Of a stretch of DNA of 64,000 nt, positions 1 to 64,000 are shown in pieces (within the stretch, counting starts at the first letter, position 1; every line of letters starts with the position of its first letter). The position numbers and the translations under genes are program-made. The stretch is from an uncultured Planctomycetia bacterium (GTDB lineage Bacteria > Omnitrophota > Gorgyraeia > Pluralincolimonadales > Pluralincolimonadaceae). The notes beneath the pieces are model-generated. The model had not been told where the DNA came from. It did not search any database and saw nothing but the letters and a program-made list of their open reading frames with translations. The stretch is from positions 12,304-76,303 of the forward strand of contig CAZYUB010000005.1 in the NCBI GenBank assembly GCA_964650515.1, given 5' to 3'.

Positions 1-2
1 TG

Positions 3-269
3 CTGACGGAAGTCGGCTATAAGAGCTCCACCGGCGCGGCGAAAGCCCCGTGGGAGCACCAGCTCGGCAGGGAGGTCGACCTCGAACTGCAGAAGGACTG
101 CTACACCGCGATGCTCGAGGCGTTCTGGGACAAACCGTGGTTCTACGGAATGTATTGGTGGTACTGGGGAACAAATGATAGAATGGGCGGAAGCACCGAC
201 CGCGGGTTCAATATACAGAACAAGCCCGCGCAGGACGCCGTGAAAGAATGGTACGGAAAAACGCGTTAA
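3..269 (+). CDS. C-terminal fragment of a glycosidase-like protein. The 5' end lies outside the window. It ends ...PWFYGMYWWYWGTNDRMGG...KEWYGKTR*. It may be a clan GH-A TIM-barrel hydrolase such as a mannanase, given the GH130 gene downstream.
   Basis: Open frame from the window edge to TAA at 267-269. The Trp/Tyr-rich C-terminal strand is typical of the last beta-strands of GH-A enzymes. It is followed by an AGGAGG RBS and the GH130 gene. The family assignment is a guess. Confidence 0.35.
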   Translation: MTEVGYKSSTGAAKAPWEHQLGREVDLELQKDCYTAMLEAFWDKPWFYGMYWWYWGTNDRMGGSTDRGFNIQNKPAQDAVKEWYGKTR

Positions 270-285
270 ACAACAGGAGGATAAG

Positions 286-1215
286 ATGAGGTTTGTCACG
301 AAGAAGTACGAGAAGAACCCGATAATAACGAAAGAGGACATGCCTTACCCGTGCGAATGCGTCTACAATTCCGGCGCGGCGAAATACAACGGCAAGTATA
401 TACTGCTCCTGAGGGTATTGCTGCTCAACGGCAACTGCGTATTCGGCCTGGCCGAGAGCGACGACGGCTACAACTTCAGGATACATCCGAAACCGGTCAT
501 GGTCCCGGCGACTACCGGCCCGTTCGCGAGATATGAGGAGAAGGGCATCGAGGACCCGAGGGTCACGAAGCTCGGCGACACCTATTATATCTTCTACAGC
601 TGCTATTCCGGGCTCGGGATGAGGATAGGCCTCGCGAAGACGAAGGATTTCCGGAAGTTCGAGAGGATCGCGATGACCACGACGATCGATTACCGGAACT
701 CCGTACTCTTCCCCGAGAAGATAAAAGGGAAGTACTGCCGTTTCGAACGGCCTAACGTCGGGCGCCAGGGCATATGGATATCCTATTCGCCGGACCTGGT
801 ACACTGGGGCGAGCAGGAGCACATTATGGCCCCTTACGGCAACCATATATGGGAGGACCATAAGATCGGCGCGGGCGCGCCCCCGATAAAGACGAAGAAG
901 GGCTGGCTCAGCATCTACCACGGCGTCACATGGACGATGGACGGGATGACATACAGGCTCGGCGTCGCGATGCATGACCTGAAAGACCCGGCGAAAGTAC
1001 TGGGTATCGCCGACCAGTTCATACTGAGCCCCGACGAGGTCTTCGAGAGGGTCGGTTATGTCCATAACGTCGTCTTTACGTGCGGCGCGATACCGGAGCC
1101 GGACGGCACCGTCAAGATATACTACGGTGGCGCGGATACGGTAATGTGCGTCGCTACGGCAAAGATAGACGACCTGGTTGACATTGCGCTGAAGGGAAAG
1201 AGGAAGCCGCTATAA
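286..1215 (+). CDS. GH130-family glycoside phosphorylase-like protein (DUF377 / beta-1,4-mannooligosaccharide phosphorylase family).
   Basis: 309 aa. An AGGAGG RBS sits 8 nt upstream. It has the N-terminal NPIIT motif, GIEDPRVTKLGDTYYIFYS, and a beta-propeller-like repeat pattern with conserved Asp residues typical of GH130. Confidence 0.75.
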   Translation: MRFVTKKYEKNPIITKEDMPYPCECVYNSGAAKYNGKYILLLRVLLLNGNCVFGLAESDDGYNFRIHPKPVMVPATTGPFARYEEKGIEDPRVTKLGDTYYIFYSCYSGLGMRIGLAKTKDFRKFERIAMTTTIDYRNSVLFPEKIKGKYCRFERPNVGRQGIWISYSPDLVHWGEQEHIMAPYGNHIWEDHKIGAGAPPIKTKKGWLSIYHGVTWTMDGMTYRLGVAMHDLKDPAKVLGIADQFILSPDEVFERVGYVHNVVFTCGAIPEPDGTVKIYYGGADTVMCVATAKIDDLVDIALKGKRKPL

Positions 1216-1262
1216 AGAATTACCTCGGCATTGACATAGGCGGGACGAATATCCGTCTCGGG

Positions 1263-2096
1263 GTGGTCGACAGCCGCGGAAGGATGTTGACGAGGTACCA
1301 CATGCCGACGCTTAAGGAGCAGGGACGCCGAAAGGTGATATCGCGGCTTCTCGACGCAATAGGCGCTATATTATACGGTTCGGGCTATAAGGTCGGGGCG
1401 ATAGGGGTCGGCTGCCCCGGGCCTCTCGACAACAAAAGAGGGATCGTCCTTTCCCCGCCCAACCTTCCGGATTGGCGCGGAGTGCGCCTGAAGGAGACCA
1501 TCGAAAGGAGATTCCGCATCCCGGTGATCGTAGAGAACGACGCGAACTGCGCCGGCCTCGGCGAGGCGATAACCGGTGCTGGCCGCGGCGCCTCGAGCAT
1601 GGTCCTGCTGACGCTCGGGACCGGCATCGGCAGCGCGATAGTCCTCGACGGGAAGTTGTGGACAGGCAAAGGCGGGTTCGCCTCAGAGCTTGGCCACACC
1701 TCAATAGACGTCGACGGGCCGAAATGCGGCTGCGGTAACAGGGGATGCATAGAATTATACGCGTCTGCCACGGCTGTCGCGCGCCGCGGTAAAATGGAAG
1801 CGGAAAAGGTATTTCGCGCGGCTGCCAAAGGCAATAAGATCGCGCGCAAGGTAGTTGATGATACTGCGTATTACCTCGGCTGCGCGCTAGCGAACATAGT
1901 GAACGCGCTCGACCCGGAGGTGATAGTCCTCGCGGGAGGCATGGCGAAAGCCGGCCGAAGATTCATGGGCAAAGCAGAGAAAACAATGCGCGAAAGGGCT
2001 TTGAAAGAATCGTCAAGGGGAGTCAGGTTGGTTACCGCTAAACTCGGAGAAGACGCCGGACTGATCGGCGCCGCATGGAGGGCTAAGGGGCTATGA
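1263..2096 (+). CDS. ROK-family sugar kinase (glucokinase/fructokinase-like). The true start is probably upstream near 1218-1230, because the ROK N-terminal motif LGIDIGGTNIRLG is encoded in frame before the first ATG/GTG/TTG.
   Basis: It has the glycine-rich ATP-binding DIGGT motif and the ROK zinc motif CGCGNRGCIELYAS. See the finding on the missing canonical start. Confidence 0.8.
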   Translation: MVDSRGRMLTRYHMPTLKEQGRRKVISRLLDAIGAILYGSGYKVGAIGVGCPGPLDNKRGIVLSPPNLPDWRGVRLKETIERRFRIPVIVENDANCAGLGEAITGAGRGASSMVLLTLGTGIGSAIVLDGKLWTGKGGFASELGHTSIDVDGPKCGCGNRGCIELYASATAVARRGKMEAEKVFRAAAKGNKIARKVVDDTAYYLGCALANIVNALDPEVIVLAGGMAKAGRRFMGKAEKTMRERALKESSRGVRLVTAKLGEDAGLIGAAWRAKGL

Positions 2097-4924
2097 AGAG
2101 GATGCTGCTTTCGTTATTAACCGTATTTATGATCTCGCCGTGCTGGGCTTCGGGTACGGAAACCGTTCTCTGGGACGGGTTTGAGTCCAGGAACCTGTGG
2201 ACGATCGCCCCGTGGGGAGATGCCGCAAAGCTCACGGTTTCGGCAGAGAACAAGGTCGAGGGCCAGAAGTGTTTTAAGGTCAGTTTTGGCCCTGAAGGAA
2301 AACAGAATCCCCCTAAGGGCGTCGTTCTCGAGAGGGAACAATCTGCGATAGACCTTGATACATCAAAAAAGCTGACGGTCGATATATATAACGACGGCCC
2401 TCCGTTTGAGCTTGCCCTGGTCCTTTATACGGACGAATTCATCGAAAGCTCGACAACTACGGTCAAGAAGGGCCTTAATAAGGACATAGAGTTTGACCTT
2501 CACGCGAAGGACTTTAAATCGCCCAACAGCAAGTGGCAGTATAATTATACCCCGCATCCCGGGACAATCGCATGGCGGATCATGTTCATCATGTATGCGG
2601 AAGATACCGAAGCCAAGGCCAACGTATATTTTGACAATATGCGGCTGGAAAGAGCGCCGAGAATAACAAGCGAGCAGAAGGTAATAGCGCTGGCAGATTA
2701 CACCGCGCCGGATATCACGGCGGTGAAGCCCGCGGCCGACAAGGTCGAGCAGTACGAGAAGTTCGAGATAGACGTCGCGTTCGGGGGCACGTACCAGTAC
2801 CCTTATAACCCGGATAACATAGACCTGACGGCATATTTCAAGTCGCCGGACGGGAAGAAGTATACGATGCCCGGGTTCCTCTATTCGGGAAAGGTCGACG
2901 GCGTGAACATATCGGACGCCGCCTGGAAAGTAAGGTTCGCGCCGGTCAAGCCCGGAAAGTGGGAGTATTACGTCACGGTAAAGAACCCGAAAGGCACGGC
3001 CAAGTCGGAGACGATGTCTTTCGAGTGCACGACTCCCGCGTCGCCTAAAAGAGGATTTGCGCGCATAAGCAAGAAGGACCCGCTCTTCTTCGAGTTCGAG
3101 AACGGCGAATATTACTATCCGTTGGGACAGAATGTTGCGTGGGCCCCCTCAGTGGATATGTTCGAGCACTATTTCTCGAAGATGCACGACAATATGTATA
3201 ACTGGACGCGCGTATGGATGTCGAGCTGGCAGTGCGCGATAGAATGGCTCGACGTAGGCGAGTACCACGGGCTCAACAATTATAACCTTAAGAACGCGAA
3301 ACTCCTGGACGACATAACGGACCTCGCCAGGAAATATGACCTGTATTACCAGCTCGTGCTGAACCAGCACGGCCAGCTAAGCACAAAGATCGACCAGGAA
3401 TGGCTGAACAACCCGTATAACAAAAAGAACGGCGGGCCCTGCGAGAAACCGTCGGACTTCCTGACAAACGCCGAGGCGAAGAGACTCTACAAGATGCGCG
3501 TACGCTATATAATCGCGCGCTGGGGTTACTCGACGAACATCCTCGCGTGGGAGCCGTGGAACGAGCTGACGCTCATGGACGGCTACGACGCGAAGCTCGA
3601 CATCCCGTGGCAGAAGGAGATGGCGCAGTACATGAATTCGGTCGACCCGCACAGGCACATGATAACGACGAGCTATTTCGGAAACTTCCCGAAAGAGATA
3701 TGGAAACAGCCCGAGATAAGCTACGGCCAGATACACATGTATACCCCCGAGATAGTGACTACGCTGGACGGGCTTTCGGTAATGATGAAAGATTACAAGA
3801 AAGCGTATTTCGTCGGGGAATACGGCGGAAGCAATTTAAGCGGCATTGACATACAGGACCCGGACGCGACGGTGCACCATAACGGGATCTGGGCCGCATA
3901 CATGACAGATTCCTCGGGAAACGCAATGCCATGGCAATGGGATGAATACATCGATCCGAACAACCTGTATTTCCACTGGCATTCGCTCGCCAAATTCAAC
4001 GAGGGAGAAGACAGGCGCAGCCAGCACTATGGGTACAGCCGCGGCACGCTGGAGCTTGACGACGGCACGATACTGATGGCCCAGGGCATACTGAACAACA
4101 AGAAGGCGCTTATCTGGGTCTATGACCTCTACAGGACGAAGTTCAACCAGGGCGCGCTTAAACCTCTCCATATAAAAGGGGCCCTGTTGACGGTCGCTGG
4201 GATGGATAAAGGCGATTACAGGGTGGAGTTCTGGGACACGTATAAGGGGGAAATCACCGGGACCGCGCAGGCGTCAAGCAACGGGAAGAAGATGGAGATA
4301 GCGTTGCCCGAAATAACGAAGGACTTCGCGCTGAAAGTGATAAGCATGAATGATAAGGCGCGCCCGAAAGCATGCAAGGCGCGTATAGAATCCAAATACC
4401 TGAATAAGGAAGCCGCCGAAGAGCCGCGCGACCTCTGGGAAGGTTTCGAGGCCAAGGGTGATTGGGACTATGCCGGATGGGGAGACATAGTCAAGGTCTC
4501 TCTCGCGAAGGACAGGGTGACCGAAGGCAAGAGCGCGTTCAAGGTCGTCTTCGATAAGGCAGGCAGGAGGACCGACGGAAAGGGCATATGCGTCCAGAAC
4601 ACGAAACTGGACCTCGACCTCTCAAAGGCGAAGAAGATGGTCTTCGACGTATATCTTGACGCCCCGAACTCGATAGAGGTATCGGTAGTCCTCAACAGCA
4701 AGGGATTCTGTGAAAGCGTGCGCCGGATAATAGTACCCGGCTGGAACAGGAACATCACATTCGACCTCATGGCGAAGACCTTCAAGAAGGAGTCGACGAA
4801 GTGGCAGCATAAGGGCGAGATCGACAGGGCGGAGCCGATGAAAGAGGTCATGTTCATGTTCTATCCGTGGGATGTCGAGTCCGGAAGTTTCTACCTGGAT
4901 AATATCGGATTTCGCAACGATTAG
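2093..4924 (+). CDS. Secreted GH5-like (clan GH-A) endoglycanase with a related CBM-like jelly-roll module at both the N- and C-terminus.
   Basis: 943 aa with a signal peptide (MKRMLLSLLTVFMISPCWASG). It carries the catalytic acid/base motif NILAWEPWNE and the nucleophile motif YFVGEYGG. The N-terminal module (VLWDGFESRNLWTIAPWGD...VYFDNMRLE) and the C-terminal module (DLWEGFEAKGDWDYAGWGD...FYLDNIGF) are clearly homologous. Confidence 0.7.
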   Translation: MKRMLLSLLTVFMISPCWASGTETVLWDGFESRNLWTIAPWGDAAKLTVSAENKVEGQKCFKVSFGPEGKQNPPKGVVLEREQSAIDLDTSKKLTVDIYNDGPPFELALVLYTDEFIESSTTTVKKGLNKDIEFDLHAKDFKSPNSKWQYNYTPHPGTIAWRIMFIMYAEDTEAKANVYFDNMRLERAPRITSEQKVIALADYTAPDITAVKPAADKVEQYEKFEIDVAFGGTYQYPYNPDNIDLTAYFKSPDGKKYTMPGFLYSGKVDGVNISDAAWKVRFAPVKPGKWEYYVTVKNPKGTAKSETMSFECTTPASPKRGFARISKKDPLFFEFENGEYYYPLGQNVAWAPSVDMFEHYFSKMHDNMYNWTRVWMSSWQCAIEWLDVGEYHGLNNYNLKNAKLLDDITDLARKYDLYYQLVLNQHGQLSTKIDQEWLNNPYNKKNGGPCEKPSDFLTNAEAKRLYKMRVRYIIARWGYSTNILAWEPWNELTLMDGYDAKLDIPWQKEMAQYMNSVDPHRHMITTSYFGNFPKEIWKQPEISYGQIHMYTPEIVTTLDGLSVMMKDYKKAYFVGEYGGSNLSGIDIQDPDATVHHNGIWAAYMTDSSGNAMPWQWDEYIDPNNLYFHWHSLAKFNEGEDRRSQHYGYSRGTLELDDGTILMAQGILNNKKALIWVYDLYRTKFNQGALKPLHIKGALLTVAGMDKGDYRVEFWDTYKGEITGTAQASSNGKKMEIALPEITKDFALKVISMNDKARPKACKARIESKYLNKEAAEEPRDLWEGFEAKGDWDYAGWGDIVKVSLAKDRVTEGKSAFKVVFDKAGRRTDGKGICVQNTKLDLDLSKAKKMVFDVYLDAPNSIEVSVVLNSKGFCESVRRIIVPGWNRNITFDLMAKTFKKESTKWQHKGEIDRAEPMKEVMFMFYPWDVESGSFYLDNIGFRND

Positions 4925-5138
4925 GGATATAGACGGAGAAACGCAAGGATTTCCCATAAAATAGCAACAATGTCATCTTGACAAAGGAACCTGAAAATGG
5001 TATATTTTCCCCGAAATAGTTATACCAGAGTATACTTGCCTTGTTCTCTAGTTAATTAGTAGCATTATGTCTGTACATCTCTGTTTTCATTAACTTAGTA
5101 TACTCGGATATACTAAACAAGGGAAAGGGGGTAGCAGG
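4925..5138 (+). other. AT-rich (about 35% GC) intergenic/leader region. It holds two copies of the palindromic 8-mer AGTATACT (5029-5036, 5097-5104) and a related GATATACT (5107-5114).
   Basis: Read directly from the sequence. The composition stands out against a 60% GC background. Confidence 0.5.
4978..5006 (+). promoter_or_regulatory. Sigma70-type promoter: TTGACA, a 17-nt spacer, then TATATT.
   Basis: TTGACA lies at 4978-4983 and TATATT at 5001-5006. They sit inside a 214-bp AT-rich intergenic region, about 130 nt upstream of the PEP-CTERM gene at 5139. Confidence 0.5.
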
Positions 5139-5768
5139 ATGGTAAAGATGCTCATGGTAATGGCGGTCATGGCTATGGTGCTGTGCCTTAACACCGCGGC
5201 GCATGCTACGGTCCAGTTCGATTTCGCTGCTGATACGCAAGGTTGGGCGGGCGAGGATTGGGGTTCGGGGCTTCCTGCTTTACAGCAGGTTTCGTGGTCC
5301 AAGGATCCCGCAACGGGGAGCCTCGAAGCAAGCACTTCAACCATGACGTATACGCGCGCTGACGGCTCCAACTGGGGCAAAGTATACCTTAAAAGTGATT
5401 TTTCCGCTTCGAAGAACCTGTCCGCAGAACCTCTCTACACGATGGATTTCTACGCTCCCGATAACATCTACTACGCGAAGGCAAAGCTCGGGGTAAGGAC
5501 AGGCGGCTCCTGGGACCTGACCGAATCGAGCGAGATAAGCTTAAATCCCGGCTGGAACACCCTCGTATGGGATATGAGCGGCGCCTCCAACCTTGCCGAC
5601 GCGAGACAGCTTGGCATCGAAGTGTCTGGATGGCTGCCGGTCACCGGCGATGCGAAATGGAATATCGATAACGTTGCGACAAATCCCGTCCCTGAGCCGT
5701 CGAGCATGCTGCTTCTCGGCGCGGGCCTCGCGGGAATATTCGGAGCAAGGAAGAGATCCTCGAAGTGA
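5139..5768 (+). CDS. PEP-CTERM-anchored secreted protein with an N-terminal CBM-like domain.
   Basis: 209 aa with a signal peptide. The C-terminus PVPEPSSMLLLGAGLAGIFGARKRSSK is a PEP motif followed by a TM helix and a basic tail. The N-terminus begins ATVQFDFAADTQGWAGEDWG. A GGGGG-type RBS lies upstream. Confidence 0.8.
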   Translation: MVKMLMVMAVMAMVLCLNTAAHATVQFDFAADTQGWAGEDWGSGLPALQQVSWSKDPATGSLEASTSTMTYTRADGSNWGKVYLKSDFSASKNLSAEPLYTMDFYAPDNIYYAKAKLGVRTGGSWDLTESSEISLNPGWNTLVWDMSGASNLADARQLGIEVSGWLPVTGDAKWNIDNVATNPVPEPSSMLLLGAGLAGIFGARKRSSK

Positions 5769-5798
5769 CTTTAAAATACCAAAAAGGGAGGAGGTGAA

Positions 5799-6464
5799 AT
5801 GATTATGATGAAGCGTATCCTCATTATTGCAGCTGTGTTATTGCTCGGTAATCCGGCGTTCGGCGCGACCCTGTATGACTTCGAATCGGGCACCGACGGC
5901 TGGACATTCCAGGATTATACCGACAGCCAGGCAATTTCCGCTGTCGCGCAGTCCTCGGCCCAGGCAAAATCCGGTTCTTACTCGTTGATGGGAACAGCGC
6001 ATCTCGTACCGGGCGACGCCAATTACAGCAAGGGCGAAGTACTGGTCAACAGGGGCGCGGCGAACACGTTGAACCTTAACGGGCTCCAGACGTCGGTATC
6101 CGTATTCGGACCTACGGGAGCGGCGGGAACCAACCCTTCGTCCCCCAACGGATGGCAGGTGTTCTTCAAAGACGCGAACTGGTTGTCATGGTACGGCCCG
6201 TGGACGAACATGACGGTCAACACATGGCAGACATTGTCAGTGACGCCCGGCGTGACGACCCCGGCATTCGTCGATTCCGGCTTCGACCCGACCCAGATAA
6301 TGGTCATGGGAGTGAAGCTCGGCACCGGCGGGGCCTCTACCGGCACCTATGACGGCGCGGTATACGTGGACCAGGTTAGCGTGGTCCCGGAGCCCGCAAG
6401 CATGCTTCTTCTCGGCAGCGGTTTGGTAGGCATCCTTGGTTTCGCGAGAAGGAAGAAGGCTTAA
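5799..6464 (+). CDS. PEP-CTERM-anchored secreted protein with an N-terminal CBM-like domain.
   Basis: 221 aa with a signal peptide. The C-terminus is VVPEPASMLLLGSGLVGILGFARRKKA. The N-terminus begins ATLYDFESGTDGWTFQDY. A GGAGGAGG RBS lies upstream. Confidence 0.8.
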   Translation: MIMMKRILIIAAVLLLGNPAFGATLYDFESGTDGWTFQDYTDSQAISAVAQSSAQAKSGSYSLMGTAHLVPGDANYSKGEVLVNRGAANTLNLNGLQTSVSVFGPTGAAGTNPSSPNGWQVFFKDANWLSWYGPWTNMTVNTWQTLSVTPGVTTPAFVDSGFDPTQIMVMGVKLGTGGASTGTYDGAVYVDQVSVVPEPASMLLLGSGLVGILGFARRKKA

Positions 6465-6516
6465 CAGGCAGTACAAACAAGGCGAGTATAAAAATGGCAA
6501 AGGGGGTATTAAAGCT

Positions 6517-8892
6517 ATGAGGAAAGTCGAAAAAGGCTTGCTCCCTCACCCGAAAATAGCTTTAATCACCCCCTTTGGCATTCCTCCACAGCGCCAGGGC
6601 GTGGCGCTTATAATGACGGTCGGCATCCTCGCGCTCATAACGCTCCTCGGCACGTCCTTCGCGATAAATATGTCCGCAGATTATAAAGGCGCCAGGAACT
6701 CCATCCAGGCCGTAAAGGCAAGGTACCTGGCGGAAGCCGGTATAAACAGGGCGGTCGCGGAGCTGCTCTACGGGGCGGAAGGTTTTACGAGCGACGCAAT
6801 CGATTCCTCGACGGAAGCATGGTCCGGGGCAAACCCGTATTCGGCGAATATAGGAAGCGACAACAGCGGGTATACCGTGACCGCAATATCCGATTGCGCG
6901 GGGCGCATCTTCATAAACGACATGAACCCGAACCTCAGGAACATGCTCGGCAGCCTTGCCGCGGCATGCGGGCTCGCGGCAGCCGACGGGCAGGCAATAT
7001 TCGACAACCGCCCGATAGGGGGGTATTCATCCGTCGAGGAGATAAAGACGGTCCCCGGCTTTACCCAGGTAAAATACGATGCGATATCCGATTCCATTAC
7101 TATCCACGCATATGTCGATCCTGATGTGTCGGCCGCAGCGCACCCGTATTCCGCGTCCCCGAGGGCGCCGGTCAACGTCAATACGGCCGGCAGGGAAGTC
7201 CTTATAGCGGTGCTCGGAGGAGTAAGCAACGGCGCAAACACCATCACATCCGCGGAAGCGGCATCGCTCGCGGACCACCTGATAAACGGCAGGCCTTATT
7301 CCACATACGACCAATTATTGGCGCGGCTGCTGACCGCTGAGACACTCGGTTATATATCGGACGGGGACGCGGCCGTCGCGATGGCCAACGCGAACCCGAA
7401 CACGGACATGATGTCCCTTAACCCGAATTATTCCTGGCGGTATAAACACGTATCAAAGGGGAATCCGAATGATGTCTCGGGATACGATGCCAACGGCCTC
7501 CCGTATGCCGTCGACAAGACATCGCTTTCAGCATATACGACGGAGTTTTCGTTCAACTCCGGCGGTTATTACGAGATAGAATCGGCCGGCATTGCCAGGA
7601 ACGCCGCAGGAATGCAGAATGCGGTAAAGAGGGTCAAGGCCTGCGTCAAGACCTTTGATATATGGCGTCAGACAACCCAGGCGCAGTTCGCGCTCGGGAT
7701 CCCGGCCAACACAGAGCTTTATCCTGAGCCGCCGGCGGTCGCCGCCGCGGCTTATGACGGCCAGGTGATGATATCGAGGATGCGCTCAACCACGCCTGCG
7801 GCTGGCGTCCCGCATTTCCTGCACAAGATGGACGGCCTGGACGCGGACAGCGCAGGCGGGAGCGCGGCAAGGACCAGTTTCGCATGGGTCCCCCTTAACC
7901 CGAACCTCGCAAGCGTGATAGACGCCGCCGATCCCGGCAACGTATTCCCCGACGGGCTCTTCTTCCCGAGGGACGACGCGACTACGAACTACTGGTTCAG
8001 GCCGGAGGGCAACATCGATTCCGCGGACGGCACGCTCGAGATATGGTTCAAGCCGAACTGGCAGTACCACTACGCGACCTTCAACAACGCGTGGCATTCC
8101 GCGAAGGTCTTCGAGGCGCAGGATAGGGGCACCGGGGGCGGCGGGTCGAACTGGGGCAACGCCTCTATGGATATCTATATTGCCGCCGACGACGACACGA
8201 TCCGCTGGAGGATAAACAACAAGAACGGCACGCAGTACACGATGCAGGCGGCGATGCCGAACACCTGGAAGCCGGGTACATGGCACCACATAGCGATAAC
8301 GTGGGATTACGAGGATTTCCTGAACGACCCCGCGCGCGCCCAGACGTTCTATATCGACGGCGCGAGCGTCATGTCATGGAACATAAAGGACGCGCCGAAA
8401 CAGTTCCTCGGGGATAACGGCCTCGAGTTCGGCTGCGATACGCCGTACCAGGAGCCGCCGAACGCGACTTACGGGGAGGTAAGGATATTCGCGTCAAGCG
8501 GCGCGACATCTCCCGGCATGGATTACGCGGCCGGGGTATATTACGATGTAGGCGACGCGGAGTTCCTGTCTTCCGCGAATACGCTCGGCACAGTCAGGTT
8601 AGGGACTCTGTCATGGACCGAGCATACGGCGGATGCCGCGGGAAACCCGGTCGTCCCGGGCGCCGACCTGACGTTCGACATATTCGACGGCGCGGCATGG
8701 CTCGGCAACAGCGCGGGCAGGTCGAACCCGGCGGGCAACCCGCTCGACGCGGTGACCGGAGGCGCGGGCGCGGTCCGATACAGGGCGTATTTCATCGAGA
8801 CAGGCAGCGGCCTCTTCGATACCCCTGTCCTCGACGACGTGACGATAACGTATTTCAGCAGGGCCGAGATGCTTTATTGGAGGGAGTTGTAG
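6517..8892 (+). CDS. GspK-like type II secretion / pseudopilin-family protein fused to a large C-terminal extension containing a LamG (concanavalin A-like lectin) domain.
   Basis: The N-terminus has a GspK-like hydrophobic segment (QRQGVALIMTVGILALITLLG) and two helix-hairpin-helix motifs characteristic of GspK (APVNVNTAGREVLIAVLGG and GGYSSVEEIKTVPGFTQVKYDAI). The C-terminal half has LamG-like segments (LEIWFKPNWQYHYATFNNAWH...WHHIAITWDYED...FYIDGASV). The start was taken at the ATG at 6517, which has an AGGGGG RBS. The ORF track starts at 6436, and an in-frame GTG at 6601 is also possible. Confidence 0.55.
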   Translation: MRKVEKGLLPHPKIALITPFGIPPQRQGVALIMTVGILALITLLGTSFAINMSADYKGARNSIQAVKARYLAEAGINRAVAELLYGAEGFTSDAIDSSTEAWSGANPYSANIGSDNSGYTVTAISDCAGRIFINDMNPNLRNMLGSLAAACGLAAADGQAIFDNRPIGGYSSVEEIKTVPGFTQVKYDAISDSITIHAYVDPDVSAAAHPYSASPRAPVNVNTAGREVLIAVLGGVSNGANTITSAEAASLADHLINGRPYSTYDQLLARLLTAETLGYISDGDAAVAMANANPNTDMMSLNPNYSWRYKHVSKGNPNDVSGYDANGLPYAVDKTSLSAYTTEFSFNSGGYYEIESAGIARNAAGMQNAVKRVKACVKTFDIWRQTTQAQFALGIPANTELYPEPPAVAAAAYDGQVMISRMRSTTPAAGVPHFLHKMDGLDADSAGGSAARTSFAWVPLNPNLASVIDAADPGNVFPDGLFFPRDDATTNYWFRPEGNIDSADGTLEIWFKPNWQYHYATFNNAWHSAKVFEAQDRGTGGGGSNWGNASMDIYIAADDDTIRWRINNKNGTQYTMQAAMPNTWKPGTWHHIAITWDYEDFLNDPARAQTFYIDGASVMSWNIKDAPKQFLGDNGLEFGCDTPYQEPPNATYGEVRIFASSGATSPGMDYAAGVYYDVGDAEFLSSANTLGTVRLGTLSWTEHTADAAGNPVVPGADLTFDIFDGAAWLGNSAGRSNPAGNPLDAVTGGAGAVRYRAYFIETGSGLFDTPVLDDVTITYFSRAEMLYWREL

Positions 8893-9783
8893 ATGAAACG
8901 CGCTCTCATATTATACATGGCGGTATTTTTCGCCTGTGCCTGCTTTCCGGCAGCGGCGGATGTGATAACTATCGGCACCGCGCGCGATACCGAGCTGAAG
9001 GCGGAGGGCTACGGCAGGGCCGCCTCGTCGAAATACGAGCTAAACGTAACCGCCCAGGCGAAACGGCTCGCGAACGGCGACGCGGTGCTGGTCAAATACA
9101 AGACGAACCTGCCCCGGATGACGGTGCTGTATATGTCGGTCCGCTCGCTAGACCAGGTGCTAGTCACGCGCAAACAGACGGTCGAAGGCCCCGAGTTCGC
9201 GATAAGGTTCGGGCCGTTCGACAACAAGAAATTCACGCCGGGCATTTACGTGGTCGAGGTATCGTGCATCCCCGAAAGGCAGGAGAGCGGCGCGGTCAAG
9301 AAGGAGCTCTCCGGCACGGACAAGCTTGTCGCTACGGCAGAACTCAGGATCGGGAACCAGGAGGATTTCGAGGTCACGACCGGCAAACGCAAGGCCGCGC
9401 TGGTAGCGGAGCTCAAAGAACTCGACTCGCTCTACTTCGCGATGAACGATGAATACGCTTTGCAGAAAAAGGAATTCAATAAGGCGAGATGGGACGCGTT
9501 CTCGGAGGATCTCCTCCTGCGCGTGAAGAAGATAGGGGATCTCGACGCGGACTACCGTTCGAAGATGCTCGTCATGGATTACGCGGCCCAGGAGAACATC
9601 AAGATGATGATAGTCGATACGCTCGGCAAGCTCCGGATACGCTATACGGAACAGCTCTGCAAGGACAACGGCGTGGAATTCAGCGCTCCGCCGTCGCCCG
9701 ACAACAGGCCGGCGGATATGCTTAACAAGGTGATGCAGGAACTTCTCGTCAATTCGCTTGACTTTTACTCGACAGGAAATTAA
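8893..9783 (+). CDS. Secreted hypothetical protein with a signal peptide and a coiled-coil-rich C-terminal half.
   Basis: 296 aa. Its ATG abuts the stop of the upstream gene (TAGATG), which suggests translational coupling. I recognise no family. Confidence 0.45.
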   Translation: MKRALILYMAVFFACACFPAAADVITIGTARDTELKAEGYGRAASSKYELNVTAQAKRLANGDAVLVKYKTNLPRMTVLYMSVRSLDQVLVTRKQTVEGPEFAIRFGPFDNKKFTPGIYVVEVSCIPERQESGAVKKELSGTDKLVATAELRIGNQEDFEVTTGKRKAALVAELKELDSLYFAMNDEYALQKKEFNKARWDAFSEDLLLRVKKIGDLDADYRSKMLVMDYAAQENIKMMIVDTLGKLRIRYTEQLCKDNGVEFSAPPSPDNRPADMLNKVMQELLVNSLDFYSTGN

Positions 9784-9792
9784 TATGAAACC

Positions 9793-11037
9793 ATGCGCGG
9801 CCACAAGACCGTAAAAATAACAGGGTGCCTTCTTTTGCCTTTGGCGGCCCTCCTCATGATCTGCCTCCCGGGCTGCGCGAAAAAGACCGGTGAAAAAGAG
9901 ATACTGATGTGGCTCGTCGGCTCGGAGAAGCAGGCCCAGAAGATAACCGAGCTCGGGCTTGATTTCTACAGGGAGACCGGCGTCAAAGTCAGCTGCGAGG
10001 CGATCTCGTGGGGCGAAGCGCACTCTAAATACCTGACCTCCGTCGTCGGTGAGGTGACCCCGGACATCGGCACGATGGGCCTGACGTGGGGGACCGAGTT
10101 CGGCAGCCTGGGCGCGATGGTCGACCTGCGCAAAGAATACCCGGAAGATCTTGAGCGGATATCGAAGAACATATTCCCGGGGCTGGCCGAATCTATCCGC
10201 TTCAACGACAGCGTCTTCGCGGTCCCGTTCGACATGAGCGAATACATAATGTTCTACAGGTCCGACCTGATAAAATCGCCGCCGCGGACGTGGAAAGAGC
10301 TGACATCGCTGCTATCGGAACTTAACGCTTCCGGGAAGTCGATGATAATCGATTGGGGCGGGCTCGGATGGATAGGTTATTGCCCTTACCTCTGGCAGAA
10401 CGGCGGGGATTTCTATAATAAGGACAGGACCTCTGCGACGCTCGATACCGAAGAAGCCGCGGCCGCGATGAGATTCTTCACCGACCTTTACAAGAAATAC
10501 CAGGTGCCCCTCGAGAACAAGCCGGTCGAACAGAGCTTCAGGGTAGGCGACCACCCAATATTCATATCCGGGAACTGGAAGATGAAGAGCCTCACGGATG
10601 TCGCGCCGGAACTCGACGGGAAATGGGCCATAGCGCCGCTTCCCGCCGGGCCGACCGGAAAGCGCACGGGCTTCATCGGCGGAAGGGTCATGGGGATATT
10701 CTCGATGTCGAAGCTGAAGGACGAGTCGTGGGAGTTCATCAAATACCTCTCAAGGGCGGATATACAGGTGAAGCTTTACGAAGCTACGCTCGAATCGCAC
10801 GACACGTACCTGCCCCCGAACATGAAGACGTGGGATACCATGCCAATGGACGCGTCCTTCAAGGGCCCGCTGAAAGATCAGGCGATGGATTCCAAGGGCC
10901 CGCCGTCGGTGCTCGGATGGGATGACAGCACGAGGTTCATAGATACCGCGATACAGCTTATAGTGCTCAAGGGCAGGGACGTGAAGGCGGCCCTTGCCGA
11001 AGCGGACAGGGAACTCGACAGCAGGAGGAAGCATTGA
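9793..11037 (+). CDS. Extracellular solute-binding lipoprotein of a carbohydrate ABC transporter (CUT1 family).
   Basis: The lipobox LPGCAKK follows a signal peptide. The 414-aa protein fits the family-1 binding-protein pattern and is followed directly by two permease genes. Confidence 0.75.
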   Translation: MRGHKTVKITGCLLLPLAALLMICLPGCAKKTGEKEILMWLVGSEKQAQKITELGLDFYRETGVKVSCEAISWGEAHSKYLTSVVGEVTPDIGTMGLTWGTEFGSLGAMVDLRKEYPEDLERISKNIFPGLAESIRFNDSVFAVPFDMSEYIMFYRSDLIKSPPRTWKELTSLLSELNASGKSMIIDWGGLGWIGYCPYLWQNGGDFYNKDRTSATLDTEEAAAAMRFFTDLYKKYQVPLENKPVEQSFRVGDHPIFISGNWKMKSLTDVAPELDGKWAIAPLPAGPTGKRTGFIGGRVMGIFSMSKLKDESWEFIKYLSRADIQVKLYEATLESHDTYLPPNMKTWDTMPMDASFKGPLKDQAMDSKGPPSVLGWDDSTRFIDTAIQLIVLKGRDVKAALAEADRELDSRRKH

Positions 11038-11936
11038 ACCGCGTCCTTAAGGAGATCAACAAGCAGAAGCCGGCGTATTTGTTCATAGCGCCGTCGTTTT
11101 TGCTCTTCACGGTCTTCCTTATCATACCGGTCTTCGCGTCGCTCTACTGGAGCTTTACGGAGTACAATATACTTCAGCCGCCGAAGTTCGTCGGGTTCCA
11201 GAACTACGCGAATATACTCTTCCATGACCCGCGGTTCTGGAAGGCGATGACAAATACGGCCATATTCGTCGTCGGCACGGTGCCGACGAGCATTGCAATA
11301 TCCCTGCTTCTCGCGATGGCGATAGACCAGAATATAAGGTTCAAGAACTGGTTCAAGACGTTCTTCTTTATACCGAGCATCACATCCATAATAGCGGTGT
11401 CCGTCATCTGGAAATGGCTTTACGCGAGCGGAAAATACGGGCTCTTCAACCACTTCCTGTCATCAGTAGGCATCCCGCCGGTCAACTGGCTCGGCGTCGA
11501 CTGGACGCTGCCGTCCATAATACTGATGAGCGTTTGGGGCGGGCTCGGGTATAACATGATTCTCTTCATCGCGGGCCTGCAGGGCATCCCGCAGGTCTTC
11601 TACGAGGCCGCGGAGGTCGACGGCGCGAGCGATTGGGACAAGTTCAGGAACGTGACACTGCCGCTCCTGAGGCCGACGATGCTCTTCGTCACGATAATGT
11701 CGGTAATAAGCGCGTTCCAGGTCTTCGAGCAGGTCTATATAATGACATATAACTCGGAAGGCGCGGTGGGAGGGACCCTCGACTGCGCGCTCACGATAGT
11801 CGCTTACCTTTACGAGACCGGGTTCCAGAGGTTCGCGATGGGGTACGCGTCGGCGCTGGCATACCTTATCTTTTTCGTGCTCTTCATAGTCACTATAATC
11901 AACATGAAGATAGTCGAAAAGAAGATAGAGTACTGA
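11034..11936 (+). CDS. Carbohydrate ABC transporter permease (MalF/UgpA-like).
   Basis: Six predicted TM segments. The EAA loop reads EAAEVDGASDWDKFRNVTLPLLRP. Confidence 0.85.
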   Translation: MNRVLKEINKQKPAYLFIAPSFLLFTVFLIIPVFASLYWSFTEYNILQPPKFVGFQNYANILFHDPRFWKAMTNTAIFVVGTVPTSIAISLLLAMAIDQNIRFKNWFKTFFFIPSITSIIAVSVIWKWLYASGKYGLFNHFLSSVGIPPVNWLGVDWTLPSIILMSVWGGLGYNMILFIAGLQGIPQVFYEAAEVDGASDWDKFRNVTLPLLRPTMLFVTIMSVISAFQVFEQVYIMTYNSEGAVGGTLDCALTIVAYLYETGFQRFAMGYASALAYLIFFVLFIVTIINMKIVEKKIEY

Positions 11937-11937
11937 T

Positions 11938-12819
11938 ATGGACATTAAAGAGATAAAGAGGTTCAACGGGGAAGAGGCGAGGCCTTCAAGCAAGGCGAGG
12001 CAGCAACGGCTGCTTAAGACATTCGTATACATATTCCTCGCAATAGGGTCTTTCATAATGGTGGTCCCGTTCGTCTGGATGGTCGTGACCTCGTTCAAGC
12101 CGCTCGACGAGATAAACACATACCCGCCGAGCTTCTTCATCAGGAAACCGACGTTCGCGGCCTACATCGAGCTGTTCAGCATAATACCGATGGGCAGGTA
12201 TTTCATGAACAGCCTCATAGTGACGTCCTCGATAACGCTCGCGAACATATTCTTCTGCTCGCTGGCCGGATACGCTTTCGCGAAACACCGTTTCTTCGGC
12301 CGCGACAAGCTCTTCCTGCTGCTGGTCGGCTCGATGATGATACCGTGGCAGGTCAACCTGATACCCAGTTTCGTAATAATCAAGAAGTTCGGCTGGCTCA
12401 ACTCGTTCTACGGCCTGATAATACCGGCGATGTCGGGCGCTTTCGGCATATTCCTCATGAGGCAGTTCATAATGAACATCCCGGACGACCTTATCGACGC
12501 CGCGAAGATAGACGGATGCAGCGAATTCACGATATACAGGAGGGTCATACTGCCGCTGATACAGCCGGCGCTCGCCTCCCTGGCGATATTCACGTTCATG
12601 GGCCAGTGGAACAACTTCGTATGGCCGCTCGTGGTCATATATTCGTCGAAGATGAGGACAATACCGCTCGCGCTCTCCGTCCTGAACGGGCAATTCGGCA
12701 CAAATTTCGCGATGGTAATGGCGGGGGCGGTCATAGCGACGCTTCCGGTCCTCATAGTGTTCATAGCGTTCCAGAAGTACTTCATAAAAGGCATAGCCCT
12801 GACAGGCCTGAAGGCCTAG
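11938..12819 (+). CDS. Carbohydrate ABC transporter permease (MalG/UgpE-like).
   Basis: The EAA loop reads DAAKIDGCSEFTIYRRVILPLIQP. It is polytopic. Confidence 0.85.
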   Translation: MDIKEIKRFNGEEARPSSKARQQRLLKTFVYIFLAIGSFIMVVPFVWMVVTSFKPLDEINTYPPSFFIRKPTFAAYIELFSIIPMGRYFMNSLIVTSSITLANIFFCSLAGYAFAKHRFFGRDKLFLLLVGSMMIPWQVNLIPSFVIIKKFGWLNSFYGLIIPAMSGAFGIFLMRQFIMNIPDDLIDAAKIDGCSEFTIYRRVILPLIQPALASLAIFTFMGQWNNFVWPLVVIYSSKMRTIPLALSVLNGQFGTNFAMVMAGAVIATLPVLIVFIAFQKYFIKGIALTGLKA

Positions 12820-12842
12820 CGCGCCCCTATGGGACGCGCTAA

Positions 12843-12886
12843 CTGTTACCGATAACATTGACAAATCCCGGTTCATCGTGTAAACT
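12843..12886 (+). promoter_or_regulatory. LacI-type palindromic operator CTGTTACCGATAACAT (12843-12858) overlapping a sigma70-type promoter (TTGACA at 12858-12863, 17-nt spacer, TAAACT at 12881-12886).
   Basis: Read from the sequence. The reverse complement of this 16-mer occurs upstream of the second LacI gene at 21505-21520. Confidence 0.5.
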
Positions 12887-12907
12887 TTATCGAAGGGTCA
12901 AAAAGCC

Positions 12908-13933
12908 ATGAAACGTTTCGAAAAATCCAGCATAACGATAAAAGACATAGCCAAAAAGGCGGGCGTCGCGCACTCTACGGTCTCTCTTGTTATGAACGAC
13001 CGCGAACACGTGTCGCCGAAGCTGCGCGAGAAGATCTTAAAGATCGCGAACGAGATGGGCTATATGCCCAACATGGTCGCGCGCAGCCTCATCAGCAAGA
13101 AATCCTCCACGGTCGGCGTCGTATTCCCCGAGAACCCGCACTTCTTCACGATAACGTACTTCCTTATGATAATAGAGGGCATCCAGAACGCCTGCAAGAA
13201 GTACAACCGAGCGCTTATGTTCTTCTCGCTCGACCAGACGAAAGGCGAGTCGTATTACCAGATATCCCGCAAATGGCTGATAGACCTGATGATAATAATG
13301 AACGTCGACTACACGAGGGACATCTCAAAAGATATCCAGGACCTGCGCGATAACGGCATATACTTCTCGTTCCTGACGAAATACCTCGGCAAGGAGAAGG
13401 TCAATTCGGTCTGCGTCGATAACTACGAAGGCGTGCGGCTCGCTCTCGAATATTTGGCCTCGCAAGGCCACAAACGGATCGGTTTCATCGCCGGCAACCC
13501 GAACTCGGCGGACGGCCCGGAGAGGTTCCAGGCATATAAGTCGCTCTCGAAGAAATTCGGGTTCGACCAGGACGAAGATCTCATAGCGCAGGGCGATTTC
13601 ACTTTCGAAAGCGGCGAGCGCGAGATGCCGAAACTCCTCGGCCTCAAGAAACGCCCGACGGCGGTCTTCGCCGCGAGCGATTACATGGCGATAGGCGCGA
13701 TGCGCGTGATAAAGGAGCAGGGCCTCTCGATACCTAAAGATATCGCCGTCATGGGGTTCGACAATACGCTCGAAGCCGCGTACGTAGAGCCGGCCCTTAC
13801 GACGGTAAGGCAGCCGCTGCAGGAGATGGGGGAGAAGGCCGTCGACCTCGCGATACGCTCTATGAACGACGAGAATTTTGAACCACAGACGCTTGCCATC
13901 AAACCGGAACTCATAAAGAGACAATCATGCTAA
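12908..13933 (+). CDS. LacI-family transcriptional regulator.
   Basis: The N-terminal HTH reads ITIKDIAKKAGVAHSTVSLVMN. A periplasmic-binding-protein-like sugar-binding fold follows. 341 aa. Confidence 0.85.
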   Translation: MKRFEKSSITIKDIAKKAGVAHSTVSLVMNDREHVSPKLREKILKIANEMGYMPNMVARSLISKKSSTVGVVFPENPHFFTITYFLMIIEGIQNACKKYNRALMFFSLDQTKGESYYQISRKWLIDLMIIMNVDYTRDISKDIQDLRDNGIYFSFLTKYLGKEKVNSVCVDNYEGVRLALEYLASQGHKRIGFIAGNPNSADGPERFQAYKSLSKKFGFDQDEDLIAQGDFTFESGEREMPKLLGLKKRPTAVFAASDYMAIGAMRVIKEQGLSIPKDIAVMGFDNTLEAAYVEPALTTVRQPLQEMGEKAVDLAIRSMNDENFEPQTLAIKPELIKRQSC

Positions 13934-16900
13934 AGATCCGCTTTAACCCATTGGTGTATTATGCCCTTTTCATTTTAGCGGTCTTCGCCGCGCCGGTATT
14001 CGCGGAAGACGCGGCCGCCGCCGCAAACATGACGCAGGGCCCGACTTTCGAGGTAAAACAGGTCGACGGCGTCAACGTCCCGTTCCAGAACGGCATACCT
14101 TTCCCGTCGTGGGAGAGGCAGGAGCGCGCATACGTGGACCTCAACGGCAACTGGAAGACGCAAAGGCAGAAAGCCGACCATAAGCTCACGCTGTATAAGA
14201 GGACGCTGGATAATATCACGCTTGTCGAGCAGGAAGGCGGCGGAAGGCACGGCGCCGGATACGATGATTCCGCGTGGAAAGAGAAAGCCATACCCGGCGT
14301 CGAGAACCCGGCTCCGGACAGGTATATGGACGGCGCATGGTACAGGCGGCATTTCAGCGTTCCGGCGGACGCGGCCGGAAAATACGTCAAACTTATGTTC
14401 GAGGCCGCGAACTATTTTACGGATGTCTGGGTCAACGACAAATGGGTCGGCTGCCATGAAGGCGGATATACGCCGTTCGCGTTCGATGTGAGCCCTTACC
14501 TCAATTACGGAAAGGATAACGTCATAGCCGTGCGGGTCGACAACATACCGTGGATCCCCAACGGCGACTCCTCGAAGGAGGCGCAGGCGACAAACGACCA
14601 TAACATAATCCCGTATGCTACCGGCGACTGGTGGAACTACGGCGGCATAACGAGGAACGTATATCTCGAGATATCGCCGGCCGTATCGGTCGTGCGCGCG
14701 GATGTCCGCTCGAAACCCTCGGGCGAGAAGGACTCCGAGCTGGCAGTCGAAGCGGTCGTTTATAACCGCAGCGGCGAGGAAGTCACGGCGACGGCGGGGG
14801 TCAGGGTCCTGTCGACCGGCATAAAAGATAAGAATATCGGCGAACTTTCGGTCAAGAAGGTCGCCACGAGCAAGACGATGCCCGTCCAGGGCGAGGCCTC
14901 GAAAGAGATAACGCTGAAGCCCGGCGAAGTGCGCGCGATAAGCTTCTCGCTGAAGTCGGGCGCGCTGAAGCACTGGTCGCCGGAGTCGCCGAACCTCTAT
15001 GTCCTGCAGGTCACCCTCGGGGATAAGAAGAAGAAATTCGACGAACTTTATACGCAGTTCGGCGTCAGGGAGGTCCGCGTCGACAAGGACAGCCCGAAGG
15101 TCCTGCTAAACGGCAAAGAGGTATTCTTGCGCGGCATAGCCAGGCACGAGGCATTCTACGGGGAGCCCGGCCCGGGAGAGTTCGGGGCCCCGAGGATCAT
15201 CGAGGATTTCAAACTGATCAAGGAAGCGAACGCGAATTTCGTCAGGACCGCGCATTACCCGAACGAACAGCAGACGTATTCCATAGCGGACAGGATGGGA
15301 TTGCTCGTGTGGGAGGAGATCCCGGTATTCTGGTTCGGCGGGCCCGAGTTCGTGATCCAGAAAAATGTGCGCGGCATCGCGAGGCAGATGTGGCTCGAGA
15401 TGATATACCGCGATTACAACAGGCCGTCTATAGTCATCTGGAGCACCTGCAACGAGTGCAGCTGGCAGAAGGAGAGGGCTGAATTCATAAAAGATCTGAA
15501 GGATAACGCGCAAAAAGCCGACGGCACCCGCCTCGTCGCGCAGTCGGCTTCAGGAAGCGACCCGACGGACCCGACCCAGAAGGAATGCGACATCATCGGG
15601 TTCACTACCTATTACGGAATATTCTACGGAAGCTCCTATTATTCCGACACGAAGGAAGCGCTCGAGAAGACGCGCAAGGCCTTTCCGGGTAAACCGGTGA
15701 TCTCCACCGAATACGGCATCTGGTCCGCTTACGGCGACGTTCCGCAGGAGAAGGTCCAGATAGAGGTCGCGAAGGATACGTTCGCGGCGTTCGCGGAGCT
15801 CCCGTATGTCACCGGCGCTGCGTGGTGGACGATCGCGGATTGGCATACGATGATAAACGAGCCGCAGCATATGGGCCTGCTGACGATAGACAGGAAGTTC
15901 CAGAAGCCCGTATATTTCCAGGTACAGCGCCAGTACGCGATGCTCCTCGGCGACCTTTCCGTCGGCATGAAAGAGCCGAAAGACGAGGAGACCGTAAAAG
16001 GAAAACTGAATATATCCGCCGAGATAACCGGCAAGGAGAAGCCTGAATTCGTCGACCTCATTGTGGAAGGGAAACAGCTCGGGCGCCTCTCTCAGAAGAA
16101 GGGCGTATACCAGATGGAGTTCGATACCGCCAAGATAGAGGACGGCATGAGGACCCTGATCGTGCGCGCGAAGAGCAAGAAAGGATATTTCGTATCCGAT
16201 TTCGTAAGGGTCAATGTCGATAATACCGATGAACCGCCTCTCCTCGGCATAGCGCTGAAGGACGGCGACCTCGTCATGGGCAAGGTGCTGCTGAGCGTGT
16301 CCGCGTCGGACGACAGGGCCGATCCGGTAGTGACGTATTCCGTGGACGGCGCGGAGCCGGAAAAAATGGCGAGCAGGGTAGAGGGTTCCTACCAGGCCGA
16401 ATGGGATGTCTCGGCGTTGGCCGACGGGTCGGAACACGAGATAAGGTTCCGCGCGGCCGATTCGGGCGGGCAGGCAGCGGAACGCAGCGTCAAGGTAAAG
16501 ATAGACGGCAAGCCGGGCAAATACGTCGACCTGCCGTACGACCACGACTGGATATCGGAGAACGGCAGGTATACTGACGGGACCGGATGGGATTACGCCG
16601 CCGAGGACCTGCCTGCATCCAATTCGGAGTTCATATATAACGGAAAGGACAGGGTCAAATTCAGGTTCGGGGACAAATCCGACGGGGCGAAGAATACGGT
16701 AGAGTGCGGCAAGCAAAAAATAACTTTTGCGCCCGGCTATTACGGCAAGGTCCATATACTCGCTGCGATGCATGACGGAGGCGCGAAGGTCCCGTTCCTG
16801 CTGAACTATACGGACGGGACGCAAGGGAAGGCCCTCGCGGGGTTCTCCGACTGGTGGGGCGCCAACGCGGTCTTCGGGGAAGACATAGCGATAAAGACAT

Positions 16901-18507
16901 CACACCACCACGAGGCGAGCGGCGAGCGCAAGCCCGGTTCGGGGATATATATGCAGACGATAGAGCCGGACAGCAGGAAGGTCCTCTCGTCGATAACGCT
17001 GCCGTCCGAGCCGAAACTGCATATCTTCGCGATGACGCTCGAAGGGGAGGTGTCGAACGATGCGATACCGGAGCCGTCGATAACAGCGCCGCAGGCCAAC
17101 TCCTCAGTGGGCGATACCGTGAAGGTCGAGGTCGAGGATAAAGAGGATGATATCGCGAAGGTGGAATATTCGGTCGACTCCGGGGCCTGGGTGCAAATGA
17201 AAGCCGTCGGCGGGGGCAGGTATACCGCCGAATGGGATACGTCAAAGGCCGAGGGGATAAACCACACGATAACGGTGAAGGCTACGGACAAGATAGGCCA
17301 GATAAATACGAAGTCCGTCGAGGTCAGGGTCGTGAACAAGGTCACGATAATATTCCCGTTCGAGGGCGCGAGCATCTACAGGACCGCGACACTGATGGTC
17401 GAGCCGAGGGCGAACCGGGAGATAGAGAAGATAGAGTATTCCGTGGATAACGCGGAGTTCACGCAGTTGTCGCCGTCGGGGATGGGCCTCTATACGGCCG
17501 AATGGGACACGGAGGGCTATAAGGCGGGTTCCGGCCATGTGCTCATAGTCAGGGAGTACGAAAAAGGCGGCGGCGTCACGATAGATACGGTCAAAGTCAC
17601 CGCGGACTCGATAAAGGTCATGATAGCCGAACCGCTGAAAGGCCATTCGATCAAGGTCGACAAGAGCATCCGCGACTGGAAAGGCGAGGCCCCGTCGCAG
17701 GACAATACGGCCACTGTCAATAACGGGGAGTTTATCTGGAAGGACGAGAAGGGCGACGACACCGGCAACGGCCATTATACGTACCCGACGAACAAGGCCG
17801 TCAGCAGGGGCTCCGATCTCAGGGAGTTCCGGATCACATGGGATAATGAGAACCTCTATATGCTTATAAAATGCGACAGGCCCGGTGATTTTTGGGCTCC
17901 TTACAGGATAATAGGGATAGATACCGACGGCGCGAGGGGCGGTAAGGGCGGCTCGCAAGTACTCGCGATCGGCGATATGGATGATGTCAGCCCGGACAGG
18001 GGCTGCTACGGCGAGATAAAGGTCGCGCCGGAGCTCGCGTGCGAATTTACGGTTGGAATATTCAATTCATACAAAGGCAGGATATGGGGGTCGGACGGCA
18101 AGCTCATAGCGTCCAAGGAAGCCAAGCCGGATGATACTCCGGGATTCATGGTCGATGATTACGGCTGGAGTTCGGTCGAGGTAGCGATACCGTGGAAGAT
18201 ACTCGGCGGAGCGCCCCCGTACGGCCAGACATGGAGGTTCGTCGTCGGCATCGGCCAGCAGGATAACGATGTATTCAGGGAGATAGAAAAGGATGCTTCC
18301 GAGTGGCGCGGAGGCGGCGGCGAGTCGAGCGATATGTTCGGGCCCGACCCGGACGTATTCGATCTCGCAAGCCCTGACAGGAAGACCCAGGAATATGAAC
18401 TTCGCAGCTATGATGCACAGGGCGAGCCGGGTAACCCGGACGGCTTTGCTGTTATAAAGAGATCATACCTTGTTGTGACCTTCAGCGAGGAGAAGCCGGC
18501 CAAGTAG
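13927..18507 (+). CDS. Giant secreted GH2-family glycosidase (beta-galactosidase/beta-glucuronidase/beta-mannosidase-like) with four Ig-like repeats, an unknown beta-sandwich domain and a C-terminal module of about 300 aa that is paralogous to the three downstream proteins.
   Basis: 1526 aa with a signal peptide. It has the GH2 sugar-binding domain (WYRRHFSVPADAAGKYVKLMFEAANYFTDVWVNDKWVG), the acid/base motif IWSTCNEC and the nucleophile motif ISTEYG. Repeats of about 90 aa share a Y..EWD motif. The C-terminal module begins around 17611. Confidence 0.8.
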   Translation: MLKIRFNPLVYYALFILAVFAAPVFAEDAAAAANMTQGPTFEVKQVDGVNVPFQNGIPFPSWERQERAYVDLNGNWKTQRQKADHKLTLYKRTLDNITLVEQEGGGRHGAGYDDSAWKEKAIPGVENPAPDRYMDGAWYRRHFSVPADAAGKYVKLMFEAANYFTDVWVNDKWVGCHEGGYTPFAFDVSPYLNYGKDNVIAVRVDNIPWIPNGDSSKEAQATNDHNIIPYATGDWWNYGGITRNVYLEISPAVSVVRADVRSKPSGEKDSELAVEAVVYNRSGEEVTATAGVRVLSTGIKDKNIGELSVKKVATSKTMPVQGEASKEITLKPGEVRAISFSLKSGALKHWSPESPNLYVLQVTLGDKKKKFDELYTQFGVREVRVDKDSPKVLLNGKEVFLRGIARHEAFYGEPGPGEFGAPRIIEDFKLIKEANANFVRTAHYPNEQQTYSIADRMGLLVWEEIPVFWFGGPEFVIQKNVRGIARQMWLEMIYRDYNRPSIVIWSTCNECSWQKERAEFIKDLKDNAQKADGTRLVAQSASGSDPTDPTQKECDIIGFTTYYGIFYGSSYYSDTKEALEKTRKAFPGKPVISTEYGIWSAYGDVPQEKVQIEVAKDTFAAFAELPYVTGAAWWTIADWHTMINEPQHMGLLTIDRKFQKPVYFQVQRQYAMLLGDLSVGMKEPKDEETVKGKLNISAEITGKEKPEFVDLIVEGKQLGRLSQKKGVYQMEFDTAKIEDGMRTLIVRAKSKKGYFVSDFVRVNVDNTDEPPLLGIALKDGDLVMGKVLLSVSASDDRADPVVTYSVDGAEPEKMASRVEGSYQAEWDVSALADGSEHEIRFRAADSGGQAAERSVKVKIDGKPGKYVDLPYDHDWISENGRYTDGTGWDYAAEDLPASNSEFIYNGKDRVKFRFGDKSDGAKNTVECGKQKITFAPGYYGKVHILAAMHDGGAKVPFLLNYTDGTQGKALAGFSDWWGANAVFGEDIAIKTSHHHEASGERKPGSGIYMQTIEPDSRKVLSSITLPSEPKLHIFAMTLEGEVSNDAIPEPSITAPQANSSVGDTVKVEVEDKEDDIAKVEYSVDSGAWVQMKAVGGGRYTAEWDTSKAEGINHTITVKATDKIGQINTKSVEVRVVNKVTIIFPFEGASIYRTATLMVEPRANREIEKIEYSVDNAEFTQLSPSGMGLYTAEWDTEGYKAGSGHVLIVREYEKGGGVTIDTVKVTADSIKVMIAEPLKGHSIKVDKSIRDWKGEAPSQDNTATVNNGEFIWKDEKGDDTGNGHYTYPTNKAVSRGSDLREFRITWDNENLYMLIKCDRPGDFWAPYRIIGIDTDGARGGKGGSQVLAIGDMDDVSPDRGCYGEIKVAPELACEFTVGIFNSYKGRIWGSDGKLIASKEAKPDDTPGFMVDDYGWSSVEVAIPWKILGGAPPYGQTWRFVVGIGQQDNDVFREIEKDASEWRGGGGESSDMFGPDPDVFDLASPDRKTQEYELRSYDAQGEPGNPDGFAVIKRSYLVVTFSEEKPAK

Positions 18508-18522
18508 GGAAAGGTCAGGAAG

Positions 18523-19458
18523 ATGGTAGTGCTAGCGGTCGTGCTGTTGTTGTTGTGCCCGTCCCTGGGTTGCGCGGAAGCCATAGGAAGTACCCCGTTC
18601 ACGGGGCATAAGATAGAAGCTGACAAATCGTTCTCTGACTGGAAGGGTGTCGCGCCTGAGGCCGAGAATACCGCGGCCATCAGCGAAGGCGAGTATATAT
18701 GGAAGGACGCCGTCGGCGACGATACCGGCAACGGGAAGTATACCTATCCTCTCGATAAAGCCCTGAAGAAGGGCGCGGACCTGAAGGAGTTCAGGGTCAC
18801 GTTCGATGACGATAACCTTTACTTTCTCGTAAAGACGAACCGTCCCGGCGACTGGTGGACGCCCTACAGGGTGATAGGCATTGACACCGACGGGGCTTCC
18901 GGAGGCACGGGCGGAATGCAGGTGTTGGCCGAGGGCGACCTGGATACGTTATCGTCGGATTCGGGGACATACGCGGAGCTGAAGGTCGCGCCGGAACTCG
19001 CGTGCGAATACGTCGTGGCGCTCTCATCTACGTACAAGGGCCGTATATGGGATGTGAACGCGAAGCTTGTCGCGTTCAGGGACGACCAGCCGGAGGATAC
19101 GCCCGGGTTCAAGATCGCGGACATAAACTGGAACACGATCGAGGTCGCGATACCGTGGGCGCTGATAGGGGGCAAGCCGCAGGGCAAGGCATACAGGTTT
19201 ATAATCGCGGTGGGGCAGCAGGACGGCGACACTGCCAGGGAAATTCACGAAGTCGCCAGCGAATGGCACGGAGGAGGTGGTGAGACGAGCGACGCCGGCG
19301 GTGTAGATCCCGACGTATACGACCTGGCTGGCGCTGAGCGCGCAGTCCAGGAGAAGGAGCTGGGAAGTTTCAGGATGAGCGCTCCGCCCGGGGACACTGA
19401 GGGCTTCGCTACGATAGACAAGTCATATCTGACGGTCTATTTTGGCCCGAAACAGTGA
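18523..19458 (+). CDS. Secreted paralog B of the GH2 C-terminal module (function unknown; possibly glycan-binding).
   Basis: 311 aa with the signal peptide MVVLAVVLLLLCPSLGCAEA. An RBS (GGAAAGG) lies upstream. It shares every family motif. Confidence 0.7.
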   Translation: MVVLAVVLLLLCPSLGCAEAIGSTPFTGHKIEADKSFSDWKGVAPEAENTAAISEGEYIWKDAVGDDTGNGKYTYPLDKALKKGADLKEFRVTFDDDNLYFLVKTNRPGDWWTPYRVIGIDTDGASGGTGGMQVLAEGDLDTLSSDSGTYAELKVAPELACEYVVALSSTYKGRIWDVNAKLVAFRDDQPEDTPGFKIADINWNTIEVAIPWALIGGKPQGKAYRFIIAVGQQDGDTAREIHEVASEWHGGGGETSDAGGVDPDVYDLAGAERAVQEKELGSFRMSAPPGDTEGFATIDKSYLTVYFGPKQ

Positions 19459-19486
19459 ACCGATAATAAAACAGGAGGTGGTCAGA

Positions 19487-20425
19487 ATGAGAAGGGTATT
19501 GGTAGTTTTGGTTGCGGCGCTGGCGTTCTGCCCGGTCTGGACAGCAGCCAATGCCGAAGACGTCGCCGTGAACGGCCATAAGATAGCGGTCGATAAGGCG
19601 ATACGCGACTGGAAGGGCGTCGCTCCCGAAGCGGATAACACCGCCGCGGTAAGCGAAGGCGAGTACATATGGAAGGACGCCTCAGGCGATGACGCGGGGA
19701 ACGGCAAGTATGCATACCCGCAGAACAAGGCCCTGAAGAAGGGCGGAGACCTGAAGGAGTTCAGGGTCACGTTCGATAACGAGAACCTGTACTTCCTTAT
19801 CAAGACCGACAGGCCCGGCGACTGGTGGGTGCCTTACAGGATAATAGGCATAGATACCGACGGCGCTTCAGGCGGCAAGAACGGCAGCCAGGTGCTCGCG
19901 CAGGGCGACATGGACGAATATGCCTTTGATTCCGGCTGCTTCGCCGAGTTGAAAGTATCTCCGGAACTCGCGTGCGAATACGTAGTCGCGGTATCCTCGA
20001 CGTATAAGGGCCGCATATGGGACGCGAAAGGCAAGATGATAGCGCGCAAGGAAGCCCAGCCCGATGATACGGCCGGCTTCAAGATAGAGGATTACAACTG
20101 GAACGCGGTCGAAGTCGCGATACCGTGGTCGCTGGTAGGCGGCAAGCCCGCCGAAGGCACGTCCTGGAGGTTCGTGGTCGCGATAGGCCAGCAGGATAAC
20201 GACCTCGCTCGCGAAGTCGAAGAGGAAGTAAGCGAATACCGCGCAGGCGGCGGAGAATCGAGCGAAGATAACGGCGTCGATCCGGACGTGTTCGACCTCG
20301 CGGGCGCGGATAAGGCGACCCAGGAGAAGGAGCTCGGCAGCTACAAGGCCGACGGAGAGCCGGGAGACGCGGGCAGTTTCGCGACGATAGACAAATCGTT
20401 CCTTACGGTCAAGTTCGGCAAGTAA
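19487..20425 (+). CDS. Secreted paralog C of the same module.
   Basis: The ATG at 19487 is preceded by an AGGAGG RBS. The ORF track starts at a TTG at 19442, which overlaps the upstream gene. The signal peptide is MRRVLVVLVAALAFCPVWTAANA. It is about 70% identical to paralog B. Confidence 0.7.
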   Translation: MRRVLVVLVAALAFCPVWTAANAEDVAVNGHKIAVDKAIRDWKGVAPEADNTAAVSEGEYIWKDASGDDAGNGKYAYPQNKALKKGGDLKEFRVTFDNENLYFLIKTDRPGDWWVPYRIIGIDTDGASGGKNGSQVLAQGDMDEYAFDSGCFAELKVSPELACEYVVAVSSTYKGRIWDAKGKMIARKEAQPDDTAGFKIEDYNWNAVEVAIPWSLVGGKPAEGTSWRFVVAIGQQDNDLAREVEEEVSEYRAGGGESSEDNGVDPDVFDLAGADKATQEKELGSYKADGEPGDAGSFATIDKSFLTVKFGK

Positions 20426-20506
20426 GGGCGGCGTAAAGATTGCCGGGAGTGCGGAAGGATTGATCAGGGAATCCTTCCGCACGAACGTGCGAGAAAGGAC
20501 GGGAGG

Positions 20507-21466
20507 ATGACAAAAAAGACGGCAGTATACGTCATTTTCGTCGTAGCTCTTTCATTCTGCGATTTCCTATCCGCCGATATGGGCAGCGGTTCGTTGACGG
20601 GCCATCCGATAAGGGTGGATGGGTCGGTTGCCGATTGGACAGGTACCCCGCCATCCAAGCCAAACTCTTCCGTCATAAGCAAGGGCGAATTCATCTGGAA
20701 GGACATTCAGGGAGACGATACGGGGAACGGGAAATACACATACCCGAAGACCCCCGCATTCACGAAATCCGCGGATCTCGAAGAATTCCGCATCACGTGG
20801 GACAGCAAGAATATTTATTTCCTGATAAGGTCATCGAAGCCGGGCGACTGGTGGTCCCCCGTGCGCGTGATAGCGATAGATACCGACGGCATGGGCGGAG
20901 GCAGGAGGGGCATGCAGGTCATCCAGCAAGGCGATATAAATACGATGGATGCCGATACCGGCACTTTCGGCGAACTCAGGGTATCGAAGTCGCTCTCGGC
21001 CGATTATGTCATATGCATAGCCGGCACGTATAAGGGACGCATCTGGGACGCGCAGGGAAGGCTCATAGCTAAGGCGATAGGGGAGAAGACCGATACGAAA
21101 GGATTCAAAATAAAGGATTCAAACGCGGTCGCGCTCGAGGTGCAGGTCCCGCTGAAGATAATAGGTAACCCCGCAGGTAAGACCTGGAGGTTCGTGGTTG
21201 CCATGGGGACGGAAGACAAGGAGCACCTGCGCGAGATATACAAGGAAGCGGATGACTGGCACGGCGGCGGCGGCGAAGCGACGACCTCCGACGACGGGGT
21301 AGACCCGGACTATTTCGACCTGGCAAGCCCGGACCAGAACACGCAGGAGATAGAGCTCTCAAGTTATAAGCCGAATGCGCCGGCCGGGGATACGTCGGCG
21401 TTCGCGGAGATAAAGAAATCATTCCTGCAGGTGAAGTTTTCCCCCTACATGCAGGTTGCGAAGTAA
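20507..21466 (+). CDS. Secreted paralog D of the same module; this is the most divergent copy.
   Basis: 319 aa with a signal peptide. It keeps the GEFIWKD..GDDTGNGKYTYP, IAIDTDG, TYKGRIWDAQG, WRFVVAMG and WHGGGGE motifs. Confidence 0.65.
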   Translation: MTKKTAVYVIFVVALSFCDFLSADMGSGSLTGHPIRVDGSVADWTGTPPSKPNSSVISKGEFIWKDIQGDDTGNGKYTYPKTPAFTKSADLEEFRITWDSKNIYFLIRSSKPGDWWSPVRVIAIDTDGMGGGRRGMQVIQQGDINTMDADTGTFGELRVSKSLSADYVICIAGTYKGRIWDAQGRLIAKAIGEKTDTKGFKIKDSNAVALEVQVPLKIIGNPAGKTWRFVVAMGTEDKEHLREIYKEADDWHGGGGEATTSDDGVDPDYFDLASPDQNTQEIELSSYKPNAPAGDTSAFAEIKKSFLQVKFSPYMQVAK

Positions 21467-21476
21467 ATAATCGCTC

Positions 21477-21520
21477 TTGACAAATCCGCCGCCGATGGTA
21501 TTATATGTTATCGGTAACAT
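21477..21520 (+). promoter_or_regulatory. Sigma70-type promoter (TTGACA at 21477-21482, 16-nt spacer, TATTAT at 21499-21504) followed by the LacI-type operator ATGTTATCGGTAACAT (21505-21520), just upstream of the second LacI gene.
   Basis: Read from the sequence. The operator is the reverse complement of the 12843-12858 site with one mismatch. Both promoters share the 11-mer TTGACAAATCC. Confidence 0.5.
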
Positions 21521-21523
21521 AAT

Positions 21524-22537
21524 ATGAAGAAAGTCACGTTCAAAGAGATATCCAAGATCGTAGGCGTATCGCCGATGCACGTATCGCGCGCGTTGGCGGG
21601 CCATCCGTATGTCAAGGAAGAGCTCAGGCGCAGGATATTCAAGGTCGCCAAGCAGCTCAACTACAGCGTGAACCCGTTCGGGCGGGGCCTCTCCAAGAAT
21701 ATCCAGATGAAGGCAAGGATGATATGCCTCCTCACTAAATACGATAATTTCTTCCAGACGGAATATTTCATAAACCTGACCGACGCGATTAGCAACAGCG
21801 CGAGGTCGAAAGGCTACGACATAATAATCGTGAGTTTGGGCGACGACGAGGCGGGTAACATCAAGAGGCTCAAGAACCTTATAAATTACTATGAGGCGGG
21901 GATAATCGAGGGTTTCGTATTCATCGCGCCGGCGATGGGCGCGAAGGAAGGCCTCTTCCTGCACGGGGAGAAGGCCAACCTCGTATGCGTAGGCGGCAAG
22001 CTCGAGGCCGATACGAAATACATCGACGTGGATAATTTCGAGGCGGGATACGAAGCCGCCGCGTACCTTGCGGACCTCGGTCACAGGCGCATCGCGTTTG
22101 TAGGCGGGTTTGAGGACAGGTATGACACGCAGGACAGGAGGCAGGGTTTCATGAACTGCCTGCGTATGAAGGGCATTGAGCCGGATCCAGGGCTCATGCT
22201 GGACGGGCGTTACGATAAGGCCGGCGGGAAGAAAGCGACCGCGGAACTCTTCTCGAAGGGCCGCAGCGCGGACGCCGTCTTCTATACGAACGACCTTATG
22301 GCTTTCGGAGGAATGGAATATTTCAAGGAGAACGGGATAGCGGTCCCGCAGGATGTGTCGATAGTAGGCTTCGATGACCTTATGGCCTCGGCAAGCGCGG
22401 AACCGCCCCTGACGACTTCAAGGCAGCCTTACGAGGAGATGGGCAAGGCGGCCGTCGAGTCGCTCCTGCAGAAAGGCACGGTATCGAGGAAGATCCCTGC
22501 AAAGATGATAATAAGGAAGAGCTGCGCGAAACAATAG
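21524..22537 (+). CDS. LacI-family transcriptional regulator (second copy).
   Basis: HTH: VTFKEISKIVGVSPMHVSRALAGHP. A sugar-binding domain follows. 337 aa. Confidence 0.85.
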   Translation: MKKVTFKEISKIVGVSPMHVSRALAGHPYVKEELRRRIFKVAKQLNYSVNPFGRGLSKNIQMKARMICLLTKYDNFFQTEYFINLTDAISNSARSKGYDIIIVSLGDDEAGNIKRLKNLINYYEAGIIEGFVFIAPAMGAKEGLFLHGEKANLVCVGGKLEADTKYIDVDNFEAGYEAAAYLADLGHRRIAFVGGFEDRYDTQDRRQGFMNCLRMKGIEPDPGLMLDGRYDKAGGKKATAELFSKGRSADAVFYTNDLMAFGGMEYFKENGIAVPQDVSIVGFDDLMASASAEPPLTTSRQPYEEMGKAAVESLLQKGTVSRKIPAKMIIRKSCAKQ

Positions 22538-22554
22538 GAGAGCAAAAGAGTAAA

Positions 22555-25500
22555 ATGGGGAAAGCACCGGCATACAAACTCGGGCAGGACAACGAATTCA
22601 TAATCGAAAATTATAACCACTCGAAACCGTTCTCGAGTTTCCTGCCGGGCATTGCGGGCCTCGACGGCATCCCGATGTGGACGTTCTATGTTAACAGGAA
22701 CCAGGCGGTCTGCAGTTTCGGCATCGAGGGCAAGGACCGCTCGATGATGGAGTACTTTCCCGCGAATTTCGCTTACCAGCTCGTCGGCTCGCAGGGATTC
22801 AGGACATTCATAAAGATCGCCTCCAAGGGCGGATTTGTGTTATATGAGCCGTTCCGCACCTACGAGAATGAAGAGCCGTATGTACCGGCCCAGACGATGG
22901 TTATCAACCCGTACTCCGTCACGCTGAAGGAAGAGCATAAGAGATACGGCCTCAGCGTCGAGGTCAGGTACTGCAACGTGGTAGGCAAGCCGTTCCCGGG
23001 GCTAATTAGGCGCCTCGAGGTCAGGAATATCTCCGGGAAGGCGCTGAAGTACGAGCTTATAGACGGCATGCCCCAGGTCATACCCTTCGGCATGGACGAC
23101 TACAGCCTGAAGAGGATGAAATACCTCGTGAAGTCGTTCAGCTTCGTAGAGAACCTTGACGGCAAAATACCCTATTTCCATATAAAGACGACGCATGAGG
23201 ACGGCCCCGAGGTCGCGATGGTAAGGCGCGGCCACTATTACGCGTGCTTCAGGCCGGAAGGCAAAGGCATGGAGCTCATAAGGCCGATGGTGGATGCCTC
23301 GCAGATCTTCGGCATGCGGAAGGATTTCATCTTTCCGCAGGCCTTCAATGTCAGGAAGAAATTCTCGTACGACCGCAAGGGAGAGCTTACAAGCGGCGAA
23401 TTCGCGTGCGCGATGTGCTACGATACCGGGACGCTGGGCAAAGGCAAGGCCCTTGAGCTGACGTCCGTCGCGGGCACGGTCGATTCGCTCTCCGACGTAT
23501 CGAAGGTAAAAGCGGCGGTCACCGCCGATTTCATGGAGGTGCAGCTCGCGAAGAACAAGGCGCTCATCGAGTCGCTGATGGCAAGGTCCCTTGTGATAAG
23601 CGAGGACCGGCGCTTCGACAGGTATTCGTCGCAGAACTTCCTCGATAACGTGCTGCGCGGAGGCCTGCCCATACCAGTGACCGATGACCGCAGCAAGATA
23701 TTTTACGTCTATTCGAGGAAGCACGGCGACCTCGAGAGGGACTATAACCAGTTCTACACCTCCCCGACGGAATACTCGCAGGGGGACTCGAATTACAGGG
23801 ACGTGAACCAGAACAGGCGCAACGACCTCTTCTTCAATCCCGACGTAGGGATGGCGAACATCGTCAATTACATAGGGCTGATACAGCTCGACGGGTTCAA
23901 CCCGCACGGCGTCGGCGGCATAACTTACAGGTACAAAGGAAGTCCGGAAGACCTCCGGCAACTCTTCGGCTCCCGCGCCGGTGACGCCGCGGAATTCTTC
24001 GGCAAACCGTTCGCGCCGGGAGATCTTTTCAAGTTCATGGAATGCAATTCGCTGAAGGCGGGAATGCCTAAGGAGAAACTGCTGTCGCGCGTGCTCGAGA
24101 AGTCGGAGACGATCCAGAACTCGCAGCATATAGAAGGATACTGGAGCGACCACACCTTCTATAACCTCGACCTGATAGAGAGCTTCCTCGCGATATATCC
24201 CGACAGGAGGAAGGAACTCTTCTTCGGGGCCAAGCTGTTCACGTTCCATGACAGCACCTATGTCGTGATGCCGCGCGACGAGAAATATGTCGTCTGGGAC
24301 GGCAAGCCGGTGCAGCTCGGCAGCGTGAGGCCGGACGAGGAAAAGAAGAAGATGATCGCCGACAGGAGGTCCGACAAGACGCTCGTGCGCAAGACGGACG
24401 GCAAGGGCGACGTCTACAGGACCGACCTCATCACCAAATTGTTCATACTTGCGGTCAACAAGATAAACTCGATAGGCCCGGACGGATGCGGCATCGAGCT
24501 TGAGACCGATAAGCCGAACTGGTATGACGCGCTGAACGGGCTTCCGGGCATGTTCGGCTCCTCGTCGAACGAGACGTTCGAGCTGAAACGGCTCATATCC
24601 GTGATAACAGATAACCTGGGCGGCGCAACGCTCGAGATACCGGAAGAAGTGGCCGATGTCGTAAGGGATTCGAAGGATGTGCTCGGCGGTTTCGTGGAAG
24701 GCAGGCTCGATGACTTTGCCGCCTGGGACAGGCTCACGTCGCTCAAGGAAGAGTTCAGGAAGAGGACGAAGCTCGGTATCATAGGCCGCCTGATCCCGGT
24801 GCCGGCGGAAGAGATAAACGGGTACCTAAACCTCGCCGCGAAGCGCGTTCAGGCGGCGATAAACAAGAGCTTCGACGAGAAGTCAGGGCTCTTCTCGGGG
24901 TATTTCATGAATACGCCGGTCGAGTACGACCAGATAACATATACGGGGGCGGACGGCAGGGAGACGCAGAAGCTGAATTACAAGGGCCTGCCGTGCATAA
25001 AGGTCTCAAGGTTCGAGTCGAAACCTCTGCCGCTCTTCCTCGAGGCGCAGGTCCACGCGCTCAGGGCGGAGAAGGACCCCGCGGTTGCGGCAAAGCTTCA
25101 CCGCAACCTGATGAAGAGCGCGCTCGTCGACAAGGAGCTCAAGATGTTCTTCGTGAACGCCTCGCTCGCGGGCATGCCGTATGAGATAGGCAGGACGAAG
25201 ACGTTCAACCCCGGATGGCTCGAGAACCAGTCGATTTGGCTGCACATGGAATACAAGTATATGCTCGAGCTGTTGAAGGCCGGGCTCTACGATGATTTCT
25301 TCGCTAACATGAAGAACGTGCTCGTGCCGTTCCTGAAGCCGGAGGTCTACGGCAGGAGCGTATTCGAAAATTCGTCTTTCATAGCGAGCAGCGCGCATCC
25401 CGACAGGAAGGTGCACGGCCAGGGTTTTTACGCGCGCCTTTCGGGTTCCACGGCAGAGTTCGTCCACATGTGGCTCATAATGATGACCGGCGGCAGGCCG

Positions 25501-25854
25501 TTCGGGCTCGACAATGACGGGAAGCTCTCGTTCAGCCTCTGCCCGGCGCTCCCGAAGGATATGTTCCTGAAGAAAGACCGGAAGGCCTGTTATTACCTGC
25601 CGGACGGGACGCTCATAGAAGAGACCGTGAAGAAGGGGACCATCAAGTTCATGCTGCTCGGAAGCATTCCCGTGACATATCACAATCCTAAGATGAAAGA
25701 TATATTTGGGGCCGTTGAGGGAAAGGCGCAGGTAAGGTACGAAGTGACGCCGGATGAAGGCAAGACAGGGACTTTTGCCGGAAAGGTCCCCGAGCCGTAT
25801 TCGGCGATGATAAGGGACAGGAAAGTAAAGGAGATAAAAGTCTTCTTTAACTGA
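22555..25854 (+). CDS. Large cytoplasmic GH94-like glycoside phosphorylase, a candidate (alpha/alpha)6-barrel enzyme of the cellobiose/chitobiose/beta-glucan phosphorylase type.
   Basis: 1099 aa with no signal peptide. The segment QGDSNYRDVNQNRRND resembles the GH94 RDSNQD motif. The segment DKPNWYDALNGLPGMFGSS resembles the GH94 catalytic WND(A/C)LN region. The assignment comes from motif memory only. Confidence 0.45.
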   Translation: MGKAPAYKLGQDNEFIIENYNHSKPFSSFLPGIAGLDGIPMWTFYVNRNQAVCSFGIEGKDRSMMEYFPANFAYQLVGSQGFRTFIKIASKGGFVLYEPFRTYENEEPYVPAQTMVINPYSVTLKEEHKRYGLSVEVRYCNVVGKPFPGLIRRLEVRNISGKALKYELIDGMPQVIPFGMDDYSLKRMKYLVKSFSFVENLDGKIPYFHIKTTHEDGPEVAMVRRGHYYACFRPEGKGMELIRPMVDASQIFGMRKDFIFPQAFNVRKKFSYDRKGELTSGEFACAMCYDTGTLGKGKALELTSVAGTVDSLSDVSKVKAAVTADFMEVQLAKNKALIESLMARSLVISEDRRFDRYSSQNFLDNVLRGGLPIPVTDDRSKIFYVYSRKHGDLERDYNQFYTSPTEYSQGDSNYRDVNQNRRNDLFFNPDVGMANIVNYIGLIQLDGFNPHGVGGITYRYKGSPEDLRQLFGSRAGDAAEFFGKPFAPGDLFKFMECNSLKAGMPKEKLLSRVLEKSETIQNSQHIEGYWSDHTFYNLDLIESFLAIYPDRRKELFFGAKLFTFHDSTYVVMPRDEKYVVWDGKPVQLGSVRPDEEKKKMIADRRSDKTLVRKTDGKGDVYRTDLITKLFILAVNKINSIGPDGCGIELETDKPNWYDALNGLPGMFGSSSNETFELKRLISVITDNLGGATLEIPEEVADVVRDSKDVLGGFVEGRLDDFAAWDRLTSLKEEFRKRTKLGIIGRLIPVPAEEINGYLNLAAKRVQAAINKSFDEKSGLFSGYFMNTPVEYDQITYTGADGRETQKLNYKGLPCIKVSRFESKPLPLFLEAQVHALRAEKDPAVAAKLHRNLMKSALVDKELKMFFVNASLAGMPYEIGRTKTFNPGWLENQSIWLHMEYKYMLELLKAGLYDDFFANMKNVLVPFLKPEVYGRSVFENSSFIASSAHPDRKVHGQGFYARLSGSTAEFVHMWLIMMTGGRPFGLDNDGKLSFSLCPALPKDMFLKKDRKACYYLPDGTLIEETVKKGTIKFMLLGSIPVTYHNPKMKDIFGAVEGKAQVRYEVTPDEGKTGTFAGKVPEPYSAMIRDRKVKEIKVFFN

Positions 25855-25867
25855 TACGGAGGATGTC

Positions 25868-28636
25868 GTGGACAAGAAGGTGATATCGTTCGACGGGAAG
25901 AGCATGCTGATCGGCGGCAGGAGGGTCATGCTCTACGGCGGGGAGTTCCATTATTTCCGCGTTCCGCACGAACTCTGGGAAGACCGGCTGCAGAAGATGA
26001 AATCGGCGGGGCTCAACCTCGTCGTGACGTATATACCGTGGAATTTCCATGAGATGAGAGAAGGCGAGTTCCGCTGGGACGGCGACAGGGACCTCGATAA
26101 GTTCATCACGCTTACCCAGAAGTACGGGTTCTACCTGGTCATAAAACCGGGCCCCTATATATGCGCCGAATGGGATTTCGGCGGGTTCCCGGACTGGCTG
26201 CTCGGGAAGAAGATAAACCTGCGCGAGAAGGACCCCGAGTACCTGAAACTGATAGGCAGGTATTATAAGGAAATAGCGGGCATACTGAGGCCGCACCTGA
26301 TAACGAAGGGCGGCAACATAGTGCTGTTCCAGATAGAGAACGAGTACGACCACCTGATAGCGTTCACGGGGATAAAGAGGTATAAGGAAGGCGCGCTCGA
26401 GTACCACCTGAAGCTCCTCGACATGGCGAAGAAGGAAGGAATAGACGTGCCTACGTTCACCGTAGAGGGCAGCTTCCTCAGGAAGAGCGAGATAATCGAC
26501 GCGCGGACCTATTACCCGAACATCCCGTGGATATGGCTCTGGGAGTTCGACGATTTCGACAGGGTCATAAACGAGTCGGTCGCCCAGCAGCCCGGCAAGC
26601 CGCTCATGATAATGGAGCTCGAGACCGGATGGTTCGCGCAGTTCGGCAAGCCCCTCTACCAGATAGAGCCCGAGGTCACGCGCGCGATACTTCGCACGGT
26701 CATCGTCGAGGGCGCGTCGGTGATGAACCATTTCATGTTCGTCGGCGGCACGACGTTCCCGTACTGGAACTGCAAGGGCGATTACGGCGGGATAGGCACA
26801 TGCACTACCTACGACTTCGGCCATTCGCCGGTGAGGGAATGGGGCGAGGTCTCGCCGACTAAATACCATATGGCGCGCAATACCGCGCAATTCCTCGATT
26901 CGTTCGAGGAAGAGCTCTTCGAGTCGGACAAGAAAGAAGGCGACGCGAGGTTCGCGAAGGGCGGCGAGGCCGTCGCGCTCGTCGACGGCAGGAAGGCCGG
27001 GCTCAGGCCCGACTTCTCGGGGACCTTCGAGAACGTGAAGGCCGTAGAGAGGTACGGCAGGAAGGGCGGCTTCCTGATGGTCCGCAACCTGACAGAGGAC
27101 ACGCACAAGACGCGCGTCGCCTATTATTCGCCAGTTGAAAAGAAGGAGATGGTCCTCCCGTCCGCGCAGGACCTGAAACTCGCCCCGAGGTCCTCGTTCC
27201 TCTTCCCGGTGGATATAACTGTCGGCGACGATGTGATGATACGCTACTCGACATGCGAGCTCCTGCTGAAGAAGAAGATAGGCGGCCGCGAGTTCGTGTT
27301 CCTTTCCGGCAGGCCCGAGATCGACGGCGAGACGCTCATTAGGTGCGGGAAGGCGAAGCCGGAGATAATAGAAGGCAAGTTCGGGATAAGCAAAGCCAGG
27401 GGCGGCTATCTCATCGAGAACGATAACGAAGGGACCCGCATCGTCAGGATAGGCGGCGTATTCCTCGTCTTCCTCGACGACAGGACCGCCGCCAAGGTGT
27501 GGGACAAGGACGGCGCGGTCGCAATAAGCGACTACTATTACATCGAGGACTTCCTCGCGGACGGCAGGTCGATCGACATAAACGCGCAGGTCAAGAACGG
27601 CTGCAACCAGCGCACGAGGATATTCTGCGGCTTCGTTCCCAAGTCGGTGGCGATAAACGGCGAGCCGGCAGCGTTCAAATGCGACAAGGCGACGGGATCG
27701 GTGTCGTTCGACTACGATTGCGCGGTCGAGGAACTGCCGAAGATAACATGGCTCGACGCGCCGCGGTTCATCTCCGACGTCGAGGAGAAGGAGGAGGGCT
27801 TTGACGATTCCTCCTGGAAGGCGATAAAGCTCACGGATTCGCTCGAACAGGCCGGGTTGCTTGAGCACGGTTTCGTATGGTACAGGCAGAAGTTCAAGCT
27901 TAAGGCCAGGCCTTCCGAATGCAGGATAAAGATTGAGGCCAACGGCATGGACAGGCTCTACGTCTATGTCAACGGCAGGTTCGTCTGGCGCGGAATCGAG
28001 TGCCGCGAGATCGAAATCTCCGCGTTCGTCAAAAAGGGGACTAACCAGCTCGCGGTCAGGTATGAGAACGCATACCATACGAAAGCCCACCCGCACGAGG
28101 GCGCGATAAAGAAATACAGCGGCATACTGAAACCCGTAAAGATATCCGGGAGGATATCCGGCAAGGACTTCAGCATCGCGATCGCGGGCATGCTCGTGCG
28201 CGAGAAGGCCGGCGGGCTCATCAAGGGATACCACGAGCCTGACTGCAACGAGGCGCAATGGAAGAAGACCCATGCCGCGAGGAAGTACGTCTTCTCGGAG
28301 GAGATGGGCGAGCTCGTGTGGTACAGGAGGAAGTTCAGGTTCCTGCCGCGCAAGGGCGGTGTCTGCGCGCTTAAACTGACCGTAGATTACGCGTTCGAGC
28401 GGTGTATAATCTACCTGAACGGCAAGGCGCTCGGAAAATACGAATCGGTCGGCCCGCAGAACGATTTTTACATACCCGACTCGTTCCTGCGCGACGACAA
28501 TACCGTCGCGATATTGGTCGAGGGGCCCGGTTTCCATCCTGTCAAAGAATCCGGCTTCGTTCCGCCGGTGCTGAAGGATCCGAAGATCGGGTTCTATTAT
28601 ACGGCCAAGAAGATAATCGCCAGGGTCTCCTCCTGA
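25868..28636 (+). CDS. GH35-family beta-galactosidase.
   Basis: The N-terminal GH35 signature reads GGEFHYFRVPHELWEDRLQKMKSAGLNLVVTYIPWNFHE. The acid/base motif is QIENEYD. The 922-aa protein has C-terminal beta-sandwich domains. Confidence 0.85.
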   Translation: MDKKVISFDGKSMLIGGRRVMLYGGEFHYFRVPHELWEDRLQKMKSAGLNLVVTYIPWNFHEMREGEFRWDGDRDLDKFITLTQKYGFYLVIKPGPYICAEWDFGGFPDWLLGKKINLREKDPEYLKLIGRYYKEIAGILRPHLITKGGNIVLFQIENEYDHLIAFTGIKRYKEGALEYHLKLLDMAKKEGIDVPTFTVEGSFLRKSEIIDARTYYPNIPWIWLWEFDDFDRVINESVAQQPGKPLMIMELETGWFAQFGKPLYQIEPEVTRAILRTVIVEGASVMNHFMFVGGTTFPYWNCKGDYGGIGTCTTYDFGHSPVREWGEVSPTKYHMARNTAQFLDSFEEELFESDKKEGDARFAKGGEAVALVDGRKAGLRPDFSGTFENVKAVERYGRKGGFLMVRNLTEDTHKTRVAYYSPVEKKEMVLPSAQDLKLAPRSSFLFPVDITVGDDVMIRYSTCELLLKKKIGGREFVFLSGRPEIDGETLIRCGKAKPEIIEGKFGISKARGGYLIENDNEGTRIVRIGGVFLVFLDDRTAAKVWDKDGAVAISDYYYIEDFLADGRSIDINAQVKNGCNQRTRIFCGFVPKSVAINGEPAAFKCDKATGSVSFDYDCAVEELPKITWLDAPRFISDVEEKEEGFDDSSWKAIKLTDSLEQAGLLEHGFVWYRQKFKLKARPSECRIKIEANGMDRLYVYVNGRFVWRGIECREIEISAFVKKGTNQLAVRYENAYHTKAHPHEGAIKKYSGILKPVKISGRISGKDFSIAIAGMLVREKAGGLIKGYHEPDCNEAQWKKTHAARKYVFSEEMGELVWYRRKFRFLPRKGGVCALKLTVDYAFERCIIYLNGKALGKYESVGPQNDFYIPDSFLRDDNTVAILVEGPGFHPVKESGFVPPVLKDPKIGFYYTAKKIIARVSS

Positions 28637-28652
28637 CAACTATGATGACATA

Positions 28653-28680
28653 TTGACAAGGGCAGCGTTTATGATATAAC
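28653..28680 (+). promoter_or_regulatory. Possible promoter: TTGACA (28653-28658), a 16-nt spacer, then TGaTATAAC (extended -10, 28672-28680).
   Basis: Read from the sequence. It sits between the GH35 stop and the hairpin upstream of gltB. Confidence 0.3.
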
Positions 28681-28711
28681 TTAACTGCCTAAAACGGATT
28701 AGGACAAGACG

Positions 28712-28753
28712 AAGGCGTCTTCTATATATTCGATGTAGAAGACGCCTTTTTTA
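28712..28753 (+). terminator. Strong rho-independent terminator-like hairpin: a 13-bp perfect stem (AAGGCGTCTTCTA / TAGAAGACGCCTT), an 11-nt loop, then a T-tract.
   Basis: Bases 28712-28724 pair with 28736-28748, followed by TTTTTA. It lies 75 nt after the GH35 stop and only 17 nt before the gltB ATG. Confidence 0.7.
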
Positions 28754-28769
28754 TCAATTGGTTAAACAT

Positions 28770-31700
28770 ATGGCAAAGAAGAGCACAGGCAGGGCATATC
28801 CCGGGCATTTGCCCGCGAGGCAGGGGTTATACGACCCGCAGTTCGAGCACGACAGCTGCGGTGTCGGGTTCGTCTGCGATATAAAGGGGCGTAAGTCGCA
28901 CGATACCGTCGAGAAAGGCATCCTCGCGCTCGAGCACCTTATGCACCGGGGAGCCACCGGCTCCGATCCGGATACCGGCGACGGCGCGGGCGTGTTGATA
29001 CAGATACCCCACGGGTTCTTCGCGAAGGAATGCCGTAAGGAGGGCATAGACCTTCCGCCGGAGGGTGATTACGGCGCGGGTATTGTATTCCTTCCGGTCG
29101 ACGGGAAGAAGAGGAAGGCTTGCGAGGACGCGTTCAAAAAGATCGCCGAGGAAGAAGGGCTGTCGCTGCTCGGATGGCGCGACGTCCCGGTAGACGATTC
29201 CATGATAGGAAAGACCGCGCGCGACACGGAGCCGTTCATCAGGCAGGTGTTTGTCGGCAGGCCCGGGAGCGTCCCCGCTGGGCTGGCTTTCGAGAGGAAG
29301 CTTTACGTCGTGAGGAGGCGCGCCGAGAAGGACTGCTATATTACGGGCCTCTCGAGCCGGACGATATGCTATAAGGGCCTGCTTAAGTCGACGCAGCTCA
29401 AAGGATATTTCCCCGACCTCAACGACGGAAACGTCACGAGCGCCTTCGCGTTGATACACGCGCGCTACAGCACGAACACTTTCCCGACCTGGGACCTTTC
29501 CCAGCCGTTCCGTTTCATGGCCCATAACGGCGAGATAAATACATTGCGCGGCAACATCAACTGGATGGCCGCGAGGCAGGGGTTATTCAAGAGCGACGCT
29601 TTCGGCAGCGACATGAGGAAGATATTGCCGGTCATCGTCCCCGGCGGGAGCGATTCCGCGATGATCGATAATACGCTCGAGATGCTCGTGTTGAGCGGAA
29701 GGCCGCTACCGCATGTGATGATGATGCTGATCCCCGAGGCGTGGCAGGGAAACAACCAGATAGACGAGGACAGGAAGCATTTTTATGAATACCACGCGTG
29801 CCTCATGGAGCCCTGGGACGGCCCCGCGGCGATCGCCTTCACCGACGGCAAGCTCGTCGGCGCGATACTCGACCGCAACGGTTTGAGGCCTGCGCGCTAT
29901 GTCATAACAAAGGGCGGGCTCGTCGTGATGGCGTCGGAAGCCGGCGTCCTCGATATCCCAGCGGAGGAGATAGCTGTCAACGGCCGGCTCCAGCCGGGCA
30001 AGATGTTCCTTATCGATACCGCAGCCGGAAGGATAATCGAGGACAGCGAGATCAAGGCGGGCATGGCGTCCTCGCAGCCGTACGGCAGGTGGCTCGAGGA
30101 GAACATGGAGAAGCTATCAGACCTGCCTTTCCCGCACACTTATAAGGTCTGGCACGAGAAGGACCTTGCCGCGGCGCAGAAGGCCTTCGGCTATTCGAAG
30201 GAGGACCTGCGCAGGATCATAAAGCCGATGGCCGGCGACGGCAACGAGCCCACGGGTTCCATGGGCGACGACACGCCGCTCGCGGTCCTGTCGACGCGGC
30301 CCAGGATGCTCTACGATTATTTCAAGCAGCTCTTCGCGCAGGTCACGAACCCGCCGATAGACCCTATACGCGAGGAGCTGGTAATGACGCTCAACACGTA
30401 CCTCGGCCGCGAGAAGAACCTGCTCGAAGAGACGCCCGACCATTGCCACCGGCTGAAGGTCAATAACCCGATACTTACCAACATAGACCTCGAGAAGATA
30501 CGCGGTATCCGCAACAGGACCTTCAAGACGAAGACCATAACCACGCTCTTCGAGGCGTCCGGGACGAAGGCCGCCCTCAAGAAAGCGCTCGACAGGATAT
30601 GTAAGGAAGCGTCCGCCGCGATAAAGGCCGGTTATACTTTCATAATATTGAGCGACAGGGGCGTCGACGAAAAACATGCCGCGCTTCCCGCGCTGCTCGC
30701 GTGCGGAGCCGTGCACCATCACCTGATACGCGCGCAGGCGCGCACCCGGGCCAGCATAATCATCGAGAGCGGCGAGCCGCGCGAGGTCGCGCATTTCGCG
30801 CTGCTCTTCGGATACGGCGCGGACTGCATAAACCCTTACCTCGCGTACGAGACGATCGAACAGATGATAAGGGACAAGGACCTGATAATCGCGTTCCCCG
30901 ACCCGGAACTCGCCTCGAGCACCGCGCGCAAGAATTATATAGACGCCGTAAACCACGGCCTGCTAAAGATCCTGTCCAAGATGGGCATCTCTACGCTGCA
31001 GAGCTACCGCGGAGCTCAGATATTCGAGGCGGTCGGCCTAGACAGGCAGCTGATAGACAGATGTTTCAGCGGCACCGTCTCGCGTATCGAAGGCATAGGC
31101 CTCGACGAGATAGCGCAGGAGGTCATAAAGAGGCACGCTGGCGCGTTCTCAGGCATGGCAGCTGCGCTGTTAAACGGCGGAATCTACCAGTGGAGGCGTG
31201 ACGGTGAATCGCATCTCTGGAACCCGGAATCGATAGCGGCGCTGCAGGATGCCGCGCGCAATAACGACGCTACCGCCTATAAGAGATTTTCGGAACTGAT
31301 AAATAACCAGGCAGGGTACCTGACGACCCTGCGCGGCATGATGAAATTCACCCCGTCGTCCGCGACACGCCCTGTCCCGATAGAAGAGGTCGAACCGGCA
31401 TCTGAGATACTGAAGCGTTTCGTGACGGGCGCCATGAGCTTCGGCTCCATAAGCAGGGGCGCGCACGAGACGATGGCGCTGACGATGAACCGCATCGGCG
31501 GGAGATCAAATTCCGGCGAGGGCGGCGAGGACCCCGCGCGCTACAAGCCGCTGCCCGGCGGCAGCAGCATACGCTCCGCGACCAAGCAGGTCGCGTCCGG
31601 AAGGTTCGGTGTCACGATAAATTACCTTGCCAATGCGGACGAGCTCCAGATAAAGATAGCACAAGGAGCTAAACCCGGAGAGGGCGGCCAGCTGCCGGGG

Positions 31701-33317
31701 CACAAGGTCAGCGAGACGATCGCGAAAGTGCGCCATTCGACGCCCGGCGTCACGCTGATATCGCCTCCGCCGCACCATGACATATATTCAATCGAGGACC
31801 TCGCGCAACTGATATTCGACCTGAAGAACGCGAACCCCCGAGCGCGCATCAGCGTAAAGCTCGTTTCGGAGATCGGCGTAGGGACCATCGCGGCAGGTGT
31901 CGCGAAGGGCCACGCGGACATGATATTGATATCCGGCGGCGACGGCGGCACCGGCGCCTCGCCGTTGAGCTCGATAAAACATGCTGGCGTGCCGTGGGAG
32001 CTCGGGCTGTCCGAGACGCACCAGACGCTCGTCCTTAACGACCTCAGGAGCCGCGTGCGCCTGCAGACCGACGGCCAGCTCAGGACCGGGCGGGATGTAG
32101 TCATCGCGGCGATGCTCGGTGCGGAAGAGTTCGGTTTCGCGACCGCGGCGCTTATCGTGATGGGATGCGTCATGCTGAGGCACTGCCACCTGAACAACTG
32201 CTCGGTCGGCGTCGCGACGCAGGACGAGGAACTCGGGAAGCGTTTCGCCGGCAAGACGGAACACCTCGAAGCATATTTCCGTTTCGTCGCCGAAGAAGTG
32301 CGGACTATAATGTCCGGGTTGGGGGTCCGCAAGCTCGATGAACTGGTGGGCCGCACGGAGCTGCTCGATATAAATACGGATATCCTGAACTGGAAGGCGA
32401 GGAAGGTCGACCTTTCGAAGATATTATACAAGCCGGAGGTCCCCGCCTACGTAAAGACGCGCTGCTCGACCAGGCAGAACCACGGCATAGACGCCATACT
32501 TGACCTGAGGCTTATCGAGGCCGCTAAGCCCGCGCTCGAAAGAAAAGAGCGCGTGAAAGCTTCTTTTGATATCAGCAACACGGACAGGACCGTCGGCGCC
32601 ATGTTAAGCGGCGAGGTAGCCCGCCGTTACGGCGACGAAGGATTGCCCGACGGGACCGTGCATTATAAATTCACCGGGACCGCGGGACAGAGTTTCGGCG
32701 CGTTCCTCGCGAAGGGCGTGACGCTGGAGGTCGAAGGCCAGGCGAACGATTATGTCGGCAAGGGGATGTCGGGAGGAAGGGTGATCGTCTATCCGCCCAA
32801 GCATGCGGGATTCGAGCCGTCCGAGAACATCATAATCGGCAATACGACATTTTACGGCGCCACGTCGGGCGAAGCGTATATACGCGGCATGGCCGGCGAA
32901 AGGTTCTGCATCCGCAACTCGGGCGCTTACGCGGTCGTCGAAGGCGTCGGAGACCACGGCTGCGAATACATGACCGGCGGGCGCGTCTTCATCCTCGGGA
33001 AGACCGGGCGCAATTTCGCGGCGGGCATGTCCGGAGGCATCGCGTATGTCTACGACGAGGACCGCAATTTCAGATCGAGGTGCAATATGGGCATGGTCGC
33101 GTTCGAGCCGCTGACCGGCGAGGACAAGGCGGCAATAGAGCGCCTGCTTTCGGACCACTATAAATACACCCAGAGCGCGAAGGCCAAAGAAGTGCTCGAT
33201 GACATCGGCAACATGCTGAAGCATATAGTGAAGGTCATGCCGATAGAATACAAGCGCGCGCTGGAAGGCAGGACGATGAGGAAGGACGTGCTGTTCGAAG
33301 AGGTGAGCGATGGCTGA
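28770..33317 (+). CDS. gltB: Glutamate synthase large subunit.
   Basis: It has the N-terminal amidotransferase region (EHDSCGVGFV), the FMN and [3Fe-4S] domains, and the C-terminal GXGXG domain. The ATG at 28770 was chosen over the TTG at 28758 used by the ORF track. Confidence 0.9.
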   Translation: MAKKSTGRAYPGHLPARQGLYDPQFEHDSCGVGFVCDIKGRKSHDTVEKGILALEHLMHRGATGSDPDTGDGAGVLIQIPHGFFAKECRKEGIDLPPEGDYGAGIVFLPVDGKKRKACEDAFKKIAEEEGLSLLGWRDVPVDDSMIGKTARDTEPFIRQVFVGRPGSVPAGLAFERKLYVVRRRAEKDCYITGLSSRTICYKGLLKSTQLKGYFPDLNDGNVTSAFALIHARYSTNTFPTWDLSQPFRFMAHNGEINTLRGNINWMAARQGLFKSDAFGSDMRKILPVIVPGGSDSAMIDNTLEMLVLSGRPLPHVMMMLIPEAWQGNNQIDEDRKHFYEYHACLMEPWDGPAAIAFTDGKLVGAILDRNGLRPARYVITKGGLVVMASEAGVLDIPAEEIAVNGRLQPGKMFLIDTAAGRIIEDSEIKAGMASSQPYGRWLEENMEKLSDLPFPHTYKVWHEKDLAAAQKAFGYSKEDLRRIIKPMAGDGNEPTGSMGDDTPLAVLSTRPRMLYDYFKQLFAQVTNPPIDPIREELVMTLNTYLGREKNLLEETPDHCHRLKVNNPILTNIDLEKIRGIRNRTFKTKTITTLFEASGTKAALKKALDRICKEASAAIKAGYTFIILSDRGVDEKHAALPALLACGAVHHHLIRAQARTRASIIIESGEPREVAHFALLFGYGADCINPYLAYETIEQMIRDKDLIIAFPDPELASSTARKNYIDAVNHGLLKILSKMGISTLQSYRGAQIFEAVGLDRQLIDRCFSGTVSRIEGIGLDEIAQEVIKRHAGAFSGMAAALLNGGIYQWRRDGESHLWNPESIAALQDAARNNDATAYKRFSELINNQAGYLTTLRGMMKFTPSSATRPVPIEEVEPASEILKRFVTGAMSFGSISRGAHETMALTMNRIGGRSNSGEGGEDPARYKPLPGGSSIRSATKQVASGRFGVTINYLANADELQIKIAQGAKPGEGGQLPGHKVSETIAKVRHSTPGVTLISPPPHHDIYSIEDLAQLIFDLKNANPRARISVKLVSEIGVGTIAAGVAKGHADMILISGGDGGTGASPLSSIKHAGVPWELGLSETHQTLVLNDLRSRVRLQTDGQLRTGRDVVIAAMLGAEEFGFATAALIVMGCVMLRHCHLNNCSVGVATQDEELGKRFAGKTEHLEAYFRFVAEEVRTIMSGLGVRKLDELVGRTELLDINTDILNWKARKVDLSKILYKPEVPAYVKTRCSTRQNHGIDAILDLRLIEAAKPALERKERVKASFDISNTDRTVGAMLSGEVARRYGDEGLPDGTVHYKFTGTAGQSFGAFLAKGVTLEVEGQANDYVGKGMSGGRVIVYPPKHAGFEPSENIIIGNTTFYGATSGEAYIRGMAGERFCIRNSGAYAVVEGVGDHGCEYMTGGRVFILGKTGRNFAAGMSGGIAYVYDEDRNFRSRCNMGMVAFEPLTGEDKAAIERLLSDHYKYTQSAKAKEVLDDIGNMLKHIVKVMPIEYKRALEGRTMRKDVLFEEVSDG

Positions 33318-34749
33318 TACGAAGAGATTCCTCAAGATAAAGCGCGAGACCGCGCCTTACCGCGCCGTATGCGAGCGCGTGAAGGATTACAAGGAAGTCG
33401 CCGTCCTGCGTCCCGACGATAAGTCGCAGGAGCAGGGATCGCGCTGCATGGATTGCGGCGTACCGTTCTGCCATTGGGGATGCCCTATCGGCAATTATAT
33501 TCCCGAGTGGAACGACCTCATGTTCCGCGGGCAATGGAAGAAAGCCGTCGAATCGCTGCACGCGACGAATAATCTTCCCGAGATAACCGGGCGCCTCTGC
33601 CCGGCGCTCTGCGAGTTCTCCTGCGTGCTCGGGATAAACGACGACCCGATAACTATCCGCGAGAACGAGCTGGCGATAATCGAGCACGCGTTCAGGGAAG
33701 GATGGATAAGGCCCGAACCGCCTAAGAAACGCACCGGAAAGAAGGTAGCCGTGATAGGTTCGGGGCCCGCGGGGCTCGCGTGCGCCGACCAGCTCAACAA
33801 AGCGGGGCACAAGGTCACCGTATTCGAGAAGGACGACAAGCCGGGCGGGATACTGCGCTACGGCATACCCGATTTCAAGCTCGATAAATCCGTCATCGAC
33901 CGCAGGATAAAGATATTCAGGAAGGAAGGCATAGAGTTCAAGACCTCGACGGACGTCGGGGCGGATTATAAGGTGTCCAAGCTGAAGAAGGATTTCGACG
34001 CGGTCTGCCTGACATCGGGAAGCCGTTTCCCGAGAGACCTCAAGATACCGGGCCGCGAGCTCAAAGGGATATATTTCGCGATGGATTACCTGATCCAGTC
34101 GAACAGGAAGACGGCCGGCCAGAAGGTCCCGCCGGCAAGAATGATTGACGCGAAAGGCAAGAAGGTCGTCGTGATCGGCGGAGGCGATACGGGTTCGGAT
34201 TGCGTAGGCACCGCGCACAGGCAGGGTGCCGCGTGCGTGGTCCAGATAGAGCTTCTCCCGCAGCCGCCCGAATGCCGCACCAAGGACTGCCCGTGGCCGA
34301 GATACCCGATGTTGTTAAAGACCTCGTCGAGCCATCACGAGGGAGGGGAAAGGCGCTGGGCCGTCTCGACAAAGGAATTCAAGGGCGAAAAAGGCGTGGT
34401 TAAGAAACTTTCCTGCGTTAAGGTCGATATCGGCAAGGACGATAAGGGCCGCATGCTCATAAAGGATATCCCGGGCACCGCGTTCGATATAGAGACCGAT
34501 ATGGTCGTGTTAGCCCTCGGTTTCATCTATCCCGAGAAGGGCCTGATATCACAGCTAGGGGTCGAGCTTGACCCGCGGGGCAACGTCAGGGCCGACGAAC
34601 ATTACCTTACCTCGGTCAAGGACGTCTTCGCCGCCGGCGACATGCGCAGGGGGCAGTCCCTGATCGTCTGGGCCATCTCCGAAGGCCGCCGCGCCGCGCA
34701 CTCGATCGACAAATACCTCATGGGTTCCACCCGCCTGCCGTCCCTGTAG
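33310..34749 (+). CDS. gltD: Glutamate synthase small (NADPH) subunit.
   Basis: Cys-rich Fe-S motifs (CMDCGVPFCH..GCP), the FAD/NAD Rossmann motifs VAVIGSGPAGLA and VVVIGGGDTGSD. It overlaps the gltB stop. Confidence 0.9.
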   Translation: MADTKRFLKIKRETAPYRAVCERVKDYKEVAVLRPDDKSQEQGSRCMDCGVPFCHWGCPIGNYIPEWNDLMFRGQWKKAVESLHATNNLPEITGRLCPALCEFSCVLGINDDPITIRENELAIIEHAFREGWIRPEPPKKRTGKKVAVIGSGPAGLACADQLNKAGHKVTVFEKDDKPGGILRYGIPDFKLDKSVIDRRIKIFRKEGIEFKTSTDVGADYKVSKLKKDFDAVCLTSGSRFPRDLKIPGRELKGIYFAMDYLIQSNRKTAGQKVPPARMIDAKGKKVVVIGGGDTGSDCVGTAHRQGAACVVQIELLPQPPECRTKDCPWPRYPMLLKTSSSHHEGGERRWAVSTKEFKGEKGVVKKLSCVKVDIGKDDKGRMLIKDIPGTAFDIETDMVVLALGFIYPEKGLISQLGVELDPRGNVRADEHYLTSVKDVFAAGDMRRGQSLIVWAISEGRRAAHSIDKYLMGSTRLPSL

Positions 34750-34768
34750 GGCTTCCCTGTTTTTGTGC

Positions 34769-34796
34769 TTGAAATGCCGGGCCTAAGGCATATAAT
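34769..34796 (+). promoter_or_regulatory. Sigma70-type promoter: TTGAAA (34769-34774), a 16-nt spacer, then TATAAT (34791-34796).
   Basis: Read from the sequence. The GGAGG RBS at 34808-34812 and the ATG at 34818 follow. Confidence 0.5.
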
Positions 34797-34817
34797 GATA
34801 TACATCACGGAGGCGAA

Positions 34818-35222
34818 ATGAGAATAACCTGTCTTATGATTGCGTTGTCCGTCCTCTCCCTGGGTGTTCCCGCAGCCTGCGCCCGGGAGTACGAAGCCGT
34901 GCAGTACGAACTGAACATCAACGACGGCAGGAAGATACAGGACCCTTCGGACAAGGACATTACGGGCGCCATAAACGCGCTCTCGTCGAAGAAAGTGTTT
35001 TATTTCGTCATCCTGTCGAAGTCGGAGATGGACTATATCCAGGTCTGCACGAACGCTAACGGCGGTTATGACCTGGAATACCAGGAGGCGGATACCGGGC
35101 ATCATTACCGCGCGGCAAATAACGACATTAAGCCGAACGAGATAATCAAGGCGTTCATCCGGTACAGGAACGGGGATCCCGGTTTCAAAAAAATAACCAA
35201 ATGGAAACAGATCAAGTGGTAG
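34818..35222 (+). CDS. Small secreted hypothetical protein.
   Basis: 134 aa with the signal peptide MRITCLMIALSVLSLGVPAACA. There is a good promoter and RBS. No family recognised. Confidence 0.4.
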   Translation: MRITCLMIALSVLSLGVPAACAREYEAVQYELNINDGRKIQDPSDKDITGAINALSSKKVFYFVILSKSEMDYIQVCTNANGGYDLEYQEADTGHHYRAANNDIKPNEIIKAFIRYRNGDPGFKKITKWKQIKW

Positions 35223-35818
35223 GCGCTAACGATACCCTAAACGTGATCTACCGCCGCCACAGCATCCGGCAGTTCCGGGACACGCCGGTCGGAGACGAAC
35301 TCATCAGGACCGTCCTCGACGCCGCCAACAAGGCGCCCTCCGCACATAACCAGCAATCGTGGAAATTCATCGTCATAAAAGGCGAAAAGAAGCGCGAGCT
35401 CGCCGAGCTTGTGACGGAGCAGTCGGCGAACTTCCCTAAACCTTCCTCGTCGATATTGCGCATGGCCGCGCGCAGCATCATCAGCGCGCCGGTCGTCATC
35501 GCGGTAATGAACACGGGGACGCTCATAGCGCACGGCACGGAACTCTTCAGCATAGAGAAAGACAAGGCGGCTGATTTCTTCCGCACGATGGAGATACAGA
35601 GCTCGGCCGCGGCAGTCGAGAACCTGCTGATAGCGGCGACATCGCTCGGGCTCGGAAGCGTCTGGCTCGGGGTATTGTTCCTGATAAAGGACAAGGTCCT
35701 CGAATTCTTCGGCGAAGCCAAGGGAGAGTTCATGGCGGTCATCCCTGTAGGCTATCCCCTGGAGACGAGGGAAGGCCCGAAGAAGAAATCGCTCGAATAC
35801 GTGGTCAGGTACCTTTAA
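35201..35818 (+). CDS. Nitroreductase-family protein.
   Basis: It has the RHSIRQF motif, APSAHNQQSW, and a C-terminal region typical of NADH oxidase/nitroreductase folds. It overlaps the upstream gene by 22 nt, and a GTG at 35216 is an alternative start. Confidence 0.7.
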   Translation: METDQVVGANDTLNVIYRRHSIRQFRDTPVGDELIRTVLDAANKAPSAHNQQSWKFIVIKGEKKRELAELVTEQSANFPKPSSSILRMAARSIISAPVVIAVMNTGTLIAHGTELFSIEKDKAADFFRTMEIQSSAAAVENLLIAATSLGLGSVWLGVLFLIKDKVLEFFGEAKGEFMAVIPVGYPLETREGPKKKSLEYVVRYL

Positions 35819-35830
35819 ACGGAGGCGCTC

Positions 35831-36088
35831 ATGAAAAAGGCGATCGCTTTAACGGCCGCGATGGCGGTGATGGCGTTATCGGGTTGCGATAAAGCGGGTT
35901 CATGGGTCGATGAACAGCAGTCCGCCGTGGATAAAAGCGTCCAGGGCCGCATGGAGACGGTCAATATAGAAGCGCTCGGCGCGGTCGGGCAGAACAGCAC
36001 CGCAGTACGCAGGAGCGTAGACAAGGTCCTTGACGCTAACGACGCGAGAAACAGCGGTTTAGAGGCTATTACAGAGAAGATAAAATGA
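35831..36088 (+). CDS. Small lipoprotein (hypothetical).
   Basis: 85 aa. A lipobox-like LSGCDK follows a signal peptide. Confidence 0.4.
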   Translation: MKKAIALTAAMAVMALSGCDKAGSWVDEQQSAVDKSVQGRMETVNIEALGAVGQNSTAVRRSVDKVLDANDARNSGLEAITEKIK

Positions 36089-36969
36089 GAAGGCCGCCGG
36101 CTGCTTTTGTTATTGCCGCCGCGGCGATATTCCTGGGTTCGGGCTGCTCGACCTTCCGGGAAACGCCGCATACTGCGTCGGGCGACGAGATAAGCGCGAT
36201 ACGGGACGCGATGTCGGAATATCCGCAGACGCGCGGATTAAGGCCCGGATACGCGACGCCCGCCGCGCAGGCGTCGGTAAGGTCACCCGCTCCCGCGGCA
36301 AAAGGGCTTGCCCTGCATTATTCTTTTGACCGCGTCGCCCTCAGGGACGGGAAGGTCGCCGATGAAAGCGGACACGGCCGGGACGGCGCTGTTTTCGGGG
36401 CGGTCTTATCGGATGATGCCGAGAGGGGCAAGGTATATTATTTTAACGGCACGAACAGTTATATACTCGCCGGGAACCTCGGCAGTTTTCCGGAAGGGAC
36501 GATCTCGTTCTGGATGAAGGCCGAGGAGGTAAGGAATTGGCGCAATCCGTTCACAACCGACTACGCGAACTGGGATTCCTGCATCAGGTTCGAAGAGTAT
36601 ACGGATGAAAAGTTCGTCGTAGGGGCGCTCGGCCTCGGGACCGGGTTTTTCACATCCTCGATGAAGCCTATGACGTGGTACCATGTGGCCTATGCCTGGG
36701 ACGGCAGGGCAGGCTACGGGTATTTTGACGGCAAGGCGGTTTTCGGGACCAGGCATCCCGATCCAGGGTCCTCGGTGCATCCGAACATACCGAATACCGC
36801 GGGATACTGGAAAGGCAGGTCGCTGGATTTCAGGAATGTCGCGATAGGCAACGGTTATTCGACAGATCCCATGCGTTACTGGAAAGGGTGGGTCGACGAT
36901 GTGCGCATATATGACAAGGCACTGACCGAAAACGAAGTGTCTGAATTATATAAGGATACCGCAAAATGA
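36085..36969 (+). CDS. LamG-like (concanavalin A-like lectin/glucanase) lipoprotein.
   Basis: The lipobox reads LGSGCST. The LamG pattern is LHYSFD...DESGHGRDGAVFGAV...GKVYYFNGTNSYI...WYHVAYAWDG...YFDG. Confidence 0.6.
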   Translation: MRRPPAAFVIAAAAIFLGSGCSTFRETPHTASGDEISAIRDAMSEYPQTRGLRPGYATPAAQASVRSPAPAAKGLALHYSFDRVALRDGKVADESGHGRDGAVFGAVLSDDAERGKVYYFNGTNSYILAGNLGSFPEGTISFWMKAEEVRNWRNPFTTDYANWDSCIRFEEYTDEKFVVGALGLGTGFFTSSMKPMTWYHVAYAWDGRAGYGYFDGKAVFGTRHPDPGSSVHPNIPNTAGYWKGRSLDFRNVAIGNGYSTDPMRYWKGWVDDVRIYDKALTENEVSELYKDTAK

Positions 36970-37385
36970 CCAAAGAAGAGATACTGAAACTGATAAATTC
37001 CAACCTCTCATGCCATCTCGCTACGGCGGAGGGCGACCAGCCGCGAGTGCGCGGGATGATGGCGTACCGCGCCGACGAGGAAGGCATAATCTTCCATACC
37101 GGAAGCACAAAAGACCTTTTTAAGCAGGTCCGCGATAACCCGCTTGTCGAGGCGTGCTTCTTCGACCGCAATACGAATACGCAGGTGAGGGTCGCGGGCA
37201 AGGTGGCCATAATATACGACGACGACCTGAAGCGCGAGATCGTCGCGACGAGGCCTTTCCTGAAGCCTTGGATAGAGGAACTCGGCCTCGACATCCTTGC
37301 GGTCTTCCGCATGACGGAATGCGTCGCGTGCGTCTGGAAGTTCGAGGAAAATTTTGCCCCGAAAACATACGTTAAGCTTTCCTAA
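36966..37385 (+). CDS. Pyridoxamine 5'-phosphate oxidase-like FMN-binding split-barrel protein.
   Basis: 139 aa. The pattern CHLATAEGDQPRVRGMM...IFHTGSTKDLFKQVRDNPLVEACFF is typical of the PNPOx-like family. Confidence 0.55.
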   Translation: MTKEEILKLINSNLSCHLATAEGDQPRVRGMMAYRADEEGIIFHTGSTKDLFKQVRDNPLVEACFFDRNTNTQVRVAGKVAIIYDDDLKREIVATRPFLKPWIEELGLDILAVFRMTECVACVWKFEENFAPKTYVKLS

Positions 37386-38307
37386 GCTAATCCTCGCCCC
37401 CATGGCGGGGATTAGCGACCTGCCCTACCGCATGCTGAACCGCAAGTTCGGCGCCGGATTCGCGTTCACCGAGATGGTCAACGCGCGCTCGTTGAGCTAC
37501 AACAACGTTAAGGCGCTCGAGCTCCTCGGTTCAGCGAAGGGCGACAGGCCCCTCGGCGTCCAGCTCGTCGGCAACGAGCCCGAATACATCAACCGCGCGA
37601 TAGAAAAACTGCATAAGTTCAGGTTCGACGTGCTCGATTTCAACGCCGCGTGCCCCGAGCGGAAGGTCGTCGCGAAGGGGGAGGGCGCGGCACTGCTGAA
37701 AGACCTCAAGAAGCTCAAGCGCATCCTGAAGATATTCGTCAGGGAATCGAAGTGGCCAGTCACGGTAAAACTGCGCGCCGGATGGGACAAGACCACGGTG
37801 AACGCGCGTGACGCCGCGCTCCACGCCGAAGACGCGGGGGTCTCCGCCATATTCATCCATGGCAGGACCCGCAACCAGCTCTACGGCGGCACCGTAGATT
37901 ACGGGATAATAAAGGAAGTCAAGGATGCCGTAAGGATACCCGTCATAGGCAGCGGCGATGTCCTGTCGGGCCCGCAGGCGAGGAAGATGTTCGACGAGAC
38001 AGGCTGCGACGGCATACTTATCGCGCGCGGAGGGCTCGGGAACCCGTGGATCTTCGCGGAGATAGAGGAATACCTCGCACGCGGGACTTGCCCGCCGAGG
38101 CCGACGAAGAAAGAAGTGATAAGGACGATGGCCGCCCACCTCAACGCGTCGATAAGGTGCTTCGGTGCCAAAAGGGCAGTGCCGTCCTTCCGCAAGTTCT
38201 TCAGCTGGTATACGAGGGGCCTCGACAATGTCCGGCAACTGCGCGTGAAGGCATGCTTCGCCTCGACCAAAAAAGAGATGCTCGCGGTCATAAAAGAGAT
38301 TGACTAA
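37354..38307 (+). CDS. dusB: tRNA-dihydrouridine synthase.
   Basis: LAPMAGISDLPYRMLNRKFGAGFAFTEMV, then the FMN-binding TIM barrel with the DFNAACP segment and the conserved GRTR. Confidence 0.85.
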   Translation: MPRKHTLSFPKLILAPMAGISDLPYRMLNRKFGAGFAFTEMVNARSLSYNNVKALELLGSAKGDRPLGVQLVGNEPEYINRAIEKLHKFRFDVLDFNAACPERKVVAKGEGAALLKDLKKLKRILKIFVRESKWPVTVKLRAGWDKTTVNARDAALHAEDAGVSAIFIHGRTRNQLYGGTVDYGIIKEVKDAVRIPVIGSGDVLSGPQARKMFDETGCDGILIARGGLGNPWIFAEIEEYLARGTCPPRPTKKEVIRTMAAHLNASIRCFGAKRAVPSFRKFFSWYTRGLDNVRQLRVKACFASTKKEMLAVIKEID

Positions 38308-38351
38308 CATGCGGTTTGCTTATAGACTATTTTTATCATCCCGGAGAAAAC

Positions 38352-39440
38352 ATGAAGAAGAGAAGGATAGCGATACTTACAGGCGGCGGCGACTGCCCCG
38401 GCCTTAACGCGGTCATCCGCGCCGTCGCGAAGAAGGCGATGGGCGAGGGCGGAGAGGTCATCGGCATCGAGGACGGCTACGAAGGCCTTGTGAAGAACAG
38501 GGTGAAGAAGCTAGAGAACTCCGACGTGTCGGGCATACTGACCATGGGCGGCACGATACTCGGCACGTCCAACATAGCCAACCCTTATCGTTATGCAATA
38601 GAAGGGAAGGGCTGCAAGCTCGTCTTCAAGGATTACCATAAGAGGGCGGTCAGCAATTTCAGGAAGATGAAGGCCGACGCGCTTGTCGCGATAGGCGGCG
38701 ACGGGACGCTTTCGATGGCTTACAGGCTTTTTGAGGACGGCATCCCGATAGTAGGCGTTCCGAAGACGATAGATAACGATATAGTCGGAACCGACATAAC
38801 GTTCGGTTTCGACACTGCGGTTTCGGTCGCGACGGAAGGCATCGACCGCGTCCATACGACGGCCCAGTCGCACCATCGCGTGATGATAGTCGAGGTGATG
38901 GGCCGCACCGCTGGATGGATAGCCCTGCACGCGGGTGTCGCAGGCGGCGGCGACATAATACTCATCCCCGAGATACCGTACGATATAAATGTCATCGTCA
39001 AGAAGATAAGGGAAAGGCACGGCAAGGGCAAAAGGTTCAGCATCGTTGTCGTCGCGGAGGGCGCCAAGCCTAAGGGCGGCGATGTCGTGGTGCAGAGGAT
39101 CGTGAAGGCGAGCACCGAGGCCGTGCGGCTTGGAGGCATAGGGTTCGTGCTCGGCGACCAGATCGAGAAGCTTACCTGCATCGAGACCCGCGCGGTCGTC
39201 ATGGGCCACCTGCAGAGGGGAGGCTCCCCGACGCCGTTCGACCGCGTCCTGGCTACGCAGCTCGGGTCGAAGGCGGTGGATTTCATAGATGAAGGCGCGT
39301 TCGGCAATATGGTCGGCGTAAAGGACAACGATTTCGTCAAGGTGTCCCTGCGCGATGTCGCGAACGGGAAACGCCTCGTGCCGCGCGACAACTACCTGGT
39401 AGAAGCCGCCCGCGCACTGGGCACGTGTTTCGGCGATTGA
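38352..39440 (+). CDS. pfkA: 6-phosphofructokinase; ATP- versus PPi-dependence is not resolved.
   Basis: RIAILTGGGDCPGLNAVIRAV, GGDGT and MGR motifs are present. The ATG at 38352, which has a GGAG RBS, was chosen over the track start at 38316. Confidence 0.85.
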   Translation: MKKRRIAILTGGGDCPGLNAVIRAVAKKAMGEGGEVIGIEDGYEGLVKNRVKKLENSDVSGILTMGGTILGTSNIANPYRYAIEGKGCKLVFKDYHKRAVSNFRKMKADALVAIGGDGTLSMAYRLFEDGIPIVGVPKTIDNDIVGTDITFGFDTAVSVATEGIDRVHTTAQSHHRVMIVEVMGRTAGWIALHAGVAGGGDIILIPEIPYDINVIVKKIRERHGKGKRFSIVVVAEGAKPKGGDVVVQRIVKASTEAVRLGGIGFVLGDQIEKLTCIETRAVVMGHLQRGGSPTPFDRVLATQLGSKAVDFIDEGAFGNMVGVKDNDFVKVSLRDVANGKRLVPRDNYLVEAARALGTCFGD

Positions 39441-39457
39441 AATCATAGGAGGAAGAG

Positions 39458-39847
39458 ATGTCGCTTAAGGTCAATTCGGAGAAGAAACCCGGTGACGTAT
39501 TCGTATTTACGCTTAACGGCTCTATCGATTCGGACACATACAAGGAGCTCGACGACAGGATCTCGCCCATCCTGAATTCCGGGGCTAAGGTCGTGATATT
39601 CGACATGGACGGCGTCGAATACGTAAGCAGCATGGGGCTCAACACGATATTCAAGATACAGAGGACGCTCGACAAGTCCAACGGGACGTTCATGATGACG
39701 AACATCCAGCCGCAGGTCAAGAAAGTGTTCGAGATAGTCAAGGCACTGCCGAGCATGAAGATATTCGAGAGCATAGAGGAGGCGGACGCCTACCTCTACA
39801 AGATACAGTCCGAAGAGAAGAACAAGCAAAACCCCTCGGGATTCTAA
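39458..39847 (+). CDS. STAS-domain protein (anti-sigma-factor antagonist, SpoIIAA-like).
   Basis: VFVFTLNGSIDSDTYKELDDRI...VVIFDMDGVEYVSSMGLN pattern. A GGAGG RBS lies upstream. Confidence 0.7.
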   Translation: MSLKVNSEKKPGDVFVFTLNGSIDSDTYKELDDRISPILNSGAKVVIFDMDGVEYVSSMGLNTIFKIQRTLDKSNGTFMMTNIQPQVKKVFEIVKALPSMKIFESIEEADAYLYKIQSEEKNKQNPSGF

Positions 39848-39858
39848 GGAGGCACGCG

Positions 39859-40119
39859 ATGAAGAAATCCATTCTGATAGTCCTGCTGCGCACGAGGAGC
39901 AAGTCGGCGGTGCAGTTCCAGAAGGTGCTCACGAAGTACGGCTGTATCGTCAAGACGCGCCTCGGCATACATGACGGCGTCGCCGGAAGCTGTTCCGACA
40001 CAGGCCTCATAATACTCGAACTCGTCGGAAGCGGCAGGGAGACGGCCGGGCTCGCAAGGAGACTCAACGCGATAGCGGGCGTCTCGGCGAAACTCGTAGG
40101 CATATCCCTGAAAAAATAA
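39859..40119 (+). CDS. Small ACT/NikR-C-like protein of the TM1266-like family.
   Basis: 86 aa. The pattern ILIVLLRTRSKSAVQFQKVLTKYGCIVKTRLGIHDG...IILELVG...LARRLNAIAGVSAKLV matches my memory of that family. Low certainty. Confidence 0.4.
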   Translation: MKKSILIVLLRTRSKSAVQFQKVLTKYGCIVKTRLGIHDGVAGSCSDTGLIILELVGSGRETAGLARRLNAIAGVSAKLVGISLKK

Positions 40120-40123
40120 ACTT

Positions 40124-40786
40124 ATGCCGCGTTGCCGCGCCAGGGATATCCTGGAAGAACTGAAATCTCTCTCAAACCCCAAGAACGTCGAAGGGATGGC
40201 GCGCTTCGGCATCAACCCCCGCAATACCCTCGGCGTCCCTATACCCGTATTAAGGAAGATGGCAAGGCATACGGGCAAGGACCACGCCGTCGCCCAGGTA
40301 TTATGGTCGTCCGGCATACATGAGGCCAGGATACTCGCGGGCATGATAGATGACCCCGCCCTCGTTACGCCGCGCCAGATGGACCTCTGGGCGGAAGGTT
40401 TCGATTCGTGGGACACCTGCGACCAGGTCTGCTCGAACCTCTTCTCCTATACCGATGCCGCGCACAGGAAAACGTTCGAGTGGAGCAGGAGGAAGGAAGA
40501 ATACGTCAAGCGCGCGGGTTTCGCGCTGATGGCATGCCTCGCCGTACACGACAAGAAAGCCAAAGACGCAGCCTTCATGAGGTATTTTCCCGTGATAAAA
40601 AGAGAATCCCGCGATGAGCGGAATTACGTCAGGAAGGCCGTCAACTGGGCGCTGCGGCAGATCGGCAAGCGCAACGCGCGGTTGAAGAAAGCGGCGCTGA
40701 AAACCGCGAAAGAGATATATGATATCGATTCGAAGGCCGCTCGCTGGATCGCCTCGGACGCTATAAGGGAACTGGATAAGAGATGA
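40124..40786 (+). CDS. DNA alkylation repair enzyme-like HEAT-repeat protein (AlkC/AlkD family).
   Basis: 220 aa. The pattern RDILEELKSLSNPKNVEGMARFGINP...LGVPIPVLRKMAR...ARILAGMIDDPALVTPRQMDLWAEGFDSWDTCDQVC matches the DNA_alkylation family. Confidence 0.55.
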   Translation: MPRCRARDILEELKSLSNPKNVEGMARFGINPRNTLGVPIPVLRKMARHTGKDHAVAQVLWSSGIHEARILAGMIDDPALVTPRQMDLWAEGFDSWDTCDQVCSNLFSYTDAAHRKTFEWSRRKEEYVKRAGFALMACLAVHDKKAKDAAFMRYFPVIKRESRDERNYVRKAVNWALRQIGKRNARLKKAALKTAKEIYDIDSKAARWIASDAIRELDKR

Positions 40787-41250
40787 ACAGGATATTCATG
40801 CTGCTGGCCATTTCGGAAGCGGGGAAGAACCTCAAAAAGCCGGACGGAGGGCCGTTCGGCGCGTGCATAGTCAAGGGCGGGAAGGTCCTCGCGGTCGCGC
40901 GCAATACGGTGCTCAGGGACGACGCGTCATGCCACGCAGAGGTAAACGCCATACGCATCGCGTCCCGCAAGCTCAGGACATTTGACCTCTCTGGCTGCGA
41001 GATATACTCGACGACGGAACCGTGCCCGATGTGCTTTTCCGCGATACACTGGGCGCGCATCGGAAAGGTCATCTTCGGGACGGATACGAAGGACGCGAAG
41101 AAGATAGGTTTCAACGAGCTGATGATAACCGACAGCCGGCTGAAAGCCCTCGGGAAAAGCAGCGTAAAGATAGTCCGGGGTTTCATGCGCGGCGAGTGCC
41201 TCGAACTCTTCAGGAGGTTCAATGAACTGCCGGACAAGAAGCTCTACTGA
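40783..41250 (+). CDS. CMP/dCMP-type zinc nucleoside deaminase (guanine deaminase / TadA-like).
   Basis: It has the HAE motif (SCHAEVNAIR) and the PCPMC motif (TTEPCPMCFSAI). 155 aa. Confidence 0.7.
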   Translation: MNRIFMLLAISEAGKNLKKPDGGPFGACIVKGGKVLAVARNTVLRDDASCHAEVNAIRIASRKLRTFDLSGCEIYSTTEPCPMCFSAIHWARIGKVIFGTDTKDAKKIGFNELMITDSRLKALGKSSVKIVRGFMRGECLELFRRFNELPDKKLY

Positions 41251-41764
41251 CCGCCGCAGCGGAAGGTCGTGGCTCAGGATATATATCTGGGCCGTCGTGA
41301 TCTCGTCGGTGGCGTATTTCGGGTTCAACCTCGCGCGCGATATCTTCGGCGGCGAGGAGGCGAAGGTCCGCAAGTTCATTATGCAGGGCAAGTCCCGCCT
41401 CGAAAAGAGGGACATCATCGGCCTCTCGGACATGGTCTCGGCGGACTATAAGGACAAGTACGGCAACGACAGGATGACCGTCGTTTACGGCGCGAAATCG
41501 TTCCTCGCTTATTACAAGGACGTCTTCATAAATATAGAGAAGGCGGATATCGTCCTTAACGAGGCAAAGGATGCCGCGGATGCGGAGGTAACCGCGCTTA
41601 TCATAGGCAAGACCAAGGACGGCAAGTCCGATTCCATCATGGAAGGGCTCGAAGGGGAGAAGGACAGGTTCCGGCTGAAGCTCAGGAAAGAAGAGAACGG
41701 CTGGAAGCTCCTCGAGATCGAGTTCCTCCAGCCGTTAAATATTATGGGCGAGAGGGTAGGTTAG
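41222..41764 (+). CDS. Hypothetical membrane-anchored protein.
   Basis: 180 aa. The N-terminal TM helix is WLRIYIWAVVISSVAYFGFNLA. It overlaps the deaminase stop and converges on the ppiD-like gene. No family recognised. Confidence 0.35.
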   Translation: MNCRTRSSTDRRSGRSWLRIYIWAVVISSVAYFGFNLARDIFGGEEAKVRKFIMQGKSRLEKRDIIGLSDMVSADYKDKYGNDRMTVVYGAKSFLAYYKDVFINIEKADIVLNEAKDAADAEVTALIIGKTKDGKSDSIMEGLEGEKDRFRLKLRKEENGWKLLEIEFLQPLNIMGERVG

Positions 41765-43169
41765 GCTGCAGGTTCGCCTTCTTTTTCAGCTCGTCGTACC
41801 AGGTTATCGACGCGTAGAACTGTTTCTGCGCTATCAGCAGTTCCTTGAATTTTTCCTTATCCGCCTCGAATTTCTTCTCGTCTATCGGCGCTATCGAATC
41901 AAGCCTCACGACCGTGTAGCCGTTATTCACCTTAACGACCTTCCCGACGACCTCGCCCGGCTTTACCGATAGCGCGGCGTCCGTGAAATCCGGCGATATG
42001 CCGATGCCTTCTATATACTGGCCCGGCACGAAAGGATTCGTCTTCTTTTCATGCAGGGAAAGCTTCTTCGCGACGTCCTCGAACTTCGCGATGCCCTTCT
42101 GTATCTCCGCGAGCGCCTCTTCGGCCCTGACTTTCGCTATCTCGCCTGCCTTTTCGGACTTCAGCGCCGCACGCGCCTTATCCGCGGACTCCTCATACGT
42201 CGCGTCGCGTTCCGGCACCCTCTGCTTGAGCTTCATGAAGTATATCCCGCTTTTCGTCTCGATCGGGTTGCCTACGGCGCCTTCCTCGAGCGCGAATGCG
42301 GCCCCGGCGAATTTAAGGTCATAGCCGATCGCGGGTATCGACGCTTTTTCGTCGAAGAGCCCCGTCTCTTTGATGCTTAACGAGAACTTCTTCGCGGCGG
42401 CTTCGAGGTCCTTGCCCGCGGCGAGCTCATAGGCGATCTCGCGCGCCTCGCTCCTGGCCTTTTCCTTCGACTCTTCCTTATCGTCCGCGAACAGCTTCAC
42501 TATATATTCGACATTGACCTGCTCAGGTATCCTGAAGGCGTCCTTGTTCTTCTCGAAAAACGCTTTTGACTCGTCGTCGGAAGCCGAGACCTGCGGCAGG
42601 TAATCCGAGGTCTTCGCCAGTATATAGTCGGCCTTCGCCTTCTCGTTCAGGTACTTGTACTGCTTCAGGACCTCCTCGTCGGTGACCGCGGCAGTCTTCG
42701 TATGGATGTCTATAAGTTTTTCTATCGTGAGGTTCTCCCTGACTATCGTCTCGAACTCGGCAGGCGTAAGCCCGAAGTTATAGCGCAGTATCTCCTCGTA
42801 TAATCTCTTGCTGAACCAGCCGTCCTTGTCGTTGAACGCGTCTATCTTCTTGACGAAAGCGACTATCTCCTTGTCGTCGACTTTCACGCGCTCCTTTTTC
42901 GCCTGCGCGAGGAGTATTATCCTGTCCCAGGCCTGCTCTTCAAGGGCGGACTCGACCTGCCGGTCGCGCGGCAGCTCGCCGTACCTCATTATCATCTGCG
43001 TCCTCGCGGCGATATAAGATTTCTGGAATTCGCTGAACTGGATTTTTTTCCCGAAGACCTTACCTGCCGCCGGGCTCGTCTCATGGCTGCTGACGGCATA
43101 GAGGCCGATGAAAGCGACTATGAGTATATAAAGCGGTATCCTTGCGTTCTCCCTGATCTGTTTGAGCAT
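41742..43169 (-). CDS. PpiD-like periplasmic chaperone / parvulin-type peptidyl-prolyl isomerase with an N-terminal membrane anchor.
   Basis: The true start is the ATG at 43169 (Met330 of the 804-aa track ORF), preceded by an AGGAG RBS. The N-terminal TM is IPLYILIVAFIGLYAV. The parvulin domain reads EQVNVEYIVKLF...GNPIETKSGIYFMKL. The upstream part of the track ORF is antisense to real + strand genes. Confidence 0.7.
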   Translation of the reverse strand: MLKQIRENARIPLYILIVAFIGLYAVSSHETSPAAGKVFGKKIQFSEFQKSYIAARTQMIMRYGELPRDRQVESALEEQAWDRIILLAQAKKERVKVDDKEIVAFVKKIDAFNDKDGWFSKRLYEEILRYNFGLTPAEFETIVRENLTIEKLIDIHTKTAAVTDEEVLKQYKYLNEKAKADYILAKTSDYLPQVSASDDESKAFFEKNKDAFRIPEQVNVEYIVKLFADDKEESKEKARSEAREIAYELAAGKDLEAAAKKFSLSIKETGLFDEKASIPAIGYDLKFAGAAFALEEGAVGNPIETKSGIYFMKLKQRVPERDATYEESADKARAALKSEKAGEIAKVRAEEALAEIQKGIAKFEDVAKKLSLHEKKTNPFVPGQYIEGIGISPDFTDAALSVKPGEVVGKVVKVNNGYTVVRLDSIAPIDEKKFEADKEKFKELLIAQKQFYASITWYDELKKKANLQPNLPSRP

Positions 43170-43244
43170 TTTAGGTTCTCCTTTGGGGAAATTTAAGGTA
43201 TTATAACAGGAAACGGGATGCCGGGCAACTCCCAATTTCAGGTA

Positions 43245-43270
43245 AACTTTTTCTCGGCGCCGCCGTCTAA
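43245..43270 (+). promoter_or_regulatory. ECF/sigma-E-type promoter: AACTT (43245-43249), a 16-nt spacer, then TCTAA (43266-43270).
   Basis: Read from the sequence. It matches the RpoE consensus GGAACTT-N16-TCTAA core and lies 20 nt upstream of the operon Spy-like protein - ECF sigma - anti-sigma. Confidence 0.5.
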
Positions 43271-43290
43271 ACAGGTAAAAGGAGGAAGTC

Positions 43291-43695
43291 ATGAACAAGG
43301 GATATATAGCGGTAATGGCGGTGGCGCTGATACTCGTGGTCGCGCTCGTCTCCGTAACGGCCGGCATCACGATAGGCAAGTACCAGGCGCGCAGGGAGAT
43401 GTTCAGGGAAGCGCACAAGCGCTGGGAGATGCGCGGCGAGAAGATGAACGCCGGCGACATCGTATCGGGCATGCGCAGGGCCGAGAGGGGCAAGAGGTTC
43501 CACGAGTTTGCCGAGAAGAACCCGGAAGAGATGCAGAAGATGATGGATGCCAGGAAAGAGAAGGTCCGCGAGCGCCTTATCGCGCTCAAGCGCGACGATC
43601 CGGAAAAGTTCAAACAGGTCATGAAGAAGATGGATATGCTTGAGCGGAACCTGGAGTCGCTAAAGAGGGAACTGGCGGCTGAGCCGGTAAAATAA
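43291..43695 (+). CDS. Membrane-anchored/periplasmic helical protein, possibly of the Spy/CpxP (LTXXQ) family.
   Basis: 134 aa. It has an N-terminal hydrophobic helix and a charged alpha-helical body (KRWEMRGEKMNAGD...EEMQKMMDARKEKVRERLIALKRDDPEKFKQVMKKMDMLERNLESLKRE). A strong AAGGAGG RBS lies upstream. It is the first gene of the ECF sigma operon. Confidence 0.4.
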   Translation: MNKGYIAVMAVALILVVALVSVTAGITIGKYQARREMFREAHKRWEMRGEKMNAGDIVSGMRRAERGKRFHEFAEKNPEEMQKMMDARKEKVRERLIALKRDDPEKFKQVMKKMDMLERNLESLKRELAAEPVK

Positions 43696-43706
43696 CGGGA
43701 AGACCA

Positions 43707-44282
43707 GTGGACGAAGAGGCCGGGCTTATAGAGCGGGCAAGGAACGGCGAGCGGGCCGCCTTCAATTCGCTTGTGGACATGCACAAGGAGAAGGCGTTCG
43801 CGCTCGCGTTCAGTTTTATCGGCAACGTGGAGGACGCAAAGGATGTCCTGCAGGAAGCGTTCGTGAAGGCCTATATTGGCGTGATAAATTTTAGGGGCTC
43901 TTCGAAATTTTACACGTGGTTCTACAGGATACTGGTGAACCAGTGCAAGGATTTCCTCAGGAAGAAGAAGGCCAGGAGCGGCGTCTTCCTCGATCCGCTG
44001 CCTCCGTCCGAAGACGGCGAGGACGACGCTCCGGAAGCGGTGGACCCGGCCCCGCTGCCTTCGCAGGCGGCGCTGGACAGGGAGACGAGGCAGATGATAA
44101 ACGACGCGGTGACCGAACTGCCGGAGAGGCAGAAGGCCGTATTCATGCTGAAACATATACAGGGAATGAAATTAAACGAGATCGCCGAAACAGTGGGCTG
44201 CAGCGAATCGACCGCGAAGGTCCACCTCTTCAGGGCGGTAAGGGGGTTAAGATGCAAACTGGCAAAAAATTTGACGACCTGA
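43707..44282 (+). CDS. ECF-subfamily RNA polymerase sigma-70 factor.
   Basis: Region 2 reads ERAAFNSLVDMHKEKAFALAFSFIGNVEDAKDVLQEAFVKAY. Region 4 reads [45 protein letters not shown]. Confidence 0.85.
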   Translation: MDEEAGLIERARNGERAAFNSLVDMHKEKAFALAFSFIGNVEDAKDVLQEAFVKAYIGVINFRGSSKFYTWFYRILVNQCKDFLRKKKARSGVFLDPLPPSEDGEDDAPEAVDPAPLPSQAALDRETRQMINDAVTELPERQKAVFMLKHIQGMKLNEIAETVGCSESTAKVHLFRAVRGLRCKLAKNLTT

Positions 44283-44623
44283 TATCCAAGGCGCCTATGC
44301 CTAAGATGCCGAAGGGCTTTTGGGCCAGGTTCGATGCCGAACTGGGCGCGAAGCTCGACAGGGCCGAAATAAAGCGTATCTCGGTCAGGTCGGCCGTGCT
44401 CGGTGTGCTGGAGGATCTCAGGGCCGCCTTCGCAAATCCCGAGTTCAAGCGCGCACTCGCGACCGCCTCGGCGGCGGTAATGGTGGTCGGTTTCAGCATA
44501 ATATTCGCCGCCAAAGGGGGGCCGGGGCTCTATCCCGTCTCTTCCCTGACGAGCGAAGAGCTTGTGGATGAGATAGTCATGCTCGACGCCTACCCGGCCA
44601 GCGAAAATATAATTGACTTTTAG
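44252..44623 (+). CDS. Putative anti-sigma factor, 124 aa with a single TM.
   Basis: The ATG at 44252 is Met113 of track ORF 43916..44623 and overlaps the sigma gene by 31 nt. TM segment: [14 protein letters not shown]. Gene order and topology are typical of ECF anti-sigma factors. Confidence 0.5.
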
Positions 44624-44648
44624 CCCCTTTGAATATAGAATAGGGGCC

Positions 44649-45524
44649 ATGTCAAGGTTAAAGATAGGACTACCAAAGGGTAGCCTTCAAGAGGCTACCT
44701 TTAAGCTGTTTAAGAAGGCCGGATTTTCGATATCCGGCTCCGAAAGGTCGTATTTCCCGTCCGTGGACGACCCCGAGCTTGAGCCCGTGCTGTTGAGGGC
44801 CCAGGAGATGTCCCGCTATGTCGAGCAGGGCATCCTCGACTGCGGCATAACCGGCAACGACTGGGTGCTCGAGAACGGCTCGGACGTGGTCCGCGTCGAA
44901 GAGCTTACCTACGCCAAACAGAGCTTAAACCCGGTGCGCTGGGTCCTGGCCGTGCCCGAAAAATCGAATATCCGCAGCATCAGGGACCTCAACGGCAAGC
45001 GTATAGCCACCGAGCTCGTGAATTTCACGAGGGATTACCTGAAGAACAAGAAGGTTAAGGCGGAGGTGGAGTTCTCGTGGGGCGCGACAGAGGCGAAGGT
45101 CTATTCCGGCCTCGTAGACGCCATCGTGGAGCTTACCGAGACCGGCTCGTCGCTGAGGGCGCACAACCTGAAGATAGTCGAGACATTATGCACTTCCACC
45201 ACGCAGCTTATCGCGAACAGGAAATCCTGGAAGGACGCGTGGAAGAAGTCGAAGATAGAGAAGATCGCGATACTGCTCAAGGGCGCCATCGCGGCCGAGG
45301 AGAAGGTCGGCCTCAAGATGAACATAAAGGAGGGCGACCTCAAGAAGGTGCTCGGCGTGCTGCCCGCGATGCGCAGGCCGACGATATCCCACCTGAGCGT
45401 CAAGGGATGGGTCGCCGTCGAGACGATAATCGACGAGAAGCAGGTCCGCGAGCTTATACCGAGGTTGAAATCAGCCGGGGCGGAAGGTATCATCGAATAT
45501 CCGCTCAACAAAGTCATATACTAA
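44649..45524 (+). CDS. hisG: ATP phosphoribosyltransferase (long form).
   Basis: [23 protein letters not shown]...[29 protein letters not shown]-terminal regulatory domain is present. The start is Met13 of the track ORF. Confidence 0.85.
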
Positions 45525-45541
45525 AGGAGGGGAGTCAGAAG

Positions 45542-45637
45542 ATGCCGTGCGGCAAGAAACGTAAAAGAAGGAAGATCAGGACGCACAAGAGGAAAAAGAG
45601 ACTCCGCAGGGACAGGCACAAGAAGAACAAGAACTAG
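45542..45637 (+). CDS. 31-aa hyper-basic peptide (MPCGKKRKRRKIRTHKRKKRLRRDRHKKNKN), possibly a bS22-like small ribosomal protein.
   Basis: A strong AAGGAGGGGAG RBS lies 8-18 nt upstream of the ATG. Its composition resembles the mycobacterial/flavobacterial bS22 (about 30 aa, K/R-rich). It is the last 31 codons of the spurious track ORF 45077..45637. Confidence 0.4.
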   Translation: MPCGKKRKRRKIRTHKRKKRLRRDRHKKNKN

Positions 45638-45646
45638 CGTCTTCCT

Positions 45647-47155
45647 GTGGCCCTGACTTTTTCTCACGTGAAAAAGTATTTTGTCTTATCCGCGATAGGG
45701 GTGGCCCTTTTCATGCTGGTAAAAGGGTCACCCTCGTATTCGAGGTCTTCCGAAGCGAGCCCGGGCACGAGGTCATACGCGCACTTCCTGATGGGCGCGG
45801 TGCTCGACGGCGAGAGCAAATTCGAAAAGGCCATCGAGGAGTACAAGCTCGCGTTGAAGTCCGACCCGGGTTCTTCCACGGTAAACACGAGGATAGCCCT
45901 CGATTACATAAGGCTCAACAAGCCTGACGAGGCCTCGAAGTACCTCGATACAGCCATAGCGAAGGATCCCGACGATACGAAGGCCAGGTTCATCCTCGCG
46001 CTGCTCCATACGATAAACAAGGACTACGACGGGGCGGCGAGGCAGTACGAGGAGATAGTAAAGAGGGACCCGCACGACATAAAAGCCCTCGCTTCGCTCG
46101 CGGACCTCTACGTGTTGCAGCAGAAGATAGAGGAAGCTGCGCAGGCCTACGAGAGCATCCTGAAAGAAGGCAAGAGCTCGAGCCTGATCCATTTTACCCT
46201 CGGGATCTTTTACAGCAAATTAGAGAAATATGACGATGCGCTTTCGCATTTAGACGAGGCGCTGAAGATCGACCCCGATTACTCCGAAGCGCGGCTGAGC
46301 AGGGCCATACTTTACGAGCTTAGGGGCGACTACCCGAAGGCCGAGGAGGACTACAAAAAGATACTCGAGGCCGAGCCGCTGAACACGAAAGTATACAAGC
46401 TGCTCGCGCACGCGTATTACAGGGACGGCAAGACCGGCGAGGCGATAAAGACGTACAAGCTCGCGGTCGACCTCGAGCCGGACAAGGCGGACGGTTATCT
46501 TGAGCTCGCCTACCTCTACCTTAACGAGAAAAAACCGGACGACGCTATAAAGCTGCTCGATAAGGCGGCGGCCCTTAAGGACGAGCCGATGATAAGCGTC
46601 GTCTATATAGTAAAGGGCATGGCGTACTCGCAGAAGGGGCAAAACGACGAGGCGGTCAGGTCGCATAAGAGGGCGGTGGAGCTCGCGCCCAACGATGCGG
46701 AAGGGTATTTTTACCTCGGAGCGGCGTACGAGAAGCAGGGCGACAAAGAGAACGCTAAAGCGCAGCTGAAGAAGGCGATAGAGCTGAACCCGAAACATGC
46801 CGACGCACTGAACTACCTCGGGTATATGTACGCCGAAGAAGGCGTGAACCTTGACGAGGCGGTAGGGATGATAAAACGCGCGATCGAGATCAGCCCGAAC
46901 AACGGCGCGTACGTGGACAGCCTCGGCTGGGCTTATTACCGGAAGGGCATGACCGACGAGGCGATAGCGCAGCTCGAGAAGGCGGTGGCGCTCTACGGCA
47001 AGGACCCGATCCTGTACGACCATCTCGGCGACGCTTATTCGAAGAAGGGACTCAAGGACAAGGCGAAGGACTGCTGGAAAAAGTCCCTGGAACTGAAACC
47101 CGACCAGAAGCAGGTCAGGGAAAAACTGGAAAAATCCGAAAGAGCCCAAAAATAG
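45647..47155 (+). CDS. TPR-repeat protein with an N-terminal signal/anchor.
   Basis: 502 aa with more than 10 TPR units (for example AEGYFYLGAAYEKQGDKENAKAQLKKAIELNPKHADALNYLGYMY). Confidence 0.7.
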   Translation: MALTFSHVKKYFVLSAIGVALFMLVKGSPSYSRSSEASPGTRSYAHFLMGAVLDGESKFEKAIEEYKLALKSDPGSSTVNTRIALDYIRLNKPDEASKYLDTAIAKDPDDTKARFILALLHTINKDYDGAARQYEEIVKRDPHDIKALASLADLYVLQQKIEEAAQAYESILKEGKSSSLIHFTLGIFYSKLEKYDDALSHLDEALKIDPDYSEARLSRAILYELRGDYPKAEEDYKKILEAEPLNTKVYKLLAHAYYRDGKTGEAIKTYKLAVDLEPDKADGYLELAYLYLNEKKPDDAIKLLDKAAALKDEPMISVVYIVKGMAYSQKGQNDEAVRSHKRAVELAPNDAEGYFYLGAAYEKQGDKENAKAQLKKAIELNPKHADALNYLGYMYAEEGVNLDEAVGMIKRAIEISPNNGAYVDSLGWAYYRKGMTDEAIAQLEKAVALYGKDPILYDHLGDAYSKKGLKDKAKDCWKKSLELKPDQKQVREKLEKSERAQK

Positions 47156-47983
47156 ATGAACAGGCCAAGCGTAGAACAGCTTAAGGGGATAGCGAAGGAG
47201 ATAAGGAAGGACGTCGTCACGATGCTTTCCGAGGCAGGCTCGGGGCATACTTCCGGTTCGCTTTCGTGCGTAGATATCATTGTCGCGCTGTATTATTACA
47301 AGCTGCAGAACGACCCGAAAAACCCAAAGTGGGCCGACAGGGACAGGTTCATACTTTCAAAGGGCCATACTTGCCCGACGCTCTACGCGGTGCTCGCGCG
47401 CAGGGGATTTTTCCCTTGCGAGGAACTCATGACACTGCGCAAGCGCGGCTCGATATTGCAGGGGCACGCGAGCCTTTGCACGCCCGGATGCGAAGCATCG
47501 ACCGGTTCGCTGGGCCAGGGGCTTTCGATTGCCAACGGCGTCGCGCTGGCGGCGCGGCTTGACTTCAAGGATTACAGGATATACTGCCTTATGGGCGACG
47601 GCGAACAGGACGAGGGCCAGGTATGGGAGGCCGCTATGACAGCCGCCCATTACAAGATAGACAACCTCTGCGCGATAATAGATTACAACAAGCAGCAGAT
47701 AGACGGATGGCTCAGCGATGTCAAGAACATCGAGCCGCTCAGGGAAAAATGGTCGGCGTTCGGATGGAACGTCATCGAGGCGGACGGCCATGATTTCAAG
47801 CAGTTGATGGACGCGCTCGACAAGGCGGAGATGATAAAGGGCAAGCCGACCGTCATAATAGCGCATACGGTCAAGGGCAAGGGCGTCTCGTTCATAGAGA
47901 AGAACTCGGTCGGTTTCCACGGCACGGCACCCAAGAAGGCCGACCTGGAAAAGGCCATAAAAGAGATAGAAGAGGGGATATAA
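47156..47983 (+). CDS. Transketolase, N-terminal (TPP-binding) subunit.
   Basis: GSGHTSGSLSCVDIIVALYY...DRFILSKGHTCPTLYAVL...LMGDGEQDEGQVWEA. It is a separate 275-aa ORF. Confidence 0.85.
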   Translation: MNRPSVEQLKGIAKEIRKDVVTMLSEAGSGHTSGSLSCVDIIVALYYYKLQNDPKNPKWADRDRFILSKGHTCPTLYAVLARRGFFPCEELMTLRKRGSILQGHASLCTPGCEASTGSLGQGLSIANGVALAARLDFKDYRIYCLMGDGEQDEGQVWEAAMTAAHYKIDNLCAIIDYNKQQIDGWLSDVKNIEPLREKWSAFGWNVIEADGHDFKQLMDALDKAEMIKGKPTVIIAHTVKGKGVSFIEKNSVGFHGTAPKKADLEKAIKEIEEGI

Positions 47984-47987
47984 TCAA

Positions 47988-48929
47988 ATGGCTGACCTGA
48001 AACCTACACGCGACGGGTTCGGAGAAGCGCTCGTCGAACTCGGGAAGGTGAACCAGAACGTCGTTGTGCTCTCCGCAGACCTTACGTCTTCGGTCAGGGC
48101 CAACTGGTTCAGGGACAAATATCCCGAGAGGTTCTTCGATTTCGGGGTCGCCGAGCAGGACATGATGTCCGCGGCCGCCGGTTTCGCTTTAGGCGGCAAG
48201 ATACCTTTCGCGGCGACGTTCGGCATCTTCGCGTCGGGGCGCGCGTGGGACCAGATCCGCTTGTCGATATGCCATATGAACCTTAACGTGAAGGTCGTCG
48301 GCAGCCACGGCGGGATCTCCGTCGGGCCGGACGGCGCGTCGCACCAGGCGCTCGAAGAGATTACGTTGATGCGCGTGCTTCCCAACATGACGGTCATAGT
48401 GCCGTGCGATTCCGAAGAGGCGCGCCTCGCTACACTAGCCGCAGCTACGCATAAGGGGCCGGTCTACCTGCGCCTCGGTCGCGAGCCGTTCCCGATCATC
48501 ACAAGTTACAAAGGGGATTACAAGATAGGGAAAGCGGTGACGATGGCCGACGGTTCGGACCTCACGATAGTCGGCACCGGCATAATGGTCCAGGAGGCGA
48601 TGAAAGCCCTTGAAGACCTGAAGAAGCAGGGCATATCGGCCCGCGTGATAGACCTTCATACGATAAAGCCCATAGACAAGGATACGCTTATAAAGGCGGC
48701 AAAGGAGACGGGCGCGATAGTCACCGCGGAAGAGCATACGGTCGTGGGCGGCATGGGAAGCGCCGTAGCCGAAGTGCTCGCCGAGAACCAGCCCGCGCCT
48801 GTCCGTATGGTCGGCATGAGGGACAGGTTCGGTGAATCCGGGGAAGCGAGGGACCTCATGAAGTATTTCGGCCTCGACTCCGCGGGCATCGTGAAGGCCG
48901 CGCTCGAAGTCCTCAAGCTGAAAAAGTAA
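47988..48929 (+). CDS. Transketolase, C-terminal (pyrimidine-binding) subunit.
   Basis: DFGVAEQDMMSAAAGFALGGKIPFAATF...GPDGASHQALEEITLMRVLPNM. 313 aa. Confidence 0.85.
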   Translation: MADLKPTRDGFGEALVELGKVNQNVVVLSADLTSSVRANWFRDKYPERFFDFGVAEQDMMSAAAGFALGGKIPFAATFGIFASGRAWDQIRLSICHMNLNVKVVGSHGGISVGPDGASHQALEEITLMRVLPNMTVIVPCDSEEARLATLAAATHKGPVYLRLGREPFPIITSYKGDYKIGKAVTMADGSDLTIVGTGIMVQEAMKALEDLKKQGISARVIDLHTIKPIDKDTLIKAAKETGAIVTAEEHTVVGGMGSAVAEVLAENQPAPVRMVGMRDRFGESGEARDLMKYFGLDSAGIVKAALEVLKLKK

Positions 48930-49792
48930 TGCTTTCGGTAACCTTAAAGTCACCCGCCAAGATAAACCTTTACCTCAGGGTCCTCGGCAAGAGGCCCGAC
49001 GGTTACCATGATATCGAGACCATCTTCGAGCGCATAGACCTCTGCGACGAACTCTCCTTCAGGCCAATCCCGGAACAGATCGTCGTAAAATGCGACGACC
49101 CGCAAGTGCCTTGCGACCAGCGCAACCTTGTATATAAGGCCGCGCAAATGCTCAAGGACCGCTACGCGATACCTTCCCTCGGAGTGGAGATAACATTAAA
49201 GAAGAATATACCGGTCGCCGCGGGCCTCGGAGGCGCCAGCTCGAACTGCGCCTATACGCTGCGCGGCTTGAACGAATTATGGGGGCTTAAACTGGAAAAG
49301 CGGGAGATATTCGAGATCGGCAGCGCGATAGGGGCCGATGTCGCCTTCTTCCTGCTGGATACCGGCAGGGCGATAGGCCGAGGCAGGGGCGAGGCCCTCG
49401 AGGCGGTGCCCCAGGGCGCCGACTTCTGGTACCTGCTCGTGAACCCGGGCTTCCCGGTGCTCGCAAAAGACGCCTATCAGGGCCTAAATTTGGGCTTGAC
49501 ACCCACCCCCGGCCATAGTAGAATCAATCCCGCGTCTCTTGAGGGTATCGATACCGATAGGCTTAAGGGGCTAATATTTAATAGTTTAGAAGACCCGGTG
49601 GTTCGCAAGCACGTTGCCATCTCCGAGATCAAGTCAGAAATCACCAGATCCGGGCTTAAAGTAGTAATGATGAGCGGAAGCGGGCCAACTGTCTTTGGAG
49701 CGGCCTCAAGCAAGGAAGAGGTCCTCGATGCCAGGAGCAGGCTTGCGTTAAAGGAGGGCTGGCGGGCTTTCATCGCGTCAACGCTTTGGTAG
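48929..49792 (+). CDS. ispE: 4-diphosphocytidyl-2-C-methyl-D-erythritol kinase.
   Basis: The N-terminal PAKINLYLRVLGKRPDGYHDIETIF is a GHMP kinase motif. The ATP-binding loop reads IPVAAGLGGASSN. Confidence 0.85.
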   Translation: MLSVTLKSPAKINLYLRVLGKRPDGYHDIETIFERIDLCDELSFRPIPEQIVVKCDDPQVPCDQRNLVYKAAQMLKDRYAIPSLGVEITLKKNIPVAAGLGGASSNCAYTLRGLNELWGLKLEKREIFEIGSAIGADVAFFLLDTGRAIGRGRGEALEAVPQGADFWYLLVNPGFPVLAKDAYQGLNLGLTPTPGHSRINPASLEGIDTDRLKGLIFNSLEDPVVRKHVAISEIKSEITRSGLKVVMMSGSGPTVFGAASSKEEVLDARSRLALKEGWRAFIASTLW

Positions 49793-49831
49793 GCCGGCCG
49801 CTTTCATCCATGGCAAAAAGGAGCGGGTCAG

Positions 49832-50266
49832 ATGGTCATTACCGAGGTAAGGGTCTTTCTTAAGGAAGGTCAGGACAAAAAACTAAAAGCATACGCAACG
49901 GTGACATTTGACAATTGTTTCGTAGTAAGGAATATTAAGGTAATAGAAGGACAGAAGGGGCTGTTCGTAGCGATGCCTTCGAGGAAGATGAAGGAGTCGT
50001 GCCCGAAGTGCAGGTTCAAGAACGTCGTTCGTTCAAAATATTGCAATAACTGCGGCGGTAACCTGGAGAACATCGTCCGCCCGGCGGCTAAATCGCCGGA
50101 GGAAGAGGCCTCGGCCCGCCAGTCAGAGCATAAAGATATAGCCCATCCGATCACTCTCGAGTTCAGGGAGCTGATCCAGAAGAAAGTCCTGGACGCTTTC
50201 GACGGCGAGAAGAAGAAGGGCCCCGCCCCCGTCAGAGGGGGAGATTACGCAGAAGAAGAGGACTAA
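49832..50266 (+). CDS. spoVG: SpoVG-family protein with an inserted CxxC-x12-CxxC zinc ribbon of about 45 aa.
   Basis: The SpoVG core reads [52 protein letters not shown] ... [22 protein letters not shown]. An insertion ([38 protein letters not shown]) interrupts it. An AAAGGAG RBS lies upstream. Confidence 0.8.
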   Translation: [144 protein letters not shown]

Positions 50267-50278
50267 TCCCACAGGGAT

Positions 50279-50310
50279 AGGCCTACCCGCTCCACTAAGG
50301 GTAGGGCCTA
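50279..50310 (+). terminator. GC-rich hairpin (AGGCCTACCC / GGGTAGG(G)CCT, 10 bp with one bulge) between spoVG and tRNA-Gln. It could be a terminator or an RNA-processing structure.
   Basis: Read from the sequence. Only a weak T-run follows (TAGTTTGAATTCTT). Confidence 0.3.
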
Positions 50311-50331
50311 GCCCAGTAGTTTGAATTCTTC

Positions 50332-50405
50332 TGCCCGGTAGTGTAAAGGTAGCACACGAGAATTTGGATCTCGGCGTTGAGGTTCGAATCCTCACCGGGC
50401 AACCA
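50332..50405 (+). tRNA. tRNA-Gln (anticodon UUG) with the CCA end encoded.
   Basis: Cloverleaf folded by hand. The 7-bp acceptor stem UGCCCGG/CCGGGCA includes a U1:A72 pair, as in E. coli tRNA-Gln. The D-stem is GUGU/GCAC. The anticodon stem is CGAGA/UCUCG with loop AUUUGGA. The T-arm is UGAGG-UUCGAAU-CCUCA. The discriminator A is followed by CCA. Confidence 0.8.
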
Positions 50406-50421
50406 GTGCGGGACATATAAA

Positions 50422-51663
50422 ATGGCAGAAAGATGCTCGTTTTGCGGGAAATCCCGCGAAAAAGTAAAGAAACTTTTCTCCGGGCAGGGCGCATATATCT
50501 GTGAGAGCTGCGTCAAGCTTTGCAGCCAGATACTGTCCAGCGACGAGGAAGAGGAGCTGAAGACCAAGCGTGAGGCGAAGGTCAAGGAACTCCTGAAGCC
50601 CGCGGAGATAAAGCGCCAGCTCGACCAATACATTATCGGCCAGGAGCGCGCAAAGCGCCAGCTTTCGGTCGCCGTCTACAACCATTACAAGAGGATAATA
50701 ACGCAGGCCCAGAACCGCGACGTCGAGTTCGAGAAATCGAACGTGTTGCTTATCGGCCCGACCGGTTCGGGAAAGACGCTGCTTGCCAGGACGCTCGCGA
50801 AGGTCCTCGATGTGCCGTTCGCCCTCTGCGACGCGACTCCCCTTACGGAGGCGGGATACGTCGGAGAGGACGTCGAGAACGTGCTACTGCGGCTCCTGCA
50901 GGCGTGCAACTACGACGTGAAGCGCGCGCAGTTCGGCATAATATATATCGACGAGATAGACAAGATAGGTAAGACGCAGGAGAACGTCTCGGTAACGAGG
51001 GACGTCTCGGGCGAGGGCGTCCAGCAGGCGCTGCTCAAGATACTCGAAGGCACGACCGCGAACGTGCCGCCTCAGGGCGGAAGGAAACACCCCCAGCAGG
51101 AATATATCCAGATAGACACGACGAATATACTCTTCATATGCGGCGGGACGTTCTCGACGCTCGACAAGATAATCGAACGCAGGGCCGGAAAGAAGACGAT
51201 AGGGTTCAATAACCAGGAAGACAGGACGAAGAAGCTCGGCGAGGTGCTCTCGCAGGTCGAGCCGGAGGACCTGCTGAAGTTCGGCATGATACCCGAGTTC
51301 GTCGGGCGTTTCCCGGTCGTCGCGACGCTGAACCCTCTCGACGAGAAGGACCTTATCGAGGTCCTCGTAAGGCCGCGGAACTCGCTGATCAAGCAGTACA
51401 CGAAATTTTTCGAGATGGAGAACGTGAAGCTTTCGTTCCCGGACGAGGCGCTTGCCGCTATCGCGAAGAAAGCGATGCACAAGGGCACCGGAGCCAGGGC
51501 GCTGCGCTCCATCCTCGAGGAGATAATGTTCGAAGTGATGTATGATATCCCTTCTCAGAACGAGATTGCGGAGTGCGTCATCACGCCTGAATGCATAACG
51601 CGCGGGGTCAAGCCCATACTGATCACCCGCGACGAAGAAAAAGACAAGCGTAAGATAGCGTAG
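50422..51663 (+). CDS. clpX: ATP-dependent Clp protease ATP-binding subunit ClpX.
   Basis: N-terminal zinc-binding domain CSFCGK...CESC. Walker A motif [14 protein letters not shown]. Characteristic IYIDEIDKI segment. The ATG at 50422 was chosen; the track's TTG start at 50377 would overlap the tRNA. Confidence 0.9.
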
Positions 51664-51675
51664 AAGGCGGTTTAA

Positions 51676-52947
51676 TTGAGCGGTTTCGGCTGCATAATCC
51701 TTGCCGCCGGCAAGGGCACGCGTTTTTTTTCGGATACTCCGAAAGTCCTGCATGACCTGCACGGTGAACCCGTCCTGCAGCATGTCCTGGAGACGGCGAA
51801 GTCGGCGGGATTCCGCCGTCCGGTCGTCGTCGTGGGGCGCGGGTCCGACGCGCTGGAGCGCTTTCTCAAAGGCCGCGCGGCGCCTGTAGTCCAGAAGAGG
51901 CAGCTCGGTACCGCAGATGCGGTAAAGTCGGCCGAAAGGCAGCTTTCGAAGTACGATGATATTGCGGTCCTCTACGGCGATGTCCCGCTTGTGCGCGAAG
52001 AGACGCTGAAGTCGCTGGTCGGGTCCCATAAGGCGTCGGGCGCGTCATGCACGGTGCTGACCGTGGAGATGGATGACCCTTCGGGATACGGCAGGATCGT
52101 GCGCGGCATCTTAGGCGACGTCGAAGCGATCGTCGAGGATAAAGAGGTGTCCAAAGAAGAGAGGGAGATCCGCGAGATAAACGTCGGGCTCTACTGCTTT
52201 GACAATAAAGACCTTTTCGGCGCAATAAAAAGGATACGCAAGTCAAAAATAAAGAAAGAATATTACCTGACGGACGCTATAGCAATACTGATATCCGCGG
52301 GAAAGCGGGTCAGGGCTTTCAAAACCAGGGATCCCGACGAGTCGATCGGGATGAATTCGAGGTCTGATTTGGCGAACGCATATTCGATAATAAGCAGGAG
52401 GAAAGCGTCGGAGCTGAACAGTGGCTCCGTGACGGTGCTCGACCCGGCCTCGACGTTCATCGCGCCGGACGCGAAGATCGGCAGGGACACGGTGATATAT
52501 CCTTTCACGGTCATCGAGAAAGGTGTCGTTATAGGCAGGCGCTGCTCGATAGGGCCGTTCTGCAGGCTCAGGCCCGGAACCGTCATAGAGGACGATGCCG
52601 AAGTAGGCAATTTCGTCGAGGTTGTCCGCAGCAGGATAGGCAGCGGGGCCAAAGCGAAACATTTGACGTACCTCGGCGACTCCGTCATAGGTAAGGGCGC
52701 CAACATAGGTTGCGGGACCATCACGGCGAATTACGACGGCAGGAAGAAGAGCAGGACGTCCGTGGGGGATAAAGCGTTTATCGGGAGCGGCACGGTACTT
52801 GTCGCGCCCGTGAAGATAGGCAGCGGCGCGGTAACGGGCGCCGGAAGTGTCGTGTTAAAAAATAAAAATGTGCCGGCGCGCAAAGTCGCGGTGGGTGTAC
52901 CGGCGAGGATATTGGACAGGTCTAAAAACAAAAAGGGAAAAAGATGA
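51676..52947 (+). CDS. glmU: Bifunctional UDP-N-acetylglucosamine pyrophosphorylase / glucosamine-1-phosphate N-acetyltransferase.
   Basis: The N-terminal nucleotidyltransferase motif is ILAAGKGTRF. The C-terminal left-handed beta-helix hexapeptide repeats are present. Confidence 0.85.
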   Translation: MSGFGCIILAAGKGTRFFSDTPKVLHDLHGEPVLQHVLETAKSAGFRRPVVVVGRGSDALERFLKGRAAPVVQKRQLGTADAVKSAERQLSKYDDIAVLYGDVPLVREETLKSLVGSHKASGASCTVLTVEMDDPSGYGRIVRGILGDVEAIVEDKEVSKEEREIREINVGLYCFDNKDLFGAIKRIRKSKIKKEYYLTDAIAILISAGKRVRAFKTRDPDESIGMNSRSDLANAYSIISRRKASELNSGSVTVLDPASTFIAPDAKIGRDTVIYPFTVIEKGVVIGRRCSIGPFCRLRPGTVIEDDAEVGNFVEVVRSRIGSGAKAKHLTYLGDSVIGKGANIGCGTITANYDGRKKSRTSVGDKAFIGSGTVLVAPVKIGSGAVTGAGSVVLKNKNVPARKVAVGVPARILDRSKNKKGKR

Positions 52948-53900
52948 AGATCAACGGTAACCTGCTTGTTTTTTCCGGGAATGCGAACCCCGCGCTTGCC
53001 AAGAGGATATGCGCCCACCTGAAGGTCCGCCTCGGCAACGCTTCCGTCGACAGGTTCAACGACGGCGAGATAAGGGTGCGCGTCGACGAGGATGTCAGGG
53101 GAAAGGACGTATTCATAGTCCAGCCGACATGCTTCCCCGGCAACGATAACCTCATGGAGCTGCTTATACTGATCGACGCGGTCAAGCGCTCGTCCGCGCG
53201 CCGCATCACGGCAGTCATGCCGTATTACGGATACAGCAGGCAGGATAGGAAGGACCGCCCCCGCGTCCCGATAACGGCGAAACTCGTCGCGAACCTCATA
53301 ACGGTCGCGGGCGCGAACAGGGTCCTCACGATGGACCTGCATGCCGGGCAGATACAGGGATTTTTCGATATACCGCTCGATAACCTTTTCGCGGTAAATA
53401 CGTTCATGCAGCATTTCGAGAAGAGGCACCTTCCCGACCTCGTCGTCGTATCGCCGGATGTCGGAAGCATAAAGATGGCGCGCGCGTACGCGAAGAAATT
53501 CAAGTCGGGGCTGGCCGTCGTAGACAAGAGGCGCATAAACGACAAGCAGGCCGAGGTGATGAACATAATGGGCGAGGTCAGGGGTAAGAACGTCTGCCTT
53601 ATAGACGACCTCGTGGCTACAGCCGGCACGCTCGTCGAAGCCGTAGCGGCGCTGAAGAAGGCGGGAGCGAAGAAGGTCTTCGCAGCGGCCACGCACGCGG
53701 TCCTTTCGGGCCCGGCCATAGAGAGGATACAGGATTCCGAGCTCGAGGAGCTCATAGTGACGGACACTATCCCGATACCGAGGGAGAAGATGATACCGCA
53801 GATAAAGGTATTGTCGGTAGGCCCCCTGCTGGGCCAGGCGATAGCGAGGATACACAAAGAGCAATCGATCAGCATACTGTTCGATAAGGTCTACCAATAA
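52944..53900 (+). CDS. prs: Ribose-phosphate pyrophosphokinase.
   Basis: LLVFSGNANPALAKRICAHL...DLHAGQIQGFFDIPLDNL...VVSPDVGS...CLIDDLVATAGTL. Confidence 0.9.
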   Translation: MKINGNLLVFSGNANPALAKRICAHLKVRLGNASVDRFNDGEIRVRVDEDVRGKDVFIVQPTCFPGNDNLMELLILIDAVKRSSARRITAVMPYYGYSRQDRKDRPRVPITAKLVANLITVAGANRVLTMDLHAGQIQGFFDIPLDNLFAVNTFMQHFEKRHLPDLVVVSPDVGSIKMARAYAKKFKSGLAVVDKRRINDKQAEVMNIMGEVRGKNVCLIDDLVATAGTLVEAVAALKKAGAKKVFAAATHAVLSGPAIERIQDSELEELIVTDTIPIPREKMIPQIKVLSVGPLLGQAIARIHKEQSISILFDKVYQ

Positions 53901-53924
53901 AAGGGAAGAAAGGAAAAAACGGAG

Positions 53925-54626
53925 ATGGAACAGGTAAAACTGGAAGTCAAAGTAAGGAAAGAGACGGGAAAAGAGGCCGCGAAGCGCGAGCGCGAAAAGG
54001 GCATCATACCCGCCGTCGTATACAGGAAGGGCGAGAACGCGATGCCGCTCTACCTGGACAGGAAGGCGATGGAGACGGCGCTGCATACGTCGGCCGGAGA
54101 GAACGCGCTTATCAATCTCAAGATAGAGGGCGATGAGAAGGCGAAGGCGAAGACGTGCATAATAAAGGAAATACAGCATGACCCGCTCAGCGGCAATATC
54201 CTGCATGTGGATTTCAACGAGATATCGCTGACCGAGGAGATAAAGGTAGACGTACCGCTTGCAGCCAAGGGCGAGGCCGTCGGCGTCAAGCAGGACGGAG
54301 GCGTGCTCGAGCATCTGCTCTGGGAGATTCAGGTCGAGTGCTTGCCTACGGATATCCCGCAGAAACTTGAGGTCGATGTCAGCAACCTCAAGATCGGCGA
54401 TGCATTGTTCATCAAGGACATAGCCGTTCCTAAGGGAGTCAAGATACTCAACGACCCGGACGTCAGGATATTCGCGGTCGAGAAGCCGATAGAGATCAAG
54501 CCCGAAGAGGCGGTTGCCGCGGCGGAGACAGCTCCTGCGGAACCCGAAGTGACTAAGCAGAAGAAACCCGAGGAGATAGCAGCTGAAGATGCTGCGAAGG
54601 CCAAGGCCAAGGAGAAGAAGGAATAA
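53925..54626 (+). CDS. rplY: Ribosomal protein bL25 / general stress protein Ctc.
   Basis: N-terminal L25 domain (KLEVKVRKETGKEAAKREREKGIIPAVVYRKG) with a C-terminal Ctc-type extension and an acidic/lysine-rich tail. Confidence 0.8.
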   Translation: MEQVKLEVKVRKETGKEAAKREREKGIIPAVVYRKGENAMPLYLDRKAMETALHTSAGENALINLKIEGDEKAKAKTCIIKEIQHDPLSGNILHVDFNEISLTEEIKVDVPLAAKGEAVGVKQDGGVLEHLLWEIQVECLPTDIPQKLEVDVSNLKIGDALFIKDIAVPKGVKILNDPDVRIFAVEKPIEIKPEEAVAAAETAPAEPEVTKQKKPEEIAAEDAAKAKAKEKKE

Positions 54627-54635
54627 CGGCGCCCG

Positions 54636-55208
54636 ATGAAATTGATCGTCGGCCTGGGTAACCCGGGAACGAAGTACGAAAGGACTCGGCACAACGTCGG
54701 ATTCATGGTGGCTTCGGCGCTGGCCGGTAAGCACGGCATAAGGTTAAGCTCCAAAGCGTACGATTCGCTCGTTGGAAAAGGGAAGTTATGCGGAGAGGAA
54801 GTCGCGATCGCGTTGCCCCAGACATATATGAACAGGTCGGGGCAGGCGGTGGCATCCCTCTCTTCGCGCAGGAAGGCGGGCCCCGCGGATATACTCGTCA
54901 TCTGCGATGACGTGAACCTGGAGCTCGGGATAATAAGGATCCGGGCCGACGGCTCTGCGGGCGGGCACAACGGCCTCGCTTCAATAATAGAGCACCTCGG
55001 CAGCTGCGATTTCGCGCGCCTGAGGATAGGCATAAGCCGCAGGGGAGGCCCCGCGTTAAGCGGTTACGTCCTCTCGCCTTTCACAAAAAGTGAGATTGAA
55101 ACGCTCGGATGTACCATAGAGAAAGCAGTGGAATGCTGCGAGACATGGGCCAGGGACGGCGCCGAACGCGCAGCGAACTTGTTTAACGCTAAGAATAGAA
55201 AGGAATGA
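54636..55208 (+). CDS. pth: Peptidyl-tRNA hydrolase.
   Basis: MKLIVGLGNPGTKYERTRHNVGFM and the HNG motif (GGHNGLASI). Confidence 0.85.
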   Translation: MKLIVGLGNPGTKYERTRHNVGFMVASALAGKHGIRLSSKAYDSLVGKGKLCGEEVAIALPQTYMNRSGQAVASLSSRRKAGPADILVICDDVNLELGIIRIRADGSAGGHNGLASIIEHLGSCDFARLRIGISRRGGPALSGYVLSPFTKSEIETLGCTIEKAVECCETWARDGAERAANLFNAKNRKE

Positions 55209-55501
55209 AGATGAAGAAATACGAAGGGCTGTTCATACTGAAACCGAACCTGACCGACGAAGAGTACGGGAAACTTACAACCTCTGTGCTTGACGTCATA
55301 ACCAAGAACGGCGGCAAGGTGGACGCTAAAGAGGACCTCGGCACGCGCGACCTAGCTTACATGATCAAGAAGGACAAGAAGGGGCGTTACCTGCTCGTAT
55401 ATTTCACCGCAGAGACGTCATCTATCACGGCGATGGAAAGGTTATACAAGATAAACGAGTCGATACTCAGGGCCGTGATCTTCATCCACGAGGCCGCATA
55501 G
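55205..55501 (+). CDS. rpsF: Ribosomal protein bS6.
   Basis: The YEGLFILKPNLTDEEY...RDLAYMIKKDKKGRYLLVYF pattern, in the conserved rpsF-ssb-rpsR-rplI context. Confidence 0.75.
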   Translation: MKMKKYEGLFILKPNLTDEEYGKLTTSVLDVITKNGGKVDAKEDLGTRDLAYMIKKDKKGRYLLVYFTAETSSITAMERLYKINESILRAVIFIHEAA

Positions 55502-55512
55502 GAGGGCAGGCG

Positions 55513-55932
55513 ATGGCTAGCCTAAACAAGGTATTTCTGATAGGGAACCTCACGCGCGACCCGGAGCTCAGGTATATACCGAGCGGCAGCGCGGTGACTA
55601 CGTTCACGATAGCGGTGAACAGGGTCTATACTCAGCAGGGCGAGAAGAAGGAAGAGGTATCTTATATAAAAGTGGTCGTCTGGGCTAAGATGGCTGAGTC
55701 GTGCGGGGAGTACCTTTCGAAAGGAAGCCCCGTTTTCGTGGAAGGCAGGATACAGAGCAGGAGCTGGGAGACCCCGCAGGGCGAAAAACGTTCCGCTACG
55801 GAAGTAATCGCCGAAAGGGTGCAGTTCCTCGGCAGGGGCAAGGGCAGCAAGCAGGAACAGGGCGCCGCCCCCGACGCCGAATCCCCGGACGCCCAGCCCG
55901 GCGGTTCGCAGGGCGAGGATGTCCCGTTCTAA
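55513..55932 (+). CDS. ssb: Single-stranded DNA-binding protein.
   Basis: LNKVFLIGNLTRDPELRYIPSGSAVTTFTIAVNR is an OB fold. The acidic C-terminal tail ends in DVPF. Confidence 0.85.
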   Translation: MASLNKVFLIGNLTRDPELRYIPSGSAVTTFTIAVNRVYTQQGEKKEEVSYIKVVVWAKMAESCGEYLSKGSPVFVEGRIQSRSWETPQGEKRSATEVIAERVQFLGRGKGSKQEQGAAPDAESPDAQPGGSQGEDVPF

Positions 55933-55974
55933 CAGTCGTAATATAAAGACCAAAGAGGAGAAGACAGAAACGAA

Positions 55975-56205
55975 ATGGAAAGAAGAGAGAGAAGGGTATT
56001 CAGGAAAAAGGTCTGCAAGTTCTGCGGCGAGAAGATCAACTCGATAGATTACAAGGACATCATGAAGCTGTCCAAGTTCATTACCGAGCGCGGCAAGATC
56101 ATACCGTCGAGGATCTCGGGGAACTGCGCAAAGCACCAGCGCATGATGGCCAGGGCGATCAAAAAAGCGCGCCTCGCGGCTTTCATTCCCTATACATCCG
56201 TCTAA
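55975..56205 (+). CDS. rpsR: Ribosomal protein bS18.
   Basis: [60 protein letters not shown]. Confidence 0.85.
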
Positions 56206-56235
56206 CGGTCTACGTCAAATCGAAGGGGTCATACG

Positions 56236-56685
56236 ATGTCTATAAAAGTCATATTATTGAAGGATGTCGATGGTCTCGGCAAGTCGGGCGATCTGGTATC
56301 CGCAAGCGAGGGGCACGCGAGGAATTTCCTTTTACCGCGCAAGTTGGCCCTCCCGGCGACTGATCAGAACATAAAGATGGCCGAGGCGAACAGGAAACAG
56401 AGGGCGGAGGCCCTTGAGAAGGAAAGGCAGGAAGCGCTGAAGCTCGCGGACGCGATAGCGAAGGCGTCGGTCACGATCGCGATGGAAACGGGCAAGGACG
56501 ACAAGCTCTTCGGGTCTGTGACGGGCGCCGATATACAGAAAGCGCTCGAGTCCGAGGGCATAACCGTCGACAAGAAGAAGATAGACCTGAAGGAGCACAT
56601 AACGCAAACAGGCATATTCCAGGTGCCCGTAAAACTGCACCCGGAGGTAAACGCGTCGCTGAAGCTCTGGGTGGTCAAAAAGTAA
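56236..56685 (+). CDS. rplI: Ribosomal protein bL9.
   Basis: MSIKVILLKDVDGLGKSGDLVSASEGHARNFLLPRKLALPAT. Confidence 0.85.
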   Translation: MSIKVILLKDVDGLGKSGDLVSASEGHARNFLLPRKLALPATDQNIKMAEANRKQRAEALEKERQEALKLADAIAKASVTIAMETGKDDKLFGSVTGADIQKALESEGITVDKKKIDLKEHITQTGIFQVPVKLHPEVNASLKLWVVKK

Positions 56686-58044
56686 ATGGCCAACAAGGAA
56701 GGCAAGGACATATCGCTGGAGAAGCTGCCGCCCCAGAATCTCGAGGCGGAGATGGCAGTCCTCTGCTCTATGCTCATAGAGGAAGAGGCGATCTCGCACG
56801 CTTTCGAGATACTCTCCGAAGACGCCTTCTATAAGCAGGCCCACCGGCTCATATTCAGGGCGATAGTCGGCCTTTACAGCAACAGCAAGGCGGTCGACCT
56901 TGTCACGCTCGTCGAGGAGCTCAAGAAGAAGGGTGAGCTCGAGGACATCGGAGGCATCAATTACCTGACGACGTTGAGCACCTACGTGCCGACCGCAGCG
57001 AACGTGCGCCATTACGCTAAGATCGTCAAGGACAAGAGCATGCTGCGCAGCCTCATCTCGAGCGCGACGACGATCCTCTCGGAGGCGTACGACGGGCAGG
57101 ACGAGGCGAGGGAGCTGCTCGACAAGGCCGAGCGCATGATATTCGAGATATCGTCAAAGAAGATAGAAGGCGGTTTCGTCTCGCTGAAGGAGATAATTAA
57201 GGATTCGATAGAGACGATAGATTCCCTCTACCAGCGCAAGACGAACATAACAGGCCTCGCGACGGGGTTCGACGATTTCGACAAGATGACATCCGGACTG
57301 CATGAAGGCGAACTTATAGTCGTGGCCGGAAGGCCTTCGATGGGCAAGAGCGCCCTGGCCTGCTGCATAGCCGAACATGTCGGCATCGCCTTGAAGCAGC
57401 CCGTGGCGATATTCAGCTTGGAGATGTCGAAGGAATCGCTCGCGCAGAGGATGCTCTGCTCTCACGCGAGAGTCGACGCGAGCAGGGTCAGGACGGGTTT
57501 CCTTTCGCAGTCCGACTGGCCGCACCTCGTCAATGCCGCAGGCAAGTTCTCGGAAGCGCCGATATTCATAGACGACTCTTCGGCGTTGTCCGCCCTGGAA
57601 TTGCGCGGCAAGGCCAGGAGGCTGAAATCGCAGCACGACCTTAAGCTCATCATAGTCGATTACCTCCAGCTGATGGAGAGCCCCTCGATGCGTTCGGAGG
57701 GCAGGCAGCAAGAGATAGCGGATATATCGCGTTCGCTTAAGGCGCTGGCAAAGGAGCTCAACGTCCCGTTGATCGCCGTCAGCCAGCTTTCGCGAAAGCC
57801 GGAAGGCAGGGATGACAAGAGGCCGCAGCTGGCCGACCTGCGCGAATCCGGCGCCATCGAGCAGGACGCTGACCTTGTGCTGCTGCTGTTCAGGGAGGAA
57901 TTCTACGCGCCCACTGACGAGAACAGGGGCATAGCCGAACTTATGATAGCGAAGCAGCGCAACGGGCCCACGGGGCCTATAAAACTCGCGTTTATCAAGG
58001 AATTGACAAGGTTCGAGAACCTCTCGATCAGGCAGGAAGCATAG
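56686..58044 (+). CDS. dnaB: Replicative DNA helicase.
   Basis: N-terminal DnaB domain (PPQNLEAEMAVLCSMLIEEEAI). Walker A motif GRPSMGKSALA. Later motifs IVDYLQLM and SQLSR. Confidence 0.9.
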   Translation: MANKEGKDISLEKLPPQNLEAEMAVLCSMLIEEEAISHAFEILSEDAFYKQAHRLIFRAIVGLYSNSKAVDLVTLVEELKKKGELEDIGGINYLTTLSTYVPTAANVRHYAKIVKDKSMLRSLISSATTILSEAYDGQDEARELLDKAERMIFEISSKKIEGGFVSLKEIIKDSIETIDSLYQRKTNITGLATGFDDFDKMTSGLHEGELIVVAGRPSMGKSALACCIAEHVGIALKQPVAIFSLEMSKESLAQRMLCSHARVDASRVRTGFLSQSDWPHLVNAAGKFSEAPIFIDDSSALSALELRGKARRLKSQHDLKLIIVDYLQLMESPSMRSEGRQQEIADISRSLKALAKELNVPLIAVSQLSRKPEGRDDKRPQLADLRESGAIEQDADLVLLLFREEFYAPTDENRGIAELMIAKQRNGPTGPIKLAFIKELTRFENLSIRQEA

Positions 58045-58096
58045 CCCGATTATTTGCTTTACTTTGCCTTACACGTATGTTAAATTAGACGATTAA

Positions 58097-60490
58097 ATGA
58101 GGATTTTTATGAGGATCTTCCCTGGATTCTTCTTTATTCTTGCCCTCTCTGCCGGGCTTCTTAACCCCGTATTTTCCGAAGAAACGGCTTTGCCCGACAC
58201 CGTGGCGTTACCCGATGCCGCGGTTGTTTCCGATATGACGGCGGCCCCGGTCCCGGCATCAGCTCCGGCTGTGGAGAAGACGGTAAAGAACGTTTTTGTA
58301 GTAGGCAACAAGACGGTATCTTCCTCGCTGGTCCTGTCGAAGGTGAAGACGAAGCCGCAGGAGGCCTACAAGAAGGGCACGGTCGACGAGGATATCAAGC
58401 GCATATACGGGCTCGGGTTCTTTTCGGACGTAAAGGCCGAGGTAAAGGAGTTCGCGGACGGCCTCGAGGTGGTGTTCATAGTCACGGAGAAGCCGCCCAT
58501 AGGGCAGATAATCTTCGCCGGCAACAAAGTCATCCGCGACGAGAGGCTCAAGAAAGAGCTTAAGGTCAAGCAGGATGAGATCCTCGACGAACGTCAGCTG
58601 AAGGAAGGCATAAAGGCGATAAGGGAGCTCTATTACAAGAAGGGCTTCACGCATTCCAAGATAGATTACGCGATACGGCTTGACCCGACGACCAATAAGG
58701 CCGTCGTCACGATAATGGTCGAAGAGGGCAAGAGGGTCAAGATACGCAGGATAACCTTCGAGGGGAACAAGGCGTTCAAGTCGGACGTCCTGCTGAGGCT
58801 CATGTCGACGAAGACCGCCTGGTGGTTCATCAGGTCGGGCATATTCAACGAGGACGCTTTCGAGACCGACATGGACAAGCTTAAGGCGTTCTACGAATCG
58901 AACGGCTACCTCGACGCTAGGATGGAGCCCGAATTCAAGTACGACGATGACGGGAAGTTCCTGTTCGTCCATATTAAGGTCGACGAGGGCAGGAAGTACC
59001 TCGTAAATTCCATTGGGATATCGGGCAACGCGGTCATCAGCGAGAAGGACATGCGCAAGGCGCTGAAGATGACCGTCGGCAAGGCGTTCAGCCAGGACGC
59101 CCTGCGCGCCGACGCGGATGTGCTTCAGGGCATGTATTTCGACAAGGGCTATATATACGCGGTGGTCAAGACCGAGAGCTCGATCAACGCCGAGACCGAG
59201 AATATAGACGTTAAGTACACGATAACCGAGAACGACCTGACGTTCGTCAACAGGGTGGAGATTCGCGGAAATATCCGCACGAAGGACAAGGTCATCAGGA
59301 GGGAGATAAGGCTGAAGCCGGGCGAACCGTTCAACGGCGCGAAACTCCAGCGCTCGAAGGAGCGCCTGTATAACCTCGGGTATTTCGAGGACATAACTTT
59401 CGATACCGGAAAGACAGAGGAGCCGGACAAGGCGGACCTGCTCGTCGACGTAAAGGAGACGAAGACCGGGGAGTTCTCGTTCGGCGGCGGTTTCTCCACG
59501 GTCGACAAGCTCGTAGGTTTCGTGCAGGTGACACAGCGGAATTTCGATATCATGAACTGGCCGACCTTCACCGGCGGCGGGCAGCAGCTTGTCCTCAGGG
59601 CCGAGCTCGGTACGACAAGGCGCGATTACCAGCTCAGCTGGACCGACCCGTGGATATTCGACTATCCGTACCTGCTCGGTTTCGACATATACCAGAACAC
59701 GAGGTTGTCGTCGAGCAGCACAGGTTACGGTTATGACGAGAGGAGAAGGGGTTTCGACTTCCGCCTCGGCAAGGAGTTCGACGATCTCGACAGGGCCGAC
59801 CTCACTTACAGGCTGGAGGAGGTCAGGATATCCAATGTCGACGACGGCGCCACGAACGACCTGAGGAAAGAGGCGGGTATAAACAACATCTCGAGCCTCC
59901 AGCTCGGTTTTACGAGGGACACCAGGGATTCGTCGTACAGCCCGACTAAAGGATATATAGCGTACGCGTCGGTCGAGGGCGCGGGCGGGCCGTTCCAGGG
60001 CGATAAGGACTTCGTGAAATGGTACGGGTCGGCAATGGCGTATTTCTCCCCGATACAGAAACAGGTCCTTGAGCTCAGCACGCATGTAGGCGCGGTCGGG
60101 GCTTACGGAAACTCCGACAGTGTGCCGATATACGAGAGGTTCTTCGCGGGCGGCGCGGATTCGGTGCGCGGTTATAAGGAAAGGGTCCTCGGCCCCAAGG
60201 ATCCCGCGACCAACGACCCGTTGGGCGGCGAGGCGATGGTAGTGGCCAGCGCGGAATATACGTTCCCCGTCGTGGAGTTCCTTAAAGGCGCGGTCTTCTT
60301 CGATGTCGGCAACGTATGGGAGAAGGAAGGGGATTTCGGTTCGGGCGATTACAAATATTCCACGGGCGCCGGTATCAGGGTCAAGACGCCGGTAGGCCCG
60401 GTCAAACTCGATTACGGTTATCCGCTGAAGATAGACCCGGGCGAGAAGAAAAAAGGAAGGTTCCATTTTAGCCTCAGCAGGGCTTTTTAA
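58097..60490 (+). CDS. bamA: Outer membrane protein assembly factor BamA (Omp85).
   Basis: Signal peptide, repeated POTRA domains (VKNVFVVGNKTVSSSLVLSKV...) and a C-terminal beta-barrel ending ...RFHFSLSRAF. Confidence 0.85.
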   Translation: MRIFMRIFPGFFFILALSAGLLNPVFSEETALPDTVALPDAAVVSDMTAAPVPASAPAVEKTVKNVFVVGNKTVSSSLVLSKVKTKPQEAYKKGTVDEDIKRIYGLGFFSDVKAEVKEFADGLEVVFIVTEKPPIGQIIFAGNKVIRDERLKKELKVKQDEILDERQLKEGIKAIRELYYKKGFTHSKIDYAIRLDPTTNKAVVTIMVEEGKRVKIRRITFEGNKAFKSDVLLRLMSTKTAWWFIRSGIFNEDAFETDMDKLKAFYESNGYLDARMEPEFKYDDDGKFLFVHIKVDEGRKYLVNSIGISGNAVISEKDMRKALKMTVGKAFSQDALRADADVLQGMYFDKGYIYAVVKTESSINAETENIDVKYTITENDLTFVNRVEIRGNIRTKDKVIRREIRLKPGEPFNGAKLQRSKERLYNLGYFEDITFDTGKTEEPDKADLLVDVKETKTGEFSFGGGFSTVDKLVGFVQVTQRNFDIMNWPTFTGGGQQLVLRAELGTTRRDYQLSWTDPWIFDYPYLLGFDIYQNTRLSSSSTGYGYDERRRGFDFRLGKEFDDLDRADLTYRLEEVRISNVDDGATNDLRKEAGINNISSLQLGFTRDTRDSSYSPTKGYIAYASVEGAGGPFQGDKDFVKWYGSAMAYFSPIQKQVLELSTHVGAVGAYGNSDSVPIYERFFAGGADSVRGYKERVLGPKDPATNDPLGGEAMVVASAEYTFPVVEFLKGAVFFDVGNVWEKEGDFGSGDYKYSTGAGIRVKTPVGPVKLDYGYPLKIDPGEKKKGRFHFSLSRAF

Positions 60491-60507
60491 CTGAAAGGAG
60501 AAACAAG

Positions 60508-61035
60508 ATGAGGGCATTATCGAGGTTGTTGGTAGCAGCGTTTTTTGTGACCATGGCATTATCGTCTGTCAATTCCTCTTTCGCGGCGGAGCAGAAGCTG
60601 GGCCATATGGACTTCGCGAAGGTCTTCGACGAATATAACAAGACCAAGGATTTCGACAAGCAGCTCGAGGCTAAGGGCAACGCGAAACAGGGCGACAGGG
60701 ACAAGCTTGTCGCGGAGATAAAGAAATTAAAGGACGAGCTCGATGTGGCTTCCGAGAAGGAGAAGGCGAAGAAGCAGGCCGCCGTCGAAGAGAAACTCAA
60801 GAAGCTCCAGGAGTTCGACAGGGATTCGAGGGAAGCTCTCAGGAAAGAACGCGATGACATGGCCAGGGGCATATTCAAGGAGATCAAGGACGTCGTCGAT
60901 GAGATCGGCAAGAAAGAGAACTACAAGTACATCATCGACAGCAGGATGGTCCTTTACGGAAGCGCGAGCGACGACCTGACCACCCGCGTACTGAAGATAC
61001 TCAACGACAAATACCAGGTCAAGGGAAAGAAATAG
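60508..61035 (+). CDS. skp: Periplasmic chaperone of the OmpH/Skp family.
   Basis: 175 aa with a signal peptide and a lysine-rich coiled coil. Its position between bamA and lpxD is canonical. Confidence 0.7.
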
Positions 61036-61039
61036 AGAA

Positions 61040-62125
61040 GTGTCCGGAGAAGGTTCGCCTATCCGCAAGACTCTTAAAGAGATTGCGCAACTGATAGACG
61101 GTGAAGTAGTAGGGGACAGCGGCACTGTAATTACCGGAATTAGCGGCATAAGGGAAGCGGAAGAAGGCGACCTTACGTTCCTTGCGAACCCGCGTTACGC
61201 CCCGCTGATGGAAACTACTCGCGCGGCCGCGATAATAACATCGCGCGAGACGACAGACGCCCCGAAACCCATCATCAGGACCGCGAACCCTTCGCTGGCA
61301 TTCGCCAAGATAATCTCTATAATGATGCCGAACGACCAGCAGTTCCCGTCCGGTATTCATCCTGCCGCGGTCGTCGGAAAAGGCGTTAAGCTGGGCCGTG
61401 ATGTCGCGATACAGGCCTATGCCGTCATAGATGACGGCGCTTCCGTCGGCGACAGGACTATAATATATTCTGGGGCGTATGTAGGGCATAACGCGAAAAT
61501 AGGCGCGGATTGCCTCATATACCCGAATGTCGTGCTGCGGGAGAAGGTAGTGTTGGGCGACAGGGTCGTGATACACCCCGGCACCTGCATAGGCAGCGAC
61601 GGGTTCGGTTTCGCGTCCGTCAACGGCGAGCACCGCAAGATACCGCAGATAGGTACCGTCGTGGTAGAGGACGATGTCGAGATAGGCGCGAACGTCACGA
61701 TAGACAGGGCGCGTTTCGGCAAGACCGTAATAGGCCGCGGGACCAAGATAGACAACCTGGTCCAGATAGCGCATAACGTGATCGTAGGCCAGAACACTCT
61801 GATCATCGCGCAGGCCGGGATATCCGGCTCGACGGTCATCGGCAATAATGTAACGATAGCGGGGCAGGCGGGACTCGTAGGGCATATAACGGTCGGAGAT
61901 AATTCTGTCCTCGCCGCGCAGGCGGGGGTGACCAAATCGGTCCCTGCGAACGCGTGCGTATCGGGTTATCCGGCAAAACCGCACGACGAGGCGAAGAGAT
62001 TGAACGCTTTCGTGTCGCGGCTGCCGCAGATAGTCGATGAGCTGAAAAAACTTCAAGAAAGAATAAACCAGTTGGAGAGCAAGATCGCAGATGGAACAGC
62101 AGCTGACGATAAAAAACGCGGTTGA
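61040..62125 (+). CDS. lpxD: UDP-3-O-(3-hydroxyacyl)glucosamine N-acyltransferase.
   Basis: The N-terminal LpxD domain is followed by left-handed beta-helix hexapeptide repeats ([38 protein letters not shown]). Confidence 0.85.
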
Positions 62126-63422
62126 GATAGAAGGCACAGGCCTGCATACGGGCGCGAGGACGAAGGTGCGCCTTTTGCCCGCCGAACAGAACGCGGGAAT
62201 AAGTTTCGTGCGCACCGACCTGCCCGGCTCGCCGGTCATAAAGGCGAATATCGCGAACGTGATGGAATCGAGCCGCAAGCTCAGGAGGACATCGCTCGCA
62301 TCCGACGGCGCCGAGGTCCATACCATTGAACACCTCATGTCCGCGTTGAGCGGCATGATGATAGATAACGTGAAGGTCGAGATAAACGGCCCGGAGGTCC
62401 CCGGCATCGACGGCTCGGCTACGCCGTTCGTGGAACTCATAAAGAAGGCCGGCATACAGCCGCAGGCCGAACAGAGGAAGTCGTTCACGGTAAAGGAGCC
62501 GATCTGGCTCGAAGAGGATGACACTGTCCTCGCAATATTGCCGGATTCCGAGTTTAAGATATCGTATATGCTAAGCTATGACCATCCGATGCTGAGGTCG
62601 CAGTATGTGTCGATAGTCCTCACGCCGGAGACATACGAGAAGCAGATAGCCCCGACGAGGACCTTCTGCCTTGAAGCCGAAGCCGAAGCGTTGAGGCACC
62701 AGGGTCTCGGCAAGGGGGCGAATTTCGACAATACGCTTGTGGTCGGCAAAGAAGGCGTCATAAAGAACAAACTGAGGTTCGACGACGAGTTCGCGCGCCA
62801 CAAGGTCTCCGACCTCATAGGCGACCTCTACCTTCTCGGTATGGCGCTGAAGGGGCATGTCATTGCGGTCAAGTCCGGCCATCCGTTGAATATCCGCCTG
62901 TTGCAGAAGATAAGGCAGCAGCAGGAGCGCATGCGCGCTGGCGCGATGGAGAGCAAGGGCCCGGGCATCGTCGGGACCCCTCTCGACATAAATGACATAA
63001 AGAAGATACTTCCGCACCGCTACCCGTTCCTGCTCGTCGACAGGGTCATTGAGCTCGAGGACGACAAGAGGGCGGTCGGGATAAAGAACGTCACGATGAA
63101 CGAATTTTATTTCCCGGGCCATTTCCCGAACATGCCGATAATGCCCGGAGTCCTGATAATGGAGGCGCTCGCGCAGGTGGCCGGCGTCATGATGCTGAAC
63201 AAGAGGGAGAACCTCGGGAAATACGCCTTCTTCATGTCGATGGACAAGGTGAAATTCCGCAAGGCCGTCGTGCCCGGGGACCAGCTGGTCCTCGAGACCG
63301 AGGTGCTTAAGCTCAGGTCGAAGACCGTGCAGGTAAAGGCGGTCGCGAGCGTGGACGGGAAAGTCGCGGCCGAGGGCGAATTCATGTTCGCGCTTGTCGG
63401 CGGAGAAGAGGCCTCGGAATAG
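62091..63422 (+). CDS. lpxC-fabZ: Bifunctional fusion of UDP-3-O-acyl-GlcNAc deacetylase (LpxC) and 3-hydroxyacyl-ACP dehydratase (FabZ).
   Basis: The N-terminal LpxC region reads [26 protein letters not shown]...[10 protein letters not shown]. The C-terminal FabZ hot-dog region reads [16 protein letters not shown]...[24 protein letters not shown]. It overlaps lpxD by 35 nt. Confidence 0.85.
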
Positions 63423-63434
63423 CGACAGGATACA

Positions 63435-64000
63435 ATGAAGATACATCCTACAGCGATCGTAGATAAAAAGGCAGAGTTGGCCGGCTCGGTTGAAGTCGGC
63501 CCTTATGCTTTTATTGGCCCCGACGTGAAGATCGGCGACGGGACCGTCGTGGGCGCGCACGCCGTAATAGACGGCTATACGTCCATAGGCAGGAACAACA
63601 GGATATTCACCGGCGCCGTCATCGGCTCGATAACCCAGGACCTGAAGTTCAAGGGCGAGCGGAGCTTCGTGAAGATCGGCGACGGCAACATAATACGAGA
63701 ATACGTCACGGTCAACATGGGCACCGACAGGGACACATCCACCGTCGTGGGCAATAACGTGCTGCTGATGGCCTATTCGCACGTCGCGCATGACTGTATC
63801 GTAAAAGACGGCGCTATACTAGCAAACTGTGTCGCGCTTGCGGGCTATGTAACGATAGAAGAGAAGGCGGTCATAGGCGGCCTCAGCGGCGTGCACCAGT
63901 TCGTCCGAATAGGGCGGCTCGCGATAATCGGCGGCTGTTCCAAGGCGACGCAGGATGTAGTGCCGTTCTCGAACTGCGACGGGCACCCGTTGAAGATATA
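63435..64000 (+). CDS. lpxA: Acyl-ACP--UDP-GlcNAc O-acyltransferase, N-terminal part. It runs off the window end and is not in the ORF track.
   Basis: ATG at 63435. The product MKIHPTAIVDKKAELAGSVEVGPYAFIGPDVKIGDGTVVGAHAVIDG... carries hexapeptide repeats. Canonical position after fabZ. Confidence 0.8.
   Translation, partial: MKIHPTAIVDKKAELAGSVEVGPYAFIGPDVKIGDGTVVGAHAVIDGYTSIGRNNRIFTGAVIGSITQDLKFKGERSFVKIGDGNIIREYVTVNMGTDRDTSTVVGNNVLLMAYSHVAHDCIVKDGAILANCVALAGYVTIEEKAVIGGLSGVHQFVRIGRLAIIGGCSKATQDVVPFSNCDGHPLKI

Follow-up and report, generated by a model that had tools for sequence, protein, structure and literature searches.

In this study, we sought to determine what a tandem family of four paralogous modules contributes to a glycan-utilisation locus of an uncultured Omnitrophota bacterium, in which one copy is fused to the C-terminus of a large GH2 enzyme and three are encoded as separate proteins directly downstream. 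The initial annotation, made from the letters of the 64,000-nucleotide stretch analysed here (the window), could assign the module to no family and proposed glycan-capture or surface-presentation proteins analogous to SusE/F. We demonstrate that all four modules belong to Pfam PF09985 (Glucodextran_C), a known accessory domain with a CBM9/DOMON-like beta-sandwich, and that what is new is only the cis-plus-trans pairing of this module with one GH2 lineage in Omnitrophota.

Results

Organization of the locus

The block is laid out as follows (window coordinates, strand, feature).

12844..12857, +, LacI-type operator O1, TGTTACCGATAACA, an exact 14-mer abutting the -35 box of P1
12858..12886, +, promoter-like site P1, TTGACA-17-TAAACT, 10/12 matches, a consensus match only
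12908..13933, +, LacI-family regulator 1 (LacI-1; PF00356, PF13377), its 3' end overlapping the GH2 start by 7 nt
13927..18507, +, GH2 enzyme, 1526 aa, predicted exported (ORF and domain matches)
17635..18486, +, module copy A, fused to GH2 as residues 1237-1520 (PF09985 E 5.8e-20; D 49% identical)
18523..19458, +, free copy B of the module, 311 aa, signal peptide present
19487..20425, +, free copy C of the module, 312 aa, signal peptide present; AGGAGG 8 nt upstream of ATG 19487
20449..20482, +, stem-loop between C and D, with a perfect 13-bp stem and no T-run (MFE -35.3 kcal/mol, z -5.2)
20507..21466, +, free copy D of the module, 319 aa, signal peptide present (D clade bootstrap 100/100)
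21477..21504, +, promoter-like site P2, TTGACA-16-TATTAT with TG extension, 11/12 matches, the region's best
21506..21519, -, operator O2, reverse complement of O1, immediately 3' of the P2 -10 box
21524..22537, +, LacI-family regulator 2 (LacI2)

The block had been placed between two LacI genes with a common operator, inside a glycan-utilisation locus, and this was correct: the operator and its reverse complement are the sole two such sites in the 64 kb (0.15 expected), and the two best sigma-70-like promoters each adjoin one of them. No terminator-like site was found on the + strand from P1 to 21466, and P1 is probably the start of a LacI1-GH2-B-C-D unit; judging only from spacing and consensus scans, LacI-1, GH2 and copies B-D are probably under one LacI-controlled promoter. 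By consensus scan, P2 was assigned to LacI2 and to the GH161-like and GH35 genes that follow it. The transporter of the locus is an ABC system, with a lipoprotein solute-binding protein (SBP) and two permeases, not SusC/D.

From N- to C-terminus, GH2 comprises a signal peptide, the GH2 N/Ig/TIM barrel part (to ~residue 672), then Big_7 domains and an AziU2-like insert (~885-1040), and lastly the C-terminal Glucodextran_C, and its translation contains the acid/base motif CNE and the nucleophile motif TEYG. Copy C was taken to start at ATG 19487, with its AGGAGG ribosome-binding site (RBS), and not at TTG 19442, where the mechanical ORF begins. Read-through from GH2 into B, which lie in the same frame with a TAG and 5 codons between them, was considered and rejected; a shared frame arises by accident in one case in three, and B is equipped with both an RBS and a signal peptide of its own.

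The four copies are old paralogues

The last ~285 residues of GH2 and the products of the next three genes are paralogues of 48-70% identity (BLASTP E 1e-91 to 1e-109), with ~100 invariant columns and a mean column identity of 70% in a four-way alignment, which confirms the four-fold paralogy first proposed. GH2 residues 1237-1520 align to D (BLASTP, 49% identity, E 6e-91), so the fused copy A spans ~17635..18486, near the start of ~17611 given originally; B and D are 50% identical (BLASTP, E 3e-109). The graded similarity described in the initial annotation was about right, as signal-peptide-trimmed alignments gave 70% for B-C, 65% for A-C, 57% for A-B and 49-52% for D against the others, and B and C can indeed be aligned as DNA (70% nucleotide identity, codon alignment). 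The copies did arise by local duplication, as had been claimed. The duplications are old and not recent, since orthologues resemble each other more than paralogues do and the clades have bootstraps of 100/100 (D), 99/100 (fused copies) and 90/100 (B/C). Even the B/C duplication is not recent; D is an ancient paralogue, with B and C derived from a later, lineage-specific duplication. Copy number stays at 2-3 across independent duplications, and the array always ends with D.

The modules belong to a known family

PF09985 matched all four copies (E 1e-20 to 1e-23, and 5.8e-20 for copy A), with scores of 80.4-82.8 bits for the free copies and 72.2 bits for the GH2 tail against a gathering cutoff of 22. 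Precomputed PF09985 annotation was present on 120 of 120 homologues among the matches listed, and NCBI labels homologues 'glucodextranase DOMON-like domain-containing protein'. The AF2 model of the module (pLDDT 91.7, pTM 0.89) has a CBM9/DOMON-like fold, and its top structural match is glucodextranase domain C. A family can therefore be assigned, and the HMM and structure check returned the known-family match that the initial annotation had said would remove the novelty; as members of PF09985, the modules have an ordinary fold. In PDB, phmmer with a single sequence retrieved nothing relevant and a 48-sequence profile gave a marginal match to 1ug9 (E 0.94), so the glucodextranase link rests on the Pfam HMM and structure. 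The modules have the motif DxxGDDxGxGxYxYP in common with 1ug9 residues 781-795. B, C and D are not covered by any NCBIfam model. Copy A is preceded by Big_7, where resemblance to Glucodextran_B is weak (E 0.14), while B, C and D are free-standing and not appended to a glycoside hydrolase; free-standing proteins of PF09985 also occur elsewhere. Conservation across all clades extends to 34 positions, among which Asp/Glu/Arg and Trp/Tyr are frequent; universally conserved residues include W40, W112, Y73 and Y100, and each paralogue clade has conserved residues of its own.

Export and anchoring

RBS-like purine runs precede each free-copy start, and the N-termini resemble Sec/signal-peptidase-I signal peptides, here and in 40+ homologues, as judged by eye, in agreement with the separate export signal originally given to each free copy. 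The surface-presentation half of the original proposal finds no support in the window: the sequences of B, C and D contain neither a lipobox nor a PEP-CTERM, T9SS tail or transmembrane anchor, and the transporter is of the ABC type. Because the window copies are without a surface anchor, the SusE/F analogy is unsupported as it was stated. A lipoprotein reading of B, C and D was rejected, the signal-peptide Cys that they share corresponding to position -3 of AxA sites in homologues, not +1. A T9SS sorting tail is present on a 32%-identical Spirochaetes relative encoded in the vicinity of a GH2, which implies surface display for that relative.

Linkage to GH2 across genomes

At least 10 contigs from Omnitrophota MAGs carry the identical locus, and in ~29 of ~32 loci with a free copy of the tight subfamily, that copy immediately follows a GH2 of the same lineage; outside these are one locus cut at its contig start (L023) and two exceptions (L027, L031). 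In six lineages (L004, L021, L024, L025, L026 and L028), a tail-less GH2 of ~1045-1066 aa (cut at the contig end in L026) is followed by one or two free copies. The GH2 lineage thus occurs with or without a fused copy beside free copies, a fusion/fission pattern. The SBP and permease genes flank a free copy in L029-L035. The module is not strictly GH2-dedicated, since one genome encodes a second free copy among housekeeping genes, in the order ComEC - module - Mem_trans - BamD (L031, L027). Between distant orthologues, the tail is 52-60% identical and the catalytic part 47-50%; by this measure, the tail is conserved at least as strongly as the catalytic domain.

Discussion

We favour the explanation, with a probability of roughly 0.6, that the modules are exported, non-catalytic accessory modules that bind carbohydrate or associate with GH2. 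They would act outside the cytoplasm together with GH2, binding its glycan substrate or products and, since tail-less GH2s keep a free copy, probably associating non-covalently with the enzyme as well. Substrate would be concentrated for hydrolysis before uptake of the products through the lipoprotein SBP and ABC transporter, and a cytoplasmic GH161-like phosphorylase and GH35 beta-galactosidase would complete degradation. That the paralogues are conserved internally yet differ from each other suggests that they may have divided ligands or interfaces among themselves. Glycan capture is plausible from the genomic context; however, it is unusual for a CBM to be conserved as strongly as the catalytic domain or more so, as the tail is here, and the partners of PF09985 elsewhere are mostly alpha-glucan enzymes (GH15, GH49, GH65, GH57, GH13), not GH2. 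According to a 2023 paper, no PF09985 member has been shown to bind sugar, and deletion of the Glucodextran_C D-domain of MdDDE altered kinetics on alpha-glucan chains (PMC10074034).

The strength of module conservation, together with the fusion/fission (Rosetta-stone) pattern, the clade-specific conserved residues and a copy number kept at 2-3 via independent duplications, is also consistent with modules acting mainly as subunits in protein-protein assembly. In that case, the free copies would dock on GH2 or its fused copy, either to form a defined hetero-oligomeric holoenzyme or to assist its folding, with glycan binding secondary or absent. For a GH15 enzyme, a beta-sandwich domain is reported to assist folding of the catalytic domain (PMC11327188). 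We consider such an assembly role unlikely, given that the closest structural relatives of known function, CBM74 and CBM9, bind sugars and that one copy occurs away from any GH2. It is unlikely, too, that the free copies are obligate trans partners of the GH2 lineage, whether in a multi-subunit GH2 and DOMON-like holoenzyme or in a glycan relay from enzyme to ABC-binding protein. If they were, PF09985 would be a new CBM family with beta-glycan specificity, and one cis plus two or three trans specialised copies would be a means by which Omnitrophota and related MAGs capture glycans, with a function comparable to that of SusE/F but no membrane anchors.

Retention at the cell envelope, the role first suggested for glucodextranase domain C, with 'SLH-like' modules binding envelope polysaccharide, the fused copy holding GH2 at the surface and the free copies being envelope components, seems very unlikely. 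Pfam text does call PF09985 an 'SLH-like' binding module, the L031/L027 free copy lies among ComEC, membrane transporter and BamD genes, and the domain also occurs in archaeal and giant multidomain surface proteins, yet the free copies have nothing to tether, a true SLH (PF00395) signal was not found, and the tight GH2 linkage and ABC-transporter operon position point to nutrient acquisition. To our knowledge, an envelope-anchor role has never been demonstrated for glucodextranase domain C, and reportedly it was not in the founding structure paper of Mizuno et al. in 2004. The many invariant acidic residues (E57, E89, E207, D267) might suit redox or haem-binding DOMON domains or cryptic enzymes, but this is extremely improbable, as Met, His, Lys and Cys are absent among the 34 universally conserved positions, His29 of the GH motif is missing from several free copies, the locus has no redox partners and no known glycosidase has this fold. 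A haem-DOMON of the cytochrome b type was rejected, its axial ligands, Met and His/Lys, not being conserved.

Domain C of Arthrobacter globiformis glucodextranase (PDB 1UG9/1ULV) is the founder of PF09985 and has the motif noted above, and copy A is likewise C-terminal on a glycoside hydrolase, after Ig-like domains. In contrast, its identity to the modules is only ~16-18%, the partner here is GH2 and not a GH15, GH49 or GH65 alpha-glucan enzyme, and three copies are free-standing and predicted to be secreted. Compared with the 228-position PF09985 model, the subfamily is ~70 residues longer, with extra N- and C-terminal strands. The module is ~100 residues larger than CBM9 (Thermotoga maritima Xyn10A CBM9-2, PDB 1I82), and Pfam CBM9_1 (PF06452) fell below threshold (15.5 vs 23.4 bits), aligning only residues 86-104 and covering the EFRxTxDxxNLY strand. 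CBM9 holds reducing-end sugars in a two-tryptophan clamp, and the module's E-x-R may, as a lead only, be the equivalent of its sugar-contacting Q-x-R. SusE/SusF of Bacteroidota are likewise non-catalytic beta-sandwich proteins encoded beside a glycosidase and transporter, whereas the modules have no lipobox or other anchor, are single and not tandem domains, are encoded with an ABC transporter in place of SusC/D, and are not homologous to them. CBM74 of Ruminococcus bromii Sas6 (PDB 7UWU/7UWV), a non-catalytic binding protein working beside enzymes, is a structural neighbour of the module and binds long glucan helices (bioRxiv 10.1101/2022.11.20.514607). The module has no significant sequence similarity to CBM74 and is not a member; CBM74, part of an amylosome protein that bears a dockerin, is specific for starch, whereas no alpha-glucan enzymes are encoded in this locus.

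At present, the result is an annotation refinement, not a discovery. Glucodextran_C is widespread (GH15, GH49, GH65, GH57, GH13_49, GH53 and here GH2), without a demonstrated ligand or CAZy CBM number, and this subfamily is a handy test case, being small, soluble, naturally stand-alone and secreted, with a high-confidence model, an evident partner enzyme and an operon under LacI control. A ligand, once shown, would annotate hundreds of proteins and clarify glycan acquisition by uncultured Omnitrophota.

An Rfam scan of the block matched no RNA family. At the position of the C-D spacer stem-loop, seven related loci also have stem-loops, of differing sequences.

Gene block and paralogy of the modules

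The block consists of an exported GH2 enzyme whose C-terminus carries one module (copy A) and three genes for free-standing modules (B, C and D), flanked by two LacI-family regulator genes. The ORF map agrees with the layout given in the initial annotation, and copy A was placed from the span of its BLASTP match to D.

Features of the gene block, from the ORF map except copy A (BLASTP against D)
12908..13933, LacI-1 gene, flanking the block
13927..18507, exported GH2, 1526 aa
~17635..18486, fused copy A, GH2 residues 1237-1520
18523..19458, same strand as GH2, module B, ~310-aa ORF
19487..20425, same strand as GH2, module C, ~310-aa ORF
20507..21466, same strand as GH2, module D, ~310-aa ORF
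21524..22537, LacI-2 gene, flanking the block

The four-fold paralogy is borne out: the GH2 tail, B, C and D can be aligned over their whole length, about 100 of the columns being invariant, and BLASTP against D gave E 3e-109 for B and E 6e-91 for GH2 residues 1237-1520. In alignments trimmed of signal peptides, identity is 70% for B-C, 65% for A-C, 57% for A-B and 49-52% for D against the rest, and B and C are alignable at the DNA level as well (70% nucleotide identity), as had been proposed. A purine-rich, RBS-like run is present for each of B, C and D, and their N-termini, like those of more than 40 homologues, are Sec/SPase-I-like as judged by eye, in keeping with the separate RBS and signal peptide ascribed to each copy. 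B starts in the reading frame of the GH2, with five sense codons between its start and the TAG stop of the enzyme (18505..18525), such that read-through would add a second, tandem module to the GH2; the arrangement is probably a coincidence.

The modules belong to the Glucodextran_C family

The initial annotation considered no family assignable from sequence, and had itself foreseen that a confident match would remove the novelty of the module. A Pfam search gives that match, since PF09985 (Glucodextran_C) hits all four copies with E 6e-20 to 3e-23 and with scores well over the 22-bit threshold. Pfam describes the family as 'C-terminal binding-module, SLH-like, of glucodextranase'. A homologue search returned proteins of about 310 aa, nearly all from Omnitrophota MAGs, the best of them 94% identical; all contain PF09985 and several are named 'glucodextranase DOMON-like domain-containing protein' by NCBI. 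A profile search of 1.84 billion representative proteins found 647 relatives (41 at E<=1e-30), including other free-standing proteins of 300-450 aa and giant multidomain proteins.

An AlphaFold2 model of B, built from an alignment of 48 sequences, is confident (pLDDT 91.7, pTM 0.89), and a Foldseek search with this predicted structure agrees on glucodextranase domain C. In a profile search of PDB sequences that domain (1UG9) was reached only marginally, with the signature DxxGDDxGxGxYxYP aligned. The faint CBM9/DOMON-type beta-sandwich resemblance noted at the outset was correct, given the PF09985 match, the DOMON-like fold model and a subthreshold CBM9_1 match over the very EFRxTxDxxNLY strand that had been pointed out. 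Sequence and fold both place the modules in PF09985; by sequence they belong to neither CBM9 nor CBM74.

The locus and its GH2 linkage are conserved

The window belongs to an Omnitrophota MAG, and the whole locus is kept in many MAGs of this phylum, the contigs closest to the window showing 94% identity at the protein level, with the conserved order SBP, two permeases, LacI, GH2::module, two to three free modules, usually a second LacI, a GH161-like phosphorylase and GH35. The tight subfamily is represented by a free copy in ~32 loci, and in ~29 of these that copy immediately follows a GH2 of the same lineage. Six lineages (L004, L021, L024, L025, L026, L028) have a tail-less GH2, about 1045-1066 aa long or cut at the contig end, and in all six one or two free modules still lie 3' of it; fused and tail-less GH2s accompanied by free modules form a fusion/fission pattern.

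Second-lineage loci (L029-L035) have one free copy between SBP and permease genes. Their order (e.g. L030, 8976..12230) is GH2::module, free module, SBP, free module, permeases, with one module inside the transporter operon, and their MAGs are labelled Elusimicrobia, Clostridia or unclassified. The exceptions are L031 (5267..6208) and L027 (1413..2375), where a same-subfamily free copy lies between ComEC and a membrane transporter (Mem_trans), with BamD, holA and uvrC nearby. Ca. Kappaea frigidicola has a free module in such a housekeeping/envelope context plus a GH2-linked copy (L024) in the same genome. In a Spirochaetes MAG (L037, 526..2022), a 498-aa protein consisting of a module and then a T9SS C-terminal sorting domain is encoded ~1.1 kb upstream of a GH2, and would be a surface-displayed version of the module/GH2 pairing.

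Duplication history and constraint

NJ trees (100 bootstraps) support the proposed successive local duplication through their clades; the duplications date far back, and the number of copies has been maintained. D forms an ancient clade of paralogues (100/100). A separate clade holds the fused tails of the window's group (99/100), and another the B/C-type free copies (90/100). B and C, from the window and from locus L001, group as sisters (77/100), indicating a later, lineage-specific duplication, and in related MAGs three free copies arise via a different paralogue (100/100). In comparisons of distant orthologues, identity is 52-60% for the tail, 47-50% for the catalytic part and 40-43% for the middle Ig region; the tail is under stronger constraint than is usual for an accessory module.

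A shared operator and a single predicted promoter upstream

The two LacI genes do share an operator, TGTTACCGATAACA, found at 12844..12857 and inverted at 21506..21519, its only two sites in the 64-kb window against 0.15 expected. Both operator copies abut a promoter-like site, and these two sites are the best of their kind in the region; one predicted promoter with operator sits upstream of LacI-1, GH2 and B-D, and no terminator-like site was found on the + strand within the block. The C-D spacer contains a perfect 13-bp GC-rich hairpin without a U-tract (20449..20482, z -5.2), and stem-loops differing in sequence occur in this spacer in L001, L002, L006, L010, L012, L013 and L016. The hairpin may set D dosage, either as an attenuator inside the operon or by way of mRNA stability.

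Possible roles of the modules

GH2, B, C and D alike have export signals in their sequences; the GH161-like and GH35 enzymes have no signal peptide, and the SBP has a lipobox (LPGC). We infer that the modules would act outside the cytoplasm together with GH2, one in cis and the rest in trans, as accessory proteins that bind glycan, associate with GH2, or both. Support for sugar binding comes from CBM74 and CBM9, the nearest structural relatives of known function, which bind sugars, from the acidic and aromatic character of the conserved module residues, and from kinetic evidence concerning the Glucodextran_C domain of a GH65 enzyme; according to the same study, sugar binding has been demonstrated for no Glucodextran_C domain (PMC10074034). 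The main rival is a role in protein-protein assembly, which both the fusion/fission pattern and the high conservation fit. Envelope anchoring, to which the 'SLH-like' label in Pfam and the gene context of L031 point, is a weaker rival. A haem or catalytic role is unlikely; the fold is non-catalytic, and Asp, Glu, Arg, Trp and Tyr are abundant among the 34 positions conserved in every clade, from which Met, His, Lys and Cys are absent.

The proposed analogy to SusE/F holds for the common idea of a non-catalytic binding protein encoded beside its enzyme, but breaks down over the anchor, the number of domains and the type of transporter. Glucodextran_C has been reported in the searchable literature on GH15, GH49, GH65, GH57, GH13_49 and GH53 enzymes, and in a limited literature corpus neither GH2 fusions nor a free-standing paralogue array turned up. 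The cis-plus-trans arrangement of an already known domain is modestly unusual.

Neighbouring genes and other features

Compared with E. coli GUS motifs, the GH2 seemingly lacks the N-x-K motif by which beta-glucuronidases recognise carboxylate. Its middle region (residues ~885-1040, ~16580..17050) has no Pfam domain and matches the azinomycin-pathway proteins AziU2/Azi28 (PDB 7wuw, 8gs1; E 5e-8), an unexpected relative for a glycosidase insert. Downstream, 22555..25854 encodes a 1099-aa cytoplasmic protein without a Pfam match that is a GH161 phosphorylase homologue (PDB 9qqk, E 4e-196); its counterpart adjoins LacI-2 and GH35 in related loci reaching far enough downstream.

At the window start (286..2096) lie a GH130 mannoside-phosphorylase-like gene and a ROK kinase gene. 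Two small secreted proteins (5139..5768 and 5799..6464) end in PEP-CTERM signals, VPEP(S/A)SMLLLG...(K/R)(K/R), and have a common N-terminal motif, (F/Y)DF(A/E)xxTxGW, loosely resembling the W-D/E-G-F-E repeats found at either end of the DUF5060 protein (2093..4924); from these motifs, they may bind glycans while anchored at the surface. The ABC transporter is closely preceded by 6436..8892, which encodes an 818-aa pseudopilin-like protein with PilX_N and T2SSK signals and a Laminin_G_3 domain; this protein may be linked to secretion of GH2 and the modules, and in L001, too, a gene like it lies ahead of the locus. The sole Rfam match within the 64 kb is a tRNA gene (50332..50402).

Follow-up and report, generated by a model that had tools for sequence, protein, structure and literature searches.

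SpoVG is a widespread and pleiotropic protein that affects sporulation, virulence, biofilm formation, and antibiotic resistance. To our knowledge, the recognition of DNA and RNA by SpoVG is poorly defined, with only two determinants mapped and no structure of a complex. In the S. aureus protein, DNA binding requires both K50 and R51, the basic doublet that follows AMPS (Jutras 2013, PMC3688583), and six helix residues, S66-E71 (SDMRQE), determine sequence specificity (PMC3688583). The canonical SpoVG proteins of Firmicutes and spirochaetes have an AMPS-[KR][KR] sequence, a DIAHP motif, and a C-terminal helix, and the structures solved from B. subtilis and S. epidermidis (2ia9, 2i9x, and 2i9z) are without a metal site. 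The DNA/RNA-binding regulators of S. aureus, Borrelia, and Listeria are also canonical SpoVG proteins.

An insert in this protein has been described before. Gupta, Bhandari & Naushad (2012) reported a 32-36 aa insert in SpoVG as a conserved signature indel of the Planctomycetes (PMC3444138). That paper gives the indel as absent outside the Planctomycetes, treats it as a phylum marker only, and mentions neither zinc nor cysteines (PMC3444138).

We analysed a stretch of 64,000 nucleotides (the window) of contig CAZYUB010000005.1, assigned to the Omnitrophota in the GTDB lineage, in which an earlier note had pointed to a spoVG gene carrying an inserted zinc ribbon. The features of the gene and its neighbours are collected in Table 1.

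Table 1. Coordinates of spoVG, its predicted protein segments, and the flanking genes in the window
Feature	Position	Strand	Basis or remark
ispE (GHMP kinase)	48929..49792	+	Pfam GHMP_kinases_N/C; 39-nt gap to spoVG
spoVG CDS, zinc-ribbon subfamily (ribbon predicted)	49832..50266	+	144 aa + stop; ORF, Pfam, Foldseek
N-terminal SpoVG beta-sheet core, aa 1-53	49832..49990	+	2i9z residues 5-55; pLDDT 82-91; pN/pS 0.08
AMPS-R51-K52 basic doublet, end of N-terminal core	49982-49987	+	Equivalent of S. aureus K50/R51
Inserted Cys4 zinc ribbon (predicted), aa 54-78 (25 aa)	49991..50065	+	Invariant Cys; DZR/PF13240 matches
Cys codons	50000-50002 (C57), 50009-50011 (C60), 50042-50044 (C71), 50051-50053 (C74)	+	
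Variable insert linker, aa 79-97 (19 aa)	50066..50122	+	Leads chain back into SpoVG core
C-terminal SpoVG core, aa 98-130: SEHKDIAHP strand and long helix	50123..50221	+	2i9z residues 58-89
TLEFRE, aa 108-113	50153-50170	+	Counterpart of S. aureus specificity segment SDMRQE
Disordered short C-terminal tail, acidic tip	50222..50263	+	pLDDT <50; net charge -4
tRNA-Gln (UUG)	50332..50405	+	ARAGORN; Rfam tRNA 59.4 bits
clpX	50422..51663	+	Pfam zf-C4_ClpX and AAA_2
glmU-like gene	51676-52947	+	Pfam NTP_transferase and Hexapep
prs	52944-53900	+	Pfam Pribosyltran_N
rplY/L25-Ctc	53925-54626	+	Pfam Ribosomal_L25p and TL5_C
pth	54636-55208	+	Pfam Pept_tRNA_hydro

The spoVG reading frame is uninterrupted and begins with an ATG that has a GGAG 9 nt 5' of it. 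The predicted protein matched the Pfam SpoVG family (PF04026) at 103.1 bits against a cut-off of 29.6 (E 8.8e-30), with residues 1-124 aligned end to end to model positions 1-81 of 82, and all 50 relatives tested matched the same family. A PDB search found 2i9z, 2i9x, and 2ia9 as the only solved SpoVG proteins and no solved structure containing the insert. In the alignments with these three, query residues 2-53 corresponded to chain residues 5-55 and query residues 98-129 to chain residues 58-89. When the AF2 model was compared with the same structures by Foldseek, the probability was 1.0, with E values from 4e-6 to 1e-4 and TM scores (target) of 0.71-0.87. The SpoVG fold, a beta-sheet with a C-terminal helix, was present in the model with a pLDDT of 80-91 over the core and 80-90 over helix 109-129, and both the R51-K52 doublet and the D102-I-A-H-P106 motif were present and conserved. 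Fold, doublet, DIAHP motif, and C-terminal helix are thus shared with canonical SpoVG, and the Pfam and Foldseek matches bear out the identification made in the earlier note. The NCBIfam equivalog model NF009749, 'septation regulator SpoVG', reached 96.4 bits, below its cut-off of 108, with a match broken by the insert into two stretches, and NCBI names the relatives 'SpoVG family protein'. The insert accounts for both the failure at the equivalog model and the more general name, a practical effect that is modest.

The gene neighbourhood gave the same identification. The order in the window is hisG, a TPR protein, a split transketolase (N and C), ispE, spoVG, tRNA-Gln, clpX, a glmU-like gene, prs, rplY, and pth. 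In 78 of 80 Omnitrophota loci the gene immediately upstream of spoVG is ispE (the other two loci have no upstream sequence), and in two Planctomycetota loci a GHMP kinase gene likewise precedes spoVG directly. Canonical spoVG shares this neighbourhood, with ispE upstream and glmU-prs-rplY-pth downstream; the B. subtilis order is ispE-purR-yabJ-spoVG-glmU-prs-ctc-pth. In staphylococci the order purR-yabJ-spoVG-glmU is conserved and spoVG adjoins glmU (PMC8949118). The ancestral locus is ispE-spoVG-…-glmU-prs-rplY-pth, and the window gene is therefore the positional orthologue of canonical spoVG and not a paralogue. Only in the closest relatives do tRNA-Gln and clpX separate spoVG from glmU; across the 80 loci compared, clpX lay between the two only in L001-L013, L017, L022, and L064. 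A functional link between spoVG and clpX was rejected, as the adjacency is confined to close relatives. An Rfam scan of positions 47000-53000 for RNA elements found the tRNA alone, and no promoters or terminators on the + strand were above shuffle expectation.

Residues 54-97 (44 aa) of the window protein stand where canonical SpoVG has a two-residue turn before the GEFRD strand, a net gain of 42 aa that lengthens the spacing from AMPS to DIAHP to 55 from the canonical 13. In addition, the window protein has H in place of the canonical F at position 100. The earlier note had placed the insertion at 49985-50131, equivalent to residues 52-100, which frames it correctly according to the PDB alignments, and the Firmicute SpoVG structures lack the cysteine-containing segment, in line with its view that the segment is not common to all SpoVG proteins. 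Its estimate of about 45 inserted residues is corrected to a net 42, and the zinc ribbon that it recognised is upheld by four invariant cysteines, by DZR matches in 50/50 members, and by a pLDDT of about 81; the spacing, given there as CxxC-x12-CxxC, is instead CxxC-x10-CxxC. With the intervening asparagine included, the pattern reads C57-x2-C60-x3-N64-x6-C71-x2-C74. The linker that follows has high column entropy and variable length, with positions 79-95 highly variable and R96 conserved (87-93%), and one relative carries a double ribbon. The linker had been called acidic, which holds only mildly (net charge -1), whereas the acidic C-terminal tail GGDYAEEED is present as described. The tails of relatives are longer and have conserved terminal motifs.

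The profile matches support, on sequence grounds, the reading of the insert as a zinc ribbon with a predicted metal site. Pfam DZR (PF12773) was matched at E<=0.01 by all 50 members tested (best E 2.5e-6), PF13240 by 47 of the 50, and the RanBP2-type family PF00641 by 24, and precomputed PF12773/PF13240 matches exist on many relatives. Taken alone, the window protein scored below the curated cut-offs of all three families (DZR 21.2 against 27.3, PF13240 13.7 against 25, and RanBP 12.8 against 27). The CPxCG-like C-x2-C-x10-C-x2-C-G pattern is shared with PF13240 (Zn_Ribbon_1) and PF12773 (DZR), and the N-terminal ribbon of S. aureus TcaA is a weak match to the window protein. Ribbons of these two families are usually terminal modules, whereas that of SpoVG is nested in the hairpin of another domain. 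The connective-peptide knuckle of methionyl-tRNA synthetase is likewise a Cys4 knuckle in a loop of its host domain, and weak profile matches to residues 122-189 of that enzyme were found, but the likeness is limited to the knuckle and the host domains are not homologous.

The structure prediction that the earlier note had suggested was obtained with AF2 from an alignment of 149 diverse sequences (mean pLDDT 77.4). The pLDDT was about 81 over residues 51-80, fell to about 58-60 over the linker, and did not reach 50 for the tail; an earlier model built from 50 close relatives had reached only about 50 over the ribbon. Along the chain, the short ribbon strands, 54-56 and 63-65, fall between strands 50-52 and 100-102, the pair that canonical SpoVG links by its two-residue turn. 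From chain topology only, the ribbon would face the binding pocket. Beyond the SpoVG structures, Foldseek against the PDB gave only local, non-significant matches of the ribbon (E>1) with an rmsd of 0.8-3 Å over 24-33 residues, to the eL40, NZF, RanBP2/Nup153, MDM2, RBM5, and ZRANB2 fingers.

The alignment with homologues, also proposed in the earlier note as a way to gauge how widespread the insertion is, revealed a broad distribution. A protein search returned 5204 homologues, and all of the best 120 (136-193 aa) had C-x2-C-x10-C-x2-C at the same site. An exhaustive search of 1.84 billion cluster representatives yielded 4528 clusters with a cut-off of E<=1e-3 and 1658 with one of E<=1e-10, and the ribbon was present in 148 of the best 150 representatives at 50% identity. 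With a Planctomycetota-type profile, the proteins matched at E<=1e-10 numbered at least 8000, and each of the 119 new top matches carried the ribbon. A genome scan with one genome per GTDB species confirmed at least 547 loci with the insert, a set biased to the Omnitrophota by the patterns used (EH[KR]DIAHP and D[KR]KLKA[YF]AT, both of the type of that phylum). The best 80 of these loci were nearly all titled Candidatus Omnitrophota or Omnitrophica and included Ca. Velamenicoccus archaeovorus LiM, whose genome is complete; the closest of the 80 (L001, JBAZJG010000004.1) was 98% identical, which places the window in an Omnitrophota genome. Some loci with the same synteny were titled 'uncultured Planctomycetia', a label that looks generic. 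Proteins of the more distant type had sources named as Planctomycetota, Phycisphaerae, Sedimentisphaerales, or Phycisphaerales, including the cultured Anaerohalosphaera lusitana. No third phylum appeared among the named sources, with 3 of 20 looked-up clusters being named (two Planctomycetota and one Omnitrophota). The net insert was 36 aa in the Planctomycetota type and 40-42 aa in the Omnitrophota, with 42 aa in the window protein. By the sequences compared, the ribbon is the rule in the Omnitrophota and Planctomycetota and not a peculiarity of the window genome.

These lengths connect the insert to the published indel. Proteins labelled Planctomycetota have the ribbon at the same site as the window protein, and their net insert of 36 aa fits the length given by Gupta and co-workers; the 2012 indel is the same feature, and the existence of the insert was already known. 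In contrast to that description, the insert of the window protein lies in an Omnitrophota genome, and in that phylum the insert measures 40-42 aa and occurs throughout, so that the restriction to Planctomycetes given there does not hold. A literature search for SpoVG with a zinc ribbon or zinc finger, and for SpoVG in the Omnitrophota or Velamenicoccus, found nothing relevant; the Cys4-ribbon nature of the insert, its position between the binding determinants, and its sharing with the Omnitrophota are not in the searchable literature.

When 149 sequences covering both types were aligned, C57, C60, C71, and C74 were invariant, N64 (98-100%), R67, and G75 were nearly so, and L78, R96, and H100 were well conserved. 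Codon comparison with 22 Omnitrophota loci gave pN/pS values of 0.08 for the N-terminal core, 0.17 for the ribbon, 0.55 for the linker, 0.13 for the C-terminal core, and 0.47 for the tail, which are rough, as pS was saturated in distant pairs. The only strictly informative comparisons are with the near relatives L002, L003, and L006, for which the ribbon had a pS of 0.60-0.73 and a pN of 0-0.02. Across the Omnitrophota loci, SpoVG was better conserved (61-98% identity) than IspE (31-94%). The substitution patterns indicate that the ribbon is under purifying selection comparable to that on the core. Overall, the window gene is almost certainly a genuine SpoVG orthologue with a selected Cys4 ribbon.

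The equivalents of the S. aureus determinants in the window protein are R51-K52 for K50-R51 and TLEFRE at 108-113 for SDMRQE, and the insert lies between the two. Because of this position, a modified nucleic-acid-binding surface is the best mechanism that we can propose. The protein belongs to a very large SpoVG subfamily, common to the Omnitrophota and Planctomycetota, in which a module of some 36-42 aa extends the beta-hairpin at its tip, next to the nucleic-acid-binding basic doublet. The four cysteines would coordinate a single structural metal ion, probably Zn2+. The metal would produce a rigid basic knuckle next to R51/K52 and the specificity helix, made up of K59, K63, R67, and K69 along with an aromatic residue at 70. 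This knuckle may enlarge or re-shape the pocket in which SpoVG binds DNA/RNA, altering the affinity or ligand preference of the protein, and the linker may give slack only. The net charge of the ribbon was +5 in the window protein, +4.0±0.3 in 120 Omnitrophota relatives, and +3.6±1.1 in 141 diverse representatives, and it was never below +1 in the sequences compared. The binding idea gains support from this invariably positive charge together with the position of the insert. Our preferred explanation, over the alternatives below, is a structural metal knuckle by which the nucleic-acid-binding pocket would be extended or re-shaped, with a probability of roughly 0.55 for the explanation as a whole; for nucleic-acid contact as the role of the ribbon, taken by itself, the odds appear even. 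Counting against the favoured explanation are the scores of the window protein below the zinc-ribbon Pfam cut-offs, the non-significant structural matches of the ribbon to zinc fingers, the incomplete set of ssRNA-binding residues of RanBP2-type fingers, and the fact that many RanBP2/NZF-like ribbons bind proteins rather than nucleic acids.

The spacing also resembles that of the RanBP2 finger, with the consensus W-x-C-x(2,4)-C-x3-N-x6-C-x2-C (PMC6384913). The ribbon has exactly the Cys/Asn spacing of the RanBP2/NZF fingers (PF00641), but the leading Trp is missing (E55). The RanBP2 fingers that bind ssRNA need an aromatic residue at position 17 together with R19 and R20 (PMC6384913). Compared with the ssRNA fingers of ZRANB2 and RBM5, position 17 is taken by V65 (in roughly half of the Planctomycetota-type proteins, by His), R19 is kept as R67, and R20 is replaced by S68 (or Ala). 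Membership in the ZRANB2-like ssRNA-binding subclass was rejected, as the aromatic residue at 17 and R20 are lacking and only R19 is kept.

Alternatively, the ribbon of SpoVG might be a protein-protein docking module that ties the protein to a partner, for instance the ribosome, RNA polymerase, a protease adaptor, or a further SpoVG subunit, with no nucleic-acid contact. The best local structural neighbours of the ribbon include the ubiquitin-binding NZF, the Ran-binding Nup153/RanBP2, and the MDM2 fingers, which would fit such a module, as would the loss of most canonical ssRNA-binding residues and the long disordered tails of relatives, whose ends carry short conserved motifs of a kind typical for partner docking. 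Under a docking role, the disordered tail with its conserved tip may be part of the same interaction logic. However, the strong and uniform positive charge of the ribbon and its placement between two mapped DNA-binding determinants are better suited to nucleic-acid contact, and no conserved neighbouring gene hints at a partner, with ispE alone being constant and clpX found in a few close relatives. A pure docking role is rather unlikely in our view.

A more far-reaching version of the favoured binding model is that the ribbon-bearing SpoVG of the Omnitrophota and Planctomycetota might be a functionally distinct hub, with a new nucleic-acid-binding mode, an SSB-like tail, and a shared insertion that unites both phyla; we consider this combination doubtful. 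The disordered tail reaches up to about 390 aa and has a conserved acidic-hydrophobic tip (…DDxxFGAGIL or …DIEL). As in SSB, such a tail would recruit partners or auto-inhibit by folding onto the basic site. If the combination were true, the insertion would be a rare genomic change uniting the Omnitrophota with the Planctomycetota, in contradiction to its status as a Planctomycetes-only marker.

Cys4 knuckles of the form CPxC...CxxCG are common to zinc ribbons and rubredoxins, and the site might accordingly be a regulatory sensor, either a redox or metal switch or an Fe(Cys)4 centre of the rubredoxin kind. The knuckle would then unfold when it is oxidised or loses its metal, and SpoVG activity would be switched by this. 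The invariant cysteines are compatible with a sensor as well as with a structural role, and sequence does not tell one from the other; short Cys4 ribbons of the PF13240/PF12773 type, however, are generally regarded as structural in the family descriptions, and the subfamily covers two whole phyla, so that no single redox habitat explains the ribbon. We regard a sensor as improbable.

Slightly more improbable still is that the insert is a neutral, lineage-specific embellishment, a stable mini-domain carried in a surface loop. The surface turn is able to accept insertions, the linker varies in length, and one protein has two ribbons, all of which would be in keeping with neutrality. Against this, conservation across two phyla extends to residues that are not metal ligands (N64, R67, G75, L78, and R96), the ribbon and the core are under comparable purifying selection, and no loss was counted among about 390 homologues sampled (Cys4 pattern in 120/120, 148/150, and 119/119).

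Finally, a sequencing or assembly artefact (a frameshift, as the earlier note had considered, a chimera, or an erroneous ORF fusion) is excluded for all practical purposes by the continuous ORF and by the recurrence of the architecture, in independent assemblies, across thousands of proteins and no fewer than 547 species-representative genomes, including complete ones from Ca. Velamenicoccus archaeovorus and Anaerohalosphaera lusitana.

These results have implications both for the SpoVG family and for the two phyla. A 'Planctomycetes-specific' marker is corrected, in that the indel is shared with the Omnitrophota, which bears on the relationship of both phyla. Two phyla have put a selected, positively charged, and predicted metal knuckle between both mapped determinants of SpoVG, which amounts to a natural experiment on the binding site, and comparison of ribbon-plus with ribbon-minus proteins could reveal the nucleic-acid-contacting face of SpoVG.

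The C-terminal tails of the zinc-ribbon SpoVG subfamily were disordered and rich in P, R, E, G, A and D, with a median length of ~175 AA and a maximum of ~390 AA among the best 150 50%-identity cluster representatives, and a median of ~20 AA in Omnitrophota. A conserved tip, …[DE][DE]xxFG[AE]G[IL][LF], terminated the tail in 112 of the 150 representatives; many Omnitrophota tails ended in …DIEL or …EGDLEF, the Sedimentisphaerales-like proteins in …VPE[IV][IV], and the clade of the SpoVG studied here in an acid-only …YAEEED. By analogy, this arrangement may be likened to that of SSB, in which a linker leads to an acidic tip.

Features of the spoVG neighbourhood (window coordinates)
Feature	Position	Remarks
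Split transketolase, N-terminal gene (275 AA) and C-terminal gene (313 AA)	47156-48929	Immediately 5' of ispE
Disordered C-terminal tail of SpoVG	50222-50263	Compared with relatives P0029-P0120 and P0121-P0270
G+C-rich hairpin	50274-50314	Directly 3' of spoVG stop codon
tRNA-Gln(UUG) and clpX	50332-51663	Between spoVG and glmU

Among the best 80 loci, the order tkt(N)-tkt(C)-ispE-spoVG was kept across Omnitrophota. In this set, the presence of tRNA-Gln(UUG) and clpX in the spoVG/glmU interval was confined to the nearest relatives (L001-L013, L017, L022 and L064), and clpX was absent from this interval in the remaining Omnitrophota loci. The mechanical ORF call placed the clpX start at TTG 50377, overlapping the tRNA gene, and the true start is probably ATG 50422, counted from which the ClpX C4 zinc finger spans residues 4-39. 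The hairpin (-26.1 kcal/mol, z -1.8 vs shuffles) lacked a T-run; it may act as a variant terminator or mark a processing site 5' of the tRNA.

Fourteen of the loci (L005, L011, L018, L028, L035-L037, L039, L040, L043, L052, L054, L064 and L065) came from MAGs titled 'uncultured Planctomycetia/Planctomycetales bacterium (binchicken…)'. Their SpoVG proteins were of the Omnitrophota type (61-92% identity) and they shared the tkt-ispE-spoVG synteny where upstream sequence sufficed; the titles are probably generic labels. In two MAGs, zinc-ribbon spoVG occurred at a pair of distinct loci, each preceded by ispE (L031 and L046 in JAUYPN01, L058 and L068 in JAHFGO01), representing either true duplication or mixed bins.

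The metagenomic protein P0128 (388 AA) has an unusual architecture of four tandem SpoVG domains in one chain, with MPNYK…DEFRD motifs and of the ribbon-less type. The inserts of the proteins P0233 and P0253 contained additional CxxC pairs, forming in P0233 a second ribbon (CPNCG…CDRC) C-terminal to the first, and further elaboration is therefore tolerated at the insert site.
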